Shown: positions 1 through 64,000, counted from the first letter of the stretch. The stretch is 64,000 nt of DNA from Candidatus Latescibacterota bacterium (GCA_965237675.1 OZ250150.1:4608001-4672000), one strand, 5' to 3'. Numbers and translations are program-made. Notes: generated from the sequence alone by a model not told the origin.

Positions 1-770
1 CTCAAAAGCAGTTCGAATTCGAGATGATCCCCACGCCTCTCCTCGTCTTTCCATCGAGTCCACAACGACGGAGCCGAAGCCACAGGCCACATAGTGGCGA
101 AGGTCTGAAATATCCGCCTCGAAGAACCCTGAGTCCCTCAGACGCGAAAACAATCGAAAGGCTGGCCAGACTGGATTGTGAAGCAACACGCCGACCAGTA
201 TCTCTTTGCTTCCCAGGAACGCTTGTTCAAAATCGATGAACGTGTATACGACGCCATCCCGCAGGAACAGATTCCCCGGATTCCAATCCAGTTTGATCAA
301 CAGCTCTTCCGAAAGCTCAACTTTCGCAACCTGCTCGCTGAGTTCGTGGAAAAGCGGGGCGAAATCGTCGCCATTGGATGCCAGCCGAGACAAACTTTCA
401 TGTAGCGAGGCGAGAGTCTCATCCGCCCCCCGCCCTTCGAAATACCGGTCTTTCAAGTCCGAACAAGGTGCTGACGCGTTGAATAAATGTGCGATTTGAT
501 CGACATAACTATCGGTCAGCATGTCCAAATCGTCAGTGGTCGGATCTACGTCGTGCATCAGGGGCCGGTCACGCGCTCGATTACGATGAAGGCGTCCGGA
601 CTCGAATCCAATAAGGTCGGAATCAGCTGAGATCCACCATAGTGCCGGTAAAAACCAACCTCACGCCTGTACTTGCCGGCTGGGTCGCCATTCTGATTGT
701 AGGTCTTCCTGACTGAACCGTCAGGCAGATAGTCGATCTGGCTCGTACGGCCCGGACCTGGCGGCTTCAT
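1..770 (-). pseudogene. APH/choline-kinase-like phosphotransferase, frameshifted, runs off the window edge
   Basis: ORF 558..770 continues after shifts in a CCCC run (~562) and a G run (~427) into a frame reading KLDWNPGNLFLRDGVVYTFIDFEQAFLG (DxxxxN and DFE motifs). The shifts may be sequencing errors. Confidence 0.55.
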
Positions 771-795
771 TGACTGTCCTCACTAGCGCAATTGC

Positions 796-878
796 TGTTA
801 ACTTTTTCGCCGCGCTCGAACCGCGAAGCGGTTGCGCCGAGGGCGAATGGTCCGGAGCCGGGCACGGGCACGTTATGC
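796..878 (-). other. degenerate attC-like recombination site
   Basis: Minus strand GCATAAC...TTCGCC...AACCGC-TTC-GCGGTT...GGCGAA...GTTAACA; an imperfect palindrome between the stop at 904 and the next start at 770. Confidence 0.4.
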
Positions 879-903
879 GGTCGGGGTCCATCGCCTCCTT
901 GAC

Positions 904-1690
904 TCATAAGTGTGCGATGGGCTTCTTCAGAACCGTCCACAGACCTGACATTCCGAAGTGTCCGGTTTCCTCAGGTTGAACCGCCATGGTCTGAAACTCA
1001 AGAATCTCGAAATAGTGTTGCAGAATGCCCCTCAGCCTATCTTCAGAGTAGCCAATTCCCGGCGGCATTTTCCCCTCTACATATACCTCCCAGTCCTCCA
1101 CGGGTCGCCAGACATAGCACCCTGCACCCCGCCAAATCGCCCAGGATTCCTTCACGGTTATCGGCGATTTGGACAGCACGATCTTCCGTCAAGTCGAGAA
1201 CAGGACGTGAACAAACAATCCCGGCTTCCGCGAGTGCCTCCCACTTGAAGATTTCAAAACCTGCTGTCTCGACTTCCTGAACCAGACTCTCTGGCAAACC
1301 CCAGTAACGCGTTGCGATCCCATTCTCTATTTTGCATCGGGTCACGGGATCAAACGGATAATCTGCCTCCTTTGGCTCACCGCATTTTGTCATGACGATG
1401 AATAACCCCTGAGACTTCAGTACACGATGAACATTCTTCAAGAATGCAATGCGGTCTTCGCCGATGATACAATGCAGGCAAAGGGCGTCTATGATCACGT
1501 CAAAAAATCCGTCCTCGTTCGGCAAATCGAGGACGTTCCCAACCTGGAAATCCGCTCTCAGATCCTGTTCCTCAGCCTTCTCCTCTACCCAGGCAATCGC
1601 CGTTGGAGAGATGTCGATTCCATAGGCTTGAAAGCCCTTCTCTGAAAGTAGCAGAGAAAGATCGCCGGCGCCACATCCTGACTCAAGCAA
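904..1690 (-). pseudogene. mosaic of class I SAM methyltransferase fragments
   Basis: LESGCGAG motif I and DALCLHC in 1043..1690 with an in-frame TAA just upstream; then a GDLAGCRVLCLA segment; then a separate-frame methyltransferase-like C-terminus (904..~1110). Confidence 0.6.
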
Positions 1691-1991
1691 AGTGCCCGGT
1701 TACAACTCGAACTGCTGCAAGACATTGGTCACTCTTGCAAACGAATCCTGATAGAGTTCCGGTGTATTATATCCTGAAGCACCCTGTTGCCTGAGTTTTT
1801 GGAATTTCCTCTCAAAAACCCCTGGATAGTCAGTCCTCAACATTTGTTGCTCGCCTTGGAGAAATACGTGAGGGATAGCGGTGCCATTGCCTCTTCATAT
1901 CCTATCTACAAATCCCAAATCTGCCGTGGCACATAGCGTTTCACCGTTTGCGAACCTTACGCAGCTTGGTTGAAAGAGGTCAAGCCGCGGG

Positions 1992-2522
1992 TTATATCGG
2001 CATTCGTAAGGTAGACAGGTCACGCCTGAAGCGAATTTGTCGTCCTTCATCTCGAATCCCACCATCACGGCGCCACCCCATGCCCTCGTAGAACGCGATT
2101 TCTCGCTCGTAACCTTCTACGCTCCACAGTATCGCCTCATCGTAGCCGTCTACAACCAGATAACGTAAAGCGACAGACGCCAATGCCTTACCAACGCCTG
2201 TGCGCCAGTACGACGGATCGACAGCAATCGTATCAAGTTCACCGAGATGTACATCGACCGGACCTCGGCTGGGTCCGATGCCGACGAACCCTACAGTCGA
2301 ACCCCTACGCTCGGCTACCCACCAACGATGTGGGACAGCCTGACCAAGATCATGTCGCCAGCGATCAGCAAGGGATGGCGTCACAGTTCTATCGACCTGC
2401 GACAGCAGTGCGCCAAATCCAGCATTCCACGAATCGACATAAATCCGTGCTACAATCTTGGCATCAGCGGCTGTAGCCGAACGGATCGTTGGTGGTAATT
2501 CTCGTGTCCTGTTTCGTCTCAT
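1992..2522 (-). CDS. GNAT family N-acetyltransferase
   Basis: IRSATAADA N-terminus, AVDPSYWRTGVGK acetyl-CoA motif, FYEGMGW. Confidence 0.85.
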   Translation of the reverse strand: MRRNRTRELPPTIRSATAADAKIVARIYVDSWNAGFGALLSQVDRTVTPSLADRWRHDLGQAVPHRWWVAERRGSTVGFVGIGPSRGPVDVHLGELDTIAVDPSYWRTGVGKALASVALRYLVVDGYDEAILWSVEGYEREIAFYEGMGWRRDGGIRDEGRQIRFRRDLSTLRMPI

Positions 2523-3643
2523 CTGATTGCGATTGGTTCTTCATCCTGTGGCACGTTTCGTCCACGAGTGGCCGAATCTGCGCAGCAGGTTTGTCCGAAG
2601 CGACGGCGGGCAAACGATGATATTAAAAATAAAAAATCCCCTGTATGGGATGTTGCCTCGAACGTCCAATTTGGGTGGTGAATGAGAGCGTCATTTTCGC
2701 GCAGCCAACCGGTCAAACGCGTTGGGACGACGTCTTTGCTGCTGTATCCAACATGGTCTCGTGCTCCTTTGCCCTCTCGTTTGCTCACTAATTTACGGGG
2801 GACCGCTGTCTCACTAATATAGGCACAGAGGGTTCCCCTGTCCAAGCAAAGTCAGGAATATTCACCATCACAACTGCCAGTATTGCCAATGATCGTGTCA
2901 TCAGATGTACCCTACCTTATCGTCGAGTAACCTAAACAGTTGGAGTGAGGAACAGGAGCTATCGATTCGTGCTTCCGCTTTTTTCGACTGGTACGACGAT
3001 AACAAAGGATAAAGCGATAGAAGGTTTTGTGAGCGATTACCACGGTGGTTGGACTCTGCCTTTGCGCCAGTTTTGCATAACGACGGCATTGGCGAACATG
3101 TACGGTAATGCGGGCCAGATCGGAGAATTCCCGAACGTTCGGGAACATCACACTTTGAAGCTTGTATCCCGAACATATTCAGAGATGCATCATATAGTGC
3201 CATCGTCTCAACCACATCGCTACCAATTTAAACCTGCCTCAATGTATGCAGAGTGATCGGGGTCTTTGCGGGACCCCGATCGTCACCCAAGTATAGATCC
3301 CTGTGGTCTTTGGGCTTACCTGCAGGATAAACACCTGGATAAATCGCGGGTCAGGGCTTCAAGTTCAAACCGGTTCGGCAGCGGGAGCGCCCATTACTTC
3401 GCAGCTATCCGCGGCGAAAGATTCGGCAATTCACCACGCCTGGTCCTCAGTAATTACCGATGTTGGCAAATTCATGACACTCCGAGGTATCTATACGAGA
3501 CGTTTTTCATTCCAGGGGTCGGTGTCGCCTGTCGTCTCCCGTTTTGCGAACCCCGAGAAGAGTTTGCCGGCAGGCCGGTACGCGCACGCGACTTAACGAT
3601 ACGCTGTTCTGATGCATGAAGCCATTCCGTCAGAAGTCGGTCC

Positions 3644-4009
3644 TCACGAGTCGGGGGCCGTTCGTGTCACGGTTGACTTGAAAAACCGCTCCTGGAATTC
3701 CGTCAACGCCAGGATCTGCTCGTCGGAGTAGTCTGTGCCGGAAGGTACGACAACAAGCTTGTCGTCATCGTCGTCAGATCGTAGAATGACGGCGATACAC
3801 CTGCCCCTGAAGCTCTCTATCGGCTTGAACACACCGAGGATATAGGCATCCAAATTTTCTCCATCGGGCGCCGGCACGCCAGGAAGAAATCCGTAGTTAA
3901 CCGGATAGATGAACCCGGCTTCAGGATGCCTGGATCCCAGAGGGCGGTCGATCGAAACCTGGACAATCTTTCCAATAAACGTCCTGGCGTCCACGATTTC
4001 GCCTGGCAT
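3644..4009 (-). CDS. short inorganic pyrophosphatase family protein
   Basis: IDRPLGS, YPVNYGF, DGENLDAYILG and DDKLVV motifs. Confidence 0.8.
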   Translation of the reverse strand: MPGEIVDARTFIGKIVQVSIDRPLGSRHPEAGFIYPVNYGFLPGVPAPDGENLDAYILGVFKPIESFRGRCIAVILRSDDDDDKLVVVPSGTDYSDEQILALTEFQERFFKSTVTRTAPDS

Positions 4010-4048
4010 GTCTGATTGTCTTCCGGTAAGATGTCGACTCAGGCACTT

Positions 4049-4393
4049 TCACGGAGGATCGTAAATGCAGGCATCGAGAATACTCAAGACTTCATTGAGC
4101 ACAGACTGAGGCGCTTTTGAGACAAGCTTCGCCATCCGGCTGTTGAAATCAACTGATTTGATCTGTTCTACCATAATATACCCGCTGATTGGCTGTCCTT
4201 CAGGAATGGCAACATGAAATGGAATATCCCTGAAGGTGCTGGTGATCGGGCACACCATGGCAAGCCCTGTATGTCTGTTGAACATCGTCCGACTGATGAC
4301 CAGTGCGGGTCGGCGGCCCAGCTGCTCATGACCGGACTGCGGACTGAAACTTAGAATGACGAAATCGCCTTTTTCTGGAAAGTATTCCGGCAT
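4049..4393 (-). CDS. mazF: PemK/MazF family endoribonuclease toxin
   Basis: FSPQSGHEQLGRRPALVIS, VCPITS, EQIKSVD; abuts an AbrB-type antitoxin. Confidence 0.92.
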   Translation of the reverse strand: MPEYFPEKGDFVILSFSPQSGHEQLGRRPALVISRTMFNRHTGLAMVCPITSTFRDIPFHVAIPEGQPISGYIMVEQIKSVDFNSRMAKLVSKAPQSVLNEVLSILDACIYDPP

Positions 4394-4642
4394 TTACCAC
4401 GCTTCTTTCCCAGTGGGATCTCCCCAATCCAATGCTTCGACCTGATAGTTCGACGGCATTCTTGAAACCAGTTCGCTCAGATCGTACTTCCCCTTCACCC
4501 TGGTAAGAGGTTCCACGATGATCTGTCCATTCTCGACGGAGACATTGACCTGATCTCCAACATTGATTTGGGCTTCCGACATTATCGCCTTGGAGAAACG
4601 AAGTCCCTGGCTGTTACCCCATTTTTGCACTCTGGTCACCAT
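4394..4642 (-). CDS. mazE: AbrB/MazE family antitoxin
   Basis: VQKWGNSQGLR AbrB motif; C-terminal DWGDPTGKEAW. Confidence 0.92.
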   Translation of the reverse strand: MVTRVQKWGNSQGLRFSKAIMSEAQINVGDQVNVSVENGQIIVEPLTRVKGKYDLSELVSRMPSNYQVEALDWGDPTGKEAW

Positions 4643-4674
4643 CGGCTGCCTCCTTCAATTCAGCGAATCCATGA

Positions 4675-4714
4675 TGTATATACTAAGTATATACAACCAT
4701 CTGTCAGATGGCAA
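4675..4714 (-). promoter_or_regulatory. sigma70 promoter and palindromic operator of mazEF
   Basis: Minus strand TTGCCA-17-TATACT; perfect palindrome TGTATATACT-A-AGTATATACA (4675-4695) overlaps the -10. Confidence 0.8.
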
Positions 4715-4877
4715 GGGGTTTCAATACTGGATGCGCGGAACGCCCCCTCCTTCACGACAAAGACAAAGTCGCTGCCAGCCTTACTCTCCGTACGCAATCC
4801 CAATCCATCGACAGCAAAATCATACATTTACAGCGCGGAAGCCTTTGGGGAACGCGCTGGTTCGCTCCACCGCCCAA

Positions 4878-5002
4878 TTACCTCCCCCCTTTAGGGAAAA
4901 TCGCAGAAGCCGAGCCGGTCCACTAAGCACTAGCCCTGAGCCTACGGTCCCTGAGCTTGTCGAAGGGCCGAAGGGCCAGGCGACGGCTGATGCGGTGGGG
5001 GA
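4878..5002. repeat. composite palindromic repeat with nested CCCTGAGCTTGTCGAAGGG units (copy 1)
   Basis: Shares CCCCCTTTAGGG..TCGCAGAAGCCGA.CCGGTCC ... GGCGACGGCTGATGCGGTGGGGG with 18492-18594. Confidence 0.8.
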
Positions 5003-5173
5003 ATGTACACCCCTCAGAAATCATCTCCGATTCACCGTTACAGACAGGCAAGATCCGCGATGCAGGTGCCTACGGGCTGTTGGCGGCGAAAATATAAGAC
5101 GCCAAAGGGCGTATGCGCCGCAGTCGCGACTCGTTGTTGGACGTCGATCGAGACCATCTTCTCGATGAGCAAG

Positions 5174-5788
5174 TTAAGGAAGGAATTCCGGGCCTGGCCT
5201 CATGCTGCGTGCAGTCGGTTGATAGAACTGGTCGTTCTCCAACTGAAACCAACCAAGCGGCTTGCCATCCGCGTCTGCCACCTCGATCCAAAGCTCAAGT
5301 TGAGGACGCCGAATTTCTCTTAGCGCCATAGCTTCAGGGGACCCCAATTCCGCTGACACAACAACGCCATCCATTCTCAGGAATGCGCTACCTTCTGCGC
5401 GATACTGGAGATATTCAATTGTGTCGCCCTTGGAAAACCTGAAGGTATCGTGCCGGCCGCCACCTCGGTAGTAATCCGTCTTCGACAAATAGAATACCCG
5501 TCCGTACGGCCCACCTTGAATTGAGCCATCCTCGCGCGCAAGAAATAGGCCGGGCGTAACCGTTCTGAAGCGGACATCGTTCGGCTTGATAACTTCACCA
5601 CGGGCGAGACGAATCGTATCCGCAATTCCGGAAAGAGCCATGGGCGCTTTTCGCAAGACCATCTCATCTCCGGAAGCCTGAATCCTGTGGGGACCCTCAC
5701 CCGGAAACACACTGCATTCGAATGCCAAACCTGGATTTACCAGCACAGCAATGGCGAAAAGCTCGGCGAAAATCACGACCCTGTACAT
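5174..5788 (-). CDS. hypothetical exported protein
   Basis: Open frame of ~200 aa with a signal-peptide-like start MYRVVIFAELFAIAVLVNPGLA. Confidence 0.55.
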   Translation of the reverse strand: MYRVVIFAELFAIAVLVNPGLAFECSVFPGEGPHRIQASGDEMVLRKAPMALSGIADTIRLARGEVIKPNDVRFRTVTPGLFLAREDGSIQGGPYGRVFYLSKTDYYRGGGRHDTFRFSKGDTIEYLQYRAEGSAFLRMDGVVVSAELGSPEAMALREIRRPQLELWIEVADADGKPLGWFQLENDQFYQPTARSMRPGPEFLP

Positions 5789-6064
5789 AAAGCTCTCCTT
5801 TTCATTATCATCTACGAATTTTATTATCAAACAGTTACGAAGAAATGTACCGAAGCCTGGAAGCTCCGGACGTTCAGGAGAGTCCCACGTTGATCAATTA
5901 GTCCGAGCAAATCCCGGAATGTTTCCTAACGCGGTTGCGCTTTGCTCAACCCTGCCTGCGCCGAGCGCAGTGCGGCAGGCAATCCGTCAACCCTACCTCT
6001 GACCCACTATCATAAAGACGAAACCCTGGAAGCCGAACAAAACCGGCTATGCTTCTTGTATCGG

Positions 6065-6507
6065 CTAGCCGGGCGATTTCACCATCTGAAAGTGCGTATC
6101 ATCTTCGTCGACAATCTCGAATCCCAGCCGCTGGTAGAACGAAATACCGCGAGTGTTGATCTTCAGAACCTGAAGCCTGACCGCCATTTTCCGTGCACGG
6201 GCATCACGGATAATAAGGCGCATACACGCCATCCCGAGCCCCTTCCGCTGGTATTCAGGAAGGAATTAGATCTGGTGGACTCTAACTGCATCGGCAGTCG
6301 AGGACGTGGCAAAGTAACCGACGTCGATCCCCTGAAACTGGATGATTTGTACATCCTGTAAAGCAAACCGCAAATCTGCAGTTCTCGCTGATCGATTCCG
6401 TCCCAGCCCCAGACCAGTTCGGCGTATTGCCGAAACGCCGCCTCCTTCACGGCAAAAGCGAAGTCAACGTCCGCCTGGACCGCCTTGCGAATCCATAATC
6501 CTTCCAT
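6065..6507 (-). pseudogene. GNAT acetyltransferase pseudogene
   Basis: N-terminus IRKAVQAD...WGWD, a frameshift near 6372, an in-frame TAA, then LPEYQRKGLG...FYQRLGF. Confidence 0.75.
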
Positions 6508-6585
6508 AGCGACACTCAAGATACCACGTACCGACGATCTACCCGTGACGCGCCCCGATCGACGATTGCGGAAAACATCGTGCTG

Positions 6586-7176
6586 TTATGTCGCGCCAAT
6601 GGATTCCTCGTCCCCGATGCTCGGACATATGTCAACGACGTCAAAGCCGGGGCCGGAAAGGACGACCCAGGACGGCAGACCCAACTGTTTCCACAACGCG
6701 AAAGGTTCCAATTCTGAAATACGGCTCACGAATAGGCTAATTACAGTCCCATGGGTGACAATTGCCATGTTCAGCCGTGGAAAGCGGTCTGAAAGACCAT
6801 ATACGGTCTTCGAGAACCTGTCATACGCGCTGTCCGCGGATTCATCACCGAAAACACGATCGGCGGGTTGCTCGTAAAATCGTCTGATCGACTGCTCGAA
6901 TCGTTCTTTTTCCAGAAAACCGACGTTCTCGCGCACATGTTCGTGCAGCCCTTCGATAATTTCCATGGGGACCTTGAGCAAGCCGGATACGATTTCAGCC
7001 GTTTCCATGGCCTTGAGTTCGATGCTGCTGATAACCAGATCGAGATCATACCGGTCCAATTCCTCCCCGAGTATCCGTGAACGGACGCAGCCTTCCTCGG
7101 AAAGATGCCAGTCCTTGGCGGGGACGGCAGGATCGATCTCCGGTAACGAGTGTTTCACAAGAACAAGCGTCTGCAT
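6586..7176 (-). CDS. histidine phosphatase (phosphoglycerate mutase-like) family protein
   Basis: LVKHS, SSIELKAMETA, LHEH, IVTHG. Confidence 0.85.
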   Translation of the reverse strand: MQTLVLVKHSLPEIDPAVPAKDWHLSEEGCVRSRILGEELDRYDLDLVISSIELKAMETAEIVSGLLKVPMEIIEGLHEHVRENVGFLEKERFEQSIRRFYEQPADRVFGDESADSAYDRFSKTVYGLSDRFPRLNMAIVTHGTVISLFVSRISELEPFALWKQLGLPSWVVLSGPGFDVVDICPSIGDEESIGAT

Positions 7177-7319
7177 TTTCCGGCGTCCCGTACCTTTCTT
7201 GTCTGCTGTCCCACTACGCTTTCCAGGCGCGGAGACGCGCAGGCGGTGCAACCGTCAAGCGGTTTAGGTAAGCGACTCAGCCCGAACTACATGCGCGGGT
7301 CTGTTCGATTCAGGCGTTC

Positions 7320-8129
7320 CTATTTGTCAATGACTGCTTTCCAAAGCAGGCGACGCTGCCGAATATCAAGCTTTCCATGTTTTCCGTGGCGGAAGAAAAT
7401 GGCCTTCAGAGCTTCTTCCACTTCGGAATAGGACGGTGTATCAGCTGGGGGCCGTCCGAAAGCAAGCGCCTTGTATAACCGTCCGGGGCCGTCCAGCAGG
7501 GCAGGCACGTCGAAAGTCCAACAACTGTGCAGTTCAATCCCTGCCTCCGCCAGGGCCCCCTTAACCGTATCCAGCATCACGTCCGGAAGGTGGTGGTTTT
7601 CACGATCGAAGGGTTCCGGCAGCTCAACATTCCATTCGGGAACGGGTAGTCGACCCGACATGCACAACTGAATAAGAATGCCTCCGCTTCTTACAACCCG
7701 TTCCGCGTCAGCGATCCAGTGTACAGGCCCCCGCCGAGAGATGATCAAGTCAAGAGACTCGTCCCCGACCGGTATTCTCACCCTCCCCTGATTTGCCTTC
7801 GCGCTTGAATCGTGTACGAGGAACGTGACATTTTCCAGCCCGACGGCCCGGGCATTCTCCCGCGCAAGTTCGATAAATGAGGGAACCGGATCGTACCCCA
7901 GAAAGCTTCGACAGAGCGGGGCGAGCCGAAGTGCGTCTTCACCATGTCCGCAGCCCACGTCCATCACGTCCTTGTCAGGGCGCAGATGCGCCTTCACAAA
8001 ATCCAGGTAGAAGACTTCCCCACCGCATGCTCCAACCTCCACGTCTTGTGATGTGGAAGGATAGCCCTGCTGAGATCTCGCGAGTCTCTTGTACCACTCT
8101 ACGCTGTGCGGACGCGGACCCATTGGCAA
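7320..8129 (-). CDS. class I SAM-dependent methyltransferase
   Basis: VMDVGCGHG motif I; DLIISRRGP. Confidence 0.85.
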   Translation of the reverse strand: MPMGPRPHSVEWYKRLARSQQGYPSTSQDVEVGACGGEVFYLDFVKAHLRPDKDVMDVGCGHGEDALRLAPLCRSFLGYDPVPSFIELARENARAVGLENVTFLVHDSSAKANQGRVRIPVGDESLDLIISRRGPVHWIADAERVVRSGGILIQLCMSGRLPVPEWNVELPEPFDRENHHLPDVMLDTVKGALAEAGIELHSCWTFDVPALLDGPGRLYKALAFGRPPADTPSYSEVEEALKAIFFRHGKHGKLDIRQRRLLWKAVIDK

Positions 8130-8746
8130 TATCTCTTAAACGAGAACAAGAGGTTTGACATCGCTTGTTACGGGCGCTGTCGCAGGCTCACATGTGCGGC
8201 CGTTTGGTCATCCTGGCAGGCAACAACGTCAGGCGTTAGACTGCCCCGGAAAAAAACCGGAAGACATATTGATCGGTTCCTGTCCAGGACTGGGATAACA
8301 GGATGTTATCCCGTCAGGCGCAACTTGATATAGGGCTCTTCGCCGGAAATGGAGAGTTTTCGCTGTGTTCGTGACTTGCCGGGTTGGTGTTGGGGAACGG
8401 GTCAATGCAGCAATTTCAGGCGGTACTTCGCCGTTTCTCCGGATATGTGAGACATCACGGGTTTGTGGTTCATGTGGGGGCGGAGGTGTCCGGATCCGGG
8501 AGCGGTTGTTAATTGTTGACTCGGGGCAGGATTGCGGGGAGGTGTACCTGTGTAGCACGCAGCTATTTTCGGATTAGTCAACATGCCCTTCGGGCACCGT
8601 AATGCATGGGAATTGTCGCGTTGACAGACGTGTGAATCTCCAGGCGTTCAGCGGTCTGCCTCTTCCGCGGGACCCCGGGCTGGTTGTGGGATGGGTGGTC
8701 TGACGGCCGAAAGCTGAAGGCTGACAGCTTGTTTTCAGACCAGGAA

Positions 8747-8960
8747 TTACTTCAGGTTCAATTCCAATTTCTTACCCAACGCCGTGGCCGCTTTTCTCAG
8801 CGTTGACAACCGAATGTCTCCGGCGCGGTTTTCCAGGCGAGAAATCGCTGTCTTCTTTGTATGCATCAATCTGGCGAGTTGTTCCTGCGTTAAGCCGGCC
8901 TCTTCTCGGGCCCGACGCAGCAAGACGCCGAATTCGAATTCCTTATACCCTTCCTCCACT
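8747..8960 (-). pseudogene. XRE/HigA-type HTH antitoxin, 5'-truncated
   Basis: EEGYKEFEFGVLLRRAREEAGLTQEQLA...AISRLE...LSTLRKAATALG; the natural start is replaced by permease DNA. Confidence 0.7.
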
Positions 8961-9647
8961 GATTTTTTCTGAAAGTTCACCAGGTAATGCGTTCTCGCCG
9001 AGAATAAGATAGGTGTAGGCGGTACCGTGCTGCCATTCACCGTAAGGATAGGCTGCGTAAGGTACCAGTCCTTGGAAGGAAAAATGGGTATGCCGCGGAA
9101 GTTCGCCAAGTACGCCCGTGACCTTCACCGTTCTCTCAGATGATTTGCCTGCGTATATTTCCAATGCCTTTCCCAGGGGATCCACGTCGCCGAAGTAGCG
9201 TTTTGCCATGTCTTGGGAGATCACGATCGCATCCGGCGACGCCAGCGCGGTACCCGGATCTCCCTGTACAAGTGAAAACGAGAATACGTCGAAGAAGTTC
9301 GAGGTCGCATACAACAATTCTTCTTCGGTAAATTTCCGGTCCCGATATGCCATCGGGCTACCTGCAATTGATACGCGCTTAATGCGGACTGCATGTTCAA
9401 TATCGGGAAAATCCGCAACAAGCTTTGGACCGAGATGTGCAAAAGTCGATGGGCGATTCCACGTCGAGAATCTATAAATTCGGTCGGCGTATCGGTGAAA
9501 CCGGTCGTATCGCAGTTCATCCTCTATCAGCAATCCGATCATCAGACAGCAAGCAATCCCCACGGCAAGTCCGGCAAGATTGATGGCCGAATAGAGCTTA
9601 TAGCGACGCATATTGCGAATAGTGATAAGCAGCATGTTTCGGAACAT
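8943..9647 (-). pseudogene. truncated paralog of the MacB/FtsX ABC permease
   Basis: ~230 aa highly similar to the N-terminus of 10218..12635; similarity ends abruptly near 8960. Confidence 0.85.
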
Positions 9648-9724
9648 GGCCGGCGACACCTATTGATCTGTGCAGCGACCTTCAGGATTGGCGCATACGG
9701 GAGATGATAGATTATACACGATAA

Positions 9725-9841
9725 ATCAATAACCGTGCCTAATTGACATGTGCATATTTTACAAGGAGTTATATAATAGGAAGAAAGTCAAAACAATCGA
9801 GATGTGTTTGTTTTTGATACAGTATTGTTTGAAAACGGACA
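9725..9841 (-). promoter_or_regulatory. sigma54-type promoter with enhancer-like palindromes (copy 1)
   Basis: Minus strand AGGCACGGTTATTGAT; TGT..ACA boxes at 9805-9821 and 9826-9841; IHF-like TTACAAGGAGTTA; conserved with 12713-12829. Confidence 0.6.
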
Positions 9842-10217
9842 CTGATATGGCTCCGATGGTTTTGGAGAGTTGAAATTTCTAGCGCGGGTATCCCGGGAAT
9901 GGGCTCTTGCAGCCTTACTGTGTGGGGACGACTGTCTCAGGCGATTTGGCCATTTGTGAAGTCAATTGCTCGAAGTCTGACCTTGAAGGGAAAACCTCCA
10001 GACACACCTCGCGTGCCGGGTAGTTGTACGCCGTCAAGAGACCTGTTGCGAACGTTGAAGCCCTGATCGACTGCACAGCAAACAATACGGAGATCGCCGC
10101 AAAAGAAACCAAGTCGGTCAAGTTGGTGACCGCAATGTGATCCTCTCGACGCCTCGCGACAACGAAGAGGTCCGCGGCAGGCTCGAGTACATAACGATAT
10201 GTCTGGATTTGCAATTT

Positions 10218-12635
10218 TCATTCATGTCGCAGAACATCTACCGGATTGGCGCGAGCGGCTCTGCCGGCTTGCCAACCGACGGTCAACAGCGCCATGCCGA
10301 GCGCCAACGCGCCGGCAAGCGCAAAAGTCCACCAGCCGACGTCGACCCGATAGGCGAAGTTCTGCAGCCAGGTCTCCGCGCCGAAAAACGCGACAGGCCA
10401 TGCGATGACGATGGCAATGATCACCAATACGACGAAGTCTCTGGATACAAGGGCAACGACGCTGGTAACGGATGCGCCGAGAACTTTCCGAATACCGATT
10501 TCCCTGTTGCGCCTCTCAACGGTAAATGATGCGAGACCAAATAATCCGAGAAGGGCGACCAGGATCGCCAGTCCCGAAAATGCGCCGAAGACGCGCATCA
10601 ATCGAGTCTCGTCCTTATATAGCTGATCGAAGTCAAAATATGTGTCCAGAAACGTATAGCGAAAATGTACCGAGAGTGCCAATTCAGCGCATTTCTCCCG
10701 CAGGAACGATACAGCAGCAGGAAAAGTACCGGGGCGCAGTTTTACGACGAGATCTGGAGCATGCCAGACAAATCCTGGATCCATATTGAGGCGCAACGCC
10801 AATGGTACGATATTGTGGTGCAGCGACCGGATATGGAAATCTTGCACAATACCCACAATCGTGCCATTCGATTCGACTAAGTCTCCCCAATTCATATGCA
10901 CCTTCTGACCGGTCGTTGTTCCAATTCCCATAACCCGCGCGGCCGATTCGTTTAATATGACTCCGTCATAGGACCGGCTGGCGAAAATGGACCTGAAATT
11001 CTGCCCGGCGATCAGTTCAATTCCTAACGTCTCCAGGTAATCCTGATCGATATACATCGTGTTGATTTCCGTCGGTCTGCCTTCAGGCGCGTCCATCAGT
11101 TTATACGTGCCTTGACTCCAAATGTCGTTACCTGGCACATGAGTTGCAAGAGACACGCTGAGTATATTCGGGTTTCGCTTCAGTTCGTTCTTTATGGTCC
11201 GGACGCGGAGCTCTACGGAACGCACGTCATCGTCGATTCCCGGTGTATCGATTACAACTACATCCCGCTTATCAAAGCCCAGACTCTTGTATCTGGTGAA
11301 ATGCAACTGCCTCATCACCACGACTGTTGCGCCGATCAGACCGATGGAGATTACAAATTGGAAGACTATAAGGCCTTTGCGAAATCCTGCGCTCCTGGGC
11401 GTGGATCTTGACAGGTCCTTCAACATCGCAATGGGGCTGACATGCGATAGGAAAAATGCCGGATAGCTCCCTGCCAACATGCCGACAACCAATGCCCCTG
11501 CGCTTAGCGTACAAAGAAAGCGTCCGCTGTAGCTGATCGCCAGGGACCTGCCGACGGCAGCATTCAGGAACGGAAGAAACATCTCTGCAAGCATTACGGC
11601 AGCGGCAAAAGCGAGAACGGCGATAAAAACAGCTTCGCCCAGGAATTGCCGGATCAGTTGCCGTCGGTTTGCCCCTACGACTTTGCGCAGACCCACTTCC
11701 CGTGCCCGGTTTGCTGAGCGCGCGGTCGCCAGATTCATATAGTTCGCGCAGGCGATCAGCAGGACGAGAATTCCGACCGAACCAAACAGGTACAGTTCCT
11801 TTATGTCGCGATTGGCTCCAAGCTCCCACTCCAGATGAGAATGCAAATGGATATCCGTAAGAGGCGTAAGCCGGATTGGTATAGCGGCGCGTGAGGTGGA
11901 CTCGTCGCCAGCATCGTTCGGTGTGAACTGATGTGGCAGCCAGTCACGAATTTTGTCTGCCAATTCACCATGAAATGCCTTCTCGCCGAGGAGAAGATAG
12001 GTGTAGGCGAATCCGGACTCCCAATCACCGAAGGGCATGGCTGCATAAGAAACCAGTCCCTGAAAGGTAAAATGGGAATGACGGGGCAGGTCGCCCAGTA
12101 CGCCTGTGACCCGTACCGTCTTCTCAATTGGATATCCTGCGTTTACTTTCAGTGACTTTCCCATGGGGTCAGCGTCGCCGAAGTAGCGTTTCGCCATGTC
12201 CTGGGAGATCACAATCGCATCGGGCGGGGCGAGCGCAGTACCTGGATCGCCCAAAACAAGCGAAAACGAGAACAGATCGAAAAAACTGGGGGAAGCGTAG
12301 AGCAGTTCTTCCTCGAAGAATTTCCGATCCTGATATGCCACCGGGGTTTCTGTTTCTGACACGCGCGCAATGCGGACGGCATGTTCAACTTCGGGAAAAT
12401 CCGCAACGAGCTTTGGGCCGAGATGCGCAAATGTCCATGCATAATTCCAAACTGAGAACCTATAGATACGGTCGGCGTACTGGTGAAATCGGTCGTATTG
12501 CAGTTCATCCACAATCAACAGCCCGATCATCAGACAGCACGCAATCCCCACCGCAAGGCCGGCAAGATTGATGGCCGAATAGAGTTTATAACGACGCATA
12601 TTGCGAATGGTGATGAGCAGCAGGTTACGGAACAT
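10218..12635 (-). CDS. MacB/FtsX-like ABC transporter permease (duplicated FtsX domains)
   Basis: INLAGLAVG, PLTDIHLHS, LIACANYMNL, REVGLRKVVGA, REIGIRKVLGAS, ANPVDVLRHE. Confidence 0.95.
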   Translation of the reverse strand: MFRNLLLITIRNMRRYKLYSAINLAGLAVGIACCLMIGLLIVDELQYDRFHQYADRIYRFSVWNYAWTFAHLGPKLVADFPEVEHAVRIARVSETETPVAYQDRKFFEEELLYASPSFFDLFSFSLVLGDPGTALAPPDAIVISQDMAKRYFGDADPMGKSLKVNAGYPIEKTVRVTGVLGDLPRHSHFTFQGLVSYAAMPFGDWESGFAYTYLLLGEKAFHGELADKIRDWLPHQFTPNDAGDESTSRAAIPIRLTPLTDIHLHSHLEWELGANRDIKELYLFGSVGILVLLIACANYMNLATARSANRAREVGLRKVVGANRRQLIRQFLGEAVFIAVLAFAAAVMLAEMFLPFLNAAVGRSLAISYSGRFLCTLSAGALVVGMLAGSYPAFFLSHVSPIAMLKDLSRSTPRSAGFRKGLIVFQFVISIGLIGATVVVMRQLHFTRYKSLGFDKRDVVVIDTPGIDDDVRSVELRVRTIKNELKRNPNILSVSLATHVPGNDIWSQGTYKLMDAPEGRPTEINTMYIDQDYLETLGIELIAGQNFRSIFASRSYDGVILNESAARVMGIGTTTGQKVHMNWGDLVESNGTIVGIVQDFHIRSLHHNIVPLALRLNMDPGFVWHAPDLVVKLRPGTFPAAVSFLREKCAELALSVHFRYTFLDTYFDFDQLYKDETRLMRVFGAFSGLAILVALLGLFGLASFTVERRNREIGIRKVLGASVTSVVALVSRDFVVLVIIAIVIAWPVAFFGAETWLQNFAYRVDVGWWTFALAGALALGMALLTVGWQAGRAARANPVDVLRHE

Positions 12636-12712
12636 GACTTGCGTCCCAGTTTGATCTGCTTGGCGACCCCGAGGATTGACAGATACAGTAAACGATAGAT
12701 TAATCCAGAACA

Positions 12713-12829
12713 ATCAAAAACCGTGCCAAATTACGATGTACATATTTTTCAGGGAGTTATACAGTGGGGAGGAAGTCGGAACAGCCGAGCAGTGTTCGTT
12801 TTTGATACAGTGATGTTCGAAAACGGACA
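12713..12829 (-). promoter_or_regulatory. sigma54-type promoter with enhancer-like palindromes (copy 2)
   Basis: Minus strand TGGCACGGTTTTTGAT; TGTTCGTTTTTGATACA and TGTTCGAAAACGGACA upstream. Confidence 0.65.
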
Positions 12830-13042
12830 TTCGGGATGTGTCGCGGAGGGCTTGCAGGAGATGGATGCCACGGTGCGTGTTCAGGGAACGTGGGCGTATT
12901 CGGCCGCTGAGTTCAATCCGGTCCTCAAGACGAGGCTTGTCTAGAGTCGATTGGCGCCAGTTAGTGACTTCGAATGTTACAGTAGGAGCGAAGGATCGCT
13001 CCTGATATTCCGGGGACGCCGGAATCCGGTGGGCTGAACATC

Positions 13043-14146
13043 CTATATCAGACCGAGGTCCTCATAGATGGCGCTGTTCGTCTCTCTATTGCGGACCTGG
13101 TGAGCATTTTCTTCAGGGGTGCCGTTGAAAATGCACACGACAACCAGGCTCGCATCGGGATCCACGAAGGCGATCGACGACTGGTATCCTGCATTGCCAA
13201 ATGCACGGGGAGATGCGTAGCGCCCGGACCCGTAGGGAACCGACTCTTTGCCGTATATGTTCGAGTTGACATAGAATCCCAGACCCATGTCCACGATATG
13301 ACCCAGGACTTCGTCCTTCATGCCGGTTCGATGGCGGGCGGTGATCGCTTCAACGGTCTGGGGAAGAAGAAGCCTCTTACCTTTGAACCGGCCCTTCCCG
13401 AGCAGCATCTCGTAGAAACGACCCAATTCCCTCGCTGGTCCCCTTCCGCTGCCGCCAGGCACACATTGCCTGATCGTCCGTTGCAGATCGACGCTGTAGT
13501 GCGACGGCTCGGGCGCGCCGGCAGCGGTATTGTACATCAACCCGATCCGGTCCTTCTTCGCCTCATACGTCGATGAATTCATCGAGAGGCGGCAGTTGGG
13601 CATATTGAGCGAATCGAAAATCCCCTGGTGGACGTAACTGTCGAAGGCCCTGCCACTCTTGCGTGACACGACTTCGCCGAGCACGAACCAGGCATTCCCC
13701 ACGTCATATCGCGCCCGCCTGCCCGGCAACCAGTCGTCTCGCAGGGGTGCATCGCAGATACCGGCGACGATTTCGTCCCATGAAGATTCCGACCAGGCGA
13801 CGTCGACGGGTCCGATTCCACCGGTATGCGCCAACAGATGCCGAAACGTCAAACGCGCTTTACCGCCGGCGCCAAATTCCGGCAGGTGGGAACAGACAGG
13901 ATCGTCAATATCGATCTGACCCTTCTCCCAGACCTGAGCGATGGCAACCGCAGTGATGCCCTTCGTCAATGACATCCATACGGTTATCGTATCACTCGTC
14001 ATCGCCCTGGTTGTCGTCGCATTCCCCACAGCCACGTCTGCAACGGCACTGCCATCAATAGACACGTAGAGCTGGGCACCCGGATGGAGCCCTTCCCTGA
14101 CGCCTGTTTGAAGCAGATCAACGGTCCGTGTCAGCGATACGTCCAT
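13043..14146 (-). CDS. serine hydrolase, beta-lactamase class C/esterase family
   Basis: SLTK (SxxK), LLAHTGG, PGRRARY, ARELGRF. Confidence 0.9.
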   Translation of the reverse strand: MDVSLTRTVDLLQTGVREGLHPGAQLYVSIDGSAVADVAVGNATTTRAMTSDTITVWMSLTKGITAVAIAQVWEKGQIDIDDPVCSHLPEFGAGGKARLTFRHLLAHTGGIGPVDVAWSESSWDEIVAGICDAPLRDDWLPGRRARYDVGNAWFVLGEVVSRKSGRAFDSYVHQGIFDSLNMPNCRLSMNSSTYEAKKDRIGLMYNTAAGAPEPSHYSVDLQRTIRQCVPGGSGRGPARELGRFYEMLLGKGRFKGKRLLLPQTVEAITARHRTGMKDEVLGHIVDMGLGFYVNSNIYGKESVPYGSGRYASPRAFGNAGYQSSIAFVDPDASLVVVCIFNGTPEENAHQVRNRETNSAIYEDLGLI

Positions 14147-14175
14147 CGGCTATCTCTGTCTTCCCTCGCTACAGA

Positions 14176-16080
14176 TCAAGACCGATGCAGGTCCGGGTCC
14201 TTCACGGCCTCGTAGATCACCCCGCCCTCGACGTTGCGCGGCATGGGCGCCCCCGTGAGGTAGCAGACCGTGGGCGCCACGTCGATGACGCGCACCTGGC
14301 GCTCGAGGCGCCCCCCCGAGCGCACACCGGCGCCGGCGGCGATGAAGGTCGAGTGCTGGCCGGCCATGCCGAAGGTCACCGAGGGCAGCTGCTTGCCGTG
14401 GGCGCCGTCGAACTCCGGGCGCAGGGCATAGACCACGTCGCCCACGCGGTCCGACCACAGGTTCACCATCTCCGCGTCCTCACGGGTGAGGGCGAGGGCG
14501 AAGGGCCGTCCTCCCGTCTCCGGGTCCTCGTAGTCGTGCAGCGCCTGGATGATCTCCTGGCAGACGGCGTCGTAGTCCGCGGGATCGACGATGCCGCCGG
14601 GCTCCCGGCCCTTCAGGTTCACGAAGATGTGCACCAGTCCCACGTCCGCCGCCCGCGTGCGCGTCCAGTCGATACGCCGGTTGGGGCCGCGGCCCTCGTA
14701 TTTCAGGAACCCTGCCTGCTCCAGCACCCCGGCCACGTTGACGACGGTGTGCTGCTGGGAGGTGCCGCCGTGGTCGGAAACCACGAAGAGGGTGGTGTCG
14801 TCGCCGGCCAGTTGGCGCAGCCGGCCGATCCAGCGGTCGATGGAGGCGTAGGTGCGCTCCACCCCTTCGCGGCAGCGCCGCTGCACCGCCGGCGGGGCCC
14901 CGGAGTGGGGATCGGCGGCGCGCAGGAAGAAATGGCTGGTGTAGTCCGAGGCGTGGGTCTCCGTCATCAGCAAGTCCCAGTCCCCGGAGCCGGCGAGGTG
15001 TTCGGCCACGTCGGCCAGGCGCTGGTGGTGGAACTCAAGCAGTTCGAAGTAGGTGTCGTCGTCGATAAGGCCGAGGGCGTCGCGGCCCGGGTTCTGCAGG
15101 AAGTTGCCCACGTGCCGGTCGATCTCGCGGGCCACGGAGGCGGGCTTCGTGTAGCCGTCGGGCGGCCAGATCTGGGGGATGAAGAGCTCGAAGGCGTCGG
15201 CCTCGGGCGTCAGCGTGATCAGCTTGGCCCGCACGTACCCACGCACCTTCCGGCCGTCGATCTCGAAGCGGTCCAGCCACCAGTCGCTCCACTCCCCCAC
15301 CCCCAGGTCGGCCAGCGGCCGGGCGGCGTCCTTCGACCGGCAGAGGCGCACCCGGTCGTAGCCGCCGGAGCCGCTGGCGTAGATCAGGGCGTGCAGCGGC
15401 ACGGGGGTGCCCTCCCGGCCCCGGTTCATGCCCTCGCGTCCCCTCGCCAGGGGCTGGATGGTGAGGACCGCCTCCTTCGGCGGTCGCCTGGATTCGGGCG
15501 CTCCGGTCCAACCCCGGGCGTCGACCAGGGTCACGGGATCGAACTCGCGCACCCCCTGCAGGGCGCTCGGGTCCAGGGTCTCCGGGTCGCGCTGGGCCTC
15601 AAGCCGCCTCGGCGCCCACTTGCCGCCCACGAAGAGGTGATAGCCGGCCACCTGGTGGTGGTTGGAGACGCCGGGGCCGGTGCCCTCCACCTGCACCCCC
15701 GAGCGCACCGTGGGCGGCCACGACATCTCCCACTTCACCAGGATCGGCTTCCGGCCGCCGCGCTCGAAGGCGTTCCAGATGTACTCCGAACGCGACAGGG
15801 AGGTGTCGATGCCCCAGAGCGTTCGGTCCAGGGGCTCGCCCACGTGGCGGATGTTGAAGTCCAGGATCCCGTGGGTGCCCGGCCACGAGCCGGTGGACAA
15901 GGCCGTCCAGCCAGGCGGCGTAAGGGTTGGGAAGACGCCGACCATGGGCCGCCAGACGCCCGCCTTCATCAGGGCGCGCACGTTAGGCATGTGGCCGGCG
16001 TCGGCCATGTTCTTCACCAGCTCCATGCTGGCGCCGTCCATACCAGCGACGATGGCGCGCCGGGCGGGAGCCGTACTCAT
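14176..16080 (-). CDS. alkaline phosphatase superfamily / type I phosphodiesterase-nucleotide pyrophosphatase
   Basis: GMDGA, PTLTPPGWTALSTG, THGI, VVSDHG, DVAPT; visibly more GC-rich than its neighbours. Confidence 0.9.
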   Translation of the reverse strand: MSTAPARRAIVAGMDGASMELVKNMADAGHMPNVRALMKAGVWRPMVGVFPTLTPPGWTALSTGSWPGTHGILDFNIRHVGEPLDRTLWGIDTSLSRSEYIWNAFERGGRKPILVKWEMSWPPTVRSGVQVEGTGPGVSNHHQVAGYHLFVGGKWAPRRLEAQRDPETLDPSALQGVREFDPVTLVDARGWTGAPESRRPPKEAVLTIQPLARGREGMNRGREGTPVPLHALIYASGSGGYDRVRLCRSKDAARPLADLGVGEWSDWWLDRFEIDGRKVRGYVRAKLITLTPEADAFELFIPQIWPPDGYTKPASVAREIDRHVGNFLQNPGRDALGLIDDDTYFELLEFHHQRLADVAEHLAGSGDWDLLMTETHASDYTSHFFLRAADPHSGAPPAVQRRCREGVERTYASIDRWIGRLRQLAGDDTTLFVVSDHGGTSQQHTVVNVAGVLEQAGFLKYEGRGPNRRIDWTRTRAADVGLVHIFVNLKGREPGGIVDPADYDAVCQEIIQALHDYEDPETGGRPFALALTREDAEMVNLWSDRVGDVVYALRPEFDGAHGKQLPSVTFGMAGQHSTFIAAGAGVRSGGRLERQVRVIDVAPTVCYLTGAPMPRNVEGGVIYEAVKDPDLHRS

Positions 16081-16153
16081 GGGATCTCTCCTGGGTTGTA
16101 AGTGAAGGGGAACCTGGCGCCGGAACCGCCACCGTCCGGGGCCGGTAGAGCCT

Positions 16154-17224
16154 TTATGGAAGACGTGGTATGACTTCGTTAGCCATCAACGCCATCGAGC
16201 GCTTCATCTTCGCCTTGTCATCCCAGTCGTGGCCGATCATCAGCAACGTGCCAAAACCGCCGGTGACGTCGTACAGCTCCTGCAGGCGTCTGGTCACGGT
16301 ATCGGGATCGCCGACGATGGCAATCTCATCGATGATGTATGGGCGCGTAACGTCCGCATCGGACATCTCCGGGTTCATCTTCGGCAGATCCAGCATATTG
16401 GCGATTTCGAGCATGCCGCGAAGGTACACGAGCGAGTCGGCGAAGGCGCCGCCGAGGGCGTGCTCGCGAGCCTGGGCATCGGTCTCGCCGACGTAGATGC
16501 TGCGCGAAATTCGCCAGTCGCCCCGGTCCGGTTCGCGCCGCCCCCCTTCCGCAGCCCCCTCGCAGTACATCTCCCAATGCCGTTTCACCTTGTGCGCCGG
16601 CGCCATATTGATGCTGATCGGCAGGAACCCGCGCTTGCCGGCTGTGGTGGCCGCCATTGATTCTTCCTTGACGATGCTCATGGCGATGGGTGGATGGGGC
16701 TTCTGATACGGCTTCAACACCTCCCCCAACCCGAGCTCCGGGACTTTCTCAGCCATCGCGACGTTCCAGAAATCCCCATTGAACTCGAACGGGCCGTCTT
16801 CGGTCCACAGTTTCAGGACGATGTCCATCGCCTCAAGGTTCATCAGCCCCTGGGTGCGCGGATCCGGCAGATCGAACAGCGGCCAGTCGGTAGGTACGCC
16901 CCCCTGCCCGAAGCCGACGTTGATGCGCCCTCGGGACAGGTGATCGAGATAGGCGAGGCGGACCGCCACGTTCGCCGGGTGATGCTGCGTCATAATGGTG
17001 ACCCCCGTACCCAGACGGATCCTCTCAGTCTGCGGCAGGACGTGGGCGATGAACAGGTCGTTGGCGGGAATCGGCTCCCACATCGCGGTATGGTGCTGGC
17101 CGATCCAGGCCTCGGTGAATCCGTGCTCCTCGGCCCACAGCACGCACTCGATATCTTCTTCGAATGTCTGGGTGCGATTCTTTTGCGGCGGATGCAGCGG
17201 CATCATGAACATTCCGAGTTTCAT
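16154..17224 (-). CDS. LLM-class flavin-dependent (luciferase-like) monooxygenase
   Basis: MKLGMFMMPLHPP, AWIGQHH, IRLGTGV, LDHLSRGR, KPYQKPHPP. Confidence 0.92.
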   Translation of the reverse strand: MKLGMFMMPLHPPQKNRTQTFEEDIECVLWAEEHGFTEAWIGQHHTAMWEPIPANDLFIAHVLPQTERIRLGTGVTIMTQHHPANVAVRLAYLDHLSRGRINVGFGQGGVPTDWPLFDLPDPRTQGLMNLEAMDIVLKLWTEDGPFEFNGDFWNVAMAEKVPELGLGEVLKPYQKPHPPIAMSIVKEESMAATTAGKRGFLPISINMAPAHKVKRHWEMYCEGAAEGGRREPDRGDWRISRSIYVGETDAQAREHALGGAFADSLVYLRGMLEIANMLDLPKMNPEMSDADVTRPYIIDEIAIVGDPDTVTRRLQELYDVTGGFGTLLMIGHDWDDKAKMKRSMALMANEVIPRLP

Positions 17225-17344
17225 TTTTTCGTTCTCCCAAACAGCTGAAACCAATTGTCTGTTGACATCCTCTTCTTCGTTCACCGCCTGCTACTTCGGG
17301 TAGGGCACAGACCTCTTATTGCTTAATTTGGCCGGTCTCCCGAC

Positions 17345-18238
17345 TCACTGATTATCCTCACCCACAATGTCATTTCCCTTCGTTCTCAGACTCTCGAACA
17401 CAGCGGCGGACAGGATGATCAGGCCGCCGATGATTTCCCTGCTGGATGGAATGGCAGCCAGGAAGATCACTGCAATAATCACACCGTAGACTGTCTCCAG
17501 CGCCAGGGTAATCCCGACAACTTTCCCGGAAAGGTGACGCTGGCTGTTGACGAAGAGAATCCGTGCAAATCCCGTCAGCACCACCCCCAGCACCACCACG
17601 AGAAGAATGTCCCTGGTACCGGGCATTTCGAAGAGGGTTTCATCGTAAAGCATGAATGGAAGAAGCAGCAGGCCGGCGATGCCCATTTCATAGGCCGAGA
17701 TGTCCCAGCTATTGTATTTGTCGATAATGCGTTTCTTCCGCAGCAGGATGATGAACGGGAGCATCGCCCCGGAGGCAACGCCGTAGATGACCCCCTGAAA
17801 ATTCGCATCGGACAGATCGAAACCCGGCGCCAGGCAGTAGACCCCGATCAATACCGCGACCGCGCTGGCGAAGTCAACGGCTCGCAGTCTGACGTTGAAG
17901 AAAATGCTCTCCAGAAACACCATGAGAACCGGATAGGTATACGTCGTCACCAGACCGATTGCGACCGTCGAGACCTTGATTGACTGAAAGAAGAGTACCC
18001 AGTGGACTGAAAGCAGGACCGCGATGGCCGCAAACGTCGCCAGATCGCTCCAACTCCTGACGTATGTGTGGCTTTTTAGCCGTACAGCGACCGCGAAAAT
18101 GACGATCGCTGCCAGAGACGTCCTCCAGAAGACGATTTGGTACGGGTCGAGGTCGACTGCCTTTCCGAAGGGCGCGATGAATCCATACAGGAGGGTCGCA
18201 ACATGCACCTCCACAAGCGCCCGGGACCTATCTGTCAT
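17345..18238 (-). CDS. DMT/EamA family transporter
   Basis: About 10 hydrophobic segments; HWVLFFQSIKVSTVA; ALETVYG. Confidence 0.9.
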   Translation of the reverse strand: MTDRSRALVEVHVATLLYGFIAPFGKAVDLDPYQIVFWRTSLAAIVIFAVAVRLKSHTYVRSWSDLATFAAIAVLLSVHWVLFFQSIKVSTVAIGLVTTYTYPVLMVFLESIFFNVRLRAVDFASAVAVLIGVYCLAPGFDLSDANFQGVIYGVASGAMLPFIILLRKKRIIDKYNSWDISAYEMGIAGLLLLPFMLYDETLFEMPGTRDILLVVVLGVVLTGFARILFVNSQRHLSGKVVGITLALETVYGVIIAVIFLAAIPSSREIIGGLIILSAAVFESLRTKGNDIVGEDNQ

Positions 18239-18491
18239 CGGTTGGCCTCGATGGCGGCCGAGGACGGTGATGATTGCGCGGCATTCCTATGCAATCTCCG
18301 GTTGAAAGGTCTGGTTCGCATGGACCGAAAAGTATCGGAATTAGTAAACCGAGAGAAAATAGACGCCTGAATGCACGTAACAGGTGAGATCAGAATACCA
18401 GTCACTTTTAATCCTACCGAACACGGCTTCGCGTTTTTCAGCCGCAACCAGACAGGTGGAAATGAACGCACGAGCCCGATTGACGGTGCAG

Positions 18492-18594
18492 TTACTCCCC
18501 CCTTTAGGGGGAGTCGCAGAAGCCGATCCGGTCCCTGAGCTTGCGGTCCCTGAGCCTGTCGAAGGCCCGGCGACGGCTGATGCGGTGGGGGGAT
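18492..18594. repeat. composite palindromic repeat with nested REP-like unit (copy 2)
   Basis: Near-copy of 4878-5002 with a different nested insert. Confidence 0.8.
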
Positions 18595-18794
18595 TTCAAC
18601 GCCTTACCTTATGCGAGCTGCCCAAAAAGACATGAACGCATTCTGCGTAGAAGCCTTAATGAAAGACTCTAACTTCGATCCAGGAAGTTCGAAGATCCCA
18701 GAAATGCCGCTGGCTGGTATATTCTTGACTTGGAATGGGTCTTTGTCGTTATTTTGAGTGTGCCAAAATAAACGAATAGACAAGGAGAGTGGCG

Positions 18795-19028
18795 ATGGCT
18801 GAAACATCTATCGTAAATGACCTGGAAGAAAAGATCGGTCGTCTGACTCTGGATGAGCAACTGCAACTGATTGAAAGAGTGAGTCACCGAATTCGAGCTG
18901 ATGTGATTTCGAATACTGACATAGATGCTCAATTGAGTAAAATGGCCGCCGATCCTGAAATTCAAAAGGAACTCCGGGAAATCGAGAACGAATTCTCCCC
19001 GACAGAGGGCGATGGGTTGGATGATTGA
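18795..19028 (+). CDS. putative antitoxin (non-AbrB, acidic C-terminus)
   Basis: RBS AAGGAG; stop overlaps the MazF-type toxin start (TGATG); MAADPEIQKELREIENEF. Confidence 0.7.
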   Translation: MAETSIVNDLEEKIGRLTLDEQLQLIERVSHRIRADVISNTDIDAQLSKMAADPEIQKELREIENEFSPTEGDGLDD

Positions 19029-19375
19029 TGGCCATTGAACGAGGTGAAATATACTTCGTCAACCTTAATCCGGTGACGGGGCGAGAGCAGTCGGGTCGCC
19101 GTCCGGTACTGGTTCTGTCTATAGATGCAATAAATCGATTGCCACTTGTGGTGACCGTTGTTGTTGGTACAAGGGGCACCAACATTACTAAAGATTATCC
19201 CACAAACATCCGGCTGAGGCCAGCAGAAACGGGCCTGGATATGGAAACAGTTTTCCTGGGTTTTCAAGTGCGATCATTGGATTCAAGACGTTTTCCCGAT
19301 GATGCAGCTGGGCGAGTTTCCGGAGCAACCCTGAATAAAGTGGAAGACGTCGTCAGGTATAGTCTCGGCTTGTAG
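19028..19375 (+). CDS. mazF: PemK/MazF family toxin
   Basis: RGEIYFVNLNPVTGREQSGRRPVLVLS; FQVRSLD. Confidence 0.9.
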   Translation: MAIERGEIYFVNLNPVTGREQSGRRPVLVLSIDAINRLPLVVTVVVGTRGTNITKDYPTNIRLRPAETGLDMETVFLGFQVRSLDSRRFPDDAAGRVSGATLNKVEDVVRYSLGL

Positions 19376-19459
19376 GCGTTTGAATTCAACTTTGGCTCGT
19401 CAGTATGCCGCGGGTTTGCTGCAATGTCCAAGTGCAATCACCGTTCACTCCTGATTTAT

Positions 19460-20119
19460 TCACGTATAAATCCCAATCGTCACCCGGCGCACCTTCACCG
19501 ACGCCTCCCCATCCGTGACCAGCGCCGTCCGGATAGCCGGAGCCAGCACATGTCCGGCCGGAAAGCCTTCCGGCCAGCAGGACACGTAAGAATATCCCAG
19601 ATGCGCCTGGGCGGTCTTTGTTTCGCAATTGACAATGACCCCCAGGTCCAGGTCTTCGATCACGGTCCCGCCGTCGAGGATCTGTCCGTCGTTACCCTCG
19701 GCGAAGAGCGTCCTCTTCCCTTCCGAAGACCCGTCCCGCAGCAGTAGCCGCACGCGGCCTGCCTGTGCCACGCCGGCATCGATGGGAACCGCTTCCAGCT
19801 GAATCCCGGCAGCGCCATCATTCGGCGATACAAGCCCCAGGCTCAACTCCGACGGTCCGTCCACGGTCACACCGATCGCCTCCAACTCCATCACCTTCAC
19901 CACGGATGTACTCAGTGGGGATCCGGTCAGCGTCACGCCGTCGCCGGTCTTTCCCCTGGCGATCATGGCATAGTGGCTACCGTAGGGATCGGTATAGTCA
20001 TACGTTGAGGCCGTAGACGATCCGGTCAGCGATTCCGTCATCCACGCCGGCAGGCCGTGCGTGAAATTGACCTCTTCGACCTCCGCGTGATACGTCGTTC
20101 GCAACAACCTTCGGTTCAT
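19460..20119 (-). CDS. hypothetical protein (beta-rich)
   Basis: Open frame of ~220 aa, co-oriented 56 bp after 20176..21087. Confidence 0.6.
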   Translation of the reverse strand: MNRRLLRTTYHAEVEEVNFTHGLPAWMTESLTGSSTASTYDYTDPYGSHYAMIARGKTGDGVTLTGSPLSTSVVKVMELEAIGVTVDGPSELSLGLVSPNDGAAGIQLEAVPIDAGVAQAGRVRLLLRDGSSEGKRTLFAEGNDGQILDGGTVIEDLDLGVIVNCETKTAQAHLGYSYVSCWPEGFPAGHVLAPAIRTALVTDGEASVKVRRVTIGIYT

Positions 20120-20175
20120 GTTTCTTTCCCCCGGCATCCAATCGTTCGATTCAAATCAGTCCTGATGCACGTTGT

Positions 20176-21087
20176 CTACTTCCATTCGATCACCGCGGCG
20201 TTGATTCCGCCGCACAGAAGATAGAGCTTGTCCTCGTGAAATACCGGAAAGGGCCAGTGTCCGGACTCCAGCACACAACCCATGTCCTCGTACGGGCCCG
20301 TCACGTCCGATCCCTCCGAGAGCGCCCCAGAAAGCCCGCGGTCATCGTTGAACAGCATCATCCAGCGGTCCCACAGACGGACGAGGATCGACGCGAACGG
20401 CCCCCGGCTGCCCGGCATATTTCCGAGCAACGGTTTTTTCGACAGCCGCCAGTGGATCCCGTCCTCGCTCATCGCCAGACCGGCAACCGTCGTCACGCCG
20501 TTCGCCTGCGCGTTCCACCCGAGACCGTTCCCCTGAAACGTCCCGATGAACATCGGGCCGTCCTTGACCACCCGCACATAGCTCACGCTCTGACCGTACC
20601 AGTGGTTCTTACGGTTCGGATGCGTTGTCATTATGGGGAACACCTTCTGCTCAAAATGGATGCCGTCAGTTGAAGTCGCCAGCGCCGTCGGCTGCCTGCC
20701 GGTGGGGTGGACACCGTGGAAATACATGTAAACTTCCCCGTTATGCATGACGGCCGACGGAGAAGAGATGTGCTTCGTGAACGACGTCGCCGCGAGTTCC
20801 AGCACGGCTCTTCGCCACTTCCATGGTCCAAGCGGGTGCGCGGCCGTCGCGAGCCAGATTTCGGAGCCGTCGTGCGTCGCCACGTAGGCATAGTACGCGT
20901 CGATCGGATCCGGAAGTACACCCGCGGTCGGGATCACCGAGATGTACGTCGCGTCCTGTCCCGCGAACTCCTGTTCGTCCGTCGCCGCCAGCACCGGGTT
21001 TCCCTCGTACTGCACCGCCTTCGGAAGGTGGAACGACATCTGTCCCGCGGCGCTGGCCGCCGTGTACTGAAACGGAAAGGTCTTCAT
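20176..21087 (-). CDS. beta-propeller glycoside-hydrolase-like protein (GH32/43/130-like)
   Basis: YEGNPVL, SSPSAV, VYMYFHG, LATSTDGIHF, SEDGIHW. Confidence 0.7.
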   Translation of the reverse strand: MKTFPFQYTAASAAGQMSFHLPKAVQYEGNPVLAATDEQEFAGQDATYISVIPTAGVLPDPIDAYYAYVATHDGSEIWLATAAHPLGPWKWRRAVLELAATSFTKHISSPSAVMHNGEVYMYFHGVHPTGRQPTALATSTDGIHFEQKVFPIMTTHPNRKNHWYGQSVSYVRVVKDGPMFIGTFQGNGLGWNAQANGVTTVAGLAMSEDGIHWRLSKKPLLGNMPGSRGPFASILVRLWDRWMMLFNDDRGLSGALSEGSDVTGPYEDMGCVLESGHWPFPVFHEDKLYLLCGGINAAVIEWK

Positions 21088-21119
21088 CTTGTCTACCTCA
21101 CTGTATACGTTGTATACGC

Positions 21120-21773
21120 CTATCTGCCAGCAGTTCCATCCAATAGAAGGGCGTTGACCAGATCGTGAAAAGAATCGTAGATTTCACAGTCCGTGTCCCC
21201 AAACCGAAACCTGTCCTGGTGCCCTTGCAATACGACAATCGGACGGCAGCCCACGGCGCGTGCCACCTCCGCGTCATGGTCCGTGTCGCCTATGAATAGC
21301 GTCACGGATGGATCGAGATTGAAGTCGTCTATCAGATCGCGGCATCTCTGTTCTTTCGACGCAGCCAATCGATCGGAAAGCCCGTACACACCCTTGAAGT
21401 GTTCCTGAATTCCGTGAATACGCACCCATGAAACGACCATTTCTTCTTCGGCAGCCGACAAAACGAACTGATCTATTCCATGTTTTTCCAGGAAATCCAG
21501 CGCCTCCGCGATTCCTGGATTGAGTGAACACGATCCGATACCGGACTGGTACACTCTGTGGAATTCATCAGAAATGGCGCGTTGTTCTTCCGTGTCCAGG
21601 TCGAATCCCAGGTGACGATAGTAATCGGATACGGGAAAACGGAAGATCCGCTTATGTGTCGCTTTGTCGATGGTCGGGAGTTTTCTTCTGTGCAACAGTT
21701 CGTTCATTGAGCGTGTTGCAAGTTGCACGTCATCCAGAATGGTGCCGTTGAAGTCCCAAATGACTGATTTCAT
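21120..21773 (-). CDS. HAD family hydrolase
   Basis: WDFNGTILDD motif I; FIGDTDHD. Confidence 0.9.
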   Translation of the reverse strand: MKSVIWDFNGTILDDVQLATRSMNELLHRRKLPTIDKATHKRIFRFPVSDYYRHLGFDLDTEEQRAISDEFHRVYQSGIGSCSLNPGIAEALDFLEKHGIDQFVLSAAEEEMVVSWVRIHGIQEHFKGVYGLSDRLAASKEQRCRDLIDDFNLDPSVTLFIGDTDHDAEVARAVGCRPIVVLQGHQDRFRFGDTDCEIYDSFHDLVNALLLDGTAGR

Positions 21774-21926
21774 TGCACTCTTATAAAGTTCCCGCACCTA
21801 CGCGAAAAACACATCCGCTCATTGCATACAATCCCCGCCAGCCAACCTCACCAACGGGGATTTGCATACATAGCAAATTCGATTGTATTTAACCGAGTAA
21901 AGCGTCAGAACCTTTCACGTCAGGTG

Positions 21927-22145
21927 TCAGTCATCACCAACATCTTCAGAAAGCGCCGGTCTGTTTTCTCTGGTGACTCGAATCAGGAATCGCAATGCCG
22001 CGTTCACAGAATCAGCGTCTGAAAAAACCTCTGCAACGTCAGGCTCCAATCGGACGACGTGCCTGCCAAAGCTCTTTCGCCCAGAACCAACCTTCCTCAC
22101 CCGCAGGCTTTTCAAATCATACTCGGCCTGCAGTTCATCCTCCAT
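21927..22145 (-). CDS. BrnA-like antitoxin
   Basis: EYDL...VVRLEPDVAEVFSDADSVNAALRFLI. Confidence 0.75.
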   Translation of the reverse strand: MEDELQAEYDLKSLRVRKVGSGRKSFGRHVVRLEPDVAEVFSDADSVNAALRFLIRVTRENRPALSEDVGDD

Positions 22146-22152
22146 TGCCGCC

Positions 22153-22206
22153 TCACCCTTCTTCGAAAGATTCTCGCTCCTTGCGAGTTGCTTCCCTGGC
22201 GCCAAG
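22153..22206 (-). pseudogene. C-terminal remnant of a BrnT-like toxin
   Basis: Reads LGAREATRKERESFEEG-stop, 7 bp before the antitoxin start; resembles the BrnT ending ISARxATxxER. Confidence 0.6.
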
Positions 22207-22322
22207 CGCATCACCTGTTCCGCAGGACTCTCTTTACAATATAGCCGCGAATACTGATGGCTGCAAGGTCGATCTGCTCGACAGGCGTTGAGGTGCCATT
22301 CCTCGGCAACGCAGTCAAACCA

Positions 22323-22499
22323 TCAGCCGTCGGCTCGCGTCTCGGACCTTTTCTCCGGCATCGAAAAGATAAGCCTTTCTTGATGTTTTTTCTCTCTCTT
22401 GCGAAGTCGTTCTACAATCTGTCCCAAATCGTGGTTGCACTCTCTTTCGATCTGTCTTCGAATGGCAAGAATTTCCTCAACGATCGGATCCTTCCACAT
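22323..22499 (-). CDS. small hypothetical protein of a type usually found beside PIN-domain toxins
   Basis: MWKDPIVEEILAIRRQI; RBS AGGAG; no PIN gene adjacent. Confidence 0.55.
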   Translation of the reverse strand: MWKDPIVEEILAIRRQIERECNHDLGQIVERLRKREKKHQERLIFSMPEKRSETRADG

Positions 22500-22948
22500 G
22501 ATTACTCTCCTTCCGGAACCTCTCCTGCTCTCCACATTCCCTGAATGAGAGTTATTATCCACTCCGTCAATTCTTCGACGATTTTCACCTTCTGCCGAAC
22601 CATCCCTCACACGAAAGGGACAATTCCCGACTTAAACGACCACTCCGATCATTCAAAACTTCCACATCTCTGTAAACAAGGCCAATATAGATTACTGGCT
22701 CTTCCAGAGCAAGATTTTCGATCGTTCTGAAGCTCGAATCAACTGGAATGACGCCCCAAGAAGGGTGGATACTCTCCAGACCTGAAAGCCGCTCCTCCAC
22801 AGAGACGAACAGGGCGAAATCGCCTCCTTCAGAGTGGTCGTCCGGACGGCGACATCCATACCTTTCGATTCCATGTGTCCGACCATTGTCTTGCGAGGCG
22901 TCGGTGATAGAAGATATTTTACGAGCCTGAGATGCAATATTAATTCGC

Positions 22949-24235
22949 TTACTTTGTCAAGTTCTTGAGAACTTCAATACCTTTCTTCAGAATCGGATCT
23001 GCTGATTCGTTGTAGCCCTCCACAACTGGATCGATAAGCACAGAGGGAGTATATTCGCTTCTCGACGATCCCACGAATTCCCTCGACGCCGAATCACCCT
23101 TCAACGTTCCATTGAAGATCTTCTGTTTGGCACACTGAAATCCGAGTCCCGTATGGGGCATCCGCATCGTGTAGACCGAACCCTCCAATCCTGCCATCTT
23201 CGTTCCAACGACAGTCGCTCGATCGATCGCATCCAGGCTGATTGCCAGGCCCTCACCGGCGCTCCCGGTCCAGCGATTCACCAGAACGACGGTAGGCTGT
23301 TTGTACTGCCACTCACCTCTGGGTTTGACACGGCTCAGAAAGGGGGCTCCGTTTCGAGGCACGGTCTTCTGATAAACACGCTCCCGGTCGATCAGACGTC
23401 CGATAATCCCTTCAACAATCCCAGTGTTGCCGCCGCCGACTCTGCGCAGGTCAAGTATCAATCCCGAAGTGTCGCGCAACTCTTGCAGCGAGGAGTCGAA
23501 TTGTTCCAGGAGTCGACGGTCTACCAGGGTACCGTTGATGATCACGTAGCCAATTCGAGGATTGAGAATCCGGAAATCGAGTCTCGATCGGTGTTGGGAT
23601 CCATATGCAATATCAAACTGATCGGGCGGGATGGAGACTCGACTGATCTCGCCCCGGTGTCCGACTTCAATGGTCCTTGTCTGATTTCGACTTCCCGCCA
23701 GGACTTTCCTTAGCGTCCAACCCTCTATCGCCTCGTTGACCTGGACAAACGACCTGCCCGTCCGTTTTCGGACAGCGTCTTCTATCGGCATGCCATTAAA
23801 GCGAAGAATCTCCATCCCCGGACAAAGACCCGCGGCATCGGCGGGAAACCCCGGACGGATTCCCGTTATGATCGTTTTCCCGTCCTTCCATTCGGCCCAA
23901 ATGTCGGTCCGCGACGGGACGATGTTCGGAGAAGATGCCGTATGTGTTTTCAGATGAATGTGGTCATCGTACAGTTCCTCCAGGGCTCTCTCCAGCAACG
24001 CGATAAACTCCGATTTGGAGGCGATCGATCGGACTTGCGGCCGGTAGATTTCTCTGACTCGATTCCAGTCCGTCAGCTTTTCGTCAAAATAGGCATAGTC
24101 CGTCCTGAACGTCTCCCACAAAAAATCAAAGTCCTCTTCATATTGTTCCGCAGGCAGGTCGTTCTGTGCGAACGCGATGGAAAAGCTGAGGAAGTTTAAA
24201 GTCAGCAGAGCACAAAGGATCAATGCGAAAAGCAT
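22949..24235 (-). CDS. S41 family peptidase (secreted, PDZ-containing)
   Basis: Signal peptide, GLILDLR, TGSAGEG, VVGTKMAG. Confidence 0.9.
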   Translation of the reverse strand: MLFALILCALLTLNFLSFSIAFAQNDLPAEQYEEDFDFLWETFRTDYAYFDEKLTDWNRVREIYRPQVRSIASKSEFIALLERALEELYDDHIHLKTHTASSPNIVPSRTDIWAEWKDGKTIITGIRPGFPADAAGLCPGMEILRFNGMPIEDAVRKRTGRSFVQVNEAIEGWTLRKVLAGSRNQTRTIEVGHRGEISRVSIPPDQFDIAYGSQHRSRLDFRILNPRIGYVIINGTLVDRRLLEQFDSSLQELRDTSGLILDLRRVGGGNTGIVEGIIGRLIDRERVYQKTVPRNGAPFLSRVKPRGEWQYKQPTVVLVNRWTGSAGEGLAISLDAIDRATVVGTKMAGLEGSVYTMRMPHTGLGFQCAKQKIFNGTLKGDSASREFVGSSRSEYTPSVLIDPVVEGYNESADPILKKGIEVLKNLTK

Positions 24236-24277
24236 AGTATATAAGCCGGTGTTTCGGTGTGGTGGGTGAGTATGGTC

Positions 24278-24742
24278 TTAACCTGATTAATTCATGAATT
24301 GTCACGGATAGCGGTATCAGGAAGCAGAAACAGCTTCCGAGTGAATCGAGAAAGTGAAGTCGGCGCGTGGTTTTCGGGCTGACATGTTAGAAGAAGAACG
24401 ACAGCTCTGGCGAGACCTGCGAGACCTACCCCCTAACCCCCTTCCTGAGAGGAAGGGGGAACCGTTGGATTGGCTGAAGACGTTTCCATTGTTGAAAAAA
24501 TCCCGGCGAAATATTGTAATAGGTCAGCGTGTTGCGATCGAGAAAGTGACGAGATGACATTCTCCGATCAATCAGAGCGTAAAAAAACAGTATTTACGCA
24601 ACGCTTGGTTCAACTCCCCCTCTCCTCGCAGGAGACGGGGCCAGGGGGAGAGGTCCTCACTAAAGACTCGCGAAAAGGATTCTGTGATGATTATCTTGAG
24701 CCTCCACGCCAGGTTGCTCCAGGTTCATTGTTATAAGGTTAA
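24278..24742. mobile_element. TTAA-flanked MITE-like element carrying REP-like hairpins
   Basis: Ends TTAACCTGATTAA ... TTATAAGGTTAA (imperfect TIR); first 31 bp and an internal hairpin recur at 63518 and 63656. Confidence 0.6.
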
Positions 24743-24948
24743 TTAAGTAACCAGAATACAATGACTTGAGCAAGGAGCCTTCCTTTTGTGTGAATTAAAG
24801 AGGTTTTTTGGCTGAAAATCGTCAAGCCACGTCGCCGTATTCGGCTCTTTCAGTGCCCGATACAGCGGGTGGTTGACAAGCCCGAATTCCAAGGGGGCGC
24901 AGAACGAAGATGATCGTTGGACGACCCGGCGAAGGTGCCACGACCGGG

Positions 24949-25494
24949 TCAGTTCAGGAGTATTGTGTCCCGGACCCGAAGGATTTCGCATTCCGTGAAC
25001 ATACCTTCTTGGTACGTCAATCTTACACCTTCGCAATAGTTGCACGAAGGCCCCCAGACTCCATGGTCCGCATCGGGAAGGCAACCGACCGCACTGGCTT
25101 CGACAAAACCTCCGTGAGAGATTACGAGAGCCCGGCCGCCGTCCGGGAGCGACCGGGCGACGTCGCGGTGGAATTCAGCCAGTTCTCTGGCGAAGTTGGC
25201 GACGACGCTATCCGGATGTTGACGAATATAGGCAGAGTATCCGCCAAAGCCAGCGTCGAAAGGTATCTCCACGTCCGAAGGCATGGACGCCAGCAGTTCA
25301 AACTGACGGTCGACGGCAAATCCCATGGCAATGCTCGTCTCGAACGCGCGCGGGACAGGACTGGTATAAACCTTGTCGAATCTCGCCATTCCCGCGCCAA
25401 CCCGCCTGGCAAGGTCAACGCCGGCCTGCGAGAGATGCTGACCGGGTTTCGTTCTCATGGAGTGTCGTCGATGCTCAATGAATCTGGCGGGCAT
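24949..25494 (-). CDS. histidine phosphatase family protein
   Basis: RRHS, TSPVPRAFET, VISHGG. Confidence 0.85.
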   Translation of the reverse strand: MPARFIEHRRHSMRTKPGQHLSQAGVDLARRVGAGMARFDKVYTSPVPRAFETSIAMGFAVDRQFELLASMPSDVEIPFDAGFGGYSAYIRQHPDSVVANFARELAEFHRDVARSLPDGGRALVISHGGFVEASAVGCLPDADHGVWGPSCNYCEGVRLTYQEGMFTECEILRVRDTILLN

Positions 25495-25629
25495 TCGCGG
25501 AACCTTGTTAGGAGACTGTTCTGTCGTCTGCGTCGCGCGGCGATTCAGCGCACTCGTACCTCGATGGGCTTGCGCGAGGATTGGCCGGGAGCCCATCCGG
25601 GTGTGTTTTACGTAGTCGAAACGAACGCG

Positions 25630-26373
25630 TTACGTGACCGTGAAGATAGCGTCAGGCAACTCAGATAGGGATCCGATGGTGAGATCAAAATGGTCCGATC
25701 CCGCGCCGCCCACCTTGACCGTCTTTGCGCCAAGCTTCCTGGCGGCCAGAAGCGGGCTGTCGTCATCATCCACAACGATTGAAACTTCCGGCAAGGCCCC
25801 GACCTCCTTCAGAATCCTGGCGTGGAAAGTTCTGTGCCCCTTGTGATAGCCGACCAAATCAGATCCGAAGGGTTTACCTATCAGTTCACGAACACCCATT
25901 CCGGACAGCAAGGTCTCTACGACCCAGGAGGGATTGCCCGATGCGGTATGGATTTCGAAGTTTTTCGCCAGGGCCTTGATGGCCGCTCCGGATCCCGGAA
26001 AAACCGCATTGGTGTTCAGATACACGTTGGTGAGTGCGCGTTCGGCAGCGTCTACACGCTCCTCGAAAGTGCACGGCGCCTCGACTCCAACTTCATCACA
26101 CAGTTGCAAGACCCACTCGGCATGGAGACGGTCCCACCATCGGGAAAGATTCAGTCTTCGCAATCCCAATTCCTCCCTGTACTCTTCGTTTCCGTTATTC
26201 CAGACCCTCAGCCATAGCCTTTCCTGATGCTCAGCCCAGATATCGGTGTCTCCACCCAGCAGTTCGCTGAACGCGGCGCCGGCTAGCCTGCTGCTCTCCG
26301 ATTCCCATTTGGCGTTATCGAGGATCACCCCGTCAACATCCAGAAAGAGAAACCTGAGATCGTCCTGGCTCAT
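25630..26373 (-). CDS. HAD family hydrolase
   Basis: LDVDGVILD; VVDDD. Confidence 0.85.
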   Translation of the reverse strand: MSQDDLRFLFLDVDGVILDNAKWESESSRLAGAAFSELLGGDTDIWAEHQERLWLRVWNNGNEEYREELGLRRLNLSRWWDRLHAEWVLQLCDEVGVEAPCTFEERVDAAERALTNVYLNTNAVFPGSGAAIKALAKNFEIHTASGNPSWVVETLLSGMGVRELIGKPFGSDLVGYHKGHRTFHARILKEVGALPEVSIVVDDDDSPLLAARKLGAKTVKVGGAGSDHFDLTIGSLSELPDAIFTVT

Positions 26374-26438
26374 TTTATCTCTCGTTTCGCATCGAAGGCA
26401 CGAAGCAGTATGGTCATCACCAACGCGTCTAACACCAA

Positions 26439-27308
26439 TCAGCCCGCTTTCCGGAAAAACGCCATCAGATCTTTACGCACCCGCGCGCTTCTGTGGACAA
26501 CGCTGTGAGGTTCTTCCGGATACATCCGGAATTCGGCGCCGGGGATCTTCGTTGCCAGATCCTTGCCCCAATCCACGGGAACTTCCCGGTCCCTGGCTCC
26601 GTGAACCACAAGGGTGGGCGCCTTTATACGACCGCATTCGACAGTTAAATCTCTGTCAAGGTACGCGTCAATCGATCTCAACTGGGTCCCGTACCACTCA
26701 ATGCGTTCCTGGAAGCTGGAATTGGCCACAAGCTTTTTAACTCGCTCCTCGTATTCCGCCAGCGTTCCACGCTCCTCCATCTCGTCGCGTTCCCAGAGAA
26801 CGTCGAGAGAAAGTTCGACACCTTCCGGCCGGCACTTCCACGCCGATGCAGCACCCTGTTTATAAAGGATTTCCAACTGTCTCTTGACGATCCGGGTAAC
26901 AGGGTCGTCGTCTGGCCAGAGATGCGCCGCGGTCCCGGCCAATACGAGTGTATTGACTCGCTCGGGATACATCGTTGCAAACAGGATTGCAATCGGACCC
27001 CCGGCGGAGGAACCGATGACGTGCACGCTTTCGATATCGAGGTGGTCCAGCAGTTCGGCCAGGTCACGCGCCTGGTTCTCCAGGTCGTAACCGGACTCCG
27101 GACGAGCAGACAGCCAACAGCCCCGGCGATCGGACATTACAAAGCGGAATTCCGATGTGAAATCCATCTCCCAACCCCACCCACCGCTCGAATCGGCGCG
27201 GAGATGCATGTCGAGAGAGGGAAATCCTCCGTGGATGAACACGATGACCTCGCCGTCCCCGCGGACGTCGTAGAACATCCTGAAACCGTTTATTGTAGCA
27301 TATGGCAT
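26439..27308 (-). CDS. alpha/beta fold hydrolase
   Basis: IHGG, DRRGC, GSSAGG nucleophile elbow, HGARD, PH. Confidence 0.9.
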   Translation of the reverse strand: MPYATINGFRMFYDVRGDGEVIVFIHGGFPSLDMHLRADSSGGWGWEMDFTSEFRFVMSDRRGCWLSARPESGYDLENQARDLAELLDHLDIESVHVIGSSAGGPIAILFATMYPERVNTLVLAGTAAHLWPDDDPVTRIVKRQLEILYKQGAASAWKCRPEGVELSLDVLWERDEMEERGTLAEYEERVKKLVANSSFQERIEWYGTQLRSIDAYLDRDLTVECGRIKAPTLVVHGARDREVPVDWGKDLATKIPGAEFRMYPEEPHSVVHRSARVRKDLMAFFRKAG

Positions 27309-27327
27309 GATCGTTCTCGCGATACCT

Positions 27328-27732
27328 TCACGACCTCCTGGTTTTCAGATGCCCGATGATCTTTCGATCCGCCTCGAATGCCATGTCCGCCGGCGGCTGC
27401 CCAAGAGGAAACAGCTCGACTTGAGCGGCATCGTCTCCGGCAACGAAGTCGCCCCCTTTTTCCTTGACCAGGAAATAGACGCCAACGACGCTTCGCTCAG
27501 GCGAGTGATGTGTCGAGACCACGTCCACGACGTCACCTGCTTCCACGTCCAGGCCCGTCTCTTCCTTGATCTCGCGTTGTACGGCCGTTCGAACGTCCTC
27601 GCCAACCTCGACGTTACCGCAAGGGATACACCATTTGCCCCTGTATGCCCCGTATTTCCGGCGAATCAGAACGATTCGATTGCCTCTGAGAATCACCCCG
27701 GCGACGCCCGCTTTCACGAAATGCGATGACAT
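27328..27732 (-). CDS. NUDIX hydrolase
   Basis: GNVEVGEDVRTAVQREIKEETGL Nudix box; GDDA. Confidence 0.9.
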   Translation of the reverse strand: MSSHFVKAGVAGVILRGNRIVLIRRKYGAYRGKWCIPCGNVEVGEDVRTAVQREIKEETGLDVEAGDVVDVVSTHHSPERSVVGVYFLVKEKGGDFVAGDDAAQVELFPLGQPPADMAFEADRKIIGHLKTRRS

Positions 27733-27982
27733 CGATGAACGCTCCCGCGTATATTCGCCATTGGACCAGTAACGGTCTCCAATTCGCATTTCTTATGTGT
27801 CGTTATTGTGGGGAGCACCTTATCGTTTACATCATCCTCATCTGTAGCGGAGGAAAAGTGTCAACCATTTGCCGCTCCTGGTATTGTGCAAGAGGCATAC
27901 CTGGACATTCAGGGTCCCGACTCAGCATTGGCCGGAAAATCCGTTTACGGCTCAATGACGGTCGTTGGCTGCGTTGGCTGTG

Positions 27983-28230
27983 CTAAGCCTGTCGAAGCAA
28001 GCCTGTCGAGGGACGGTATAATATCTCCCCTCCCCACGCCGGGGAGGGGCCGGGGGAGGGGTCGCCATCCGGGTGCGAGCCTGACCCGATCTGCACGCTG
28101 CTTGCGCTGTGTTCGTTGAGCTTGTCGAAACGGCCCGTCGAAGCGCGTTCATTGAGCTTGTCGAAATGCGCGTTTCGTTACCCTTCGACAGCCCTTCGGC
28201 AAGCTCAGAGCGCCGACTCAGGGCATTGAT
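27983..28230. repeat. cluster of REP-like palindromes
   Basis: GAGCTTGTCGAA-type units in both orientations plus a CCCCTCCCC...GGGGAGGGG hairpin. Confidence 0.7.
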
Positions 28231-28361
28231 GCGATACCCGTCCGTAGCGCTCGAAGATCTCCACCGCAACACTCCTGTCAAGTCCTGCCGTAGCCGGGAC
28301 CGCTCGTGGCGGATGACCCGATTCGGGGCCTGATTCGGCGGGTCGGTCGGGCACGCGGGCA

Positions 28362-29453
28362 TCAGAAGTGGTCGGGCGCCCAGAAAATGACCTCGCGGCG
28401 GGGGAACCACTCCTCCAGTTGACGAACTTCCCCGGCCTCCAGCGAGATCCCGCGGGCGCGAAGGATGGATTCCAAATCGCGGCCGGAGGACTCGCCGAAC
28501 AGGAGCCGACACGTCAGATCGGCCGGCAGCCTTGGCGCCAACTCCGCCGCTTCGGGCACGGCCCTGGCGATCAGCGAACCGGGGTCGAAGGGCAGGGCCA
28601 TCATCGAGTTGTTGCCAGTGAGTCTCAGATCGGCGTCAGCAGCAGCAACCAGTGCGTCGACAAACGGGTGGCCGTGGGGGATCTCGCCCTGGATCTGCAT
28701 CACCCCGGCCTCTGCGCACTCGTCGAGCAGGAACTGCACAAGGGCATCAAGGGCCGGGCCGCTCTCGAAAGCGACCTCATACACCCTGGCGCCGTCGTCA
28801 CCTCTCTCCCAGTTGATATACCCGCAGAGTCCCACGGGGCCACGGACGACGGTAGTGGGCAGCACGCCCCGCACACGGGAGGGTGCGTAGTCCCAGTACG
28901 GACGCGGACGCAACATGCTACCGCTGCGACCGGCGTTGTGACGCTGATAGAGCGCTACCGTCTCCTTCAGGTCGCGGCTCTCGTCGAAAGGCAGGACCTC
29001 AAGCGCGGACCGCCCCGGCTGCGGAGGACGGCGCAACTCTGCGTGAAAACCCATCAGCGGCACGCAACACCAGCCGAGGCGCCGGTAGAAGCGTGCCGGG
29101 ATCCCTGTGGACAGCAGACCCAGGTCGTAGGCATCGTCGCGCATGTACTCCGCCGCGTGCTCCATCAGCCGCGTGGCGATGCCGCGTTCCCGGTAGTCGG
29201 GATGAGTGGTGACGCCGCCGATGCCGCCCATGCGGACGGGCGTGGCGCCAACGTGGACCCGGCGGTCCCAGATGCGCAGCGTCGATACAATCCGGCTTCC
29301 GACAACGACAACGGGTGTGTGTGACGGGCTCCAGGTCGGATCGCCTTCGATGTAGCCTCGGTAGCGCTCGCGGCCCCGGGGGTTGTGCACTGCGCAGAGC
29401 AGGTCGAGGAGTTCTTCGAGTTCCGACTCGCGGATGGGGCGAATCTCTTCCAT
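28362..29453 (-). CDS. Eis-like GNAT acetyltransferase
   Basis: GGIGGVTTHPDYRERGIA, FYRRLGW, second GNAT-like domain. Confidence 0.85.
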   Translation of the reverse strand: MEEIRPIRESELEELLDLLCAVHNPRGRERYRGYIEGDPTWSPSHTPVVVVGSRIVSTLRIWDRRVHVGATPVRMGGIGGVTTHPDYRERGIATRLMEHAAEYMRDDAYDLGLLSTGIPARFYRRLGWCCVPLMGFHAELRRPPQPGRSALEVLPFDESRDLKETVALYQRHNAGRSGSMLRPRPYWDYAPSRVRGVLPTTVVRGPVGLCGYINWERGDDGARVYEVAFESGPALDALVQFLLDECAEAGVMQIQGEIPHGHPFVDALVAAADADLRLTGNNSMMALPFDPGSLIARAVPEAAELAPRLPADLTCRLLFGESSGRDLESILRARGISLEAGEVRQLEEWFPRREVIFWAPDHF

Positions 29454-29505
29454 AGTATCCTTTTTAAACCAACGAGCGCAGCCGCCGCAGCGCGGCGCCC
29501 TGCTG

Positions 29506-29697
29506 TCACCCGTCGATTGTCAGCGACAATCCGTCAAATGCGATTCTGTCCCCATGTGCGGCGGCAAACCTGTCCAATTCATCGTGATTCAGGTATCCTT
29601 CGTGCGAAATGTGGGTCGCGTAAGCGTGTGCGCGGCTGATGTGCCAAGAAACGTGACTTGCATCACTTAACCAGTTTTCGTTGTCGTGCAAGAGCAA
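29506..29697 (-). pseudogene. C-terminal remnant of a PhnP-like MBL-fold hydrolase
   Basis: YATHISHE...IAFDGLSL resembles the PhnP C-terminus. Confidence 0.45.
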
Positions 29698-29733
29698 TGC
29701 TTACCCAGTCTCCGTCGTGGCGCATGGCAAGGC

Positions 29734-30636
29734 TTACCCCAGATGCTCCGTCCGCAGTTGCCGCGACCACTCAAAGTACTCGTCCAGTCGCACCAACTCG
29801 AACTCATCGACGATATCGGCTGCGGTGCGGTCCGCAGCCTCGCTGTAGATCACCGAAGTGCCCACCTCCCCGGTCGTGACAATGCGAACGGCCTCGCCGT
29901 ATTGCCGATGTATATCGTCGAACCTGGCCCGATTCTTGTCGAGATGCACCACTTCAAAGTCAAGATTGATGCGTGCCGTGGCCCAGCTCTGATAGTTATT
30001 GCTCTGAGCCAGGGTGGTCCCCTGCGGATCGATAATGGTGCAGGGCGTCCCCCTATACACCGAGCCGACGAAATAAGCCTGCACATCCAATGCCCAGAAA
30101 TTCTGCACGAGCCCACCGTGGTACATGGAACTGAAGAGCAGTAATTTGGGCTTGAGCTTTTTGTACTGGGCCCGCAATTCCCCGAAGTTCAGATCGAAAC
30201 AGATCACACCGCCCACCGGCCCGAATTCGGTCCGGATCAGGGACGCGCCCGGACCGGGGCGGGTGCCGTGGTCGAACTCCGGGTACACTGGAATGTACTT
30301 GCGGTAGACACCGGCCAGTTCACCCTGCCGATCGAGCAGCCCGAGGACATTGAAGACCGCCCCGCTCTTGCGCTCCTTCTCATGCACTGGGACGGTGATA
30401 TAGCAGCTATACTCCCGGGCCAGGCCGGCCAGCAGCTGAGTTGTAGGCCCCTCGGGCACGTCCTCGTCGCAGTTCCGGCAGATGGTCTCGGGCAGGACGA
30501 TCAGATCGGGCGTGGTGGCTCGGGCGACCTGCCCCACCAGGTCCTCCAGGTCCTTGTGGGTCTGCTTCATCACCGCCTCGTCCTCTCCGCTGATCGGGGC
30601 GTAGGAAATGCTCGATACGACGATATAATTGCTCAT
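29734..30636 (-). CDS. carbon-nitrogen hydrolase (nitrilase superfamily)
   Basis: E-K-C triad: VLPE, YRK, ICFD. Confidence 0.9.
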   Translation of the reverse strand: MSNYIVVSSISYAPISGEDEAVMKQTHKDLEDLVGQVARATTPDLIVLPETICRNCDEDVPEGPTTQLLAGLAREYSCYITVPVHEKERKSGAVFNVLGLLDRQGELAGVYRKYIPVYPEFDHGTRPGPGASLIRTEFGPVGGVICFDLNFGELRAQYKKLKPKLLLFSSMYHGGLVQNFWALDVQAYFVGSVYRGTPCTIIDPQGTTLAQSNNYQSWATARINLDFEVVHLDKNRARFDDIHRQYGEAVRIVTTGEVGTSVIYSEAADRTAADIVDEFELVRLDEYFEWSRQLRTEHLG

Positions 30637-30696
30637 GGTTTAGCCCTTTCGAAAGTCGATTCGTGATTTCAATGCCCTGCTCCGCCAGGGGGATCT

Positions 30697-31092
30697 TTAT
30701 CCGGCCTGCTCGACAGGCAAGCTCGATCCCACTTCCGCCGGAGCCCCACGTTCGCCGACCCAGACCTCGTTTCCGTCGGGATCGCGAACTCGAAATTCCG
30801 TCATGTCGTAGAATGTTACACCGACAGGATTGGGGTCGAAACCTGCGGCAACCAGGCGGTCCCGTACCGTTTCAATTTCGGACGTATCGTAGTAAACGAC
30901 AGTTGAGGCGTTCGATTCCTTGCGTATAGATCGGTCGATCATCACCTGGCAACCGTGTTCACCTTCCAGCACCGCATGGCCCCACTCGTCTCTACGTCGG
31001 ATCACTTGCAGACCCATGCCCTGCGAGTAGAAGTTAATAGACTGATCCAGATCAGTTATTGGAACCATCGAAGTGATACGATGTATGCTCAC
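30697..31092 (-). CDS. VOC/glyoxalase family protein
   Basis: DLDQSINFY...EFRVRDPDGN. Confidence 0.88.
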   Translation of the reverse strand: MSIHRITSMVPITDLDQSINFYSQGMGLQVIRRRDEWGHAVLEGEHGCQVMIDRSIRKESNASTVVYYDTSEIETVRDRLVAAGFDPNPVGVTFYDMTEFRVRDPDGNEVWVGERGAPAEVGSSLPVEQAG

Positions 31093-31133
31093 GGTTTTGC
31101 CTCCCAGCTAAAAGTGCAGCCCCATCCCATGCA

Positions 31134-31922
31134 TCATTTCACGGGATCTCCATACCGTGAACTCAACCACCAATCAGCGTGTGGCATACCACTCTCGTGC
31201 GTTTTTTTCACCAGCAGATCGATATCTATCGGCACGCGACGCAACTCGATGCGAAGGCTCCTATCCTCCCATGTAATAGCTCCATATTCTGCCCAAGGAG
31301 GATATTCCCTATCGTGCAGATCACTCCATGGACGTTGAGTAACTCGGCGTATGCGATCGTGCGCAGGAATAGGAGCACCGACACTTCCAGGATTGATTAT
31401 CGTGCTATCTGCATGATAACGAATCATCTGCGTATGCGTATGTCCTCCAGCCAATACCATAGCGTGATAACCAGACAGCATGCGTTCCATTTCCTCATCT
31501 GGAGTGGCTGAAACAATTACATCTTCATTGGATTGTGGGGAACCGTGATAGCAAAGAAGACTGGTATTCGCATCGAGAGGTATCTCGACCGTTGCCTGGA
31601 ACGTGCGCATGTAGTCGAGATCGTCAGGTGATAGCCTACGGACACCCCAGAATTGAACTTCATTTCCTCGCTTGGCGTTCTTGCTCTTTCCTTCACCTGG
31701 ATGTGGGTTGAGACACCACGTGTCCATGTTACCCATGACGACCGGGGCATTCAGCGTTTTCAAATGGGCGATGACCTCACCTGGTTGGGGGCCTCCAGAG
31801 ACGATATCACCCAAGCACACGATGCGATCAATGTGTTCTGTTTTGAGATCGTTCAAGACAGCTTCTAAAGCCACGAAATTCCCGTGGATATCAGAGATGA
31901 TGGCGATTCGCAAGCGCTTCAT
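31134..31922 (-). CDS. calcineurin-like metallophosphoesterase
   Basis: SDIHGN, GDIV, GNMD, HGSP, GHTH, NPGSVG. Confidence 0.92.
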   Translation of the reverse strand: MKRLRIAIISDIHGNFVALEAVLNDLKTEHIDRIVCLGDIVSGGPQPGEVIAHLKTLNAPVVMGNMDTWCLNPHPGEGKSKNAKRGNEVQFWGVRRLSPDDLDYMRTFQATVEIPLDANTSLLCYHGSPQSNEDVIVSATPDEEMERMLSGYHAMVLAGGHTHTQMIRYHADSTIINPGSVGAPIPAHDRIRRVTQRPWSDLHDREYPPWAEYGAITWEDRSLRIELRRVPIDIDLLVKKTHESGMPHADWWLSSRYGDPVK

Positions 31923-31958
31923 ACCTCCATTGCAGTGAGAAAGATCACAGTGCCGAGG

Positions 31959-32528
31959 TTAAACATCAAGACCAGATAAGCTGTGGATCCATTTGTCCCG
32001 ATCCAAGAGAAATACACACCGCTCGGGCAATATGCGGTTCGCAAATTCGCCCCTACCCGGTCCCGGCGGTATGCGCTCCGTCTCCTCGAAACCCCGCCGG
32101 CGGAGAAGCCGTACGGACCGCTGGTTCGACACGACGCATGTGGCTTCAATCTCATCCAGCCACAGATCCTCAAACCCGAGCTCAAGCAGGGCTCGAACAG
32201 CCTCCGTTGCGAAACCGCGCCCCCAGTATACGGGTGACAATTCGTAACCACGGTCGCCTCGCCGGCTACCGGTATTGTCTGTCCGTACCCCGCAGTCCCC
32301 CAATAATGCTCCGCTCGACCGGTCTGTGATCGCCAACTGAAATCTGCATCTCGGCTCTTCCCGTGACCACCCGATGCACATGTCGACAAAGCGTTTACAC
32401 TCCACCCGCCTATACGCCGGCCGGTAGTAGAATTCCAGGTATCTCGGGTCCTTCCTGAATTCCGCAATGGCGTCCACATCCTGTGGTTTAAGCTCCCGCA
32501 GGCGCAGCCGTTCAGTTAGTTTTTCCAT
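31959..32528 (-). CDS. RimJ/RimL-type GNAT acetyltransferase
   Basis: TERLRLREL, GYELSPVYWGRGFATEA, NQRS. Confidence 0.9.
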   Translation of the reverse strand: MEKLTERLRLRELKPQDVDAIAEFRKDPRYLEFYYRPAYRRVECKRFVDMCIGWSREEPRCRFQLAITDRSSGALLGDCGVRTDNTGSRRGDRGYELSPVYWGRGFATEAVRALLELGFEDLWLDEIEATCVVSNQRSVRLLRRRGFEETERIPPGPGRGEFANRILPERCVFLLDRDKWIHSLSGLDV

Positions 32529-32660
32529 CCCAGGGAACCCATTTGCGAATTTCCACTAACGTGAGTCCGGCTTGCGACCCCGCGCAGTCGGAGTACCGAA
32601 TGGCAGGAGGCCCGGGAACGCCGTAATGCGAAGCCGATGTCGCTCTTCGAGGAGATCCAA

Positions 32661-33188
32661 TCAACGATCGGTCTGATACGAATAAACCACACCCGCGTCA
32701 GAGAAAACCGTAGATAGTTCGGGCACCGAGTCGACGGTGATGAGTTGAATGCACCATCTCCGCAAGATCTCAGGCATTGAATACGATTCCGAACGGATGG
32801 CTTCGACCGGATCTCTCGAGATGTATTCATTGCTGGGCGTCTTCGTGAAATGGCGATCCTCGAAAACATAGACATTGGCCTCAAACTCCATGATCTGCCT
32901 CTCATCCTCCCTATTCACGAAGATGTAACACCTCTTGCACGGGTCGGTCTCTATCCCCAGGTTCAAGAGTTGGCGCCTGGATACTCTAGAGTTTCTGACT
33001 CTTATTCGATGTATCTTTGGGAAAAGGTGAATTGAAATCTCTTCGAAGTCGCCGGCATAGAGCAGGCTGTCCGAAATGTAGCCTGGTTTTGGCCTTGTAC
33101 TGCTGCTCCGAAAATCCTGAGTGCGATAAAATTCCGCTGGATTGAACACCTTTGTCTTCCGTGGAGCAGTTACTTTGTATAAACGCAT
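32661..33188 (-). CDS. hypothetical protein
   Basis: 175-aa open frame co-oriented with its neighbours. Confidence 0.55.
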   Translation of the reverse strand: MRLYKVTAPRKTKVFNPAEFYRTQDFRSSSTRPKPGYISDSLLYAGDFEEISIHLFPKIHRIRVRNSRVSRRQLLNLGIETDPCKRCYIFVNREDERQIMEFEANVYVFEDRHFTKTPSNEYISRDPVEAIRSESYSMPEILRRWCIQLITVDSVPELSTVFSDAGVVYSYQTDR

Positions 33189-33376
33189 TGTGTCGACACC
33201 TGCCTTGCAGCAGAATCAAGCCGATTGCGATCGATCAACGGCCAGCAGGAATACGCCGATATATTCCATTATTTCATATATTTGCCGGGCCCGGATTTTG
33301 AACTGTACTCCTGGCAATGCGTATGATACAAGGTTCAGCAGGCAAGACAAGCCTTCAGAGCCTGTGGAACCTCACT

Positions 33377-33832
33377 TCAACTCACGGTGGGGCGCATCCG
33401 GGTCCGGAGCGGCTCCTCCATGGGTTCTGATTCCGGCCATTCCAAATACTTGGGAATTCCATCGTGAAGATCCAGTACGGCCTCGTCGCAATGAATATGA
33501 CAGCTTGCTTCATGGACGTCGCCCGACTCGGCCAGAACCATGGCGTAAACCACCGTCCTGTCTTTCGCCAGCCGGTTCAGCAGTCCGGACCCGCAATGCC
33601 TGCACCAATGCCGATTGCTTCGTCTATCCTGATAATTTTCGAGTAGTTCGTCGCCTTTCGTGATGTGTACGGCTTCGTCAGGCCAGGTCGCATAGGCGTT
33701 GACCGGGGCCACGTGCCACGTCCTGCAGGTTTTGCAATGGCAATATCCCGCTGTAACCGGTGGCCCTGCCACCTGGATTTTAATCTGACCGCAGAGACAA
33801 CTCCCTTCGTACGTCACAGGATTCGGTGACAT
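33377..33832 (-). CDS. GFA/CENP-V family Zn-binding protein
   Basis: GSCLCG, CHCKTCR, WCRHCGS. Confidence 0.9.
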   Translation of the reverse strand: MSPNPVTYEGSCLCGQIKIQVAGPPVTAGYCHCKTCRTWHVAPVNAYATWPDEAVHITKGDELLENYQDRRSNRHWCRHCGSGLLNRLAKDRTVVYAMVLAESGDVHEASCHIHCDEAVLDLHDGIPKYLEWPESEPMEEPLRTRMRPTVS

Positions 33833-34109
33833 GTCGCCTCCCGTTTCGTTGGGTAACCGATCCGCTCAACATGCTTCAACAGAGAAGAGTTCGTTATCAG
33901 GTTACGCTATAGAGTGTTTCACCAATCTATCCGAACAATCACCATCGACTTCGGGGAGTCGATGGCCTACCGTCTCAGCATCGGTCTACGAAAAAACAGC
34001 TCTATAATCTATTCCAATCAGGAATATAAACCGCCCGTGTCAGAAGAATCCTGAATCGATCGATCATTTAGCGGACGCGCTCCCGGAGTGCAGGCCAAAT
34101 ATGGCGTGT

Positions 34110-34748
34110 CTAGCGCATGCCCACGTCAGTTTTGTAATTTCGACCGATGGAAGTACCAGACGTTTGGTTCACTGTAAGTGCCGCGGTCGTTCTCCAGGTC
34201 GATCGTGATCGGCGCCAGTCCCTCCGGAATGCTAAAACATCCCGACGCTGAATTTCGCTACCGCAAGTTCCGCCGCACTGTTCCTGCGTTTTCGTCAATT
34301 CCATTCTGATGAAGTTGAACTCGCCGCCGTTCGTCTGATTCATGAAGCGTTCGATTTCCCTGAAACCAACTCGTTGATATACCTTGATCGCTCGTCTATT
34401 GAAAGCCGCAACGCGAAGCTGGATGGTTTTCGGTGAGAATCGGGATTGCACGAAATCCAGGCCCGCACGAACGAAATTCGCCCCCAGTCCCTTCCCGGTC
34501 AAATCCGGATGAAGTCCAAGACCGAAATCCGCTACGCCGTCTGAGTTCTGCAACGCAAAGAACCCCACCCATTCGCCAGCGCCATCTCGAACGGCGAACA
34601 TGGAGTCACCCCGAAGCGCGGGATCCAGAAGCTCCGCCAGGTCCTCCGCATCCGCTTCAGCATCATAAAACGCGTACTCGCCCTCGTAATGCCACAAAGC
34701 GATTTTTTCGGCGTCTGATTGAGTCAGAGGTTCAATGCGGAATTGCAT
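34110..34748 (-). CDS. GNAT acetyltransferase (C-terminal tail probably read-through)
   Basis: WHYEGEYAFYD, GLGLHPDLTGKGLG, FNRRAIKVYQRVGF. Confidence 0.85.
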   Translation of the reverse strand: MQFRIEPLTQSDAEKIALWHYEGEYAFYDAEADAEDLAELLDPALRGDSMFAVRDGAGEWVGFFALQNSDGVADFGLGLHPDLTGKGLGANFVRAGLDFVQSRFSPKTIQLRVAAFNRRAIKVYQRVGFREIERFMNQTNGGEFNFIRMELTKTQEQCGGTCGSEIQRRDVLAFRRDWRRSRSTWRTTAALTVNQTSGTSIGRNYKTDVGMR

Positions 34749-36141
34749 AGCTCAACTCGCGAAGCACGTCCACCGCCAGGAGTACGTCCTCCCTGCGACA
34801 GTCGAACTGTCCGACCTGGAAGCGGATGACGAACTGCCCCTCGTGGATCGTATGCGTCAGGTAGATCCTGCCGTCGTCGTTCACCGCACGGAGCAGGCAT
34901 TCGGTGGCGTCGTTGGCATTCTCGCCGTCGGGGGCATACTGGAACGTGAAAAGCGATAGTCGGAGGTCCGTTGTCAGGCGGAATCCGTCCAGCGATGCGA
35001 TCGCGGCGGCGGCCTCCTCGGCCCATGCAATATGGTTTCGGATGCGACGGCGGAGGTCTTCGAGACCGTGAGCGCGGAGCAGGAACCAGAGCTTGAGGGC
35101 CCGGAACCTGCGCCCCAGGGGGATCGTCCACTCGCTGTAGTTGGTAATCTCGGACTGGCCGAGGGTCTGGAGATAGTCCGGCCGAATGCCCAGGGTGCGG
35201 ACCTGGGGTTCCGGGTCCGCGAGAAACTGGATCGAGCAGTCGAACTGCGCGCCGAGCCACTTGTGGGGATTGAAGACGATGCTGTCGGCCCCCTCGACGC
35301 CGTCCCACAATCCCCGTAGCTCAGGGCAGATCATCGCGGATCCGGCCCACGCGGCGTCGACGTGGACGTAGAGATCATACGCTCGCGCGACTTCGATGGC
35401 CGGGCCCACTCGGTCGGACGCGCCGATCGACGTGCCCCCGACACACAACACCACGCCGGCGGGCAGGAACCCCGCCGCGCGATCATCATCGATCTCCGCG
35501 CGGAGCGCCTCCGGGTCGAGCGCGCCGGAAGCGTCGGTCGGGACCTTGACGAGATTCCGCTGGCCGATCCCCGCGATTCGTACCGCCTTGTCGATCGACG
35601 AGTGGGTCTCCGGCGAGGCGTAGATCCTGAGGTGTTGCTCCCCCGCCAGTCCGGAATCGATCCCTCGCCAGTTCAGTGCGCGCTCGCGCATTGTCAGTAC
35701 TGCGCAGAGATTCGCCGTCGTTGCCGTGTCCTGGATCACCCCCTGGAACCCTTCCGGCAGCCCGAGCGCCTGGCGCATCCAGTCGACCATCCGCGTCTCG
35801 ATCTCCGTGGCTGCGGGCGAAGTCTGCCATAGCATGCACTGCGCCGCCATGACCGCCGTCAAATTCTCGGCGATCATCGACGCCGGCGCCGCGTTGGCAG
35901 GGAAGTATGCGAAAAAGCGCGGATGTTGCCAGTGGGTCATGCCGTCCGGCACGATGCGCTCGAAGTCGGCAAAGATCGTCCCCATGTCGTCCGGCGCTTC
36001 CGGCGGCGCCGCGGGCAGCATCGAGGCGATCTCGCCGGGTCGGGTCTGCGCCCGTACGGGCCGGTCCTCCAGCGTGGTCAGGTACCCGGCGCCCCACTGT
36101 GCGGCGCGTTCTGCCCATTGATAGTAGTCTTCTCTTTTCAT
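34732..36141 (-). CDS. PLP-dependent aromatic-L-amino-acid decarboxylase (group II)
   Basis: THWQHPRFFAYFP, SPAATE, HVDAAWAG, NPHKW, LGRRFRALKLW. Confidence 0.93.
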   Translation of the reverse strand: MKREDYYQWAERAAQWGAGYLTTLEDRPVRAQTRPGEIASMLPAAPPEAPDDMGTIFADFERIVPDGMTHWQHPRFFAYFPANAAPASMIAENLTAVMAAQCMLWQTSPAATEIETRMVDWMRQALGLPEGFQGVIQDTATTANLCAVLTMRERALNWRGIDSGLAGEQHLRIYASPETHSSIDKAVRIAGIGQRNLVKVPTDASGALDPEALRAEIDDDRAAGFLPAGVVLCVGGTSIGASDRVGPAIEVARAYDLYVHVDAAWAGSAMICPELRGLWDGVEGADSIVFNPHKWLGAQFDCSIQFLADPEPQVRTLGIRPDYLQTLGQSEITNYSEWTIPLGRRFRALKLWFLLRAHGLEDLRRRIRNHIAWAEEAAAAIASLDGFRLTTDLRLSLFTFQYAPDGENANDATECLLRAVNDDGRIYLTHTIHEGQFVIRFQVGQFDCRREDVLLAVDVLRELSYAIPH

Positions 36142-36433
36142 AGACTTCAATATAACAAAATCGCTACAAAACCACTATTCTTCGTAATTCCAATTGCGGA
36201 AACGGGCTTAAAACGGGCAAATGTGCAAAACATGGGTTCCTGCGGGCATTGTTTCGACTGCCCTGTGGCGGACATGGTATAGAACTTGAAACACGGACCG
36301 GGATTGTATAGCTTGATACCAGACCAGTTTGGTTTTGTCGAAACGCCCGCGTTTCGCTACCCATGAGGTAGAAGTTCCACCACCCTCGAACGTCCCCTAT
36401 TCCCTTGCCCTTTTTCGAGAGGCCGGGAGAGGG

Positions 36434-36632
36434 AAGAGGGGAGACGGTAGAAGTGAGAAAATCGGGTAGAGGGTAGAGGGAAGACGTAAGAGGAGTTGGT
36501 AACTTTATCACATGGCAAGTCACTAATCGGATTCACGCGATATTCAAAAAGAAGTGGATTGCGAAGGTGAGCAAGAAACCGGTGGGGTGCGGTGTGGTCC
36601 TCTTACGTCTTACGTCTCCCGTCTCCCCTCTT
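36434..36632. repeat. nested inverted repeat built from short purine-rich units
   Basis: Two perfect 14-bp pairs: 36434-36447/36619-36632 and 36481-36494/36598-36611. Confidence 0.8.
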
Positions 36633-36659
36633 ACCACTCTTAATCTAGAGAAACTTCCT

Positions 36660-37932
36660 ATGGATACCCTTCCGCTATCTGCACGTCCCGATCTCGCAAA
36701 TTACGTGAAACGGGCGGAAGAACTCGTTGAGGTAGCCGGATCCGAGGAATCCAACCCCGTACACGATTGGTGCAACGAGTGTCTTGACGAGATTGTCCGT
36801 CTCTCCGGACCCGACCTGACGGAATTTGTACAGGGCAGCTATCAGCGCGCCATCGGAGAAGTCGAAAAGGGCGCCCGTGAGATGTCCGCGAAGGCAGGCG
36901 AGGGTGGCCGCGGGTTTGCGCTTTCCGACGCGCAATTTCTCATTGCGCGGGCCCACAGTTTCGAGAGTTGGAACGCGTTTGCCGCACACGTCGACCTGGC
37001 CTCACGCGAGACTGCCGAAGGGGCTGAGTTCGAGGTCGCGGCCGATGCGGTGGTCGACGGGAATCTCCCGAAACTCGAGTCGCTCCTGCGGCGGAAACCG
37101 GCGTTGGCGCACGCCCACTCCGGTCGAATGCACCAGGCGACGCTGCTGTATTACCTCGCCGCCAACGGCGTGGAAGACTTTCGCCAGCGGTCGCCCGCCA
37201 ATGCGCCCGAGATCGCGCCTTCTGCTGGACGCAGGTGCCGTGGTGGATGCCATCTGCGGACCCGGTCAATCCGGAGACACGCCGATGTTGGCGTTGGTGA
37301 CCAGTGTTCATCCACACCTTCGCGGCGTCGCGACCGAACTGATCGAGATATTTGTCAAGGCGGGTTCCAAAGTGGACGGACTAAACGGGGACGGCGCACC
37401 GGTACGTCTGGCCCTCAAGTTCGGATATCCCGAGTCGGCAGCCACCCTGGTACGGCTCGGCGCGGAGGTGAAAACCGTCGTGATGGCCGCCGGTGTGGGC
37501 AGGCTGGACCTGACGAGGGAATTCGTCGAAGACCGTGGCGCATCTAAGGCCGACCTCGCGGAGGCGTTTGAGCTTGCCTGTCGGTTCGGACGGACGGATG
37601 CGGCAGCGTACCTGCTGGCGCAGGGGGCCGACGTGGATGGGCGCGGCGCCTGGAATATGACAGGGCTGATGTGGGCCGCAGGCCAGGGACATCTCGACAC
37701 CATGGCCATGATTTTCGATCACGGCCCCGCACTCGAATTGAGGAACGAGTTTGGAGGCACGTCGATGGGCACCGCCCTGCATTTTGCGACCAACGCGCCA
37801 AACCCGGTGGCCGACTATCCGACCGTGATCGACCTGCTCCTGAACGCGGGATTGAAATTCGAAGGATCCAGGAAAGGAACTGGTGTCGCGAATCTGGATA
37901 CCGTGCTTCGCATACACGGACGGATCGGCTAG
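36660..37932 (+). pseudogene. ankyrin repeat protein, frameshifted near 37215
   Basis: ORF 36567..37547 N-part (LYYLAANGVE) joins ORF 36826..37932 C-part (LLLDAGA, TGLMWAAGQGH); may be an assembly error. Confidence 0.75.
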
Positions 37933-37968
37933 ACCCGCAATCCGTCCAAAGGCATCATCGGAAGAAAA

Positions 37969-38520
37969 TCAAGGCGTAGCCAGGACGGCTGCGCTTTTCT
38001 GTTGGCGAACGCGATTCGCAAAACCGGGTATTGTTTGCCGATCTGAGCACCGCTGGCTCGGCCGCTGAGCCTGAACCCTGAGCCAGTTGCCCCTAAGGCC
38101 TGAACTGAGCCGCCCCCTGAGCCTGTCGAAGGGTCGGCGAAGGGTGTTGAAGCGCGGCGAGCGGTTGCCGAATGCCAGAGCACCAACGGCCCACAGCGAA
38201 ATCCGCTCTGTTAAGGGAAGTTTACTCTTTCTGCGTGATTCCATTGACTCCAAAAGCAAGTCGATCTTGTCGTCATAGTTGGCGACAAGCTTTGGAAGCG
38301 CCCGGAAATCGGCCAAGAAAAAATCGAAACGATCGATCAAAGATCCGTCCTCACCGGCTCCGCCATGACGCCAGGTTTCTTCATCGGACGCCTCCACAGA
38401 CAGATGAAAGAACCAGCAGTCCTGTAGCTCATCGGTACCGCAATACCACATATCGCGGGTATCCTGGTCCAGGAACCGCTCATAGGTACGAGAAATAGGA
38501 ATCGTGCCTCCCGGTTCCAT
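37969..38520 (-). CDS. hypothetical protein whose 3' end runs into a REP cluster
   Basis: RBS AAGGAG and ATG; the last ~60 codons translate repeat and intergenic DNA. Confidence 0.45.
   Translation of the reverse strand: MEPGGTIPISRTYERFLDQDTRDMWYCGTDELQDCWFFHLSVEASDEETWRHGGAGEDGSLIDRFDFFLADFRALPKLVANYDDKIDLLLESMESRRKSKLPLTERISLWAVGALAFGNRSPRFNTLRRPFDRLRGRLSSGLRGNWLRVQAQRPSQRCSDRQTIPGFANRVRQQKSAAVLATP
38062..38150. repeat. nested REP-like cluster
   Basis: Several CTGAGCC left arms, a core CCCTGAGCCTGTCGAAGGG (38115-38133), then CGAAGGG-type right arms. Confidence 0.75.
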
Positions 38521-38991
38521 TTTGTCTCCTTATCGTGCGTCATTCACTTCCATATTTGCCATTTTCACTTTGCAGTTGAATCGAACGTTATCCCGTCAAC
38601 GACCCGACGGTGTGGGTGCAAACGGCGGATCAGACGGTCAGCTTCGCAGCCTCCGACATCGCGTCGTCCGGAAGCAACTACATCAATTTCAACCTGTCTT
38701 CTTCCGCAAGCACGCTCCGCGGCGGCATCGTCGCCGGGGACCGCTTCATCCTGGCCCTGACCCGTCCGCCGACACCTGAACCCACGGCGACGCCCGAGCT
38801 TTAGTCCGTGGTCGTCGGGCCTCATTGGTATAACCCGGAGTTTGCAATGCAGGCGACGGACGCGTGCAAGTACGAACCCATGCGCTCTGTGGATGAGGAC
38901 GGTCGGGGCTATGACCTGGAAAACCTGACATCGGACGAGTACTCTCTTACCGTGAGCTCCCGTCGCCTTCCTGACTTTGCGAACGATATGC

Positions 38992-39020
38992 TTGACAATT
39001 CGCACATAATGCTTTATGCT
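38992..39020 (+). promoter_or_regulatory. sigma70 promoter of the 39160-44379 operon
   Basis: TTGACA-17-TATGCT, about 140 bp before the first ATG. Confidence 0.7.
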
Positions 39021-39159
39021 GAATTAACCACGCCACCACAGGGTTAAATTGGCTATTTTGATGACGAGGAACAGTGGGATGTTCCGGTCATGGCTGTGTT
39101 TACGCCACCATTGATCATGTCGCTGGTTCGGCAGGTCTTTCAAACCCAGGAAACACGAT

Positions 39160-39960
39160 ATGGACAGTATCGAACAAGCATTTGACAACTCCGAAAATGC
39201 AGCGAAATCAGCCCTCCAATCCGCTACCAACCTGGTGAAGTTGTCCAGACGTCTGCAAAAGGCGGCCAAAGAGGGTAACATCGCTGTAATCAAGAAGTCC
39301 CGAGGCGGATTTAACGACGCCCTGGAGAACCTGACGCAGGTGGTGGCAGACGCTGTCCAATCCTGGCCCTATGGAGATGAAGAAGTGGAAGAATACCTCA
39401 AGGGTGGCTATACTGACGAACTGCGTCGTGCCGCCTCGGAAATGGGCCTGGAAATCCATGAACGGGACAAGCAGTTGATCTCACACCCGTCCACCTTGCG
39501 AATTTTAACCGAGGATGAGGCGGTCCGAATCGACAACAAGAAGATCTCGACCATTAAGCCGTCCTACCTGGTCGATCTGCTGATCGCGAATCAGAGGAAG
39601 CGCAGCCGCTTCTCGGCTAAACGCTTTCTGGAGGCCCTGTACAAAGTGTACTCGGAGCTTGTGAAGGAAGATTCTTCGGACGGACTCATGACGGGCGGCT
39701 CCGGGCGCGTGGTACTTTTGGCCAGAATCTACAGGTTGTTCACGTCTCTGCCGGGCAGTGGACGAGATTATGCTCAAATTGACTTTGCCCGAGACCTTTA
39801 CCAGTTGGAAACAAGCGGAGTCTCTAAGACGACGTCAGGCGCCAGTATATTCTTCCACGCATCCACGGGAACCCGAGGCGCCAGAAACGTCTTCACCTTT
39901 GTCGGGCCACACGGCCAGGACATCAAGTACTACGGCATTCGGTTTACGAGGGACGAGTGA
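39160..39960 (+). CDS. hypothetical protein (helical N-terminus, alpha/beta C-terminus), first gene of operon
   Basis: Intact 266 aa; its stop overlaps the next start (GTGATG). Confidence 0.85.
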   Translation: MDSIEQAFDNSENAAKSALQSATNLVKLSRRLQKAAKEGNIAVIKKSRGGFNDALENLTQVVADAVQSWPYGDEEVEEYLKGGYTDELRRAASEMGLEIHERDKQLISHPSTLRILTEDEAVRIDNKKISTIKPSYLVDLLIANQRKRSRFSAKRFLEALYKVYSELVKEDSSDGLMTGGSGRVVLLARIYRLFTSLPGSGRDYAQIDFARDLYQLETSGVSKTTSGASIFFHASTGTRGARNVFTFVGPHGQDIKYYGIRFTRDE

Positions 39961-40928
39961 TGCACAACACAATCTCCATCTCGCTCAAAGGCTGGCTGCA
40001 GGTCATTGATGAAGAGTACCTTTCGTCGTTCGTCCGAGACGGCGGCGCGTCGATCAAGTTCGCAGTGCCATCAAACGAGGGCTCCAGGGCTGGTTTGTAC
40101 GCAAAAATGGAGGCTAGTTGCCATGAGTTGGACTATCTTTTCATTAAGCTGAACGCAAAGACGATGCGGGCGCACATGCCGCAGGACTTCTTCTTCATGA
40201 TTGCCAGGCAAGTCGATTGGCGGCGGCTGGCACGCCGTATGATCCTGAAGCTGGCCAACGAGAAGGGCTACCGGATTGAGGGAATATGTCCCGGCGTGGA
40301 CGGCAACGTCTTCGACGCCATCGCGACAGTCAACGGTCTCGAATCGGAGTTCGTTCTCGGAAACCTGAGGCCGATGATACAGAACACTGTCTTCAAGAAC
40401 ACGAAGATGGCGAGAGATTTCCGGGTGTGTATGAGCCATCTTTGCATGGAAGAAAACAGTATTGGCGGGTACATGGGCGAGCCGCTATTGGAGTGGCTGA
40501 CGGGCGAGAACACGCGGATTAGCGGCGTCCGGCCCTTTTCCATCTACACCAGTATCAATCGTAACACGGCCAGATACTTCATCGAATCGGCCCTCTACTG
40601 GATTCATCATGTGGGGCACTCCGGAACTGTAGTATTGTTTGACAACGCACGCGTAACGGTGGCTAGAAATCCGAAGGACGATCTGCGCTACTACACCAGA
40701 GCCATGGCGATGGAACACTACGAGTTACTGCGGGAATTTATCGACGGCGTTGACCGGTTGACGAGCACGGTACTGGTGGTCGTAACCAACAACGATTTCC
40801 TCGACGACAGTGGCGATCGCAGGTCCCGAGGCTACGGGATATATGAGGCCCTGCGCACCCGGGTGATGGACGATGTTCGCGATAGGAACAGGGTCAATCC
40901 GGTCGCATCCCTGGTGCGGCTGACATAG
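39957..40928 (+). CDS. degenerate DUF2791/BrxD-like P-loop family protein
   Basis: EEYLSSFVRDGGASIKF, LLEWLTGE, VVLFD, YELLREFID, GIYEALRTR resemble DUF2791 proteins; no GxxGxGK. Confidence 0.7.
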   Translation: MMHNTISISLKGWLQVIDEEYLSSFVRDGGASIKFAVPSNEGSRAGLYAKMEASCHELDYLFIKLNAKTMRAHMPQDFFFMIARQVDWRRLARRMILKLANEKGYRIEGICPGVDGNVFDAIATVNGLESEFVLGNLRPMIQNTVFKNTKMARDFRVCMSHLCMEENSIGGYMGEPLLEWLTGENTRISGVRPFSIYTSINRNTARYFIESALYWIHHVGHSGTVVLFDNARVTVARNPKDDLRYYTRAMAMEHYELLREFIDGVDRLTSTVLVVVTNNDFLDDSGDRRSRGYGIYEALRTRVMDDVRDRNRVNPVASLVRLT

Positions 40929-40942
40929 GAAGGTGGAAGGCA

Positions 40943-42211
40943 GTGGCAGTTTGCGCCGATAAACACAAATTCGCCTCCAGGCGAGCCCTGGAGGCTCTCC
41001 GAAACGGCGTACCCAACAGGGACGCAGTGAAGATATTGGGCTGCAACCAGCCTGAGGCTGAAGATCAGTTCGAAGGCATGTTGACCGGGGCTACGGAAGG
41101 CGTCGACCTTTCGTCCGGCACTTTGGGGATCCTGGTCTCAGGCGATTTCGGCTCCGGCAAGTCTCACCTGCTTACTCACCTGGAAGATCGGGCTCTTTCC
41201 CAGGGTTTCGTTTGTAGCAAGGTGACCATCAGCAAGGAGACGCCGCTATACGACCTGGGCAAGGTCTTCAAGTCGGCCGTGGATAACGCCCAGATGCCTG
41301 GCCGTACCGGCCGGTTGATGGAGGAACTGGGACAGGCGTTGAAGCCAGATTCACAAGAATACGCCGGCTTCTTTAAGTGGGCAAACGATACGGGGTCTAA
41401 CGGGCTGAGCCAGATGTTCCCCGCCAGTCTGCTCGTTCACGAACGGGCGGGCGACCTCGAGCTGAACAACGAGATAGAGAACTTCTGGGCGGGCGACAGA
41501 ATCTACATTTCCCGGGTCAAGAATGGCCTCAGGCAGATAGGGCAAAAGCAGAGTTACTCCTTCCGAGCGCCCAGGGTCGCCGACCTGCCGCCCCAGCGTC
41601 TCCGTTTCGCCGTCCAGCTGATCAAGGCTGCTGGTTACAAGGGTTGGGTGGTGCTGCTGGACGAGATCGAACTCGTCGGTTCGTACTCTCTCCTGCAGCG
41701 GGGAAGGTCTTACGCCGAGCTGGCTCGCTGGCTGGGACAGGCCGGCAGCGGGTCCTATCCCGGGCTGAGAACCGTGGGATCCGTCACCAACGATTTTGCT
41801 TCCGCAATCATCACGGATGGAAAAAAAGACCGCGACTACGTGGTACCAAAGTTGGATAGTACGGATCGTTACGAAAGTTTGAAGGCAGACGCCGATACCG
41901 GTATGAGATTGCTCGTGCGAGGATGTTTGCCGTTGAATCAACCAACAGACGCGGACGTTCAATTGACCATGGAGAATCTACGGAGACTCTACACCGACGC
42001 CTACGGCTGGGATGCTCCGCCGGTACCAATTAGGGCCGGCGGCGCCGGGTATCAGAACCGGATGCGCTACAAGGTCCGCGCCGCCATCAATGAATGGGAT
42101 TTGATGCGGCGCTATCCTGACTACCAGCCCAATACTGAGGGCGAGGAGTTCCGACACCCCTATGCAGAGAACGCCGACCTCGAACGAGAGTCCCGGGACG
42201 ACACTGATTAA
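40943..42211 (+). CDS. DUF2791/BrxD-like P-loop ATPase
   Basis: RRALEALRNGVP N-terminus; Walker A GDFGSGKS; ISKETPL; Walker B VVLLDEIE. Confidence 0.85.
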   Translation: MAVCADKHKFASRRALEALRNGVPNRDAVKILGCNQPEAEDQFEGMLTGATEGVDLSSGTLGILVSGDFGSGKSHLLTHLEDRALSQGFVCSKVTISKETPLYDLGKVFKSAVDNAQMPGRTGRLMEELGQALKPDSQEYAGFFKWANDTGSNGLSQMFPASLLVHERAGDLELNNEIENFWAGDRIYISRVKNGLRQIGQKQSYSFRAPRVADLPPQRLRFAVQLIKAAGYKGWVVLLDEIELVGSYSLLQRGRSYAELARWLGQAGSGSYPGLRTVGSVTNDFASAIITDGKKDRDYVVPKLDSTDRYESLKADADTGMRLLVRGCLPLNQPTDADVQLTMENLRRLYTDAYGWDAPPVPIRAGGAGYQNRMRYKVRAAINEWDLMRRYPDYQPNTEGEEFRHPYAENADLERESRDDTD

Positions 42212-42246
42212 AATGCGACCATTTCTCCTTCCTGGGGGAAACTGAA

Positions 42247-44379
42247 TTGCCGGAACTTTTTGATGAACTGAAATCGGTGAATACGGGATCCGGCGCGGTG
42301 GCCTGGCTGCGGTTCGTCGAAGAAAAGGGCGGTAATGGCATACGGGCGGCGCTATTCCAGACGTCCGCACAGGGTGAACCACTGGACTTCTGCTTCACGC
42401 GGACGGTTTGCTCGGGATCTGGCGGACAACTGGCAATCGTCAAGCCGGGTTTCTTGCTATCGCTGGTAAAATCACTACTCAGAGCTATCACTTCTGTGCC
42501 AACGTTGATACTCGCTCGGGCCGATGAAGTACCTTATGGATCGATCAACGAAGAAATAAAGGTACAAGTACCCTTTTGCCGTATCGCAACATCCGGTGTT
42601 CGGCCCAATGGCGAATCGGACGACCCGCATAACGAAGGCTATGAATTGCTTTGGGTTACTGAAAAACCCAATCCAGATACCGAAGCGAGCCAACTTCTCG
42701 TAGAGATACTGGACCGGGGCAATCCCGCTGAACCTTTCGAACGGGCGACTGCAGGATTGGACGTAGCGTTTGGCGACGATCGGATTCACGCTGTCACCGA
42801 CCTTTCGGGTTTGGCCGTTGTAGTGAGCTTATCTTCATTGCCCGAACGCCCCGGATATCCAGCCAGCGATTACTCGGCAATTCGTGAGAATATCCATAAG
42901 GCAAGTTCAGGCCCACGACCCGACGTAACTCTGGCCGAACGTTTGTGGACCGTTCTGGCCAATCCGCCGGAACCTTCGCGAACGATCCCGCTGCATTGGG
43001 CCGGTGACTTGATGCCCTTCCAGGAGCAGGGTGTCCGGGCTTTGCTGGAAAACCGCCGGCTGCTGTTAGCCGACGACATGGGCCTGGGTAAAACCGTACA
43101 GGCGATCACAGCCTTACGGATTCTCCGGGCACGTCGCGAAATCAAATCGTGCTTGATCACGGCTCCTGCAAGCGTGCTGAACCAGTGGCGGCGCGAAATC
43201 GAAAAGTGGGCGCCTGAGCTTTCCGCCATCATCATCCGTGGTTCGGTATCGGACCGCAGTTGGCAGTGGCATGCCGAGAAAGAAATAACACTCGTGAGTT
43301 ACGATACTCTGAGGTCCGACTTCAGCACCCAATCTCTGGTGGGTCGCAAAAATTGGGATGTGGTCGTAGCGGACGAGGCTCAGAGAATCAAGAACCGCAA
43401 CGATACGAGCGATGCCCTGAAGGGGTTGAAAAGAAATCGCTCCTGGGCTCTGACCGGCACCCCTATGGAAAATCGCGAAGAGGAGCTGGCCTCGATACTG
43501 GAGTTCGTTGATTATGACCGCACTGGAGTGACAAAGCGGTACCGTCCAGGTGTGGAATTGCAGAGGCGTCACCGTGAGTTGCAGGTTCGACGCAAAAAAG
43601 CGGAGGTCTTGAAAGACCTGCCCGTCAAGCAGGTCACGAAGGCAGACATCGAGTTGGGCTCCCGCCAACGCGAGAGCTACGATAAGGCCGAACAGGAAGG
43701 CATCGTCTACCTGAAGTCTCTTGGCGCGGAAGTCAACGTGCGGCACGTGCTTGAGCTCATCACTCGCTTGAAGCAAATCTGTAACGCCGACCCAAAGACC
43801 GGTGAATCCAGCAAATTGGCCGACATCAAGGACCGCGTGGACCAACTGGTATCCCAGGGACACAAGACGCTAATCTTTTCGCAATACGTCAGCGACACAT
43901 CCGGCGTGGGCGCCGTGGCCAACCACGTGCGAGATTTCATTCCGCTTACCATCACGGGAGACTTGCCCCAGGAGGAGCGAGCCGAGATCATCGAACGATT
44001 CAAAACCTGCAGCGAACACAAAGTGTTGGTACTGTCGCTGCGGGCGGGCGGACTGGGATTGAACCTGCAGGAGGCGTCCTACGTGATTCACCTGGACCGT
44101 TGGTGGAACCCCGCCGTAGAAAGTCAAGCCGAAGACCGAAGCCACCGCATCGGCCAGACGGTCAAAGTCAACGTCATCAAGTATTCCTGCATCGGAACCA
44201 TTGAGGAGCGTATTGACGATATTCTGGAGAACAAACGGGAACTGTTCAACCAACTCATCGACGATGTGTCGATGGATCTGTCCGCCCAGTTGAACAGTGA
44301 TGAACTTTTCGGGCTGTTCGGACTAGCACGGCCGCTCGACTCGTGCATTCAGGATAAAAAAGGACCAATCCAAAAGTAG
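42247..44379 (+). CDS. SNF2-family helicase/translocase with an extra ~250-aa N-terminal region
   Basis: LADDMGLGKT, DEAQ, LTGTPMEN, LIFSQ, AGGLGLNL, WWNPAVESQAEDRSHRIGQ all intact. Confidence 0.95.
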   Translation: MPELFDELKSVNTGSGAVAWLRFVEEKGGNGIRAALFQTSAQGEPLDFCFTRTVCSGSGGQLAIVKPGFLLSLVKSLLRAITSVPTLILARADEVPYGSINEEIKVQVPFCRIATSGVRPNGESDDPHNEGYELLWVTEKPNPDTEASQLLVEILDRGNPAEPFERATAGLDVAFGDDRIHAVTDLSGLAVVVSLSSLPERPGYPASDYSAIRENIHKASSGPRPDVTLAERLWTVLANPPEPSRTIPLHWAGDLMPFQEQGVRALLENRRLLLADDMGLGKTVQAITALRILRARREIKSCLITAPASVLNQWRREIEKWAPELSAIIIRGSVSDRSWQWHAEKEITLVSYDTLRSDFSTQSLVGRKNWDVVVADEAQRIKNRNDTSDALKGLKRNRSWALTGTPMENREEELASILEFVDYDRTGVTKRYRPGVELQRRHRELQVRRKKAEVLKDLPVKQVTKADIELGSRQRESYDKAEQEGIVYLKSLGAEVNVRHVLELITRLKQICNADPKTGESSKLADIKDRVDQLVSQGHKTLIFSQYVSDTSGVGAVANHVRDFIPLTITGDLPQEERAEIIERFKTCSEHKVLVLSLRAGGLGLNLQEASYVIHLDRWWNPAVESQAEDRSHRIGQTVKVNVIKYSCIGTIEERIDDILENKRELFNQLIDDVSMDLSAQLNSDELFGLFGLARPLDSCIQDKKGPIQK

Positions 44380-44632
44380 AGTAGAGATGGGGCGCAGCGT
44401 GATTCGAGCCGTGACCGAAAAGCGCGAGACGCAGACGCAAACCTTCCGCGTGTTTGCAGTTCCGTGGCAGGCAATCCACACGTGTCTGCGCCTTGCTGTG
44501 CCGATCTCGCGATGGCACACAGTGTGATGCTCAACCCTGCCCTTCGGCCAACGCCCTTTTTGCTGTCGTATTATCTACCAATAGACGATATAACGCGATT
44601 CACAAACCCTCGAGCCAAAAGGAGATCTCACA

Positions 44633-44836
44633 TTGCAGGCTCCAACACCGCAAGACAAACTGGCCGAATTTGACGCCCGTTCGTCGCGGATCGAGGGGAT
44701 TGTTGAGCAGATGGATGCACGCTTGAACAGCCTCCAGCAAGGCCAACGTGATATTTTGTCCTGGATTCGATGGCTTTTAGGAATCCAGATTACAAGCTTG
44801 ATCACGCTTGGCACGCTCATTTTGATCAAGCTTTGA
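44633..44836 (+). CDS. small coiled-coil protein with C-terminal TM helix
   Basis: RBS AAGGAG then TTG; heptad region followed by WLLGIQITSLITLGTLILIKL. Confidence 0.6.
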   Translation: MQAPTPQDKLAEFDARSSRIEGIVEQMDARLNSLQQGQRDILSWIRWLLGIQITSLITLGTLILIKL

Positions 44837-45099
44837 TCGAGCTTGGATAACCCCAACTGCGGGTTTCCAATTCCGCGATATAGACCCGCGGCCTCATTGA
44901 AACCCCTTCGACAAGCTCCTAAGTGTCGGTACTGATGCATCCGTCAACGTTCGGCGTTGCTTCGCCATCTTCATTGTTCCCTATTTTTAAAAAGGGAATT
45001 ATAGCGCAAAGTCACATTTCAACGATACCCGCACTTTGTTCCCCTTCCTGTTACGGTCTGTACAACCCGGTACGTACATGCGTTTCTATATTTTTATAC

Positions 45100-45166
45100 T
45101 TGACAAACCGTACTCCGTTAACGTACTTTTGTGAAAAGATATGCAAATGACAACCACGGGAGTACG
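45100..45166 (+). promoter_or_regulatory. sigma70 promoter with inverted-repeat operator
   Basis: TTGACA-18-TACTTT; CGTACTCC (45109) inverted with GGAGTACG (45159), which overlaps the RBS. Confidence 0.6.
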
Positions 45167-45168
45167 CA

Positions 45169-45525
45169 ATGAACGGGAAAACTACAAGGTCGTTGTCAGA
45201 TGTCATTCAAGTAAACGTCCTTTTGTATAGGAACGAAGATGTTTGGATTGCTCAGGGTCTTGAATATGATATTGTTGCTCAAGGACAGACAATACCCCAG
45301 GTCAGGGCTCGGTTTTACGTTACAATTATGACTCATTGCCATTTTGATGCCACAAATAACCGGGAAATCTTACAAGGCATTGAGAAGGCCCCTGAGAAGT
45401 TCTGGACCATGTTTGAAGAAGCCGAGGACGCTCAGCTAAAACGCAATCATCGTCGATTTGCTCTTGATGAATGGAAAACATCTTTGATGCCTGTTGTAAA
45501 AGCGAACTCTCGCGTTTGCGCATGA
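45169..45525 (+). CDS. HicB-like antitoxin (partial RNase H fold)
   Basis: VWIAQGLEYDIVAQGQT resembles the HicB N-terminal domain. Confidence 0.65.
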   Translation: MNGKTTRSLSDVIQVNVLLYRNEDVWIAQGLEYDIVAQGQTIPQVRARFYVTIMTHCHFDATNNREILQGIEKAPEKFWTMFEEAEDAQLKRNHRRFALDEWKTSLMPVVKANSRVCA

Positions 45526-45535
45526 GGATTTCGCT

Positions 45536-45781
45536 GTGTTTTATCTGACGTTTGAACAGTTCAAAGAGTGTTTAATACAAAATTTCGATTGCGAATGTGA
45601 TATTCAGGAAAGCGGCACAGATGTTATTGGAACTTATTGGGGTTTTACCCGCACAGTCGACGGAGAATTACTATATTCAGGAACAGCAGGCAAACCCAAT
45701 GAACAAATCAGGAGACCACAAATCAGAGCAGTTTTGAGAGCATTGCAAATAGACCGGAATGAATTTTACGGTCATGTTTAA
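45536..45781 (+). CDS. small putative toxin, HicA-like
   Basis: 81 aa, 10 bp after the HicB-like gene; C-terminal IRAVLRALQIDRNEF resembles the last HicA helix. Confidence 0.45.
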   Translation: MFYLTFEQFKECLIQNFDCECDIQESGTDVIGTYWGFTRTVDGELLYSGTAGKPNEQIRRPQIRAVLRALQIDRNEFYGHV

Positions 45782-45830
45782 AGAAGCAAATCTCAAAAAG
45801 TAACCTGACCTCCCATAACGCTATCAACAG

Positions 45831-45862
45831 CCTGCCAGAAGTAACATACTGGCAGGTTTTTT
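45831..45862 (+). terminator. intrinsic terminator
   Basis: CCTGCCAG-10-CTGGCAGG followed by TTTTTT. Confidence 0.8.
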
Positions 45863-45901
45863 ATTTCCCTAACCCTTACCCATATTGTTGCCAGCGTTAT
45901 C

Positions 45902-46081
45902 CTACCGCTTCCCTTTCGGATCAACAATCCGAAGTTCTACATCCTGAACAACCGCCCGTAGCAACTCCTCCGGGCTCGCATCTATCACAATCTCCTCTTC
46001 CATCTCCGCCTTCGTTGGCCTATACCGACTATCAACAACCTCTACCACCGGCTTCTTCTTACGCTCATCCGTAGTACCCAT
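45902..46081 (-). CDS. small hypothetical protein at the element end
   Basis: YRPTKAEMEEEIVIDASPEELLRAV; type recalled as flanking IS1595-family transposases; start abuts the inverted end. Confidence 0.55.
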   Translation of the reverse strand: MGTTDERKKKPVVEVVDSRYRPTKAEMEEEIVIDASPEELLRAVVQDVELRIVDPKGKR

Positions 46082-46155
46082 TACAATTCCCATTTGAAAG
46101 CGGGGAACTGTCTCATCTAATATAGGCACAGAGGGTATCGAGTGCTCCCATGTAT

Positions 46156-46911
46156 TCATTCCTCCGATAAATCTGCCGCGATAACACTGAACGCGCCTTT
46201 CGGATGCGTCTCATATTTGCCCTGGGTCAGCGCTTTTTCAAGTGCCGATTTCGCGTTCTCGATAGGACGGGGGTTGTGACCGTTCACGACAATCTCGAAG
46301 TCGTAATCTTCAAGGCGTTCATACCTGCGTCTCATTTCATCGAGACAGACTTCACCATTCATCTGCGACCGGATTCCGCCTTCCTTAATCCAGTACGATA
46401 CGGCCGCACCATCGAACCCTCCCCTGCGGGACTGTCCATATATCGTATCTGCGCAAATCAGGACCCGGGATGTCCTGGAAGCCCTCCACAACAGCCACAT
46501 CTCACCTCTATTATCTCCCGACCAGATCGCGCGAATGTTCCCGGGAAGTATATCGCCATCTCGATATAGTTCATCTGACTTCAGTCTGATACGTGACCTG
46601 GCAGGGGCCAACGCCGGAACGTATACAGGTATCTTGAACCGTCTGCTGAACCACTCGACATCTCGTTGGTGGTTTGGACTCGTGCAGACAACGGCTTGAA
46701 ATCGACAATCTGCATATTCCTTCAGGACATTCGGAGCATGTCTTCCTATGGGCTGAATCGGATCAATCAGAATGGCTCCCTCGGATGTGGAAAGCAGATA
46801 TGACTGTTGAATATCGTTATTGCCCCATGTCGTCCATCGAACCAGTTCTGGCTTTGGTTTTGTCCCGATCTCAATGTGAAACCGGATACCGGACTGAATA
46901 AAGGTCTCCAC
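46156..46911 (-). CDS. MBL-fold-like hypothetical protein
   Basis: ILIDP, TSPNHQRD, LICAD, NGH. Confidence 0.65.
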   Translation of the reverse strand: METFIQSGIRFHIEIGTKPKPELVRWTTWGNNDIQQSYLLSTSEGAILIDPIQPIGRHAPNVLKEYADCRFQAVVCTSPNHQRDVEWFSRRFKIPVYVPALAPARSRIRLKSDELYRDGDILPGNIRAIWSGDNRGEMWLLWRASRTSRVLICADTIYGQSRRGGFDGAAVSYWIKEGGIRSQMNGEVCLDEMRRRYERLEDYDFEIVVNGHNPRPIENAKSALEKALTQGKYETHPKGAFSVIAADLSEE

Positions 46912-47033
46912 ATTTCTCTCCGAAATGGTGGTTTATCACCGTCAAAAAAAATCCCAAAACTGTGCGATGAGCTTGGGAACACCGAATTCGGGTCTCTGCG
47001 TTGTCGGGTATGGCAGTGTCGCGGGGTTGATTT

Positions 47034-47417
47034 CTACACCTGCATTATCTGAATGAGATTGCCGCACGTATCATCAAAGACCGCCAGGATAACGTCTTCC
47101 AACTCGGTCGGCTCCATCGTAAATCTCACCCCGAGTGCATTTAACCGCTCATACTCTGCACGAATATCCTCCACGCCAAAGGCCGTAGCGGCGATACCCT
47201 GTTCGAATATTCCTGTCTGGTATGCCTTTGCTACCGGATTGTCATTCGGCTCGAGCAAAAGCTCAGTCCCGTCCTGGTCTTCGGGTGAAACGACGGTGAG
47301 CCACTTGAACTCCCCGACGGGGATATCATGCTTTTTCACAAAGCCAAGAGCTTCTGTATAGAACTTCAGTGCTTCGTCCTGGTCTTCAACAAATACACTA
47401 TTGAGTATGATCTTCAT
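47034..47417 (-). CDS. VOC/glyoxalase family protein
   Basis: SVFVEDQDEALKFYT...FDDTCGNLIQ. Confidence 0.92.
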   Translation of the reverse strand: MKIILNSVFVEDQDEALKFYTEALGFVKKHDIPVGEFKWLTVVSPEDQDGTELLLEPNDNPVAKAYQTGIFEQGIAATAFGVEDIRAEYERLNALGVRFTMEPTELEDVILAVFDDTCGNLIQIMQV

Positions 47418-47447
47418 TTTGGAGTTGGCCCGGTTTAGTGGTCGGTT

Positions 47448-47840
47448 TCAGTCTTCGGTGTCAAGCCCTGTTCTTATCGCATCCAATCCTATCGCCATAC
47501 CCGGAGGATTGTGATCCATCGCCACGAACCCACTGCTCAACAGATGCGCTCTCAGATTCTTCGGCTCTGCTTTCGGACCAAACTTCAGGATCGGTGGAAG
47601 CTTCCTCTGCTCAATCTCCTCACGAATACGGTGTATCCGGCTCTCGAGAGTTTCGTCGCGGAAGCGAGGTTCGACGAGGTAGTTCGGCCACCACGGCTTT
47701 CCGATGACCACGGTGAAGTCTTCCTCCCTCAAGATGGTTTTTCGGCCCATGGCGGCGGCGAAGAGGAACAGATCGATGTTGTTCTGCTCGATCGCAGCCG
47801 TGACCTGGGAATCCGAATAGTTTTTCAAAATAGAAGACAT
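47448..47840 (-). pseudogene. N-terminal half of a two-domain GNAT-like protein
   Basis: AAIEQN...LLSSGF...PPGMAIGL, ends before any acetyl-CoA motif. Confidence 0.5.
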
Positions 47841-47850
47841 CCATTAAGCC

Positions 47851-48435
47851 TCAGCGCCTGATTTCGCCGCGGAGTTTCGACAGCAAGACCTTGTCGACGT
47901 CCGGAAATCGACACAATTCTGCAAGCAAGGTTTCCACATTCTCATCCGAATACGCCAGCCCTGGTCGACCCAGTTTTTCGCAGGCGCTGATCATGTAGTG
48001 ATTGGCATCTCTCTCGCCCCGCCTGGCTCGCTTAACCGCCCAGGCGATATTCCAGAACGCAGACGTGGCGACAGACCAGTCCGGAAACGGTGAAGGCCAT
48101 TTCTGAAGGGCGTCCCGGTTCGACCTGATATCGAGTTCTATCCTCCAAAACACGGGATAGTCGTGAAAGTTGATCCGGATGTTCTGTGCCATCCTGTCGT
48201 TTTTTTGCTGTGGATCATACCGGACGGAAAGTGGGCCGAAATGTTCTCCCAGACACTCCACCAAAGAATCGAAAAATTCCCGCGTGAGTTCAACCTGGAC
48301 ATTGACTTCAAGGTCGACGTCGCTGTATTCGTCGACTTTCCCTGAGGCGAATGAACCGAGGAAGGTGACCTTTCCCGGTTCGAGATGCCTTCGCAGGACG
48401 GCACGTACCTCGTTTCCGAATTGATGTATCGTCAT
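47851..48435 (-). CDS. nucleotidyltransferase (Pol-beta fold)
   Basis: GSFASGKVDEYSDVD. Confidence 0.8.
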   Translation of the reverse strand: MTIHQFGNEVRAVLRRHLEPGKVTFLGSFASGKVDEYSDVDLEVNVQVELTREFFDSLVECLGEHFGPLSVRYDPQQKNDRMAQNIRINFHDYPVFWRIELDIRSNRDALQKWPSPFPDWSVATSAFWNIAWAVKRARRGERDANHYMISACEKLGRPGLAYSDENVETLLAELCRFPDVDKVLLSKLRGEIRR

Positions 48436-48590
48436 TGCAAAATCACTAAAGGCAGAAAAACAGGTGTGTCTTCATTCAGGCGAGAACTCCGATCGTCCGC
48501 CGACGCCATTCGCCCGCGTCATTCTTCGTCCTGCAGCCTGGGCCCGCTGTTGCCTGAAGTATATTCCCCGGTGCGCGCTGTCGAACAGAG

Positions 48591-49379
48591 CTATTGCCGG
48601 CCATTCAGGAGGAATATCATTTCCGGCGTGTCCGGCCCTATCGGTTTCCGATCAAACGAACCGAATTCCCCCACACCCTCGAGACCTGCAGCGCAGAAAA
48701 GCGCTTTGAGGTGAGGATAAGTATAGACGCTCATCTTGAATGGTTCCACTTCCTCGGATAGAACCTGGTCACCCTCGCACAGCCGGAAGATGAAGGTCCC
48801 GGAAAAAACCAGATTGACCGGGTCGAACCCGTCCTTTACAAAGTACCGCCGGATCATTCGATCCGTCCCATCCTGTGCCGGCCACTCCAGATCCAGAAGT
48901 TCCTCGCCGGCGCCCGATAGTAGCTTGTCGAAGCGGGGATTGAATACGTCAAACGCGAGGACTCCCCCATCTGCCAAATGTCTCCCGGCGTTTCTCAGGG
49001 CTGCCAGTTGGTTTTCTGTCGTATACATATGCTGCATGGGTCTGAATGGGATCACGACCAGGGGATATTGATCGCCAAGACAAAGAGTCCTGAAATCTCC
49101 CTCTACAACTCGTACTCTGCGCCTTACGGCGGCAGGTTCATCGGCGAGCTTTGCCCGCAGGACCTCCAGCATCGCGCGAGATGCATCTATCCCCGTGACG
49201 TCAATGCCCTGTCGGGCAAGCGGCAAAGTGATTCTACCGGTCCCGCAGCCAAGCTCGAGTACAGGTCCCCCATACTCCCTGGCCAGTTCCAGATAGAAGT
49301 CCCTGTCGACCAGGTCTTCCTTGACGCTGTATGCGGCGTCGTAGTGCTTCGCTGCCAGACTGTAGGAATCATCGATCAT
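48591..49379 (-). CDS. class I SAM-dependent methyltransferase
   Basis: VLELGCGTGRI; GDFR. Confidence 0.92.
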   Translation of the reverse strand: MIDDSYSLAAKHYDAAYSVKEDLVDRDFYLELAREYGGPVLELGCGTGRITLPLARQGIDVTGIDASRAMLEVLRAKLADEPAAVRRRVRVVEGDFRTLCLGDQYPLVVIPFRPMQHMYTTENQLAALRNAGRHLADGGVLAFDVFNPRFDKLLSGAGEELLDLEWPAQDGTDRMIRRYFVKDGFDPVNLVFSGTFIFRLCEGDQVLSEEVEPFKMSVYTYPHLKALFCAAGLEGVGEFGSFDRKPIGPDTPEMIFLLNGRQ

Positions 49380-49478
49380 TGTGAGTCGCCCATCGTGCTG
49401 TCAGGGTCTGTCCATTTGATGTAGCGGTGTGCCGGTCTGCGAAACCGGTCAAGCGGCGTTGTCCGCCGTATGGTTCGC

Positions 49479-50291
49479 TCATGCCGAGCCAACCAGTTTC
49501 TCCCTCAGTTTGACCGCCGTCTGGTACGCATCCGCAAGAAACTCAGTCAGCGGTTGAGCGCGATCCTGGGGCACGGCCTCAATCATAACTGGACCTTCGT
49601 ACGATGCGGGATATGCTCTCGAAACTGCATCCCAATTGACGATTCCCTTCATCGGCAACCAGTGAACGTCGCCCTGTCCGTCGGTGTCTGAAAAGTGGGT
49701 CGTGCTGAGACGATTCGCCCACTTCCCAAGCACAGCGGCGGGAGTGCCGGAATGCAGGTAGTCGTGTGAGCTATCGTAGCACAAGCCCAGGCTCTCCAGA
49801 GGAACTTCATCTAAAACGAAGTCCACGTGATTGGTTGCCCTTGTATTCTCAAGCGCCAATTCGATTCCAGCATTTGCTGCTTCCTCGCCCAGCCGTCGAA
49901 AAATGTCCTGTCCTTCCGCGTGAGGCGGAGGCGGCGTTGGCCCCCTGGTTACGTGAAGCACAATGCAGGAAATGGAGTGCCGGCTGCAGTACTCAATCAA
50001 CTTGAGGTTCTCACGAACCAATGCATCGCGTTCGCTGGGCTTTTCAGACCAGAAAGCATTTGCGTCTTCGAATGTTGCGTGGGCGTGATCCACCTTAAGC
50101 CCGGCATCTGCAGCCATTCCCGGCAATTCGTTTGCGCGACCGGATTCCACCAGGGGTTCCTGGCTTCCCATCCACAGAAATGTGTGACTGAAACCACTCT
50201 TCCTGATCAGACTCAGGCGAAAGGAAAAAGGCAGTTGGCAGCCGAACCAGGCAAATGTGCCGAGAGAGGCTTCGGCTCTACCGGGAGTCAT
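49479..50291 (-). CDS. sugar phosphate isomerase/epimerase (xylose isomerase-like TIM barrel)
   Basis: ALEN, CYDSSH, THFSD, HWLP, IE. Confidence 0.85.
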   Translation of the reverse strand: MTPGRAEASLGTFAWFGCQLPFSFRLSLIRKSGFSHTFLWMGSQEPLVESGRANELPGMAADAGLKVDHAHATFEDANAFWSEKPSERDALVRENLKLIEYCSRHSISCIVLHVTRGPTPPPPHAEGQDIFRRLGEEAANAGIELALENTRATNHVDFVLDEVPLESLGLCYDSSHDYLHSGTPAAVLGKWANRLSTTHFSDTDGQGDVHWLPMKGIVNWDAVSRAYPASYEGPVMIEAVPQDRAQPLTEFLADAYQTAVKLREKLVGSA

Positions 50292-50411
50292 GAGTGGCTC
50301 TTCTCATCAATATAGCGCCTGCTGCGCATTGGCGAACAGAGACGATAATCCGGAGCGGATCTGAGAAATCGCTGGAGTGTGTAATCGAAAGGCATATTGC
50401 CGGCGTGCGCG

Positions 50412-50804
50412 TTAACCCTCAGTCGCCGCGCCAGCGAGGGATTGCTCCCGCGCAGCACTCCGGAACAGCCAGGCCGAGCCGATCCACAACACAATGAAGA
50501 AGCCGTTCAGGCCGAGGATCTCAAGCGGTCCGCTCGCGGGGTAGCCCAACCTGGCGATCAGTGCGATCAGCGTGACGAGGGCCTGGGCGAGCGCCGTCGC
50601 GAACAGTGCGAGCGCCATTCCACGCGGCTCGAAACGCGCGATGACGGCGCCGATAATCCCAACGGCGAGCACCCCCAAATACATCAGGTTGGCGTCGTTG
50701 TTCTCGGATCCGATCACGCCGACCGCGCCGTTCACCCAAAGGAGGATGAGCGCTGTCGCAAGCGCGACGCCGACCGCAGATCGGTACGGATTACGCGTCT
50801 TCAT
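50412..50804 (-). CDS. small four-TM membrane protein
   Basis: WVNGAVGVIGSENNDANLMY; hydrophobic helices. Confidence 0.8.
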   Translation of the reverse strand: MKTRNPYRSAVGVALATALILLWVNGAVGVIGSENNDANLMYLGVLAVGIIGAVIARFEPRGMALALFATALAQALVTLIALIARLGYPASGPLEILGLNGFFIVLWIGSAWLFRSAAREQSLAGAATEG

Positions 50805-51018
50805 TGCTGCTCCTTTCGTCCCGGCGTCGATGATCGACCATCAAGTTTTGCGGATTTCCATTTACGATACACTTCACACACGCCATAAGCCGAATTCTTA
50901 GCCTTTTTCGGCGCCGATATTGCCGCTGACGATCCGCCCTGCCCGAACCCTAAAGGAGTCTCGCGAAGGGTCAGCCAGAAACCGGACACGGGCGTGTCAG
51001 CCCTTCGTGACGCTTCTT

Positions 51019-51576
51019 CTATTGGCGGCGCTGACGCGCAATATACTTGCGCAGCTTCTGGATCGCGGGAAGGTCTACATCTCTCAGAGGTGCGCCAGCA
51101 GGGTGTTTGTGGAAGTTGACCTTCTCGTCCAGTTGTGCCTCAGCGCTGAGGATCGGGCAGGACAGGTCGCCCAGCCGCCTTTCCGGTGCACAAAAGGCTT
51201 CATGCGGATAAGGCCAATCGGTCCATCGGCCTGAGGTAACCACGTCTCCGGATTGGGTCATCTCGAGTAGTCCAAAACTGACATACTGATCGAGTCTCCA
51301 AAACCCGATGTGTTCGTCGGGATGCCGGACTTTCTGTTGGGAATACCCCAAGGTACCAAGACACACGGTTACCTCCGGCGCATCTGTTTTCCATATTGCC
51401 CAATCGATGTCGCCGTGTACGCGCGAGACTTCGCCTAACAGAAAGTCCAATCCCCAACCCCCTCCCAGCCAGTGCGGAATCGAACGAGATCGCAATGCCT
51501 CATGAATCTCTCTGATCAGATCAAGCTGGACAGAATTGGGATCTTCCAAACACGCACGATTTACAATTCGAGACAT
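51019..51576 (-). CDS. ANT(2'')/Lnu-like nucleotidyltransferase
   Basis: WLGGGWGLDFLLGEVSRVHGDID. Confidence 0.8.
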   Translation of the reverse strand: MSRIVNRACLEDPNSVQLDLIREIHEALRSRSIPHWLGGGWGLDFLLGEVSRVHGDIDWAIWKTDAPEVTVCLGTLGYSQQKVRHPDEHIGFWRLDQYVSFGLLEMTQSGDVVTSGRWTDWPYPHEAFCAPERRLGDLSCPILSAEAQLDEKVNFHKHPAGAPLRDVDLPAIQKLRKYIARQRRQ

Positions 51577-52086
51577 GGGTCGAACTCATGGAAAACGGAA
51601 TGATTCTATACGCCGAACCGGTTTAACAGGTGACGATCGGCAATTTCTGTCGGCGCCCAGTGCCGTTCAGGCGGACGAGCACCGGATATCGTCAAGTCGG
51701 AATTGCTTATTAAGGTGCTGCCCGCAGTGTTCCCGCGGTTCCGAGATCCACTACCTTTACCCGCCGACTTACTCAGTCCTAAAGCTTCGGATGGCCTTTG
51801 CGGCTTTACTTCAACAGGTGGATCGTTGTTTTGACAATTAGTACAGCGAAAAGTTGCAGCCTCTATGAGCGATGCCAGCTGTTTCGCGTCGTCCATTTTC
51901 CGCCCCAAACGGGGTTGTTAGAGGAATTGAGATGCGTCGGACTATACAACGGTCCGGAGAGCAACGCTATCCGTTCCGGAATGCGGACCTTTGAAGCGGG
52001 TTACCGAAGGCCCATTCGCGTCAAATCACGCGAACGGACCTCTGCCCCAGTGCAATGGTTAGACGTATCGGCGGACGTAGCGCCGC

Positions 52087-53475
52087 CTAGTCCGCTATCG
52101 CCCTCAGATATTCTTCTGAGAGTAGCTGGCTGATTCTGATTTTGCCTGAGTCGTCAACGATTTGAAGATAGACTTCCCGCTTGCCTTTTTCTCCAACAAA
52201 TCGTAGCAGTCCGAAGTTGTAGTCATTGACGTATGGCGCGGCCGATTGAGGACCTCCGCCCCGGTTGCTACTGCCGTCGGGCGTGGGGTCCGGGTTGCGT
52301 CGTCGGACGGCCAGATTGGAACTCATGAGTTCATAAAGTGGATAATCAAACCCCGGGCGGTCCAGGCGATGGAGTACACCCGAGTGCCAATCCCCGGCGA
52401 GAAAAAAGACACCGGTGATGTTTTCGGCAAAGAGCCACGAAAAAAACTCATTACATTCGTCGCCAAAATTCGCCCATGTCTCTCCGGTTTCATCAACCAC
52501 TGCCGTGCCGCCGGAAGCGATCACCTTGAAGGTGGCCGTGCTGCTTTTCAGTTTGGCCTTGAGCCATTCGAGTTGGCCTTCTCCAAACATCGTGGTTCTA
52601 TCCTCCGCTTCGTTTGGATCCCTGTGAGAGCGGTTGTCGAGCATGAAGAATTCAACGTCTGCTATCCGGAACCGGTGGAAGACGCCAGGCACTCCTGCGG
52701 ACTCGGCGTATGGGTTCGGCCAGTAACGGCGGAACGTCTCGATTGCGAGATCTCGCCACTTGAATGTCCGGTCGGAATTGTTCGGTCCGAAGTCATGGTC
52801 GTCCCAGATGCCGTAGCTGGGTGTTGTGGCGACGATGTCTCTGAGCCCGGGGATCTGCCGGAATCTGCGATGGTAAAGGGACATGATCTCTCTGACGCTG
52901 GCTTCGGGGAGATCATATCCTTCCGCCTTGCCCGGCATGTAATTGTTGTCGCCGATAAACAGAAAGGCGGCCGGGCGGAACCTCGCAACCTGTGACCAGA
53001 TCGATTGCACAGGCACTCTCGCAGGTAGATTGCACGATCCAAAGGCGACCGTGAATTCAGTGATTCGTTCGGGTTCTGCTTCGGAGATCGATTCGGGCGG
53101 CATGAGTGGAAACACCTGAGCCGTCCGGGGGGCGACTATCGAGCCGTCAACGTATACATCGTAATAAATCAGACGCCCGGGGGGAAGGTCCGTGAGTGCG
53201 ATTACACAGGTGTACGGCAACGTCGATTCGGTTCTTCCTTCGGATGAACCTCGGGTCATCGGTTCTCTGAAAGTCCGGTGAAACATGATCCGGGGCTCTA
53301 CCCAGTAGTCGATACGTACCGTTGCGGGTGTGTCCGTCTCAACCCAGATCCTGGCCGTCGTCGTCGTGGTGTGGCCAACAAGCGGCCCCGCAATGAGTTT
53401 CGCGGCTTCCGCCGGTGCCGAAGTGATCACACATATAAGTGCCGGGATCAGGACTGTTCGAAATTGAAACTGCAT
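52087..53475 (-). CDS. phoD: alkaline phosphatase D family protein
   Basis: Signal peptide, FGSC, GDNNY, WDDHDF, GDWH. Confidence 0.88.
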   Translation of the reverse strand: MQFQFRTVLIPALICVITSAPAEAAKLIAGPLVGHTTTTTARIWVETDTPATVRIDYWVEPRIMFHRTFREPMTRGSSEGRTESTLPYTCVIALTDLPPGRLIYYDVYVDGSIVAPRTAQVFPLMPPESISEAEPERITEFTVAFGSCNLPARVPVQSIWSQVARFRPAAFLFIGDNNYMPGKAEGYDLPEASVREIMSLYHRRFRQIPGLRDIVATTPSYGIWDDHDFGPNNSDRTFKWRDLAIETFRRYWPNPYAESAGVPGVFHRFRIADVEFFMLDNRSHRDPNEAEDRTTMFGEGQLEWLKAKLKSSTATFKVIASGGTAVVDETGETWANFGDECNEFFSWLFAENITGVFFLAGDWHSGVLHRLDRPGFDYPLYELMSSNLAVRRRNPDPTPDGSSNRGGGPQSAAPYVNDYNFGLLRFVGEKGKREVYLQIVDDSGKIRISQLLSEEYLRAIAD

Positions 53476-53547
53476 TGATTCCTCCTTCTTCGGAAGTGAC
53501 TTTCCCACACGAATCATCTCCTCTGAAAAGTCATTTGCTCGCACAAT

Positions 53548-54471
53548 TCAACTGTCACGATATGAGTTTAACACGGCGTCCCAGGCCAGTTCAGAAGCTA
53601 TAAATCCTATATCAAGCTCATCCAGGGTTTTTGTCTTAACTTCGTTGGTGGTAATGGCATACAGGATATCACCGTCATATTGGGTGTGAAAGGGCTGAAT
53701 GGCCTGCGCCATGGAGCTATGAACCTGTTTAGCCAATTGATGGAGAGATCCCGCGTCCAATTGGCGGTTGGTAACGACCAGTGTCAAGGTTGTGTTTTCG
53801 TGAGAAGGTTTGCTCTTTGTCGACTTACCGGATCTATGTTCGACCCGATCCCGTATATGAAGGCGGTTTCCTGTATTTGGATCTCGATTCCCTCTGACTA
53901 CCTGCCCTTGACGATCAACAACAGCGCCGAGCGCATTCACAACGGTAAATACAGCAATCCTGGTACGTCCGACTTGTCGAAAGGCAGCACCCTGTCCGGA
54001 TGATTCTCTAACACCCAGCCCGGATCCTCCACCAACGTTAGCCGAACGACCGGCTCCCCGTACACCGAGAGGAAAGACGCCGGTACGTGCTACGCTCAGA
54101 GCAGTACGGCCCAATTGCATATCCGGATAAATGGCATTATTCCTCCCTCCCCAATCCCAGATAATGGCTCCGGATACGAGGGGAATATTCTCCCAGTTTA
54201 TGGAATAATTCTGAAGAGCGAGAAGTTCAGCGCGCACACCGAGAGCTGCTTCAAGACCGCACAGAGAGCCGCCAGCAAAGCAAATCGCGTGATACCAGCC
54301 ATAGCCAGTCTCGATGGCTCCAACGCTACCCCCTCGAATATCGACAGCCGTGGAGACTCCTTTTGGGAAATGGAAGACAGTACAACCAGTTGGACCTTCT
54401 TCATACTCAGCGATACCTACCTTCATTTCCGGAAAGTTGAATTCAAGGGTTGGACCGTCAAATGTAGTCAT
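53548..54471 (-). CDS. P1/S58 (DmpA-like) peptidase
   Basis: TGCT, DIRGG, VNALG, ENTTL, PFHTQYDGD. Confidence 0.9.
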   Translation of the reverse strand: MTTFDGPTLEFNFPEMKVGIAEYEEGPTGCTVFHFPKGVSTAVDIRGGSVGAIETGYGWYHAICFAGGSLCGLEAALGVRAELLALQNYSINWENIPLVSGAIIWDWGGRNNAIYPDMQLGRTALSVARTGVFPLGVRGAGRSANVGGGSGLGVRESSGQGAAFRQVGRTRIAVFTVVNALGAVVDRQGQVVRGNRDPNTGNRLHIRDRVEHRSGKSTKSKPSHENTTLTLVVTNRQLDAGSLHQLAKQVHSSMAQAIQPFHTQYDGDILYAITTNEVKTKTLDELDIGFIASELAWDAVLNSYRDS

Positions 54472-54476
54472 CGGAG

Positions 54477-54845
54477 TTAATTATACGTTATCGTGAGAAA
54501 CCTGTTTCCTTCGCTTAGCCATTGCTCTAACCTGTCAGGAAGGAGATGCTGTCTAGAGTTGCGGCTGATTCCGTACCGGGAAACGCGTGCCGCTGTGGTC
54601 ACTATGCGCTCGGACTCTTTGATCGCATTTTTATTTATACGAGTAAACGCCGCAGCATTGTAGACGAAAGTTTCTTCGTAAGCCGTCGGTCCATTCAGAT
54701 TCTTCAGTTCTTTCGCCGCTCCCCTTTCGAGAAGGTACTCCAGGACGTCAACATGGCCCTTCCAGGCAGCGCAATTGAGCGCCGTTGAACCGTCTTTGTC
54801 TTTTCCGGTCAGAAAATCTGCATGGCCATCGTCTTTGACCTTCAC
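54477..54845 (-). pseudogene. ankyrin repeat fragment
   Basis: Single repeat DKDGSTALNCAAWKGHVDVLEYLLERGA. Confidence 0.55.
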
Positions 54846-55399
54846 GCGCGTTGGGTCCGTTTCAAATCAAGAGCGAATCGGTATAGTTCCCCGAAGTCCG
54901 TCGACTCCGGGCCGAATAGCTCTGCCGGCTGTCTGAAATGGACAGCCCGAACTTCCACAATCCTGCTGTTCGGATCCGGATCGGCTCTGTCCTCGATTTT
55001 TCCAACTACCTTCGCCCACGATACGACTCGTACATGCTCCGGGTGCGGAAAGTGGGGCAACCTGGGGCGGTCGTTTCGGGAAACGCAGTGATACATCCCG
55101 ATCGGATGATGTTTCCCCAGGATGCTCCCGGTTTCCTCCAGCAGCTCACGACGACCGGCCTCGCCCCAATTCTCGCCGTGTTCGAGGGTGCCTCCCGGCA
55201 TGACCCATTTCCCGTTGGCCCGCCTGGTCACGAGACATTGACTGTCCGAGACAAAGGGAATGATATAGGATGCGCCGCAAATAGTCGAAGCCAGTTCGTT
55301 TTCGAATCTGCGGAAGTGGACACCGGGACGTAGCTGCTCCTGCTCCTCGCTCAGGACAGGGTATTTAGCGATGATCGTGTCGAAGTGCGTACGGTCCAT
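54842..55399 (-). CDS. NUDIX hydrolase
   Basis: PGGTLEHGENWGEAGRRELLEETG. Confidence 0.9.
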   Translation of the reverse strand: MDRTHFDTIIAKYPVLSEEQEQLRPGVHFRRFENELASTICGASYIIPFVSDSQCLVTRRANGKWVMPGGTLEHGENWGEAGRRELLEETGSILGKHHPIGMYHCVSRNDRPRLPHFPHPEHVRVVSWAKVVGKIEDRADPDPNSRIVEVRAVHFRQPAELFGPESTDFGELYRFALDLKRTQRA

Positions 55400-55474
55400 A
55401 TTCGCGCCACATCCGTATTTTCGGCGTCGCAGCCGCCGCAACGCCTGTCGAGCGGATCTATCCCAATTTTTCTT

Positions 55475-56395
55475 TCACAGGACCTCCATAACCCGTTCAA
55501 ACCTGCCGTGAATTTCTCCTGTCTTTGCAAGTTCGAGACTTTCCTCCGCCCAGGTTGGAAATCTGGGCCGACGGAAGGCTTCAACGAGAGCACAGAGAGG
55601 AGCCATCAAATCGTCCAGGACCTTCTCACCGGGATCGGTCTCGCCGTATGCAGACCGGAATGCATCCGCAGCAACCGGGCCAAGAGAGCCCGATACGTTT
55701 CTGCAATCCGAATACCGCAATCCCAACCCCAGAAGATGATAGTCAAACACGACGGCCCTGATCGGCTTAACGTTCCGAGACAATGCCAGATTGGTCCAAT
55801 GAAAATCATTGTAAGTTAACGTCTCATCGGAAGTTATCGCGGCATTCCTGATTCTGTCGATATTGTCGGCGAGAGTCACCCACCTGGACTGATATTGGCC
55901 GCGGACCCTCGACGCCACTTCCAGGATCGAAGCGGGCGTAATTCCGTCGATCTCACGCCGAAAGGATGAAAGCCCGTGCTGACGGGTCCAATCCCTCCAG
56001 TCTGCACCGTGGAGTGCGTGATACCAACCGGCTAGAGCGACGCCAACTTCAGCATTCTTGATATCCTCCTCACTGGCAAGCCTGAGATGTTCGCTGACGT
56101 CAAGATCCTCAAGCAGAAGTGCATCATTCGTACTCGAAATGACGCGGAGGGTGGGAACACCAAGATCCTTGAGCATCGCATAGGCCCCGACTTCCCTCAA
56201 GGCATCCGGATCTACGAATACTTTCAGTATGTACGAAGAACCATCTAACGCGATCCGGAAAACGTTGCCACTATGTTTCTTCCGGATTGGCTCGACCTTT
56301 TCCAGATGTGGTTTATAAAAACCCATTTTTGCCAGGGTATCGCACACATCGTCGGCGAATTCCGTCACGCCATCTCCCGCAGGATTGATTGCCAT
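55475..56395 (-). CDS. aminoglycoside phosphotransferase-like kinase
   Basis: YILK, LLLEDL, YNDFHWTN, FDY. Confidence 0.8.
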   Translation of the reverse strand: MAINPAGDGVTEFADDVCDTLAKMGFYKPHLEKVEPIRKKHSGNVFRIALDGSSYILKVFVDPDALREVGAYAMLKDLGVPTLRVISSTNDALLLEDLDVSEHLRLASEEDIKNAEVGVALAGWYHALHGADWRDWTRQHGLSSFRREIDGITPASILEVASRVRGQYQSRWVTLADNIDRIRNAAITSDETLTYNDFHWTNLALSRNVKPIRAVVFDYHLLGLGLRYSDCRNVSGSLGPVAADAFRSAYGETDPGEKVLDDLMAPLCALVEAFRRPRFPTWAEESLELAKTGEIHGRFERVMEVL

Positions 56396-56754
56396 TTCAA
56401 ATATCTGCTCAGAAGTGGATCAATTTCGCGAACCTATTCACCGGGGTAGCGTAAATCGTGGTGTTGGATGGTGTTGGTCGACTCAGTTTTGTCAGAATTC
56501 CCTGAGCATCAGATATACCCATAATCGCTAAACCCGTGTTTTTCCCAGAAATCTGCACTCTCCTCAGTTACAGTCACACTTAGTGAAGGAGCGCCACGAC
56601 CTCCGGCATCGAGAATGGTCTCTCCAATATCGAACAGCAGAACCGAAATCATGGGAATCTCACCCTGGTTTATCGAAAATGCGTTACGACGCGCAACGTG
56701 TCCGCGGGCTGCGAACCTGGCGCAATTTCAGTGAACGATACGCCGGTCGCCGAA

Positions 56755-56845
56755 CCCCGAGCTGAGCCGCTGAGCCTTGCCCTGAGCTTTTACAGTGAGC
56801 CTGCGGTCCCTGAGCTTGTCGAAGGGTCGAAGGGCTGTCGAAAGG
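56755..56845. repeat. nested REP-like cluster
   Basis: Stacked TGAGC left arms, core CCCTGAGCTTGTCGAAGGG (56808-56826), stacked TCGAAGGG right arms. Confidence 0.8.
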
Positions 56846-56848
56846 TTA

Positions 56849-57262
56849 TCATAGCCGTTGCTGTTGCTTGAGTTCGGGGACGATGTACTTCCGCAAGATA
56901 GGATTCAGTGGATATTTCCCCGATTCGAGATCCTCCATAGATGCCCAGGCGATCTTGAGCACCTCGTCCTGGTCCGGAACAGGTTCTCCCTCAAAACCTG
57001 CTACGTATGCTCGAACTCTAACCCTGTACCTCTCACCGGTCTTCGAAGGGTAGGCCAGACGCTCGTATTCGCCGAAGAATTCAGGATCCGTGGGGGTAAT
57101 GTTGAGCTCTTCCATCAGTTCTCTCCGCAACGAATCCAGATCCGACTCACCGTCCTCGAGCTTTCCGCCAGGCAAGAGGTAATCCTCGATGCCATCGCAC
57201 TTCACCAGCAAGAGGCCATCCTGCGTAATCAGAATCCCCGAGATGCGAACGATCGTCTTCAT
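56849..57262 (-). CDS. NUDIX hydrolase
   Basis: PGGKLEDGESDLDSLRRELMEEL. Confidence 0.9.
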   Translation of the reverse strand: MKTIVRISGILITQDGLLLVKCDGIEDYLLPGGKLEDGESDLDSLRRELMEELNITPTDPEFFGEYERLAYPSKTGERYRVRVRAYVAGFEGEPVPDQDEVLKIAWASMEDLESGKYPLNPILRKYIVPELKQQQRL

Positions 57263-57286
57263 TCTTTCCTTAACCAGGTTTAGCAC

Positions 57287-58111
57287 TCAAATCAGGCCGC
57301 TCTTTTTGAACAGAAACAGGGCTTCGACGGTAAAACTCGCCCGGTGTATCTCTCCATGACCGGTGATCCAGCCCCCGTCCTCCTGTTGATCGCTCTTCAC
57401 CCTGGCCAATGCCAATTCAAAGAGGTCTTCCGCAACGTCACCGGCAAGATGGCTGGCGTGCGCGATGGAGATGATGTCTCCCGGGTCCGCTTTGCCCTTT
57501 TCTACTGCCTCATACAGTATCTTCTTGCAGCCTTTGACAATCTGCTCATCTGTCCCACTGCCGGACCCCTGTAGACGAAACAGAGGCATTGCCATCCAAT
57601 GCGTGTGCGTGTAGTCCGGAAATCTCTCGCCACTCCACCCCCGCCGGACAAATTCCAGTGCCTTTGTAAAATTCACCTGTTGCTCCCGGCCCGATTCCTC
57701 CAATTTGCAGCATAGTGCAGAGGTCAACCACACCTGGTTCTCGTAGCGGCCGGGCAACATCCAAAAAGGTGGGTTGAAACTGACAATCTCTTCCGGCTCA
57801 TCCCAGCATCCATCATCACGCTGGGTCCTTCGAAGAAAGTCCAGCGTGTTCAGAAGCACAGCGCTTTTACGATCTCCAACCCAGTTCAACCATTGCAGCG
57901 CGACAAATGTTGCGGTGATGATAGACAAATCTCCCTGAAAATCCTTGTCGGTTCCGGTCCAGCCACCATCCTGTCTCTGATTGACCCTGAGAGCTTCGAT
58001 TGCCTCCTCACGACTGCAATCGCCAGTTGCATATCTGGCTAAACCTGAAAGAACGGGATCATTCGAGTTGAGAACGAAAGTCACCGCTCTGTCCGGATCA
58101 ACGGTGCTCAT
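57287..58111 (-). CDS. prenyltransferase/squalene-cyclase (QW) repeat protein
   Basis: QRQDGGW, QRDDGCW, QQEDGGW repeats. Confidence 0.8.
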   Translation of the reverse strand: MSTVDPDRAVTFVLNSNDPVLSGLARYATGDCSREEAIEALRVNQRQDGGWTGTDKDFQGDLSIITATFVALQWLNWVGDRKSAVLLNTLDFLRRTQRDDGCWDEPEEIVSFNPPFWMLPGRYENQVWLTSALCCKLEESGREQQVNFTKALEFVRRGWSGERFPDYTHTHWMAMPLFRLQGSGSGTDEQIVKGCKKILYEAVEKGKADPGDIISIAHASHLAGDVAEDLFELALARVKSDQQEDGGWITGHGEIHRASFTVEALFLFKKSGLI

Positions 58112-58230
58112 TATTCCTTCCTCCAACTGTCATTTGAACCGGATCGCGGCTGGTCGAGTACGACGCAAATCTACTCTGCGACAGGATAAGATGGGCGCGT
58201 CGGCCATTGACAGACAATTGAATACCCTGG

Positions 58231-59509
58231 CTATTTCAAGAGTTCCTCACAACCCCAATCCACGTAGGCTTCGATTGCGAATCTCATCGAAATCACTCTT
58301 TTCCAGATCAGCGGACAAAAGATGCACGAAATGATCGAAAGACGGAAATCGTATTCGAATTCGTCACGAGAATAGCCACTGATTTCGCCAATAATCAGCC
58401 CATCGTAATACTGGTTCATCAGTTCGCTCTCAATTTGGCGTCGCCCGCTCGTTCCATGAACCAGCATATAGGCAAGATCATAGGCGCCGATGCCCCGCTT
58501 ATACGTCTCCCAGTCAAACAGGATGAGCCTATCGGTCGCAGTATTCTTCGGGTAGAAGAGATTCCACACATGGGCGTCGCCGTGTAGAAGCGTGATATTC
58601 TGACCGCTTGAAACGCGCGCTAAAAACACCTCGGGATATTCCGCGATCACCCGTTCTGCTGTCTCGATCCAGGAAGGCTGCAGTTCGTCACCAGCCTCTT
58701 TTACGAATTCCTCAAGCGCAGGTTCGAACGCGCGGCAATTCGCATGAACGTCCTCTTTCGCAATAGCCTGCGCCATCCTTAGCGGACCGCCGTGTCGGAC
58801 GTAAAAGGGCCATGTTTCCAGCCGTGGATGGTTCCATCACTGAACGTGGTATTTGAGCAATTCTGCGACGACCTGCTCGTGGGGGCGGTCCTTCGCGTCC
58901 ATGGGCGGTTCGGTGTGTGTCCTGGAAAGGTCTGCTATTAACCTCAATTCGAAAAAAGACAACAGTCAAATTGGCCACAAAAAGCACAAAAGGCACAGAA
59001 AGTACCGGTGCAAAACGGGGTATTGAGGTCGTCCGGAAGGACATTTTTCCGTTCACGTCCAGTGACTTGGTGTATCCTGGTAATCCGCCGTCTAATCGCC
59101 TTTATTAACTAGCACATATTCGAATTAACGTCCACGAAAACTTACGAATCAAGGTTAACAGGTGGCATATCTGGTCTGTGCGATCGATCCCGCCATCATA
59201 GACGGGGAAGACATGCGCCCCGGGTGTATTTGGTGCAAGTTCATTGTAAAAAGCCCACTCGAACACGCCGCCCCCGAACCATCCTTTTCTGAAAACCTTC
59301 AGGACTATTGCGTCTGATACATCGCCATCGTAATCATCACTGAATTCAACGGCGAGCCGATCCCACTTGGCCGCGGAAGTTTCAAAGGAATCTGTCTTTT
59401 CGACCGATATGACCCGTCCGGATCGCATGAACCCGTTCCGAATCAATCTTTCGGTCAGTTCTGCTGGAGTGATTTGCTTCGCTTCGGTGATTGGATCGGA
59501 TAGCTCCAT
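58231..59509 (-). pseudogene. EcKinase/APH-like phosphotransferase split by a MITE
   Basis: N-part 59509-59159 and C-part with HGDAHVWN and FDWE; removing the insert restores CHLLIADLSRTH; extra TGA at 58837-58839. Confidence 0.85.
58938..59158. mobile_element. MITE with TTAA target duplication
   Basis: TTAA-CCTCAATTCG ... CGAATCAAGG-TTAA; excision restores the kinase reading frame. Confidence 0.85.
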
Positions 59510-59681
59510 CGGTGAGTCGCCTCATAGTTCCATTTGATTTGGCTCGATCTATACACGAAACACACGGTGACCGCTGGCGGCCCCACCGTTGCGAAGCCCA
59601 TTTCGGGCAGGCATCAAGCGAGCTTACTAAAACCCCGCTGCTATATGCTGGCAGCCGGCGAATGGGATGAGATCCGGTCAT

Positions 59682-60089
59682 TCAACCTGGCTTAACCTGA
59701 CCAATTGTCGCTATGATCGATCGCAAATCCGGGTCGGAAAACCGATCTGACTTCAACACCTTGCCGTCCGTCCTGAATATCGGCGTACCCTGCTCATCCA
59801 GCTTGCTCATGTTGCTTCGGTGGACTTCATCAAAGAGCTCTTCGGCAATATCCTGCAGCCCATGAGCGATGAACGTACCCAGCAGTACGTAAAGCATGTC
59901 TGTAAGGGCGTCTGCGATCTCGACGATGTCGTGGTTATTCACGGCATCCCGATACTCCTCCAGCTCCTCCAGAAACATCCGGATACGCCCTTCGGTCACC
60001 TCCGCAGGCACCGTTGCTGTAGGCGTGCGCTCCATGTATGCCTGGAACACGTCGTGAAAACATCTCACGCTATCCAGCTGAATTTTCAT
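59682..60089 (-). CDS. MazG-like/PRA-PH nucleoside triphosphate pyrophosphohydrolase
   Basis: EELEEY, EIADALTDMLYV, EVHRSNMSK, DGKVLK. Confidence 0.9.
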   Translation of the reverse strand: MKIQLDSVRCFHDVFQAYMERTPTATVPAEVTEGRIRMFLEELEEYRDAVNNHDIVEIADALTDMLYVLLGTFIAHGLQDIAEELFDEVHRSNMSKLDEQGTPIFRTDGKVLKSDRFSDPDLRSIIATIGQVKPG

Positions 60090-60214
60090 TTGGCATCTCC
60101 TGACAGCTCTATCTGATTCCTTCAAAGAGTTTCTTGGGAAAGAAACCGTCGAGTATTCCATTGGCCTCAACGATCACCCGGAGAGGCGCGTCGACGCATG
60201 AGCTACCGCTCCCT

Positions 60215-60922
60215 TCAACTGGCAAGACGGGGTAGCACCTCTTCCGCCTTCCCACCCACATACAGGTCCTCCTCGTGCAGAAACTCCGGCCGATCAGGAG
60301 AGATCGCGGCGACTTTCATACCATTGTCACGCGAATAACTGATCAGACCGTGTTCGTCTCTTCCAAGCCCGATCGCCAGGAGATCGTCCCCCTCCTTGAA
60401 CCACTCCCATCCTCTCGCACCCGGTTTGAAGTCATCCGGATTCTTCATGTGGACGTTCACAGATCCCGCCCTCTCGTGGAGCTTGTCTCCATTCCCTGTG
60501 ATAACGCGGCGAACGCAGCCTCTCTTCTCCAGGTCCGCCAGAGATCGGTGCGCGCCATTGGGTTCCGCCTGGAGGAAGGCGGCTTGAAATCTCGCCAGAA
60601 TCCTTGCGAGTTCCCGGGGCTTTTCGATCATGAAGCCCGCGACGGCGCCGGGAAACGGTTCATGCAGCGGGAAGTGGCGCTCCAGACCCTCCGGACCTCT
60701 GAAGCTCGGGATGCCGCTCCCTGTCGAAATTCCAGCGCCCGTAAGGGCGATCACCGGGTCCTGATACACGAGTGACTGCAGTTCCGAAACCGTAATGCGT
60801 CTTGCCGCTTCCGGACACGCCTTTGTGCTGACCGGATAGTACTCGTTTCTCGCGGCAAACGGATCTTCCGGTTCCTCCCCCTTCAGCTCGAATCGACTGA
60901 AGTGGGCTTCTTTCAGGTCCAT
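60215..60922 (-). CDS. Sir2/CobB-like protein lacking the Zn-binding module
   Basis: TGAGISTGSGIPSFRG, PNGAH, ITGNGDKLHERAGS, AEEVLP; no CxxC pairs. Confidence 0.8.
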   Translation of the reverse strand: MDLKEAHFSRFELKGEEPEDPFAARNEYYPVSTKACPEAARRITVSELQSLVYQDPVIALTGAGISTGSGIPSFRGPEGLERHFPLHEPFPGAVAGFMIEKPRELARILARFQAAFLQAEPNGAHRSLADLEKRGCVRRVITGNGDKLHERAGSVNVHMKNPDDFKPGARGWEWFKEGDDLLAIGLGRDEHGLISYSRDNGMKVAAISPDRPEFLHEEDLYVGGKAEEVLPRLAS

Positions 60923-60985
60923 TGAGTCCCCGTAGGTGAGTATAAGGTGACTCGCCCTGGTTCCGTGTTCGGTCTCGGCAGAGAG

Positions 60986-61273
60986 TCATTCAATTCCGAA
61001 ATCGGCAGTTCCGGAACCGGACGCTGTCGATCCGGAACGCAACTTCCGTCCAAGGTGTTCGACCTCGTCATCCAGCCCATCTCTCTCATGTTTTCTCGAG
61101 CAAGCCACGCATAGATCGAGTAAATCGACGCTTCCCGCTTCGTCCACCCTGAGTCGTCCGTAGAATCCGAAGGTCCTCCGCCGGCCCAGAAAGGTCCAGT
61201 CGAAGTTTGTAAAGCTCCCCCGGATCAACCTGTAGGATTCAAGCTGCGAATGTGTGAGATTGACGACAAACAT
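60986..61273 (-). CDS. hypothetical protein (possibly truncated cassette gene)
   Basis: ATG 26 bp after the attC-like site. Confidence 0.4.
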   Translation of the reverse strand: MFVVNLTHSQLESYRLIRGSFTNFDWTFLGRRRTFGFYGRLRVDEAGSVDLLDLCVACSRKHERDGLDDEVEHLGRKLRSGSTASGSGTADFGIE

Positions 61274-61299
61274 AATTCAAAACACGTCTACACAGCGGC

Positions 61300-61445
61300 T
61301 GCTCACGTCCATGTATCTACGACGGCCTCCGTCCCGAAGGGCTGGCGCGGCATTTGCGTTTCTTGGCAAATGACGTGACAGAGGAGGCTGTGGCCAAAGG
61401 CCCGAGGGAGCGAAGCGACCGAAGCGTAGACACGGTGTTACAGGC
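61300..61445 (-). other. attC-like recombination site
   Basis: Minus strand GCCTGTAAC-ACC-GTGTCTACG...GCCTCC...CATTTGC/GCAAATG...GGAGGC...CGTAGATAC-ATGGAC-GTGAGCA; long imperfect hairpin; the right core reads GTG instead of GTT. Confidence 0.65.
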
Positions 61446-61561
61446 TGGCAGCGGGCCCCTTTCAGGGCGAAGCCGTCAGAGAGGCAACCACGGAGAACAC
61501 GCGTAGGTGATCGTTTCCCTCTTCATGGTTTATAGAGTATTGCCCAACGCTTATTTCTGTC

Positions 61562-62224
61562 TCAATGGTAGTGCCGAACCTTCGGGTCTCTGTAGCGAAC
61601 GACGGTGTTGTTTCCCCAGGTGGCGAGCGCGATGCCTCCGCGGCGCCGAAAATCATGTGTGAGACGGTTGACCAGTTGACCGTCGATGTAGGTGTGGATG
61701 GACTCTCCTCGTACGGCGATGACGATGTCGTATTCGCGTCCGTGCTCGAACGGATAGTTCACGACGTCGAGCTTCGTGACGCCCGGCACGCCGCCCACCT
61801 TCTTGGTGACTGAGATCGCCTTCCACCCCGTGAGGAAGTCGAGGAAGTAGTAGTCTCTCCCGTCGGAAGACCTCCGGAACTGAATCTGCAGGTTTGAGCC
61901 CTTCTCGAACGTGGCGGCAACCTTCAGTTCGAAGTTCGCCCACGTAGTGTCGCCCTGTGACAGACTGGTGTGGCGGCTTTCGTCTGAGCTGACCACAATC
62001 GTGTCTCCCTGGCGTGACCAGGCTCCCCCTTCACCAGCCGTCCAACCGTCGAGTCCGTCGCCGTGCAGCAGCGACTCCCATTCGATATGGCCGCGCATGC
62101 CGCCAATGTGTGCGCGGCTGTAGTCGTTCTCTGTGGCGGGATCCTCGGCAGCGGTCGAAAGTGATACAAACAGCGACACTATAAGTAGAACGCCCACATA
62201 GACGGTTTTGGCGGCTTGATACAT
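61562..62224 (-). CDS. DUF1080 (3-keto-disaccharide hydrolase-like) exported protein
   Basis: Signal peptide, WESLLHGDGLDGW, NFELKV, GGIAL, YRDPKV. Confidence 0.8.
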   Translation of the reverse strand: MYQAAKTVYVGVLLIVSLFVSLSTAAEDPATENDYSRAHIGGMRGHIEWESLLHGDGLDGWTAGEGGAWSRQGDTIVVSSDESRHTSLSQGDTTWANFELKVAATFEKGSNLQIQFRRSSDGRDYYFLDFLTGWKAISVTKKVGGVPGVTKLDVVNYPFEHGREYDIVIAVRGESIHTYIDGQLVNRLTHDFRRRGGIALATWGNNTVVRYRDPKVRHYH

Positions 62225-62346
62225 TGGGCTCTCCTTGCTGGTTGCGGGGTCTGTGATCGACTCGAAACCGCGGCGTAGCTGTGTTGTTGTCCCTATTCGA
62301 TGACATGGACCGTCCCATTAGTGTTGGTCGATTGTCTGCGCCGCTG

Positions 62347-62419
62347 GCCTGTAACTACGGCATCAGCAAACAGATTCGGTGATACGGAACAGATCTGAGG
62401 ATTCCCGAACGTGTTAGGG
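62347..62419 (-). other. hybrid/degenerate attC-like site
   Basis: Minus strand CCCTAAC...CTGATGCCGTA-GTTACAGGC; the last 9 nt are complementary to GCCTGTAAC at 61445-61437. Confidence 0.45.
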
Positions 62420-62516
62420 GATGCTTCCTACGTTCGCTTCGACTCTGATCAAAGTTCACCTCCCTATCGACCCTTAAGAGTCAATCCATCTCATGTAAGG
62501 GAGTACCGGTCTGCGA

Positions 62517-62630
62517 CCCCGAGCTGAGCCGCTGAGCCGGAACCCTGTGCCTTGCCCTGAGCTTGCGGTCCCTGAGAATGTCGAAGGGCTGTCGAAGGGC
62601 CGAAGGGCTGTCCAAGGGTGTCGAGGGGTT
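62517..62630. repeat. deeply nested REP-like cluster
   Basis: About five left arms followed by five right arms (TCGAAGGG, TCGAAGGG, CCGAAGGG, TCCAAGGG, TCGAGGGG). Confidence 0.8.
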
Positions 62631-62696
62631 GCCCGTGGGCAACGCACGAACGCGCTGCACCGGAACACCGACGTGCTCGGCGACGCGGGTCACTTT

Positions 62697-63500
62697 TCAG
62701 GCGCGCGGCCGTCCCCAGGATACCCGCGTTTGTAAATCGAAGCTGAGATTCCCGGCTTCGTCAGCATACTTGAGGAGGATGCTCGACAACTTGGCGTCAA
62801 AGGCCGCTGCGTTATCCGCTCCCATGTGTTCAACTGACATACTCTCCCGCGAATGAAACGATCCGACGTAGTCCCGAATCGATTGTGAAAAACGAACGGG
62901 GCTGGTCAGCTTATCGCCCAGCGGCAGGAAGTGGTCACGGTTCCGGAGTTCCTGAATCAAATCGATGTCCTCGTAGTGCCGGTTGGTCGAATACTTGCGG
63001 ATCAGCTGAAGCTCTGCTTCACGCCAGGGCGACTCCAATGGACGGTCTCCGTCGATAATGACGACGCGCCCACCCTCCGACATCGCATTCTTGAATCGTG
63101 GAAAGACCACGCTCCACTCCATCCAGTGAATACTTGCGCCCGCTGTCACCAGGGAGTACGGCGGGTTCCATTCTGTGTCCTCGACGCGTCCGTGGGTCCA
63201 TCTGAGGCGTGGATGGTCACCGTTCCGCAGCGACTTTCCCACACGGATCATTTCCTGTGAAAAGTCGATTGCGTCCACGCCTTCCGCGTAATCCACAAGC
63301 AGCCGCGCGATCTTCCCAGGACCGCATCCAGCATCCAATACCCTGCCCGAAGACTCACCAAGTAAGTCCCTGAGAATGTCGTACGTCTCTTCCGGATATG
63401 GAGGTCGAAGTCCGTAGGCGTCGGCCAGGCTTTTGTTCTTGAATCGGGACGCGTAATTATCCCAGTATTGGCGCGGCCTCGCGGAGATTTCTGCGGCCAT
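62697..63500 (-). CDS. class I SAM-dependent methyltransferase
   Basis: RPPYP, VLDAGCGPG, SIHWM. Confidence 0.92.
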   Translation of the reverse strand: MAAEISARPRQYWDNYASRFKNKSLADAYGLRPPYPEETYDILRDLLGESSGRVLDAGCGPGKIARLLVDYAEGVDAIDFSQEMIRVGKSLRNGDHPRLRWTHGRVEDTEWNPPYSLVTAGASIHWMEWSVVFPRFKNAMSEGGRVVIIDGDRPLESPWREAELQLIRKYSTNRHYEDIDLIQELRNRDHFLPLGDKLTSPVRFSQSIRDYVGSFHSRESMSVEHMGADNAAAFDAKLSSILLKYADEAGNLSFDLQTRVSWGRPRA

Positions 63501-63513
63501 CCTGATCAACCTC

Positions 63514-64000
63514 CTAACCTGATCAATTCATGAATTGTCACGGTTAGCTGCTTTATTAGCCAATCAATCAGCTCCGCCGCCGCACAATGGCGTGTCGAGC
63601 CATTGAAGATGCGTGTGTGAAGGTGGGGTAGACATTCCTGTCTGCCCTTCTCGTGTTTACGCAACGCTTCGTTTGACTCCCCCTCTCCTCGCAGGAGAGG
63701 GGGCCGGGGGGAGAGGTTCTTCTGCCGGAATGCAGACAGAAGTGATCCAATACATAGCGCCGTCCTTTTTCCAGTGGACGAGTCGGCGGCGAGTTTTGGT
63801 GTGCCCCGACACAGGATTCCGAGGTTTCGGATTCAGGTACGTGAGCAGACAAGAATGTCCGCTCCACCTTCCAGGCGTGCATTATTGGGATTTCAACTCT
63901 ACATGGTTGGCCGGAATCTGGCTTGAAGGATCCTTTGGGCCGACGACTCGCCAAAGGGCGCGCCACACCCCCTGAGGTCGTCCACGACGCTGTGGTAATT
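63514..64000. mobile_element. second member of the 24278 MITE family; right end not identified in the window
   Basis: CTAA-CCTGATCAATTCATGAATTGTCACGG; shared TTTACGCAACGCTT...CCCCCTCTCCTCGCAGGAGA hairpin; inverted REP pair 63622-63647/63843-63868. Confidence 0.55.

Follow-up and report, generated by a model that had tools for sequence, protein, structure and literature searches.

A stretch of DNA of 64,000 nucleotides from a Candidatus Latescibacterota bacterium (GCA_965237675.1 OZ250150.1:4608001-4672000; hereafter the window, with positions counted from its first letter) carries four intact genes that encode a protein of no known family, two BrxD-like proteins, and a SNF2 helicase. Does this operon belong to a named antiphage system, is it a variant of one, or does it serve something other than immunity? 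An earlier note, made from the sequence alone, had proposed a candidate defense system of an architecture that it did not recognize.

Operon organization and expression

The features of the locus are as follows.

38004-46166 (~8 kb): strain-variable island that carries the operon, absent from some same-genus genomes
38992-39020, plus strand: sigma-70-type promoter TTGACA-17-TATGCT, with 10 of 12 consensus matches and hexamers invariant in relatives
39021-39159, plus strand: 5′ leader with the inverted repeat GGAACA-N6-TGTTCC (39068-39085), as read from the sequence
39160-39960, plus strand: gene A, 266 aa, open reading frame of no known family
39957-40928, plus strand: gene B, 323 aa, P-loop-less BrxD-like protein (PF10923, C-terminal half), predicted partner of C
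40943-42211, plus strand: gene C, 422 aa, complete BrxD-like ATPase of the ORC/Cdc6-type AAA+ class
42247-44379, plus strand: gene D, 710 aa, small adaptor domain fused to a SNF2 helicase
42247-42789, plus strand: N-terminal adaptor domain of D, residues 1 to ~181
42982-44379, plus strand: SNF2 helicase core of D, with GLGKT, DEAQ, and Helicase_C

The coordinates bear out the four open, tightly coupled plus-strand frames of the earlier note: A and B overlap by 4 nt (1 nt if B begins at the ATG at 39960), and gaps of 14 nt and 35 nt separate B from C and C from D. The promoter that it had named is also present, with TTGACA at 38992, a 17-nt spacer, and TATGCT at 39020. This is the sole 10-of-12 promoter-like site within 38500-45200, and promoter-like sites are no rarer than in shuffled sequence (2 observed versus a shuffle mean of 3.5). 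In an alignment of the window with five related Latescibacterota loci, both hexamers are invariant, whereas the spacer and the upstream DNA are variable. The six-sequence alignment also leaves GGAACA and the final TCC of the leader inverted repeat unchanged; the repeat might serve as an operator or fold into a hairpin in the RNA.

The operon is expressed, as metatranscriptome contigs from three studies cover it. Contigs X1 and X2 (study P1), X5 (P2), and X9 (P3, labelled sponge metagenome) from RNA libraries together cover 39037-44918, and single contigs span A/B/C and C/D, although they are uninformative on strand, on a single transcript, and on level. Both X1 and X9 start at 39037, weakly suggesting that a 5′ end lies there.

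Proteins of the operon

Gene A matches no Pfam, PADLOC, or NCBIfam family above noise. Its sole Pfam match, SEN1_N, is at noise level (E 0.084), and PADLOC-DB 2.0.0 gives no family at E ≤ 0.1. A belongs to a family of 786 representative clusters (E ≤ 1e-3). AF2 models (pLDDT 85 and 83) begin with a helical hairpin, followed by an alpha/beta domain and, at the C terminus, a winged-helix-like domain; all VIA fold matches are below Z 8, so the fold assignments rest on sub-Z-8 matches. For the middle domain to be called a PD-(D/E)xK nuclease, we required a restriction-endonuclease-like fold together with a conserved D...(D/E)xK motif. The close clade conserves E87, D103, D125, and K127; in distant members D125 is replaced by G and K127 by R. 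Foldseek matched MutH only at E 0.78, and the best VIA rows for this domain were frataxin-like or Med17-like folds (Z 6.1-6.7).

Genes B and C were described in the earlier note as two DUF2791/BrxD-like paralogs, which is only partly right. Both exceed the Pfam gathering cut-off (22.2 bits) of PF10923, the BrxC_BrxD family formerly named DUF2791, but B (32.5 bits) aligns to profile positions 190-331 only, that is, to the C-terminal half. C (66.1 bits) retains an intact Walker A motif (GSGKS) and Walker B motif (LLDE), with G72, K73, S74, D240, and E241 invariant in 19 sequences, and matches the BrxD models at 55 bits in PADLOC and 57.3 bits in NCBIfam (cut-off 350). B has no Walker A motif and no GK[ST], and carries LLDN at the place of Walker B. 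Similarity between the two is negligible (BLASTP E 0.48; hhalign probability 14.6%); B aligns with full-length BrxD-like proteins that occupy the same gene position elsewhere at hhalign probabilities of 95% and 96%. The "two paralogs" are thus one active ATPase and one P-loop-less partner. The doubled DUF2791 is an old pair of a B-type and a C-type protein, which also occurs with Shango/BrxHI-type helicases on plasmids. Structure prediction supports binding between B and C: their complex scored 0.87, versus 0.01 for the best of three controls, three runs shared at least 90% of contacts, and the partner pLDDT was 90. Of 80 solved complexes, 58 attained this mark, as did 2 of 110 mismatched pairs; these figures are only rough, because our own alignments were used.

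Gene D is a SNF2 helicase, as the earlier note had stated: it exceeds the cut-offs for both PF00176 (SNF2-rel_dom, 157.9 bits; cut-off 24.9) and PF00271 (Helicase_C, 73.4 bits; cut-off 23.5) and has Walker A and DExx motifs. The helicase motifs, including GLGKT and DEAQ, are invariant in 17 sequences. The best PADLOC match is ZorD (PDLC00633, 282 bits), over the helicase part only. The best helicase matches in NCBIfam include the "pilus expression-regulating Snf2 family helicase" (256.6 bits) and the "SCO1167/SCO6262 family helicase" (271.2 bits), which likewise cover the helicase core only and fall far under the cut-offs of 1100 and 1200 bits. No nuclease domain follows the helicase, and the Mrr domain of the related locus L095 matches nothing within the window.

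The N-terminal domain of D has no match in Pfam or the Atlas, and in its alignment only W20, F48, L77, W136, and G188 are invariant. It is a separable module, with its own gene in most relatives: it aligns with a separate 185-aa gene of L095 (32% identity, E 7e-19), is encoded apart from the helicase in 28 of 33 metagenome loci, and in six Dehalococcoidia loci is divided from it by a conserved in-frame TGA near codon 181. D is a fusion of this domain with a helicase, and the domain may act as an adaptor.

Comparison with known defense systems

The architecture, which the earlier note did not recognize, fits none of BREX, Shango, Zorya, and DISARM by Pfam, PADLOC, and NCBIfam, and our literature search found no description of it. 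By Pfam there is no TerB, PglX, or PglZ among A to D, as the note had observed, and A has no PADLOC match either.

Type 2 BREX is one relative. According to an excerpt of PMC12839542, its BrxD and BrxHI form a tightly linked pair in which BrxD is a possible helicase loader. The cassette resembles this pair in placing an ORC/Cdc6-type BrxD-like ATPase beside an SF2 helicase, but the helicase is of a different class and no PglX, PglZ, PglW, or BrxC (PglY) is found nearby, with neither a methyltransferase nor PglZ among A to D. The same genome has PglZ (PF08665) matches at 3.18, 3.27, and 4.23 Mb, of which the nearest is about 420 kb from the cassette at 4.647 Mb, and the only PF10923 matches of the genome are B and C. 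Neither protein approaches the 350-bit cut-off of the BrxD equivalog NF033438 (C 57.3 bits, B 22.6 bits).

Shango is another. It comprises the TerB-like protein SngA, the ATPase SngB, and the DEAD/DEAH helicase SngC, and is antiphage in P. aeruginosa and E. coli, as stated in excerpts of 10.1101/2022.11.11.516204 and 10.1101/2022.05.11.491447. Shango and the cassette are alike in that each is a methylase-free operon that opens with a small protein and encodes a PF10923/BrxD-like ATPase and an SF2 helicase, and the Lhr-type relatives of the cassette match the SngB (95 bits) and SngC (248 bits) models. However, Shango has one BrxD-like protein where the window has two, one of them P-loop-less, and the window helicase is SNF2-type with an extra adaptor. 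Component by component, A shows no TerB domain, having no Pfam or PADLOC match and a model of hairpin, alpha/beta, and winged-helix-like parts; the match of C to SngB (PDLC03959) spans 40 residues and scores only 21.7 bits (E 2.3e-5); and the best 25 of 47 PADLOC families for D do not include SngC.

The D core finds its best PADLOC match in ZorD of Zorya type I, in the PADLOC description a SWI2/SNF2 helicase with an Mrr-like nuclease, and some relatives of D have an Mrr_cat domain. Compared to ZorD, only the helicase core aligns, D in the window has no nuclease, the score against the ZorD equivalog NF041790 is 151.3 bits (cut-off 1500), and A to C match neither ZorC nor the membrane pair formed by ZorA and ZorB. 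DpdE and DrmD are related SNF2 helicases of defense systems. D scores 80.2 and 69.7 bits against the DrmD equivalogs of DISARM (cut-offs 950 and 610), and A to C show no DrmA, DrmB, or methylase.

Other relatives are unnamed. Four-gene cassettes with the same order and homologous A-, B-, and C-type proteins lie on pDESTI.01 of Desulfomonile tiedjei (NC_018026.1) and plasmid3 of Aulosira laxa NIES-50 (AP018310.1), annotated as hypothetical proteins, BREX ATP-binding proteins, and a DEAD/DEAH helicase. They differ from the window in that their B-type protein keeps the P-loop (PF10923 full length, E 4e-52), their helicase is BrxHI/SngC-type with no adaptor domain, and their identity to C of the window is about 24%. 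We read the operon as a further variant of the ATPase-plus-helicase defense theme, a relative of Shango and of part of type 2 BREX, here with no nuclease.

Distribution and variant forms of the family

The neighborhood proved conserved well beyond the window. Among 80 genome loci spanning at least nine phyla, A-B-C are colinear in 78 (the remaining two stop at a contig edge) and D follows directly in 56. In the metagenome loci, A and B precede C in all 48 with room, and an A-type gene heads the cassette in every case, genome or metagenome. All four proteins keep 45-76% identity across phyla.

In the metagenome scan, a five-gene form is the commoner one, in which A, B, and C come with a separate adaptor and a SNF2 helicase. 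The SNF2 helicase comes next in 20 of 28 metagenome loci with room, and 10 of these 20 helicases carry an Mrr domain (in L095, SNF2 plus Mrr_cat at E 8e-22); among the 80 genome loci, Mrr occurs in L075 only, and it is absent from the window. Furthermore, 22 of 78 genome loci and 8 of 28 metagenome loci have A-B-C but no helicase at all, and in five genomes with such loci no D ortholog was found elsewhere in the genome. The helicase is therefore not obligatory, which the mechanism proposed below leaves unexplained. Frameshifts, stops, or truncations damage A, B, or C in 7 of 22 loci without D, versus 1 of 56 with D.

The B and C profiles match the second and third genes of the more distant relatives (pDESTI.01, plasmid3, and L096; probability 95-96%), and the first gene of these relatives is linked to the A family (hhalign probability 92%; BLASTP E 1e-13). 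Their helicase is not SNF2 but BrxHI/SngC-like (291 and 248 bits), and that of L096 also has a PDDEXK_1 match (E 2e-4, under the Pfam cut-off). By these homologies, the cassettes form one family with two helicase classes, SNF2 and Shango/BrxHI-type.

Mobility and genomic context

Empty sites define the island. In two genomes of the same genus, 0.69 kb replaces 38004-46166 (G059) and 1.27 kb replaces 38004-47033 (G057), between syntenic flanking genes of 75-85% identity. GC content is 0.478 in 44001-46000, versus roughly 0.55-0.57 in adjoining bins. The cassette is present in 9 of 15 genomes of the genus and missing from six, and in other genera of the phylum it occurs in 2 of 153 genomes, one of these being a weak, distant match of the L096 type. 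For the alphaproteobacterial locus L076, it was found in none of 400 other genomes sampled from the phylum of that locus. The 80 loci represent 44 distinct flank contexts, and copies from other phyla can be closer than a same-phylum copy (C of a Dehalococcoidia copy 74% identical; same-phylum C 38% and A 31%). Together, these results indicate that the operon has spread horizontally, including transfer across phyla. Searches of phage records, plasmid records (with A), and viral contigs gave no cassette match.

The earlier note's picture of a decayed minus-strand patchwork around the operon is not borne out, as the plus strand also carries the upstream ankyrin-repeat ORF (36826-37932) and 14 of 22 neighboring ORFs match a Pfam family (E ≤ 0.001), mostly over nearly the whole profile (for example, positions 1-374 of 375 in a PLP decarboxylase). 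Nearest neighbors across loci are mostly metabolic or transport genes. The four nearest ORFs include a family of toxin-antitoxin, restriction-like, abortive-infection-like, or transposase type in about 17 of 38 flank contexts examined, a raw and uncontrolled count; transposase families are among the nearest ORFs in five of the contexts examined. The Desulfomonile copy is near AbiEi/AbiEii. The Aulosira copy, on a cyanobacterial plasmid, comes directly after a gene run whose annotation gives an alkaline-phosphatase-domain protein, an ATP/GTP-binding protein, and a DEAD/DEAH helicase; judged by annotation and gene sizes alone, this run looks like the PglZ-BrxD-BrxHI end of type 2 BREX.

Function and alternative explanations

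For cassettes that join A to B-type and C-type BrxD-like proteins and to an SF2 helicase, often nuclease-bearing, we infer a role in defense: their most likely job is probably immunity against phages or other invading DNA, and, jointly with this, the window operon is probably a derived member of a widespread, unnamed mobile-cassette family and not a one-off. The stand-alone anti-phage or anti-plasmid module of the earlier note, said to have no obvious methylase or nuclease, is partly supported: the architecture is mobile and conserved, and its distribution is patchy. The cassette includes no methyltransferase, and Pfam, PADLOC, and NCBIfam reveal no methylase, nuclease, or other recognizable effector in A to D of the window. 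The description does not extend to the family, which is not nuclease-free, as many relatives' helicases bear Mrr.

In the mechanism that we propose, B, which has lost its P-loop, and the active ATPase C are predicted to bind each other as a heteromer by way of the N- and C-terminal motifs that are best conserved in them. A, which has a coiled-coil hairpin and a winged-helix-like domain, would connect the B-C module with DNA or with some trigger. The N-terminal adaptor of D may couple the SNF2 motor to A-B-C, and the motor would translocate on target DNA. Cutting of that DNA would follow in many relatives, by an Mrr or PD-(D/E)xK domain fused to the helicase. The window clade, having no nuclease, would need either translocation alone, which might strip or stall replication or transcription complexes, or a nuclease encoded elsewhere.

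A non-immune role in DNA transactions, with an ATPase loader and a SNF2 translocase acting in host repair, replication restart, or transcription (RapA-like), is in our view improbable. It would suit a window copy with neither nuclease nor methylase, the metabolic genes that make up most neighbors, the BrxD-like proteins as ORC/Cdc6-type loaders (as in the excerpt of PMC12839542), and the NCBIfam helicase matches. However, these matches are the sub-threshold, core-only ones given above, and a cassette that is patchy within its genus and rare in the rest of its phylum, moves between phyla into 44 flank contexts, has nuclease-fused relatives, and adjoins defense genes in its plasmid copies fits such a role poorly.

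We give even less credence to a relic, in which a sponge-associated clade has lost the Mrr nuclease and its cassette is drifting to loss or is reduced to a regulator. The drop in Mrr from half of the helicase-bearing metagenome loci to one genome locus, and the loss of the helicase from 22 genome loci, seven of them with damaged genes, point that way. Against it, damage to A, B, or C affects only one of the 56 loci with D, every SNF2 motif is invariant, the four proteins hold their identity across phyla, the promoter is conserved, and RNA-library contigs cover the operon.

It is very unlikely that the AAA+ pair and the DNA-binding protein serve a mobile element's own integration, target choice, or maintenance, for although the cassette lies within a variable island, sometimes near transposase families, and the C profile weakly matches TnsC (E 0.16), that match is noise-level and restricted to the P-loop region, no integrase or transposase is conserved beside the cassette across the 44 contexts, and the cassette itself is the sole part common to the loci.

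Implications for the family

Immunity remains our preferred reading, and we judge a bolder form of it unlikely at present. A-B-C would be the sensor/loader core of a new, widespread immune family, akin to Shango and BREX, with an interchangeable effector slot, and the window clade would be a working, nuclease-free version that protects without cutting. If so, the motor in the slot would be of SNF2 or Lhr type, and an Mrr or PD-(D/E)xK nuclease might or might not accompany it. The nuclease-free clade would have spread horizontally through at least nine phyla, probably among members of sponge microbiomes, and in these bacteria ATP-driven translocation would evict or stall the replication or transcription machinery of the invader while leaving its DNA uncut.

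Operon Organization and Expression

Four plus-strand genes, A to D, make up the operon, and all four are present where the earlier note had placed them, as is the promoter-like sequence that it had named. Genes A and B overlap, and gaps of 14 nt and 35 nt separate B from C and C from D, respectively.

Features of the operon and its leader
38992-39020, plus strand: promoter-like TTGACA-17-TATGCT, upstream of A
39068-39085, 5' leader of A: inverted repeat GGAACA-N6-TGTTCC, largely kept in six Latescibacterota loci
39160-39960, plus strand: gene A, 266 aa
39957-40928, plus strand: gene B, 323 aa
40943-42211, plus strand: gene C, 422 aa
42247-44379, plus strand: gene D, 710 aa

Sites of the promoter's consensus quality are not rare by chance (2 observed versus a shuffle mean of 3.5). 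Neither hexamer varies across the window and five related Latescibacterota loci, in contrast to the spacer and the upstream DNA. The inverted repeat in the leader could act as an operator or form an RNA hairpin.

Positions 39037-44918 are covered, at 92-99% likeness, by RNA-library contigs from three studies (X1 and X2; X5; X9), and single contigs span the A/B/C and C/D junctions; such contigs carry no information on strand, single transcripts, or level, and RNA libraries can contain DNA. The contigs of X1 and X9 both start at 39037, which is 17 nt past the -10 hexamer; transcription is predicted to begin at about 39027-39037. Contigs covering the operon continue to 44918 over an ORF of 67 aa (44633-44836, plus strand). 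This ORF starts with TTG, 8 nt behind an AAAGGAG ribosome-binding site; its product has a hydrophobic stretch toward the C terminus and matches no Pfam family. It may be an additional gene of the operon, specific to the lineage, or else be unrelated. Contig cover is zero in the bins 37168-37835 and 45184-45851 and near zero in 38170-38837. The uncovered flanks were dropped as evidence of operon-specific transcription, as missing contig cover proves nothing.

The surroundings had been described as a decayed minus-strand patchwork, a description that does not hold: the ankyrin-repeat gene upstream lies on the plus strand, and a Pfam family is reached by 14 of the 22 neighboring ORFs scanned, in most cases over near-full profile length. 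Farther downstream, an ORF at 51019-51576 (minus strand) encodes an aminoglycoside-2''-adenylyltransferase-like domain (PF10706, E 4e-16) and has GNATs, a methyltransferase, and a nucleotidyltransferase, likewise small modifying enzymes, around it. The G+C content of the window rises to 0.70 (14001-16000) and 0.63 (28001-30000) over a background of about 0.53-0.56.

Distribution and Mobility of the Cassette

A search of one genome per species yielded 97 relatives, of which 80 loci were kept. The gene neighborhood, whose conservation the earlier note had proposed to check, is well preserved: A, B, and C are colinear in 78 of the 80 loci (the remaining two stop at a contig edge), and D comes next in 56. 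According to the record titles, the loci belong to Latescibacterota, Dehalococcoidia and other Chloroflexota, Binatia, Vicinamibacterales and other Acidobacteriota, Nitrospirales, Entotheonella/Tectimicrobiota, Thermodesulfobacteriota, Acidimicrobiales, and a few Alpha- and Gammaproteobacteria. They lie in 44 unrelated flank contexts; flank families were scanned in 38 of these 44 clusters (139 ORFs), and ten ORFs were scanned separately.

Presence of the cassette (the operon and its relatives) is patchy. In the window's phylum, it was found in 11 of 168 genomes, namely 9 of 15 of the window's own genus and 2 of 153 others, one of the latter being a weak, distant match of the type of L096, a locus discussed below. 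In the phylum of an alphaproteobacterial locus (L076), none of 400 other genomes sampled carried it. In two complete genomes of the window's genus, 0.7-1.3 kb replaces about 8-9 kb of the window (38004 to 46166 or 47033) between syntenic flanks. Cross-phylum copies are up to 74% (C) and 64% (A) identical to those of the window, whereas a copy from the same phylum but another family is 38% (C) and 31% (A) identical. Collectively, the taxonomic spread, the flank contexts, the patchy presence, the empty sites, and the cross-phylum closeness show a mobile accessory cassette passed among lineages.

At the left edge of the variable island lies a short dispersed repeat of about 40-55 nt (38102-38155, containing CTGAGCCTGTCGAAGGG), on which RNA contigs pile up with loose ends on both sides. 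A second one lies at about 36336-36494, and each of five genomes from the window's genus contains dozens of copies that are 88-100% identical. Just upstream of the island, the ankyrin-repeat ORF (36826-37932, plus strand) is conserved in same-genus genomes; ankyrin-repeat proteins are common among animal symbionts.

Three RNA runs containing window sequence are labeled "sponge metagenome," one of them being X9, with near-identical contigs. The taxa carrying the cassette probably resemble sponge-symbiont consortia, and these lineages may have a common habitat.

A metagenome scan with the profile of C yielded 192 relatives, of which 80, at 39-69% identity, were kept. Wherever there was room, A and B preceded C (48 of 48). 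An SNF2 helicase came next in 20 of the 28 loci with room, half of which (10 of 20) also had Mrr; unrelated genes came after the core in the other 8. Among the genome loci, Mrr was found in one (L075). Damage in A, B, or C affected 7 of the 22 helicase-less genome loci versus 1 of the 56 with a helicase, counts that, because the loci are related to each other, do not amount to a statistical test; they fit a functional link between core and helicase. The other 15 of the 22 are undamaged, so intact cassettes of A, B, and C alone exist. A search of five genomes with such helicase-less cassettes found no D ortholog elsewhere in the genome.

Protein A

No family in Pfam, NCBIfam, or PADLOC matches A. 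A word-indexed search returned 418 relatives at E <= 0.001, the best 120 of which are 53-99% identical and nearly all unnamed. The profile of A matched 786 clusters at E <= 1e-3, and 237 at E <= 1e-30, among 1.84 billion representatives, and the ESM Atlas placed A solely within unnamed "hypothetical protein" clusters. A was absent from the phage records, plasmid records, and viral contigs searched, at the sensitivity used. Distant members are too divergent in alignment for pattern scans, and one of them, used as a query, matched nothing in metagenome contigs.

Confident AF2 models of A (pLDDT 85 and 83) predict a long helical hairpin (residues 4-66), an alpha/beta domain (about 71-150), and a C-terminal domain (about 149-266). 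Foldseek gave no match at E <= 0.001 for the whole model or for the sub-model 68-266, and VIA matched the whole model only at the N-terminal hairpin (Z up to 9.9), where long helices make such a match uninformative. With VIA, the alpha/beta domain weakly resembles frataxin-like or Med17-like folds (5n9j_W, Z 6.7, rmsd 3.7, 75 aligned). The best matches of the C-terminal domain are weak (Z 4.6-5.9) and fall on winged-helix domains of kleisins, RPC62, ESCRT-II, and ORC/Cdc6, including 7qen_C (Z 5.9, rmsd 3.9, 86 aligned), 2xub_A (Z 5.8, rmsd 3.5, 84 aligned), and 3cuq_B (Z 5.5, rmsd 2.9, 78 aligned). As all matches of residues 68-266 are below Z 8, they are taken as leads and no fold is named. 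A PD-(D/E)xK nuclease was also considered; the suspected site is not conserved in distant members, and the fold search gives no support. A PDB sequence search with the profiles of A, B, and C returned nothing below E 0.03.

Proteins B and C

B and C had been read as two DUF2791/BrxD-like paralogs. For C the reading stands: it is BrxD-like (66.1 bits to PF10923, the BrxC_BrxD family, formerly DUF2791), with invariant Walker A and Walker B motifs. For B it stands in part, as only the C-terminal half matches PF10923 (32.5 bits, profile positions 190-331), there is no P-loop, LLDN occupies the Walker B position, and B and C are barely similar to each other.

The predicted B-C complex scored 0.87, and the best of three controls scored 0.01. 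Of 80 solved complexes, 58 attained the mark for this score, as did 2 of 110 mismatched pairs; these counts are rough, because custom alignments were used. At least 90% of contacts are shared between the runs, and the partner has a pLDDT of 90. The predicted interface coincides with the most conserved motifs of both proteins, which are the RNGVPN helix and a C-terminal block in C, and the GGAS site and the C-terminal RTRVMDDVRDRN block in B. The complex model supports binding between B and C.

Protein D and Its Adaptor-Like Module

The helicase of D is of the SNF2 type (157.9 bits) and carries GLGKT and DEAQ motifs. It is preceded by about 240 residues without a family; this N-terminal domain had no usable match in the ESM Atlas. 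In the same-phylum locus L095, the A-, B-, and C-like genes are followed by a separate 185-aa gene and then by an SNF2 helicase whose C terminus bears an Mrr_cat domain (E 8e-22). Residues 16-171 of the window's D are homologous to the 185-aa protein (32% identity, E 7e-19), which makes D a fusion of helicase and adaptor-like module. Among the metagenome loci, the adaptor is a gene of its own in 28 of 33 and is fused only in the five nearest the window's clade. In six Dehalococcoidia loci (L020, L031, L036, L037, L041, and L058), a conserved in-frame TGA near codon 181 divides the adaptor domain from the helicase, and L031 has an extra TAG two codons on; judged from these sequences, the split D would most simply be two genes.

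In two unrelated loci (L095, 13442-13909; L171, 3538-4119), the next gene in the direction of the cassette encodes a NUDIX domain, which may be chance.

Relatives with a BrxHI/SngC-Type Helicase

C has a single plasmid match, found on Desulfomonile tiedjei pDESTI.01, where the layout is that of the cassette: a 279-aa hypothetical protein, two "BREX ATP-binding" proteins, and a DEAD/DEAH helicase, with AbiEi/AbiEii nearby. The second gene encodes a full-length BrxD/SngB-like ATPase (PF10923, E 4e-52) that the profile of B matches (probability 95%), the third is matched across almost its entire length by the profile of C (probability 96%), and the helicase is BrxHI/SngC-like (291 and 248 bits). 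The same four-gene set occurs on the conjugative plasmid3 of Aulosira laxa (L088, AP018310.1, record 12393-24287). Directly upstream of it are genes annotated as an alkaline-phosphatase-domain protein, an ATP/GTP-binding protein, and a DEAD/DEAH helicase, which by annotation and gene sizes look like the PglZ-BrxD-BrxHI end of type 2 BREX.

In the window's own family, locus L096 (genome G064) opens with a gene of 311 aa, continues with two BrxD-like genes, and encodes a DEAD helicase at least 1220 aa long, which matches PDDEXK_1 at E 2e-4, short of the Pfam cut-off. A direct comparison of A with the Desulfomonile first protein is not significant (probability 0.8-8%). However, the two are linked in two steps, since the L096 first gene matches both the profile of A (probability 92%, E 6e-7) and the Desulfomonile first gene (BLASTP E 1e-13). 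The same core thus occurs with either an SNF2 or a BrxHI/SngC-like helicase: the core of A, B-type, and C-type proteins stays constant, and what is exchanged is the helicase, whether or not it carries a nuclease.

Proposed Mechanism and Relation to Known Systems

In the proposed mechanism, an AAA+ heteromer of B and C would form, together with A, a core for sensing or loading, and the adaptor module would link this core to the SF2 motor. The motor carries a nuclease in many relatives and none in the window's copy, and the cassette has no methylase. It would work most like Shango and the BrxD-BrxHI pair, as these are described in 10.1101/2022.11.11.516204, 10.1101/2022.05.11.491447, and PMC12839542.

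The operon matches none of four named systems. Compared to Shango, it lacks TerB, and its helicase is of the SNF2 and not the DEAD/Lhr type. Compared to type 2 BREX, defining features are missing: PglZ is absent within 420 kb, and the model of the BrxD equivalog gives 57 bits against a cut-off of 350. Zorya and DISARM differ from the operon in their defining features. The BREX-related "BR" systems, as presented in PMC12839542, are centered on DUF499 and carry methyltransferases, which rules them out as this cassette. Neither BrxD nor SNF2 is mentioned in 10.1101/2025.09.30.679545, and a cassette of two PF10923 proteins and an SNF2 helicase is undescribed in the full texts searched, supplements and most subscription journals aside. 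An earlier metagenome survey counted PF10923 signal in sponges as Pgl (PMC5099237); some of that signal may stem from this cassette.

What the earlier note had observed thus largely stands, and its reading as a putative defense module, argued from gene content, is plausible and now sharper. If the role is defense, many proteins annotated as "hypothetical protein" or "BREX ATP-binding protein" would belong to one system family, including 786 representative A clusters, 97 species genomes, and metagenome loci numbering at least 192. The logic of this family is modular, with a constant A-B-C core and swappable helicase-nuclease effectors. A defense role would also join Shango and the BrxD-BrxHI pair of type 2 BREX under a common theme in which an ATPase loads a helicase, and the family would offer natural variants for its dissection: a pair of active and inactive ATPases, fused and free-standing adaptors, and effectors that carry or lack a nuclease.
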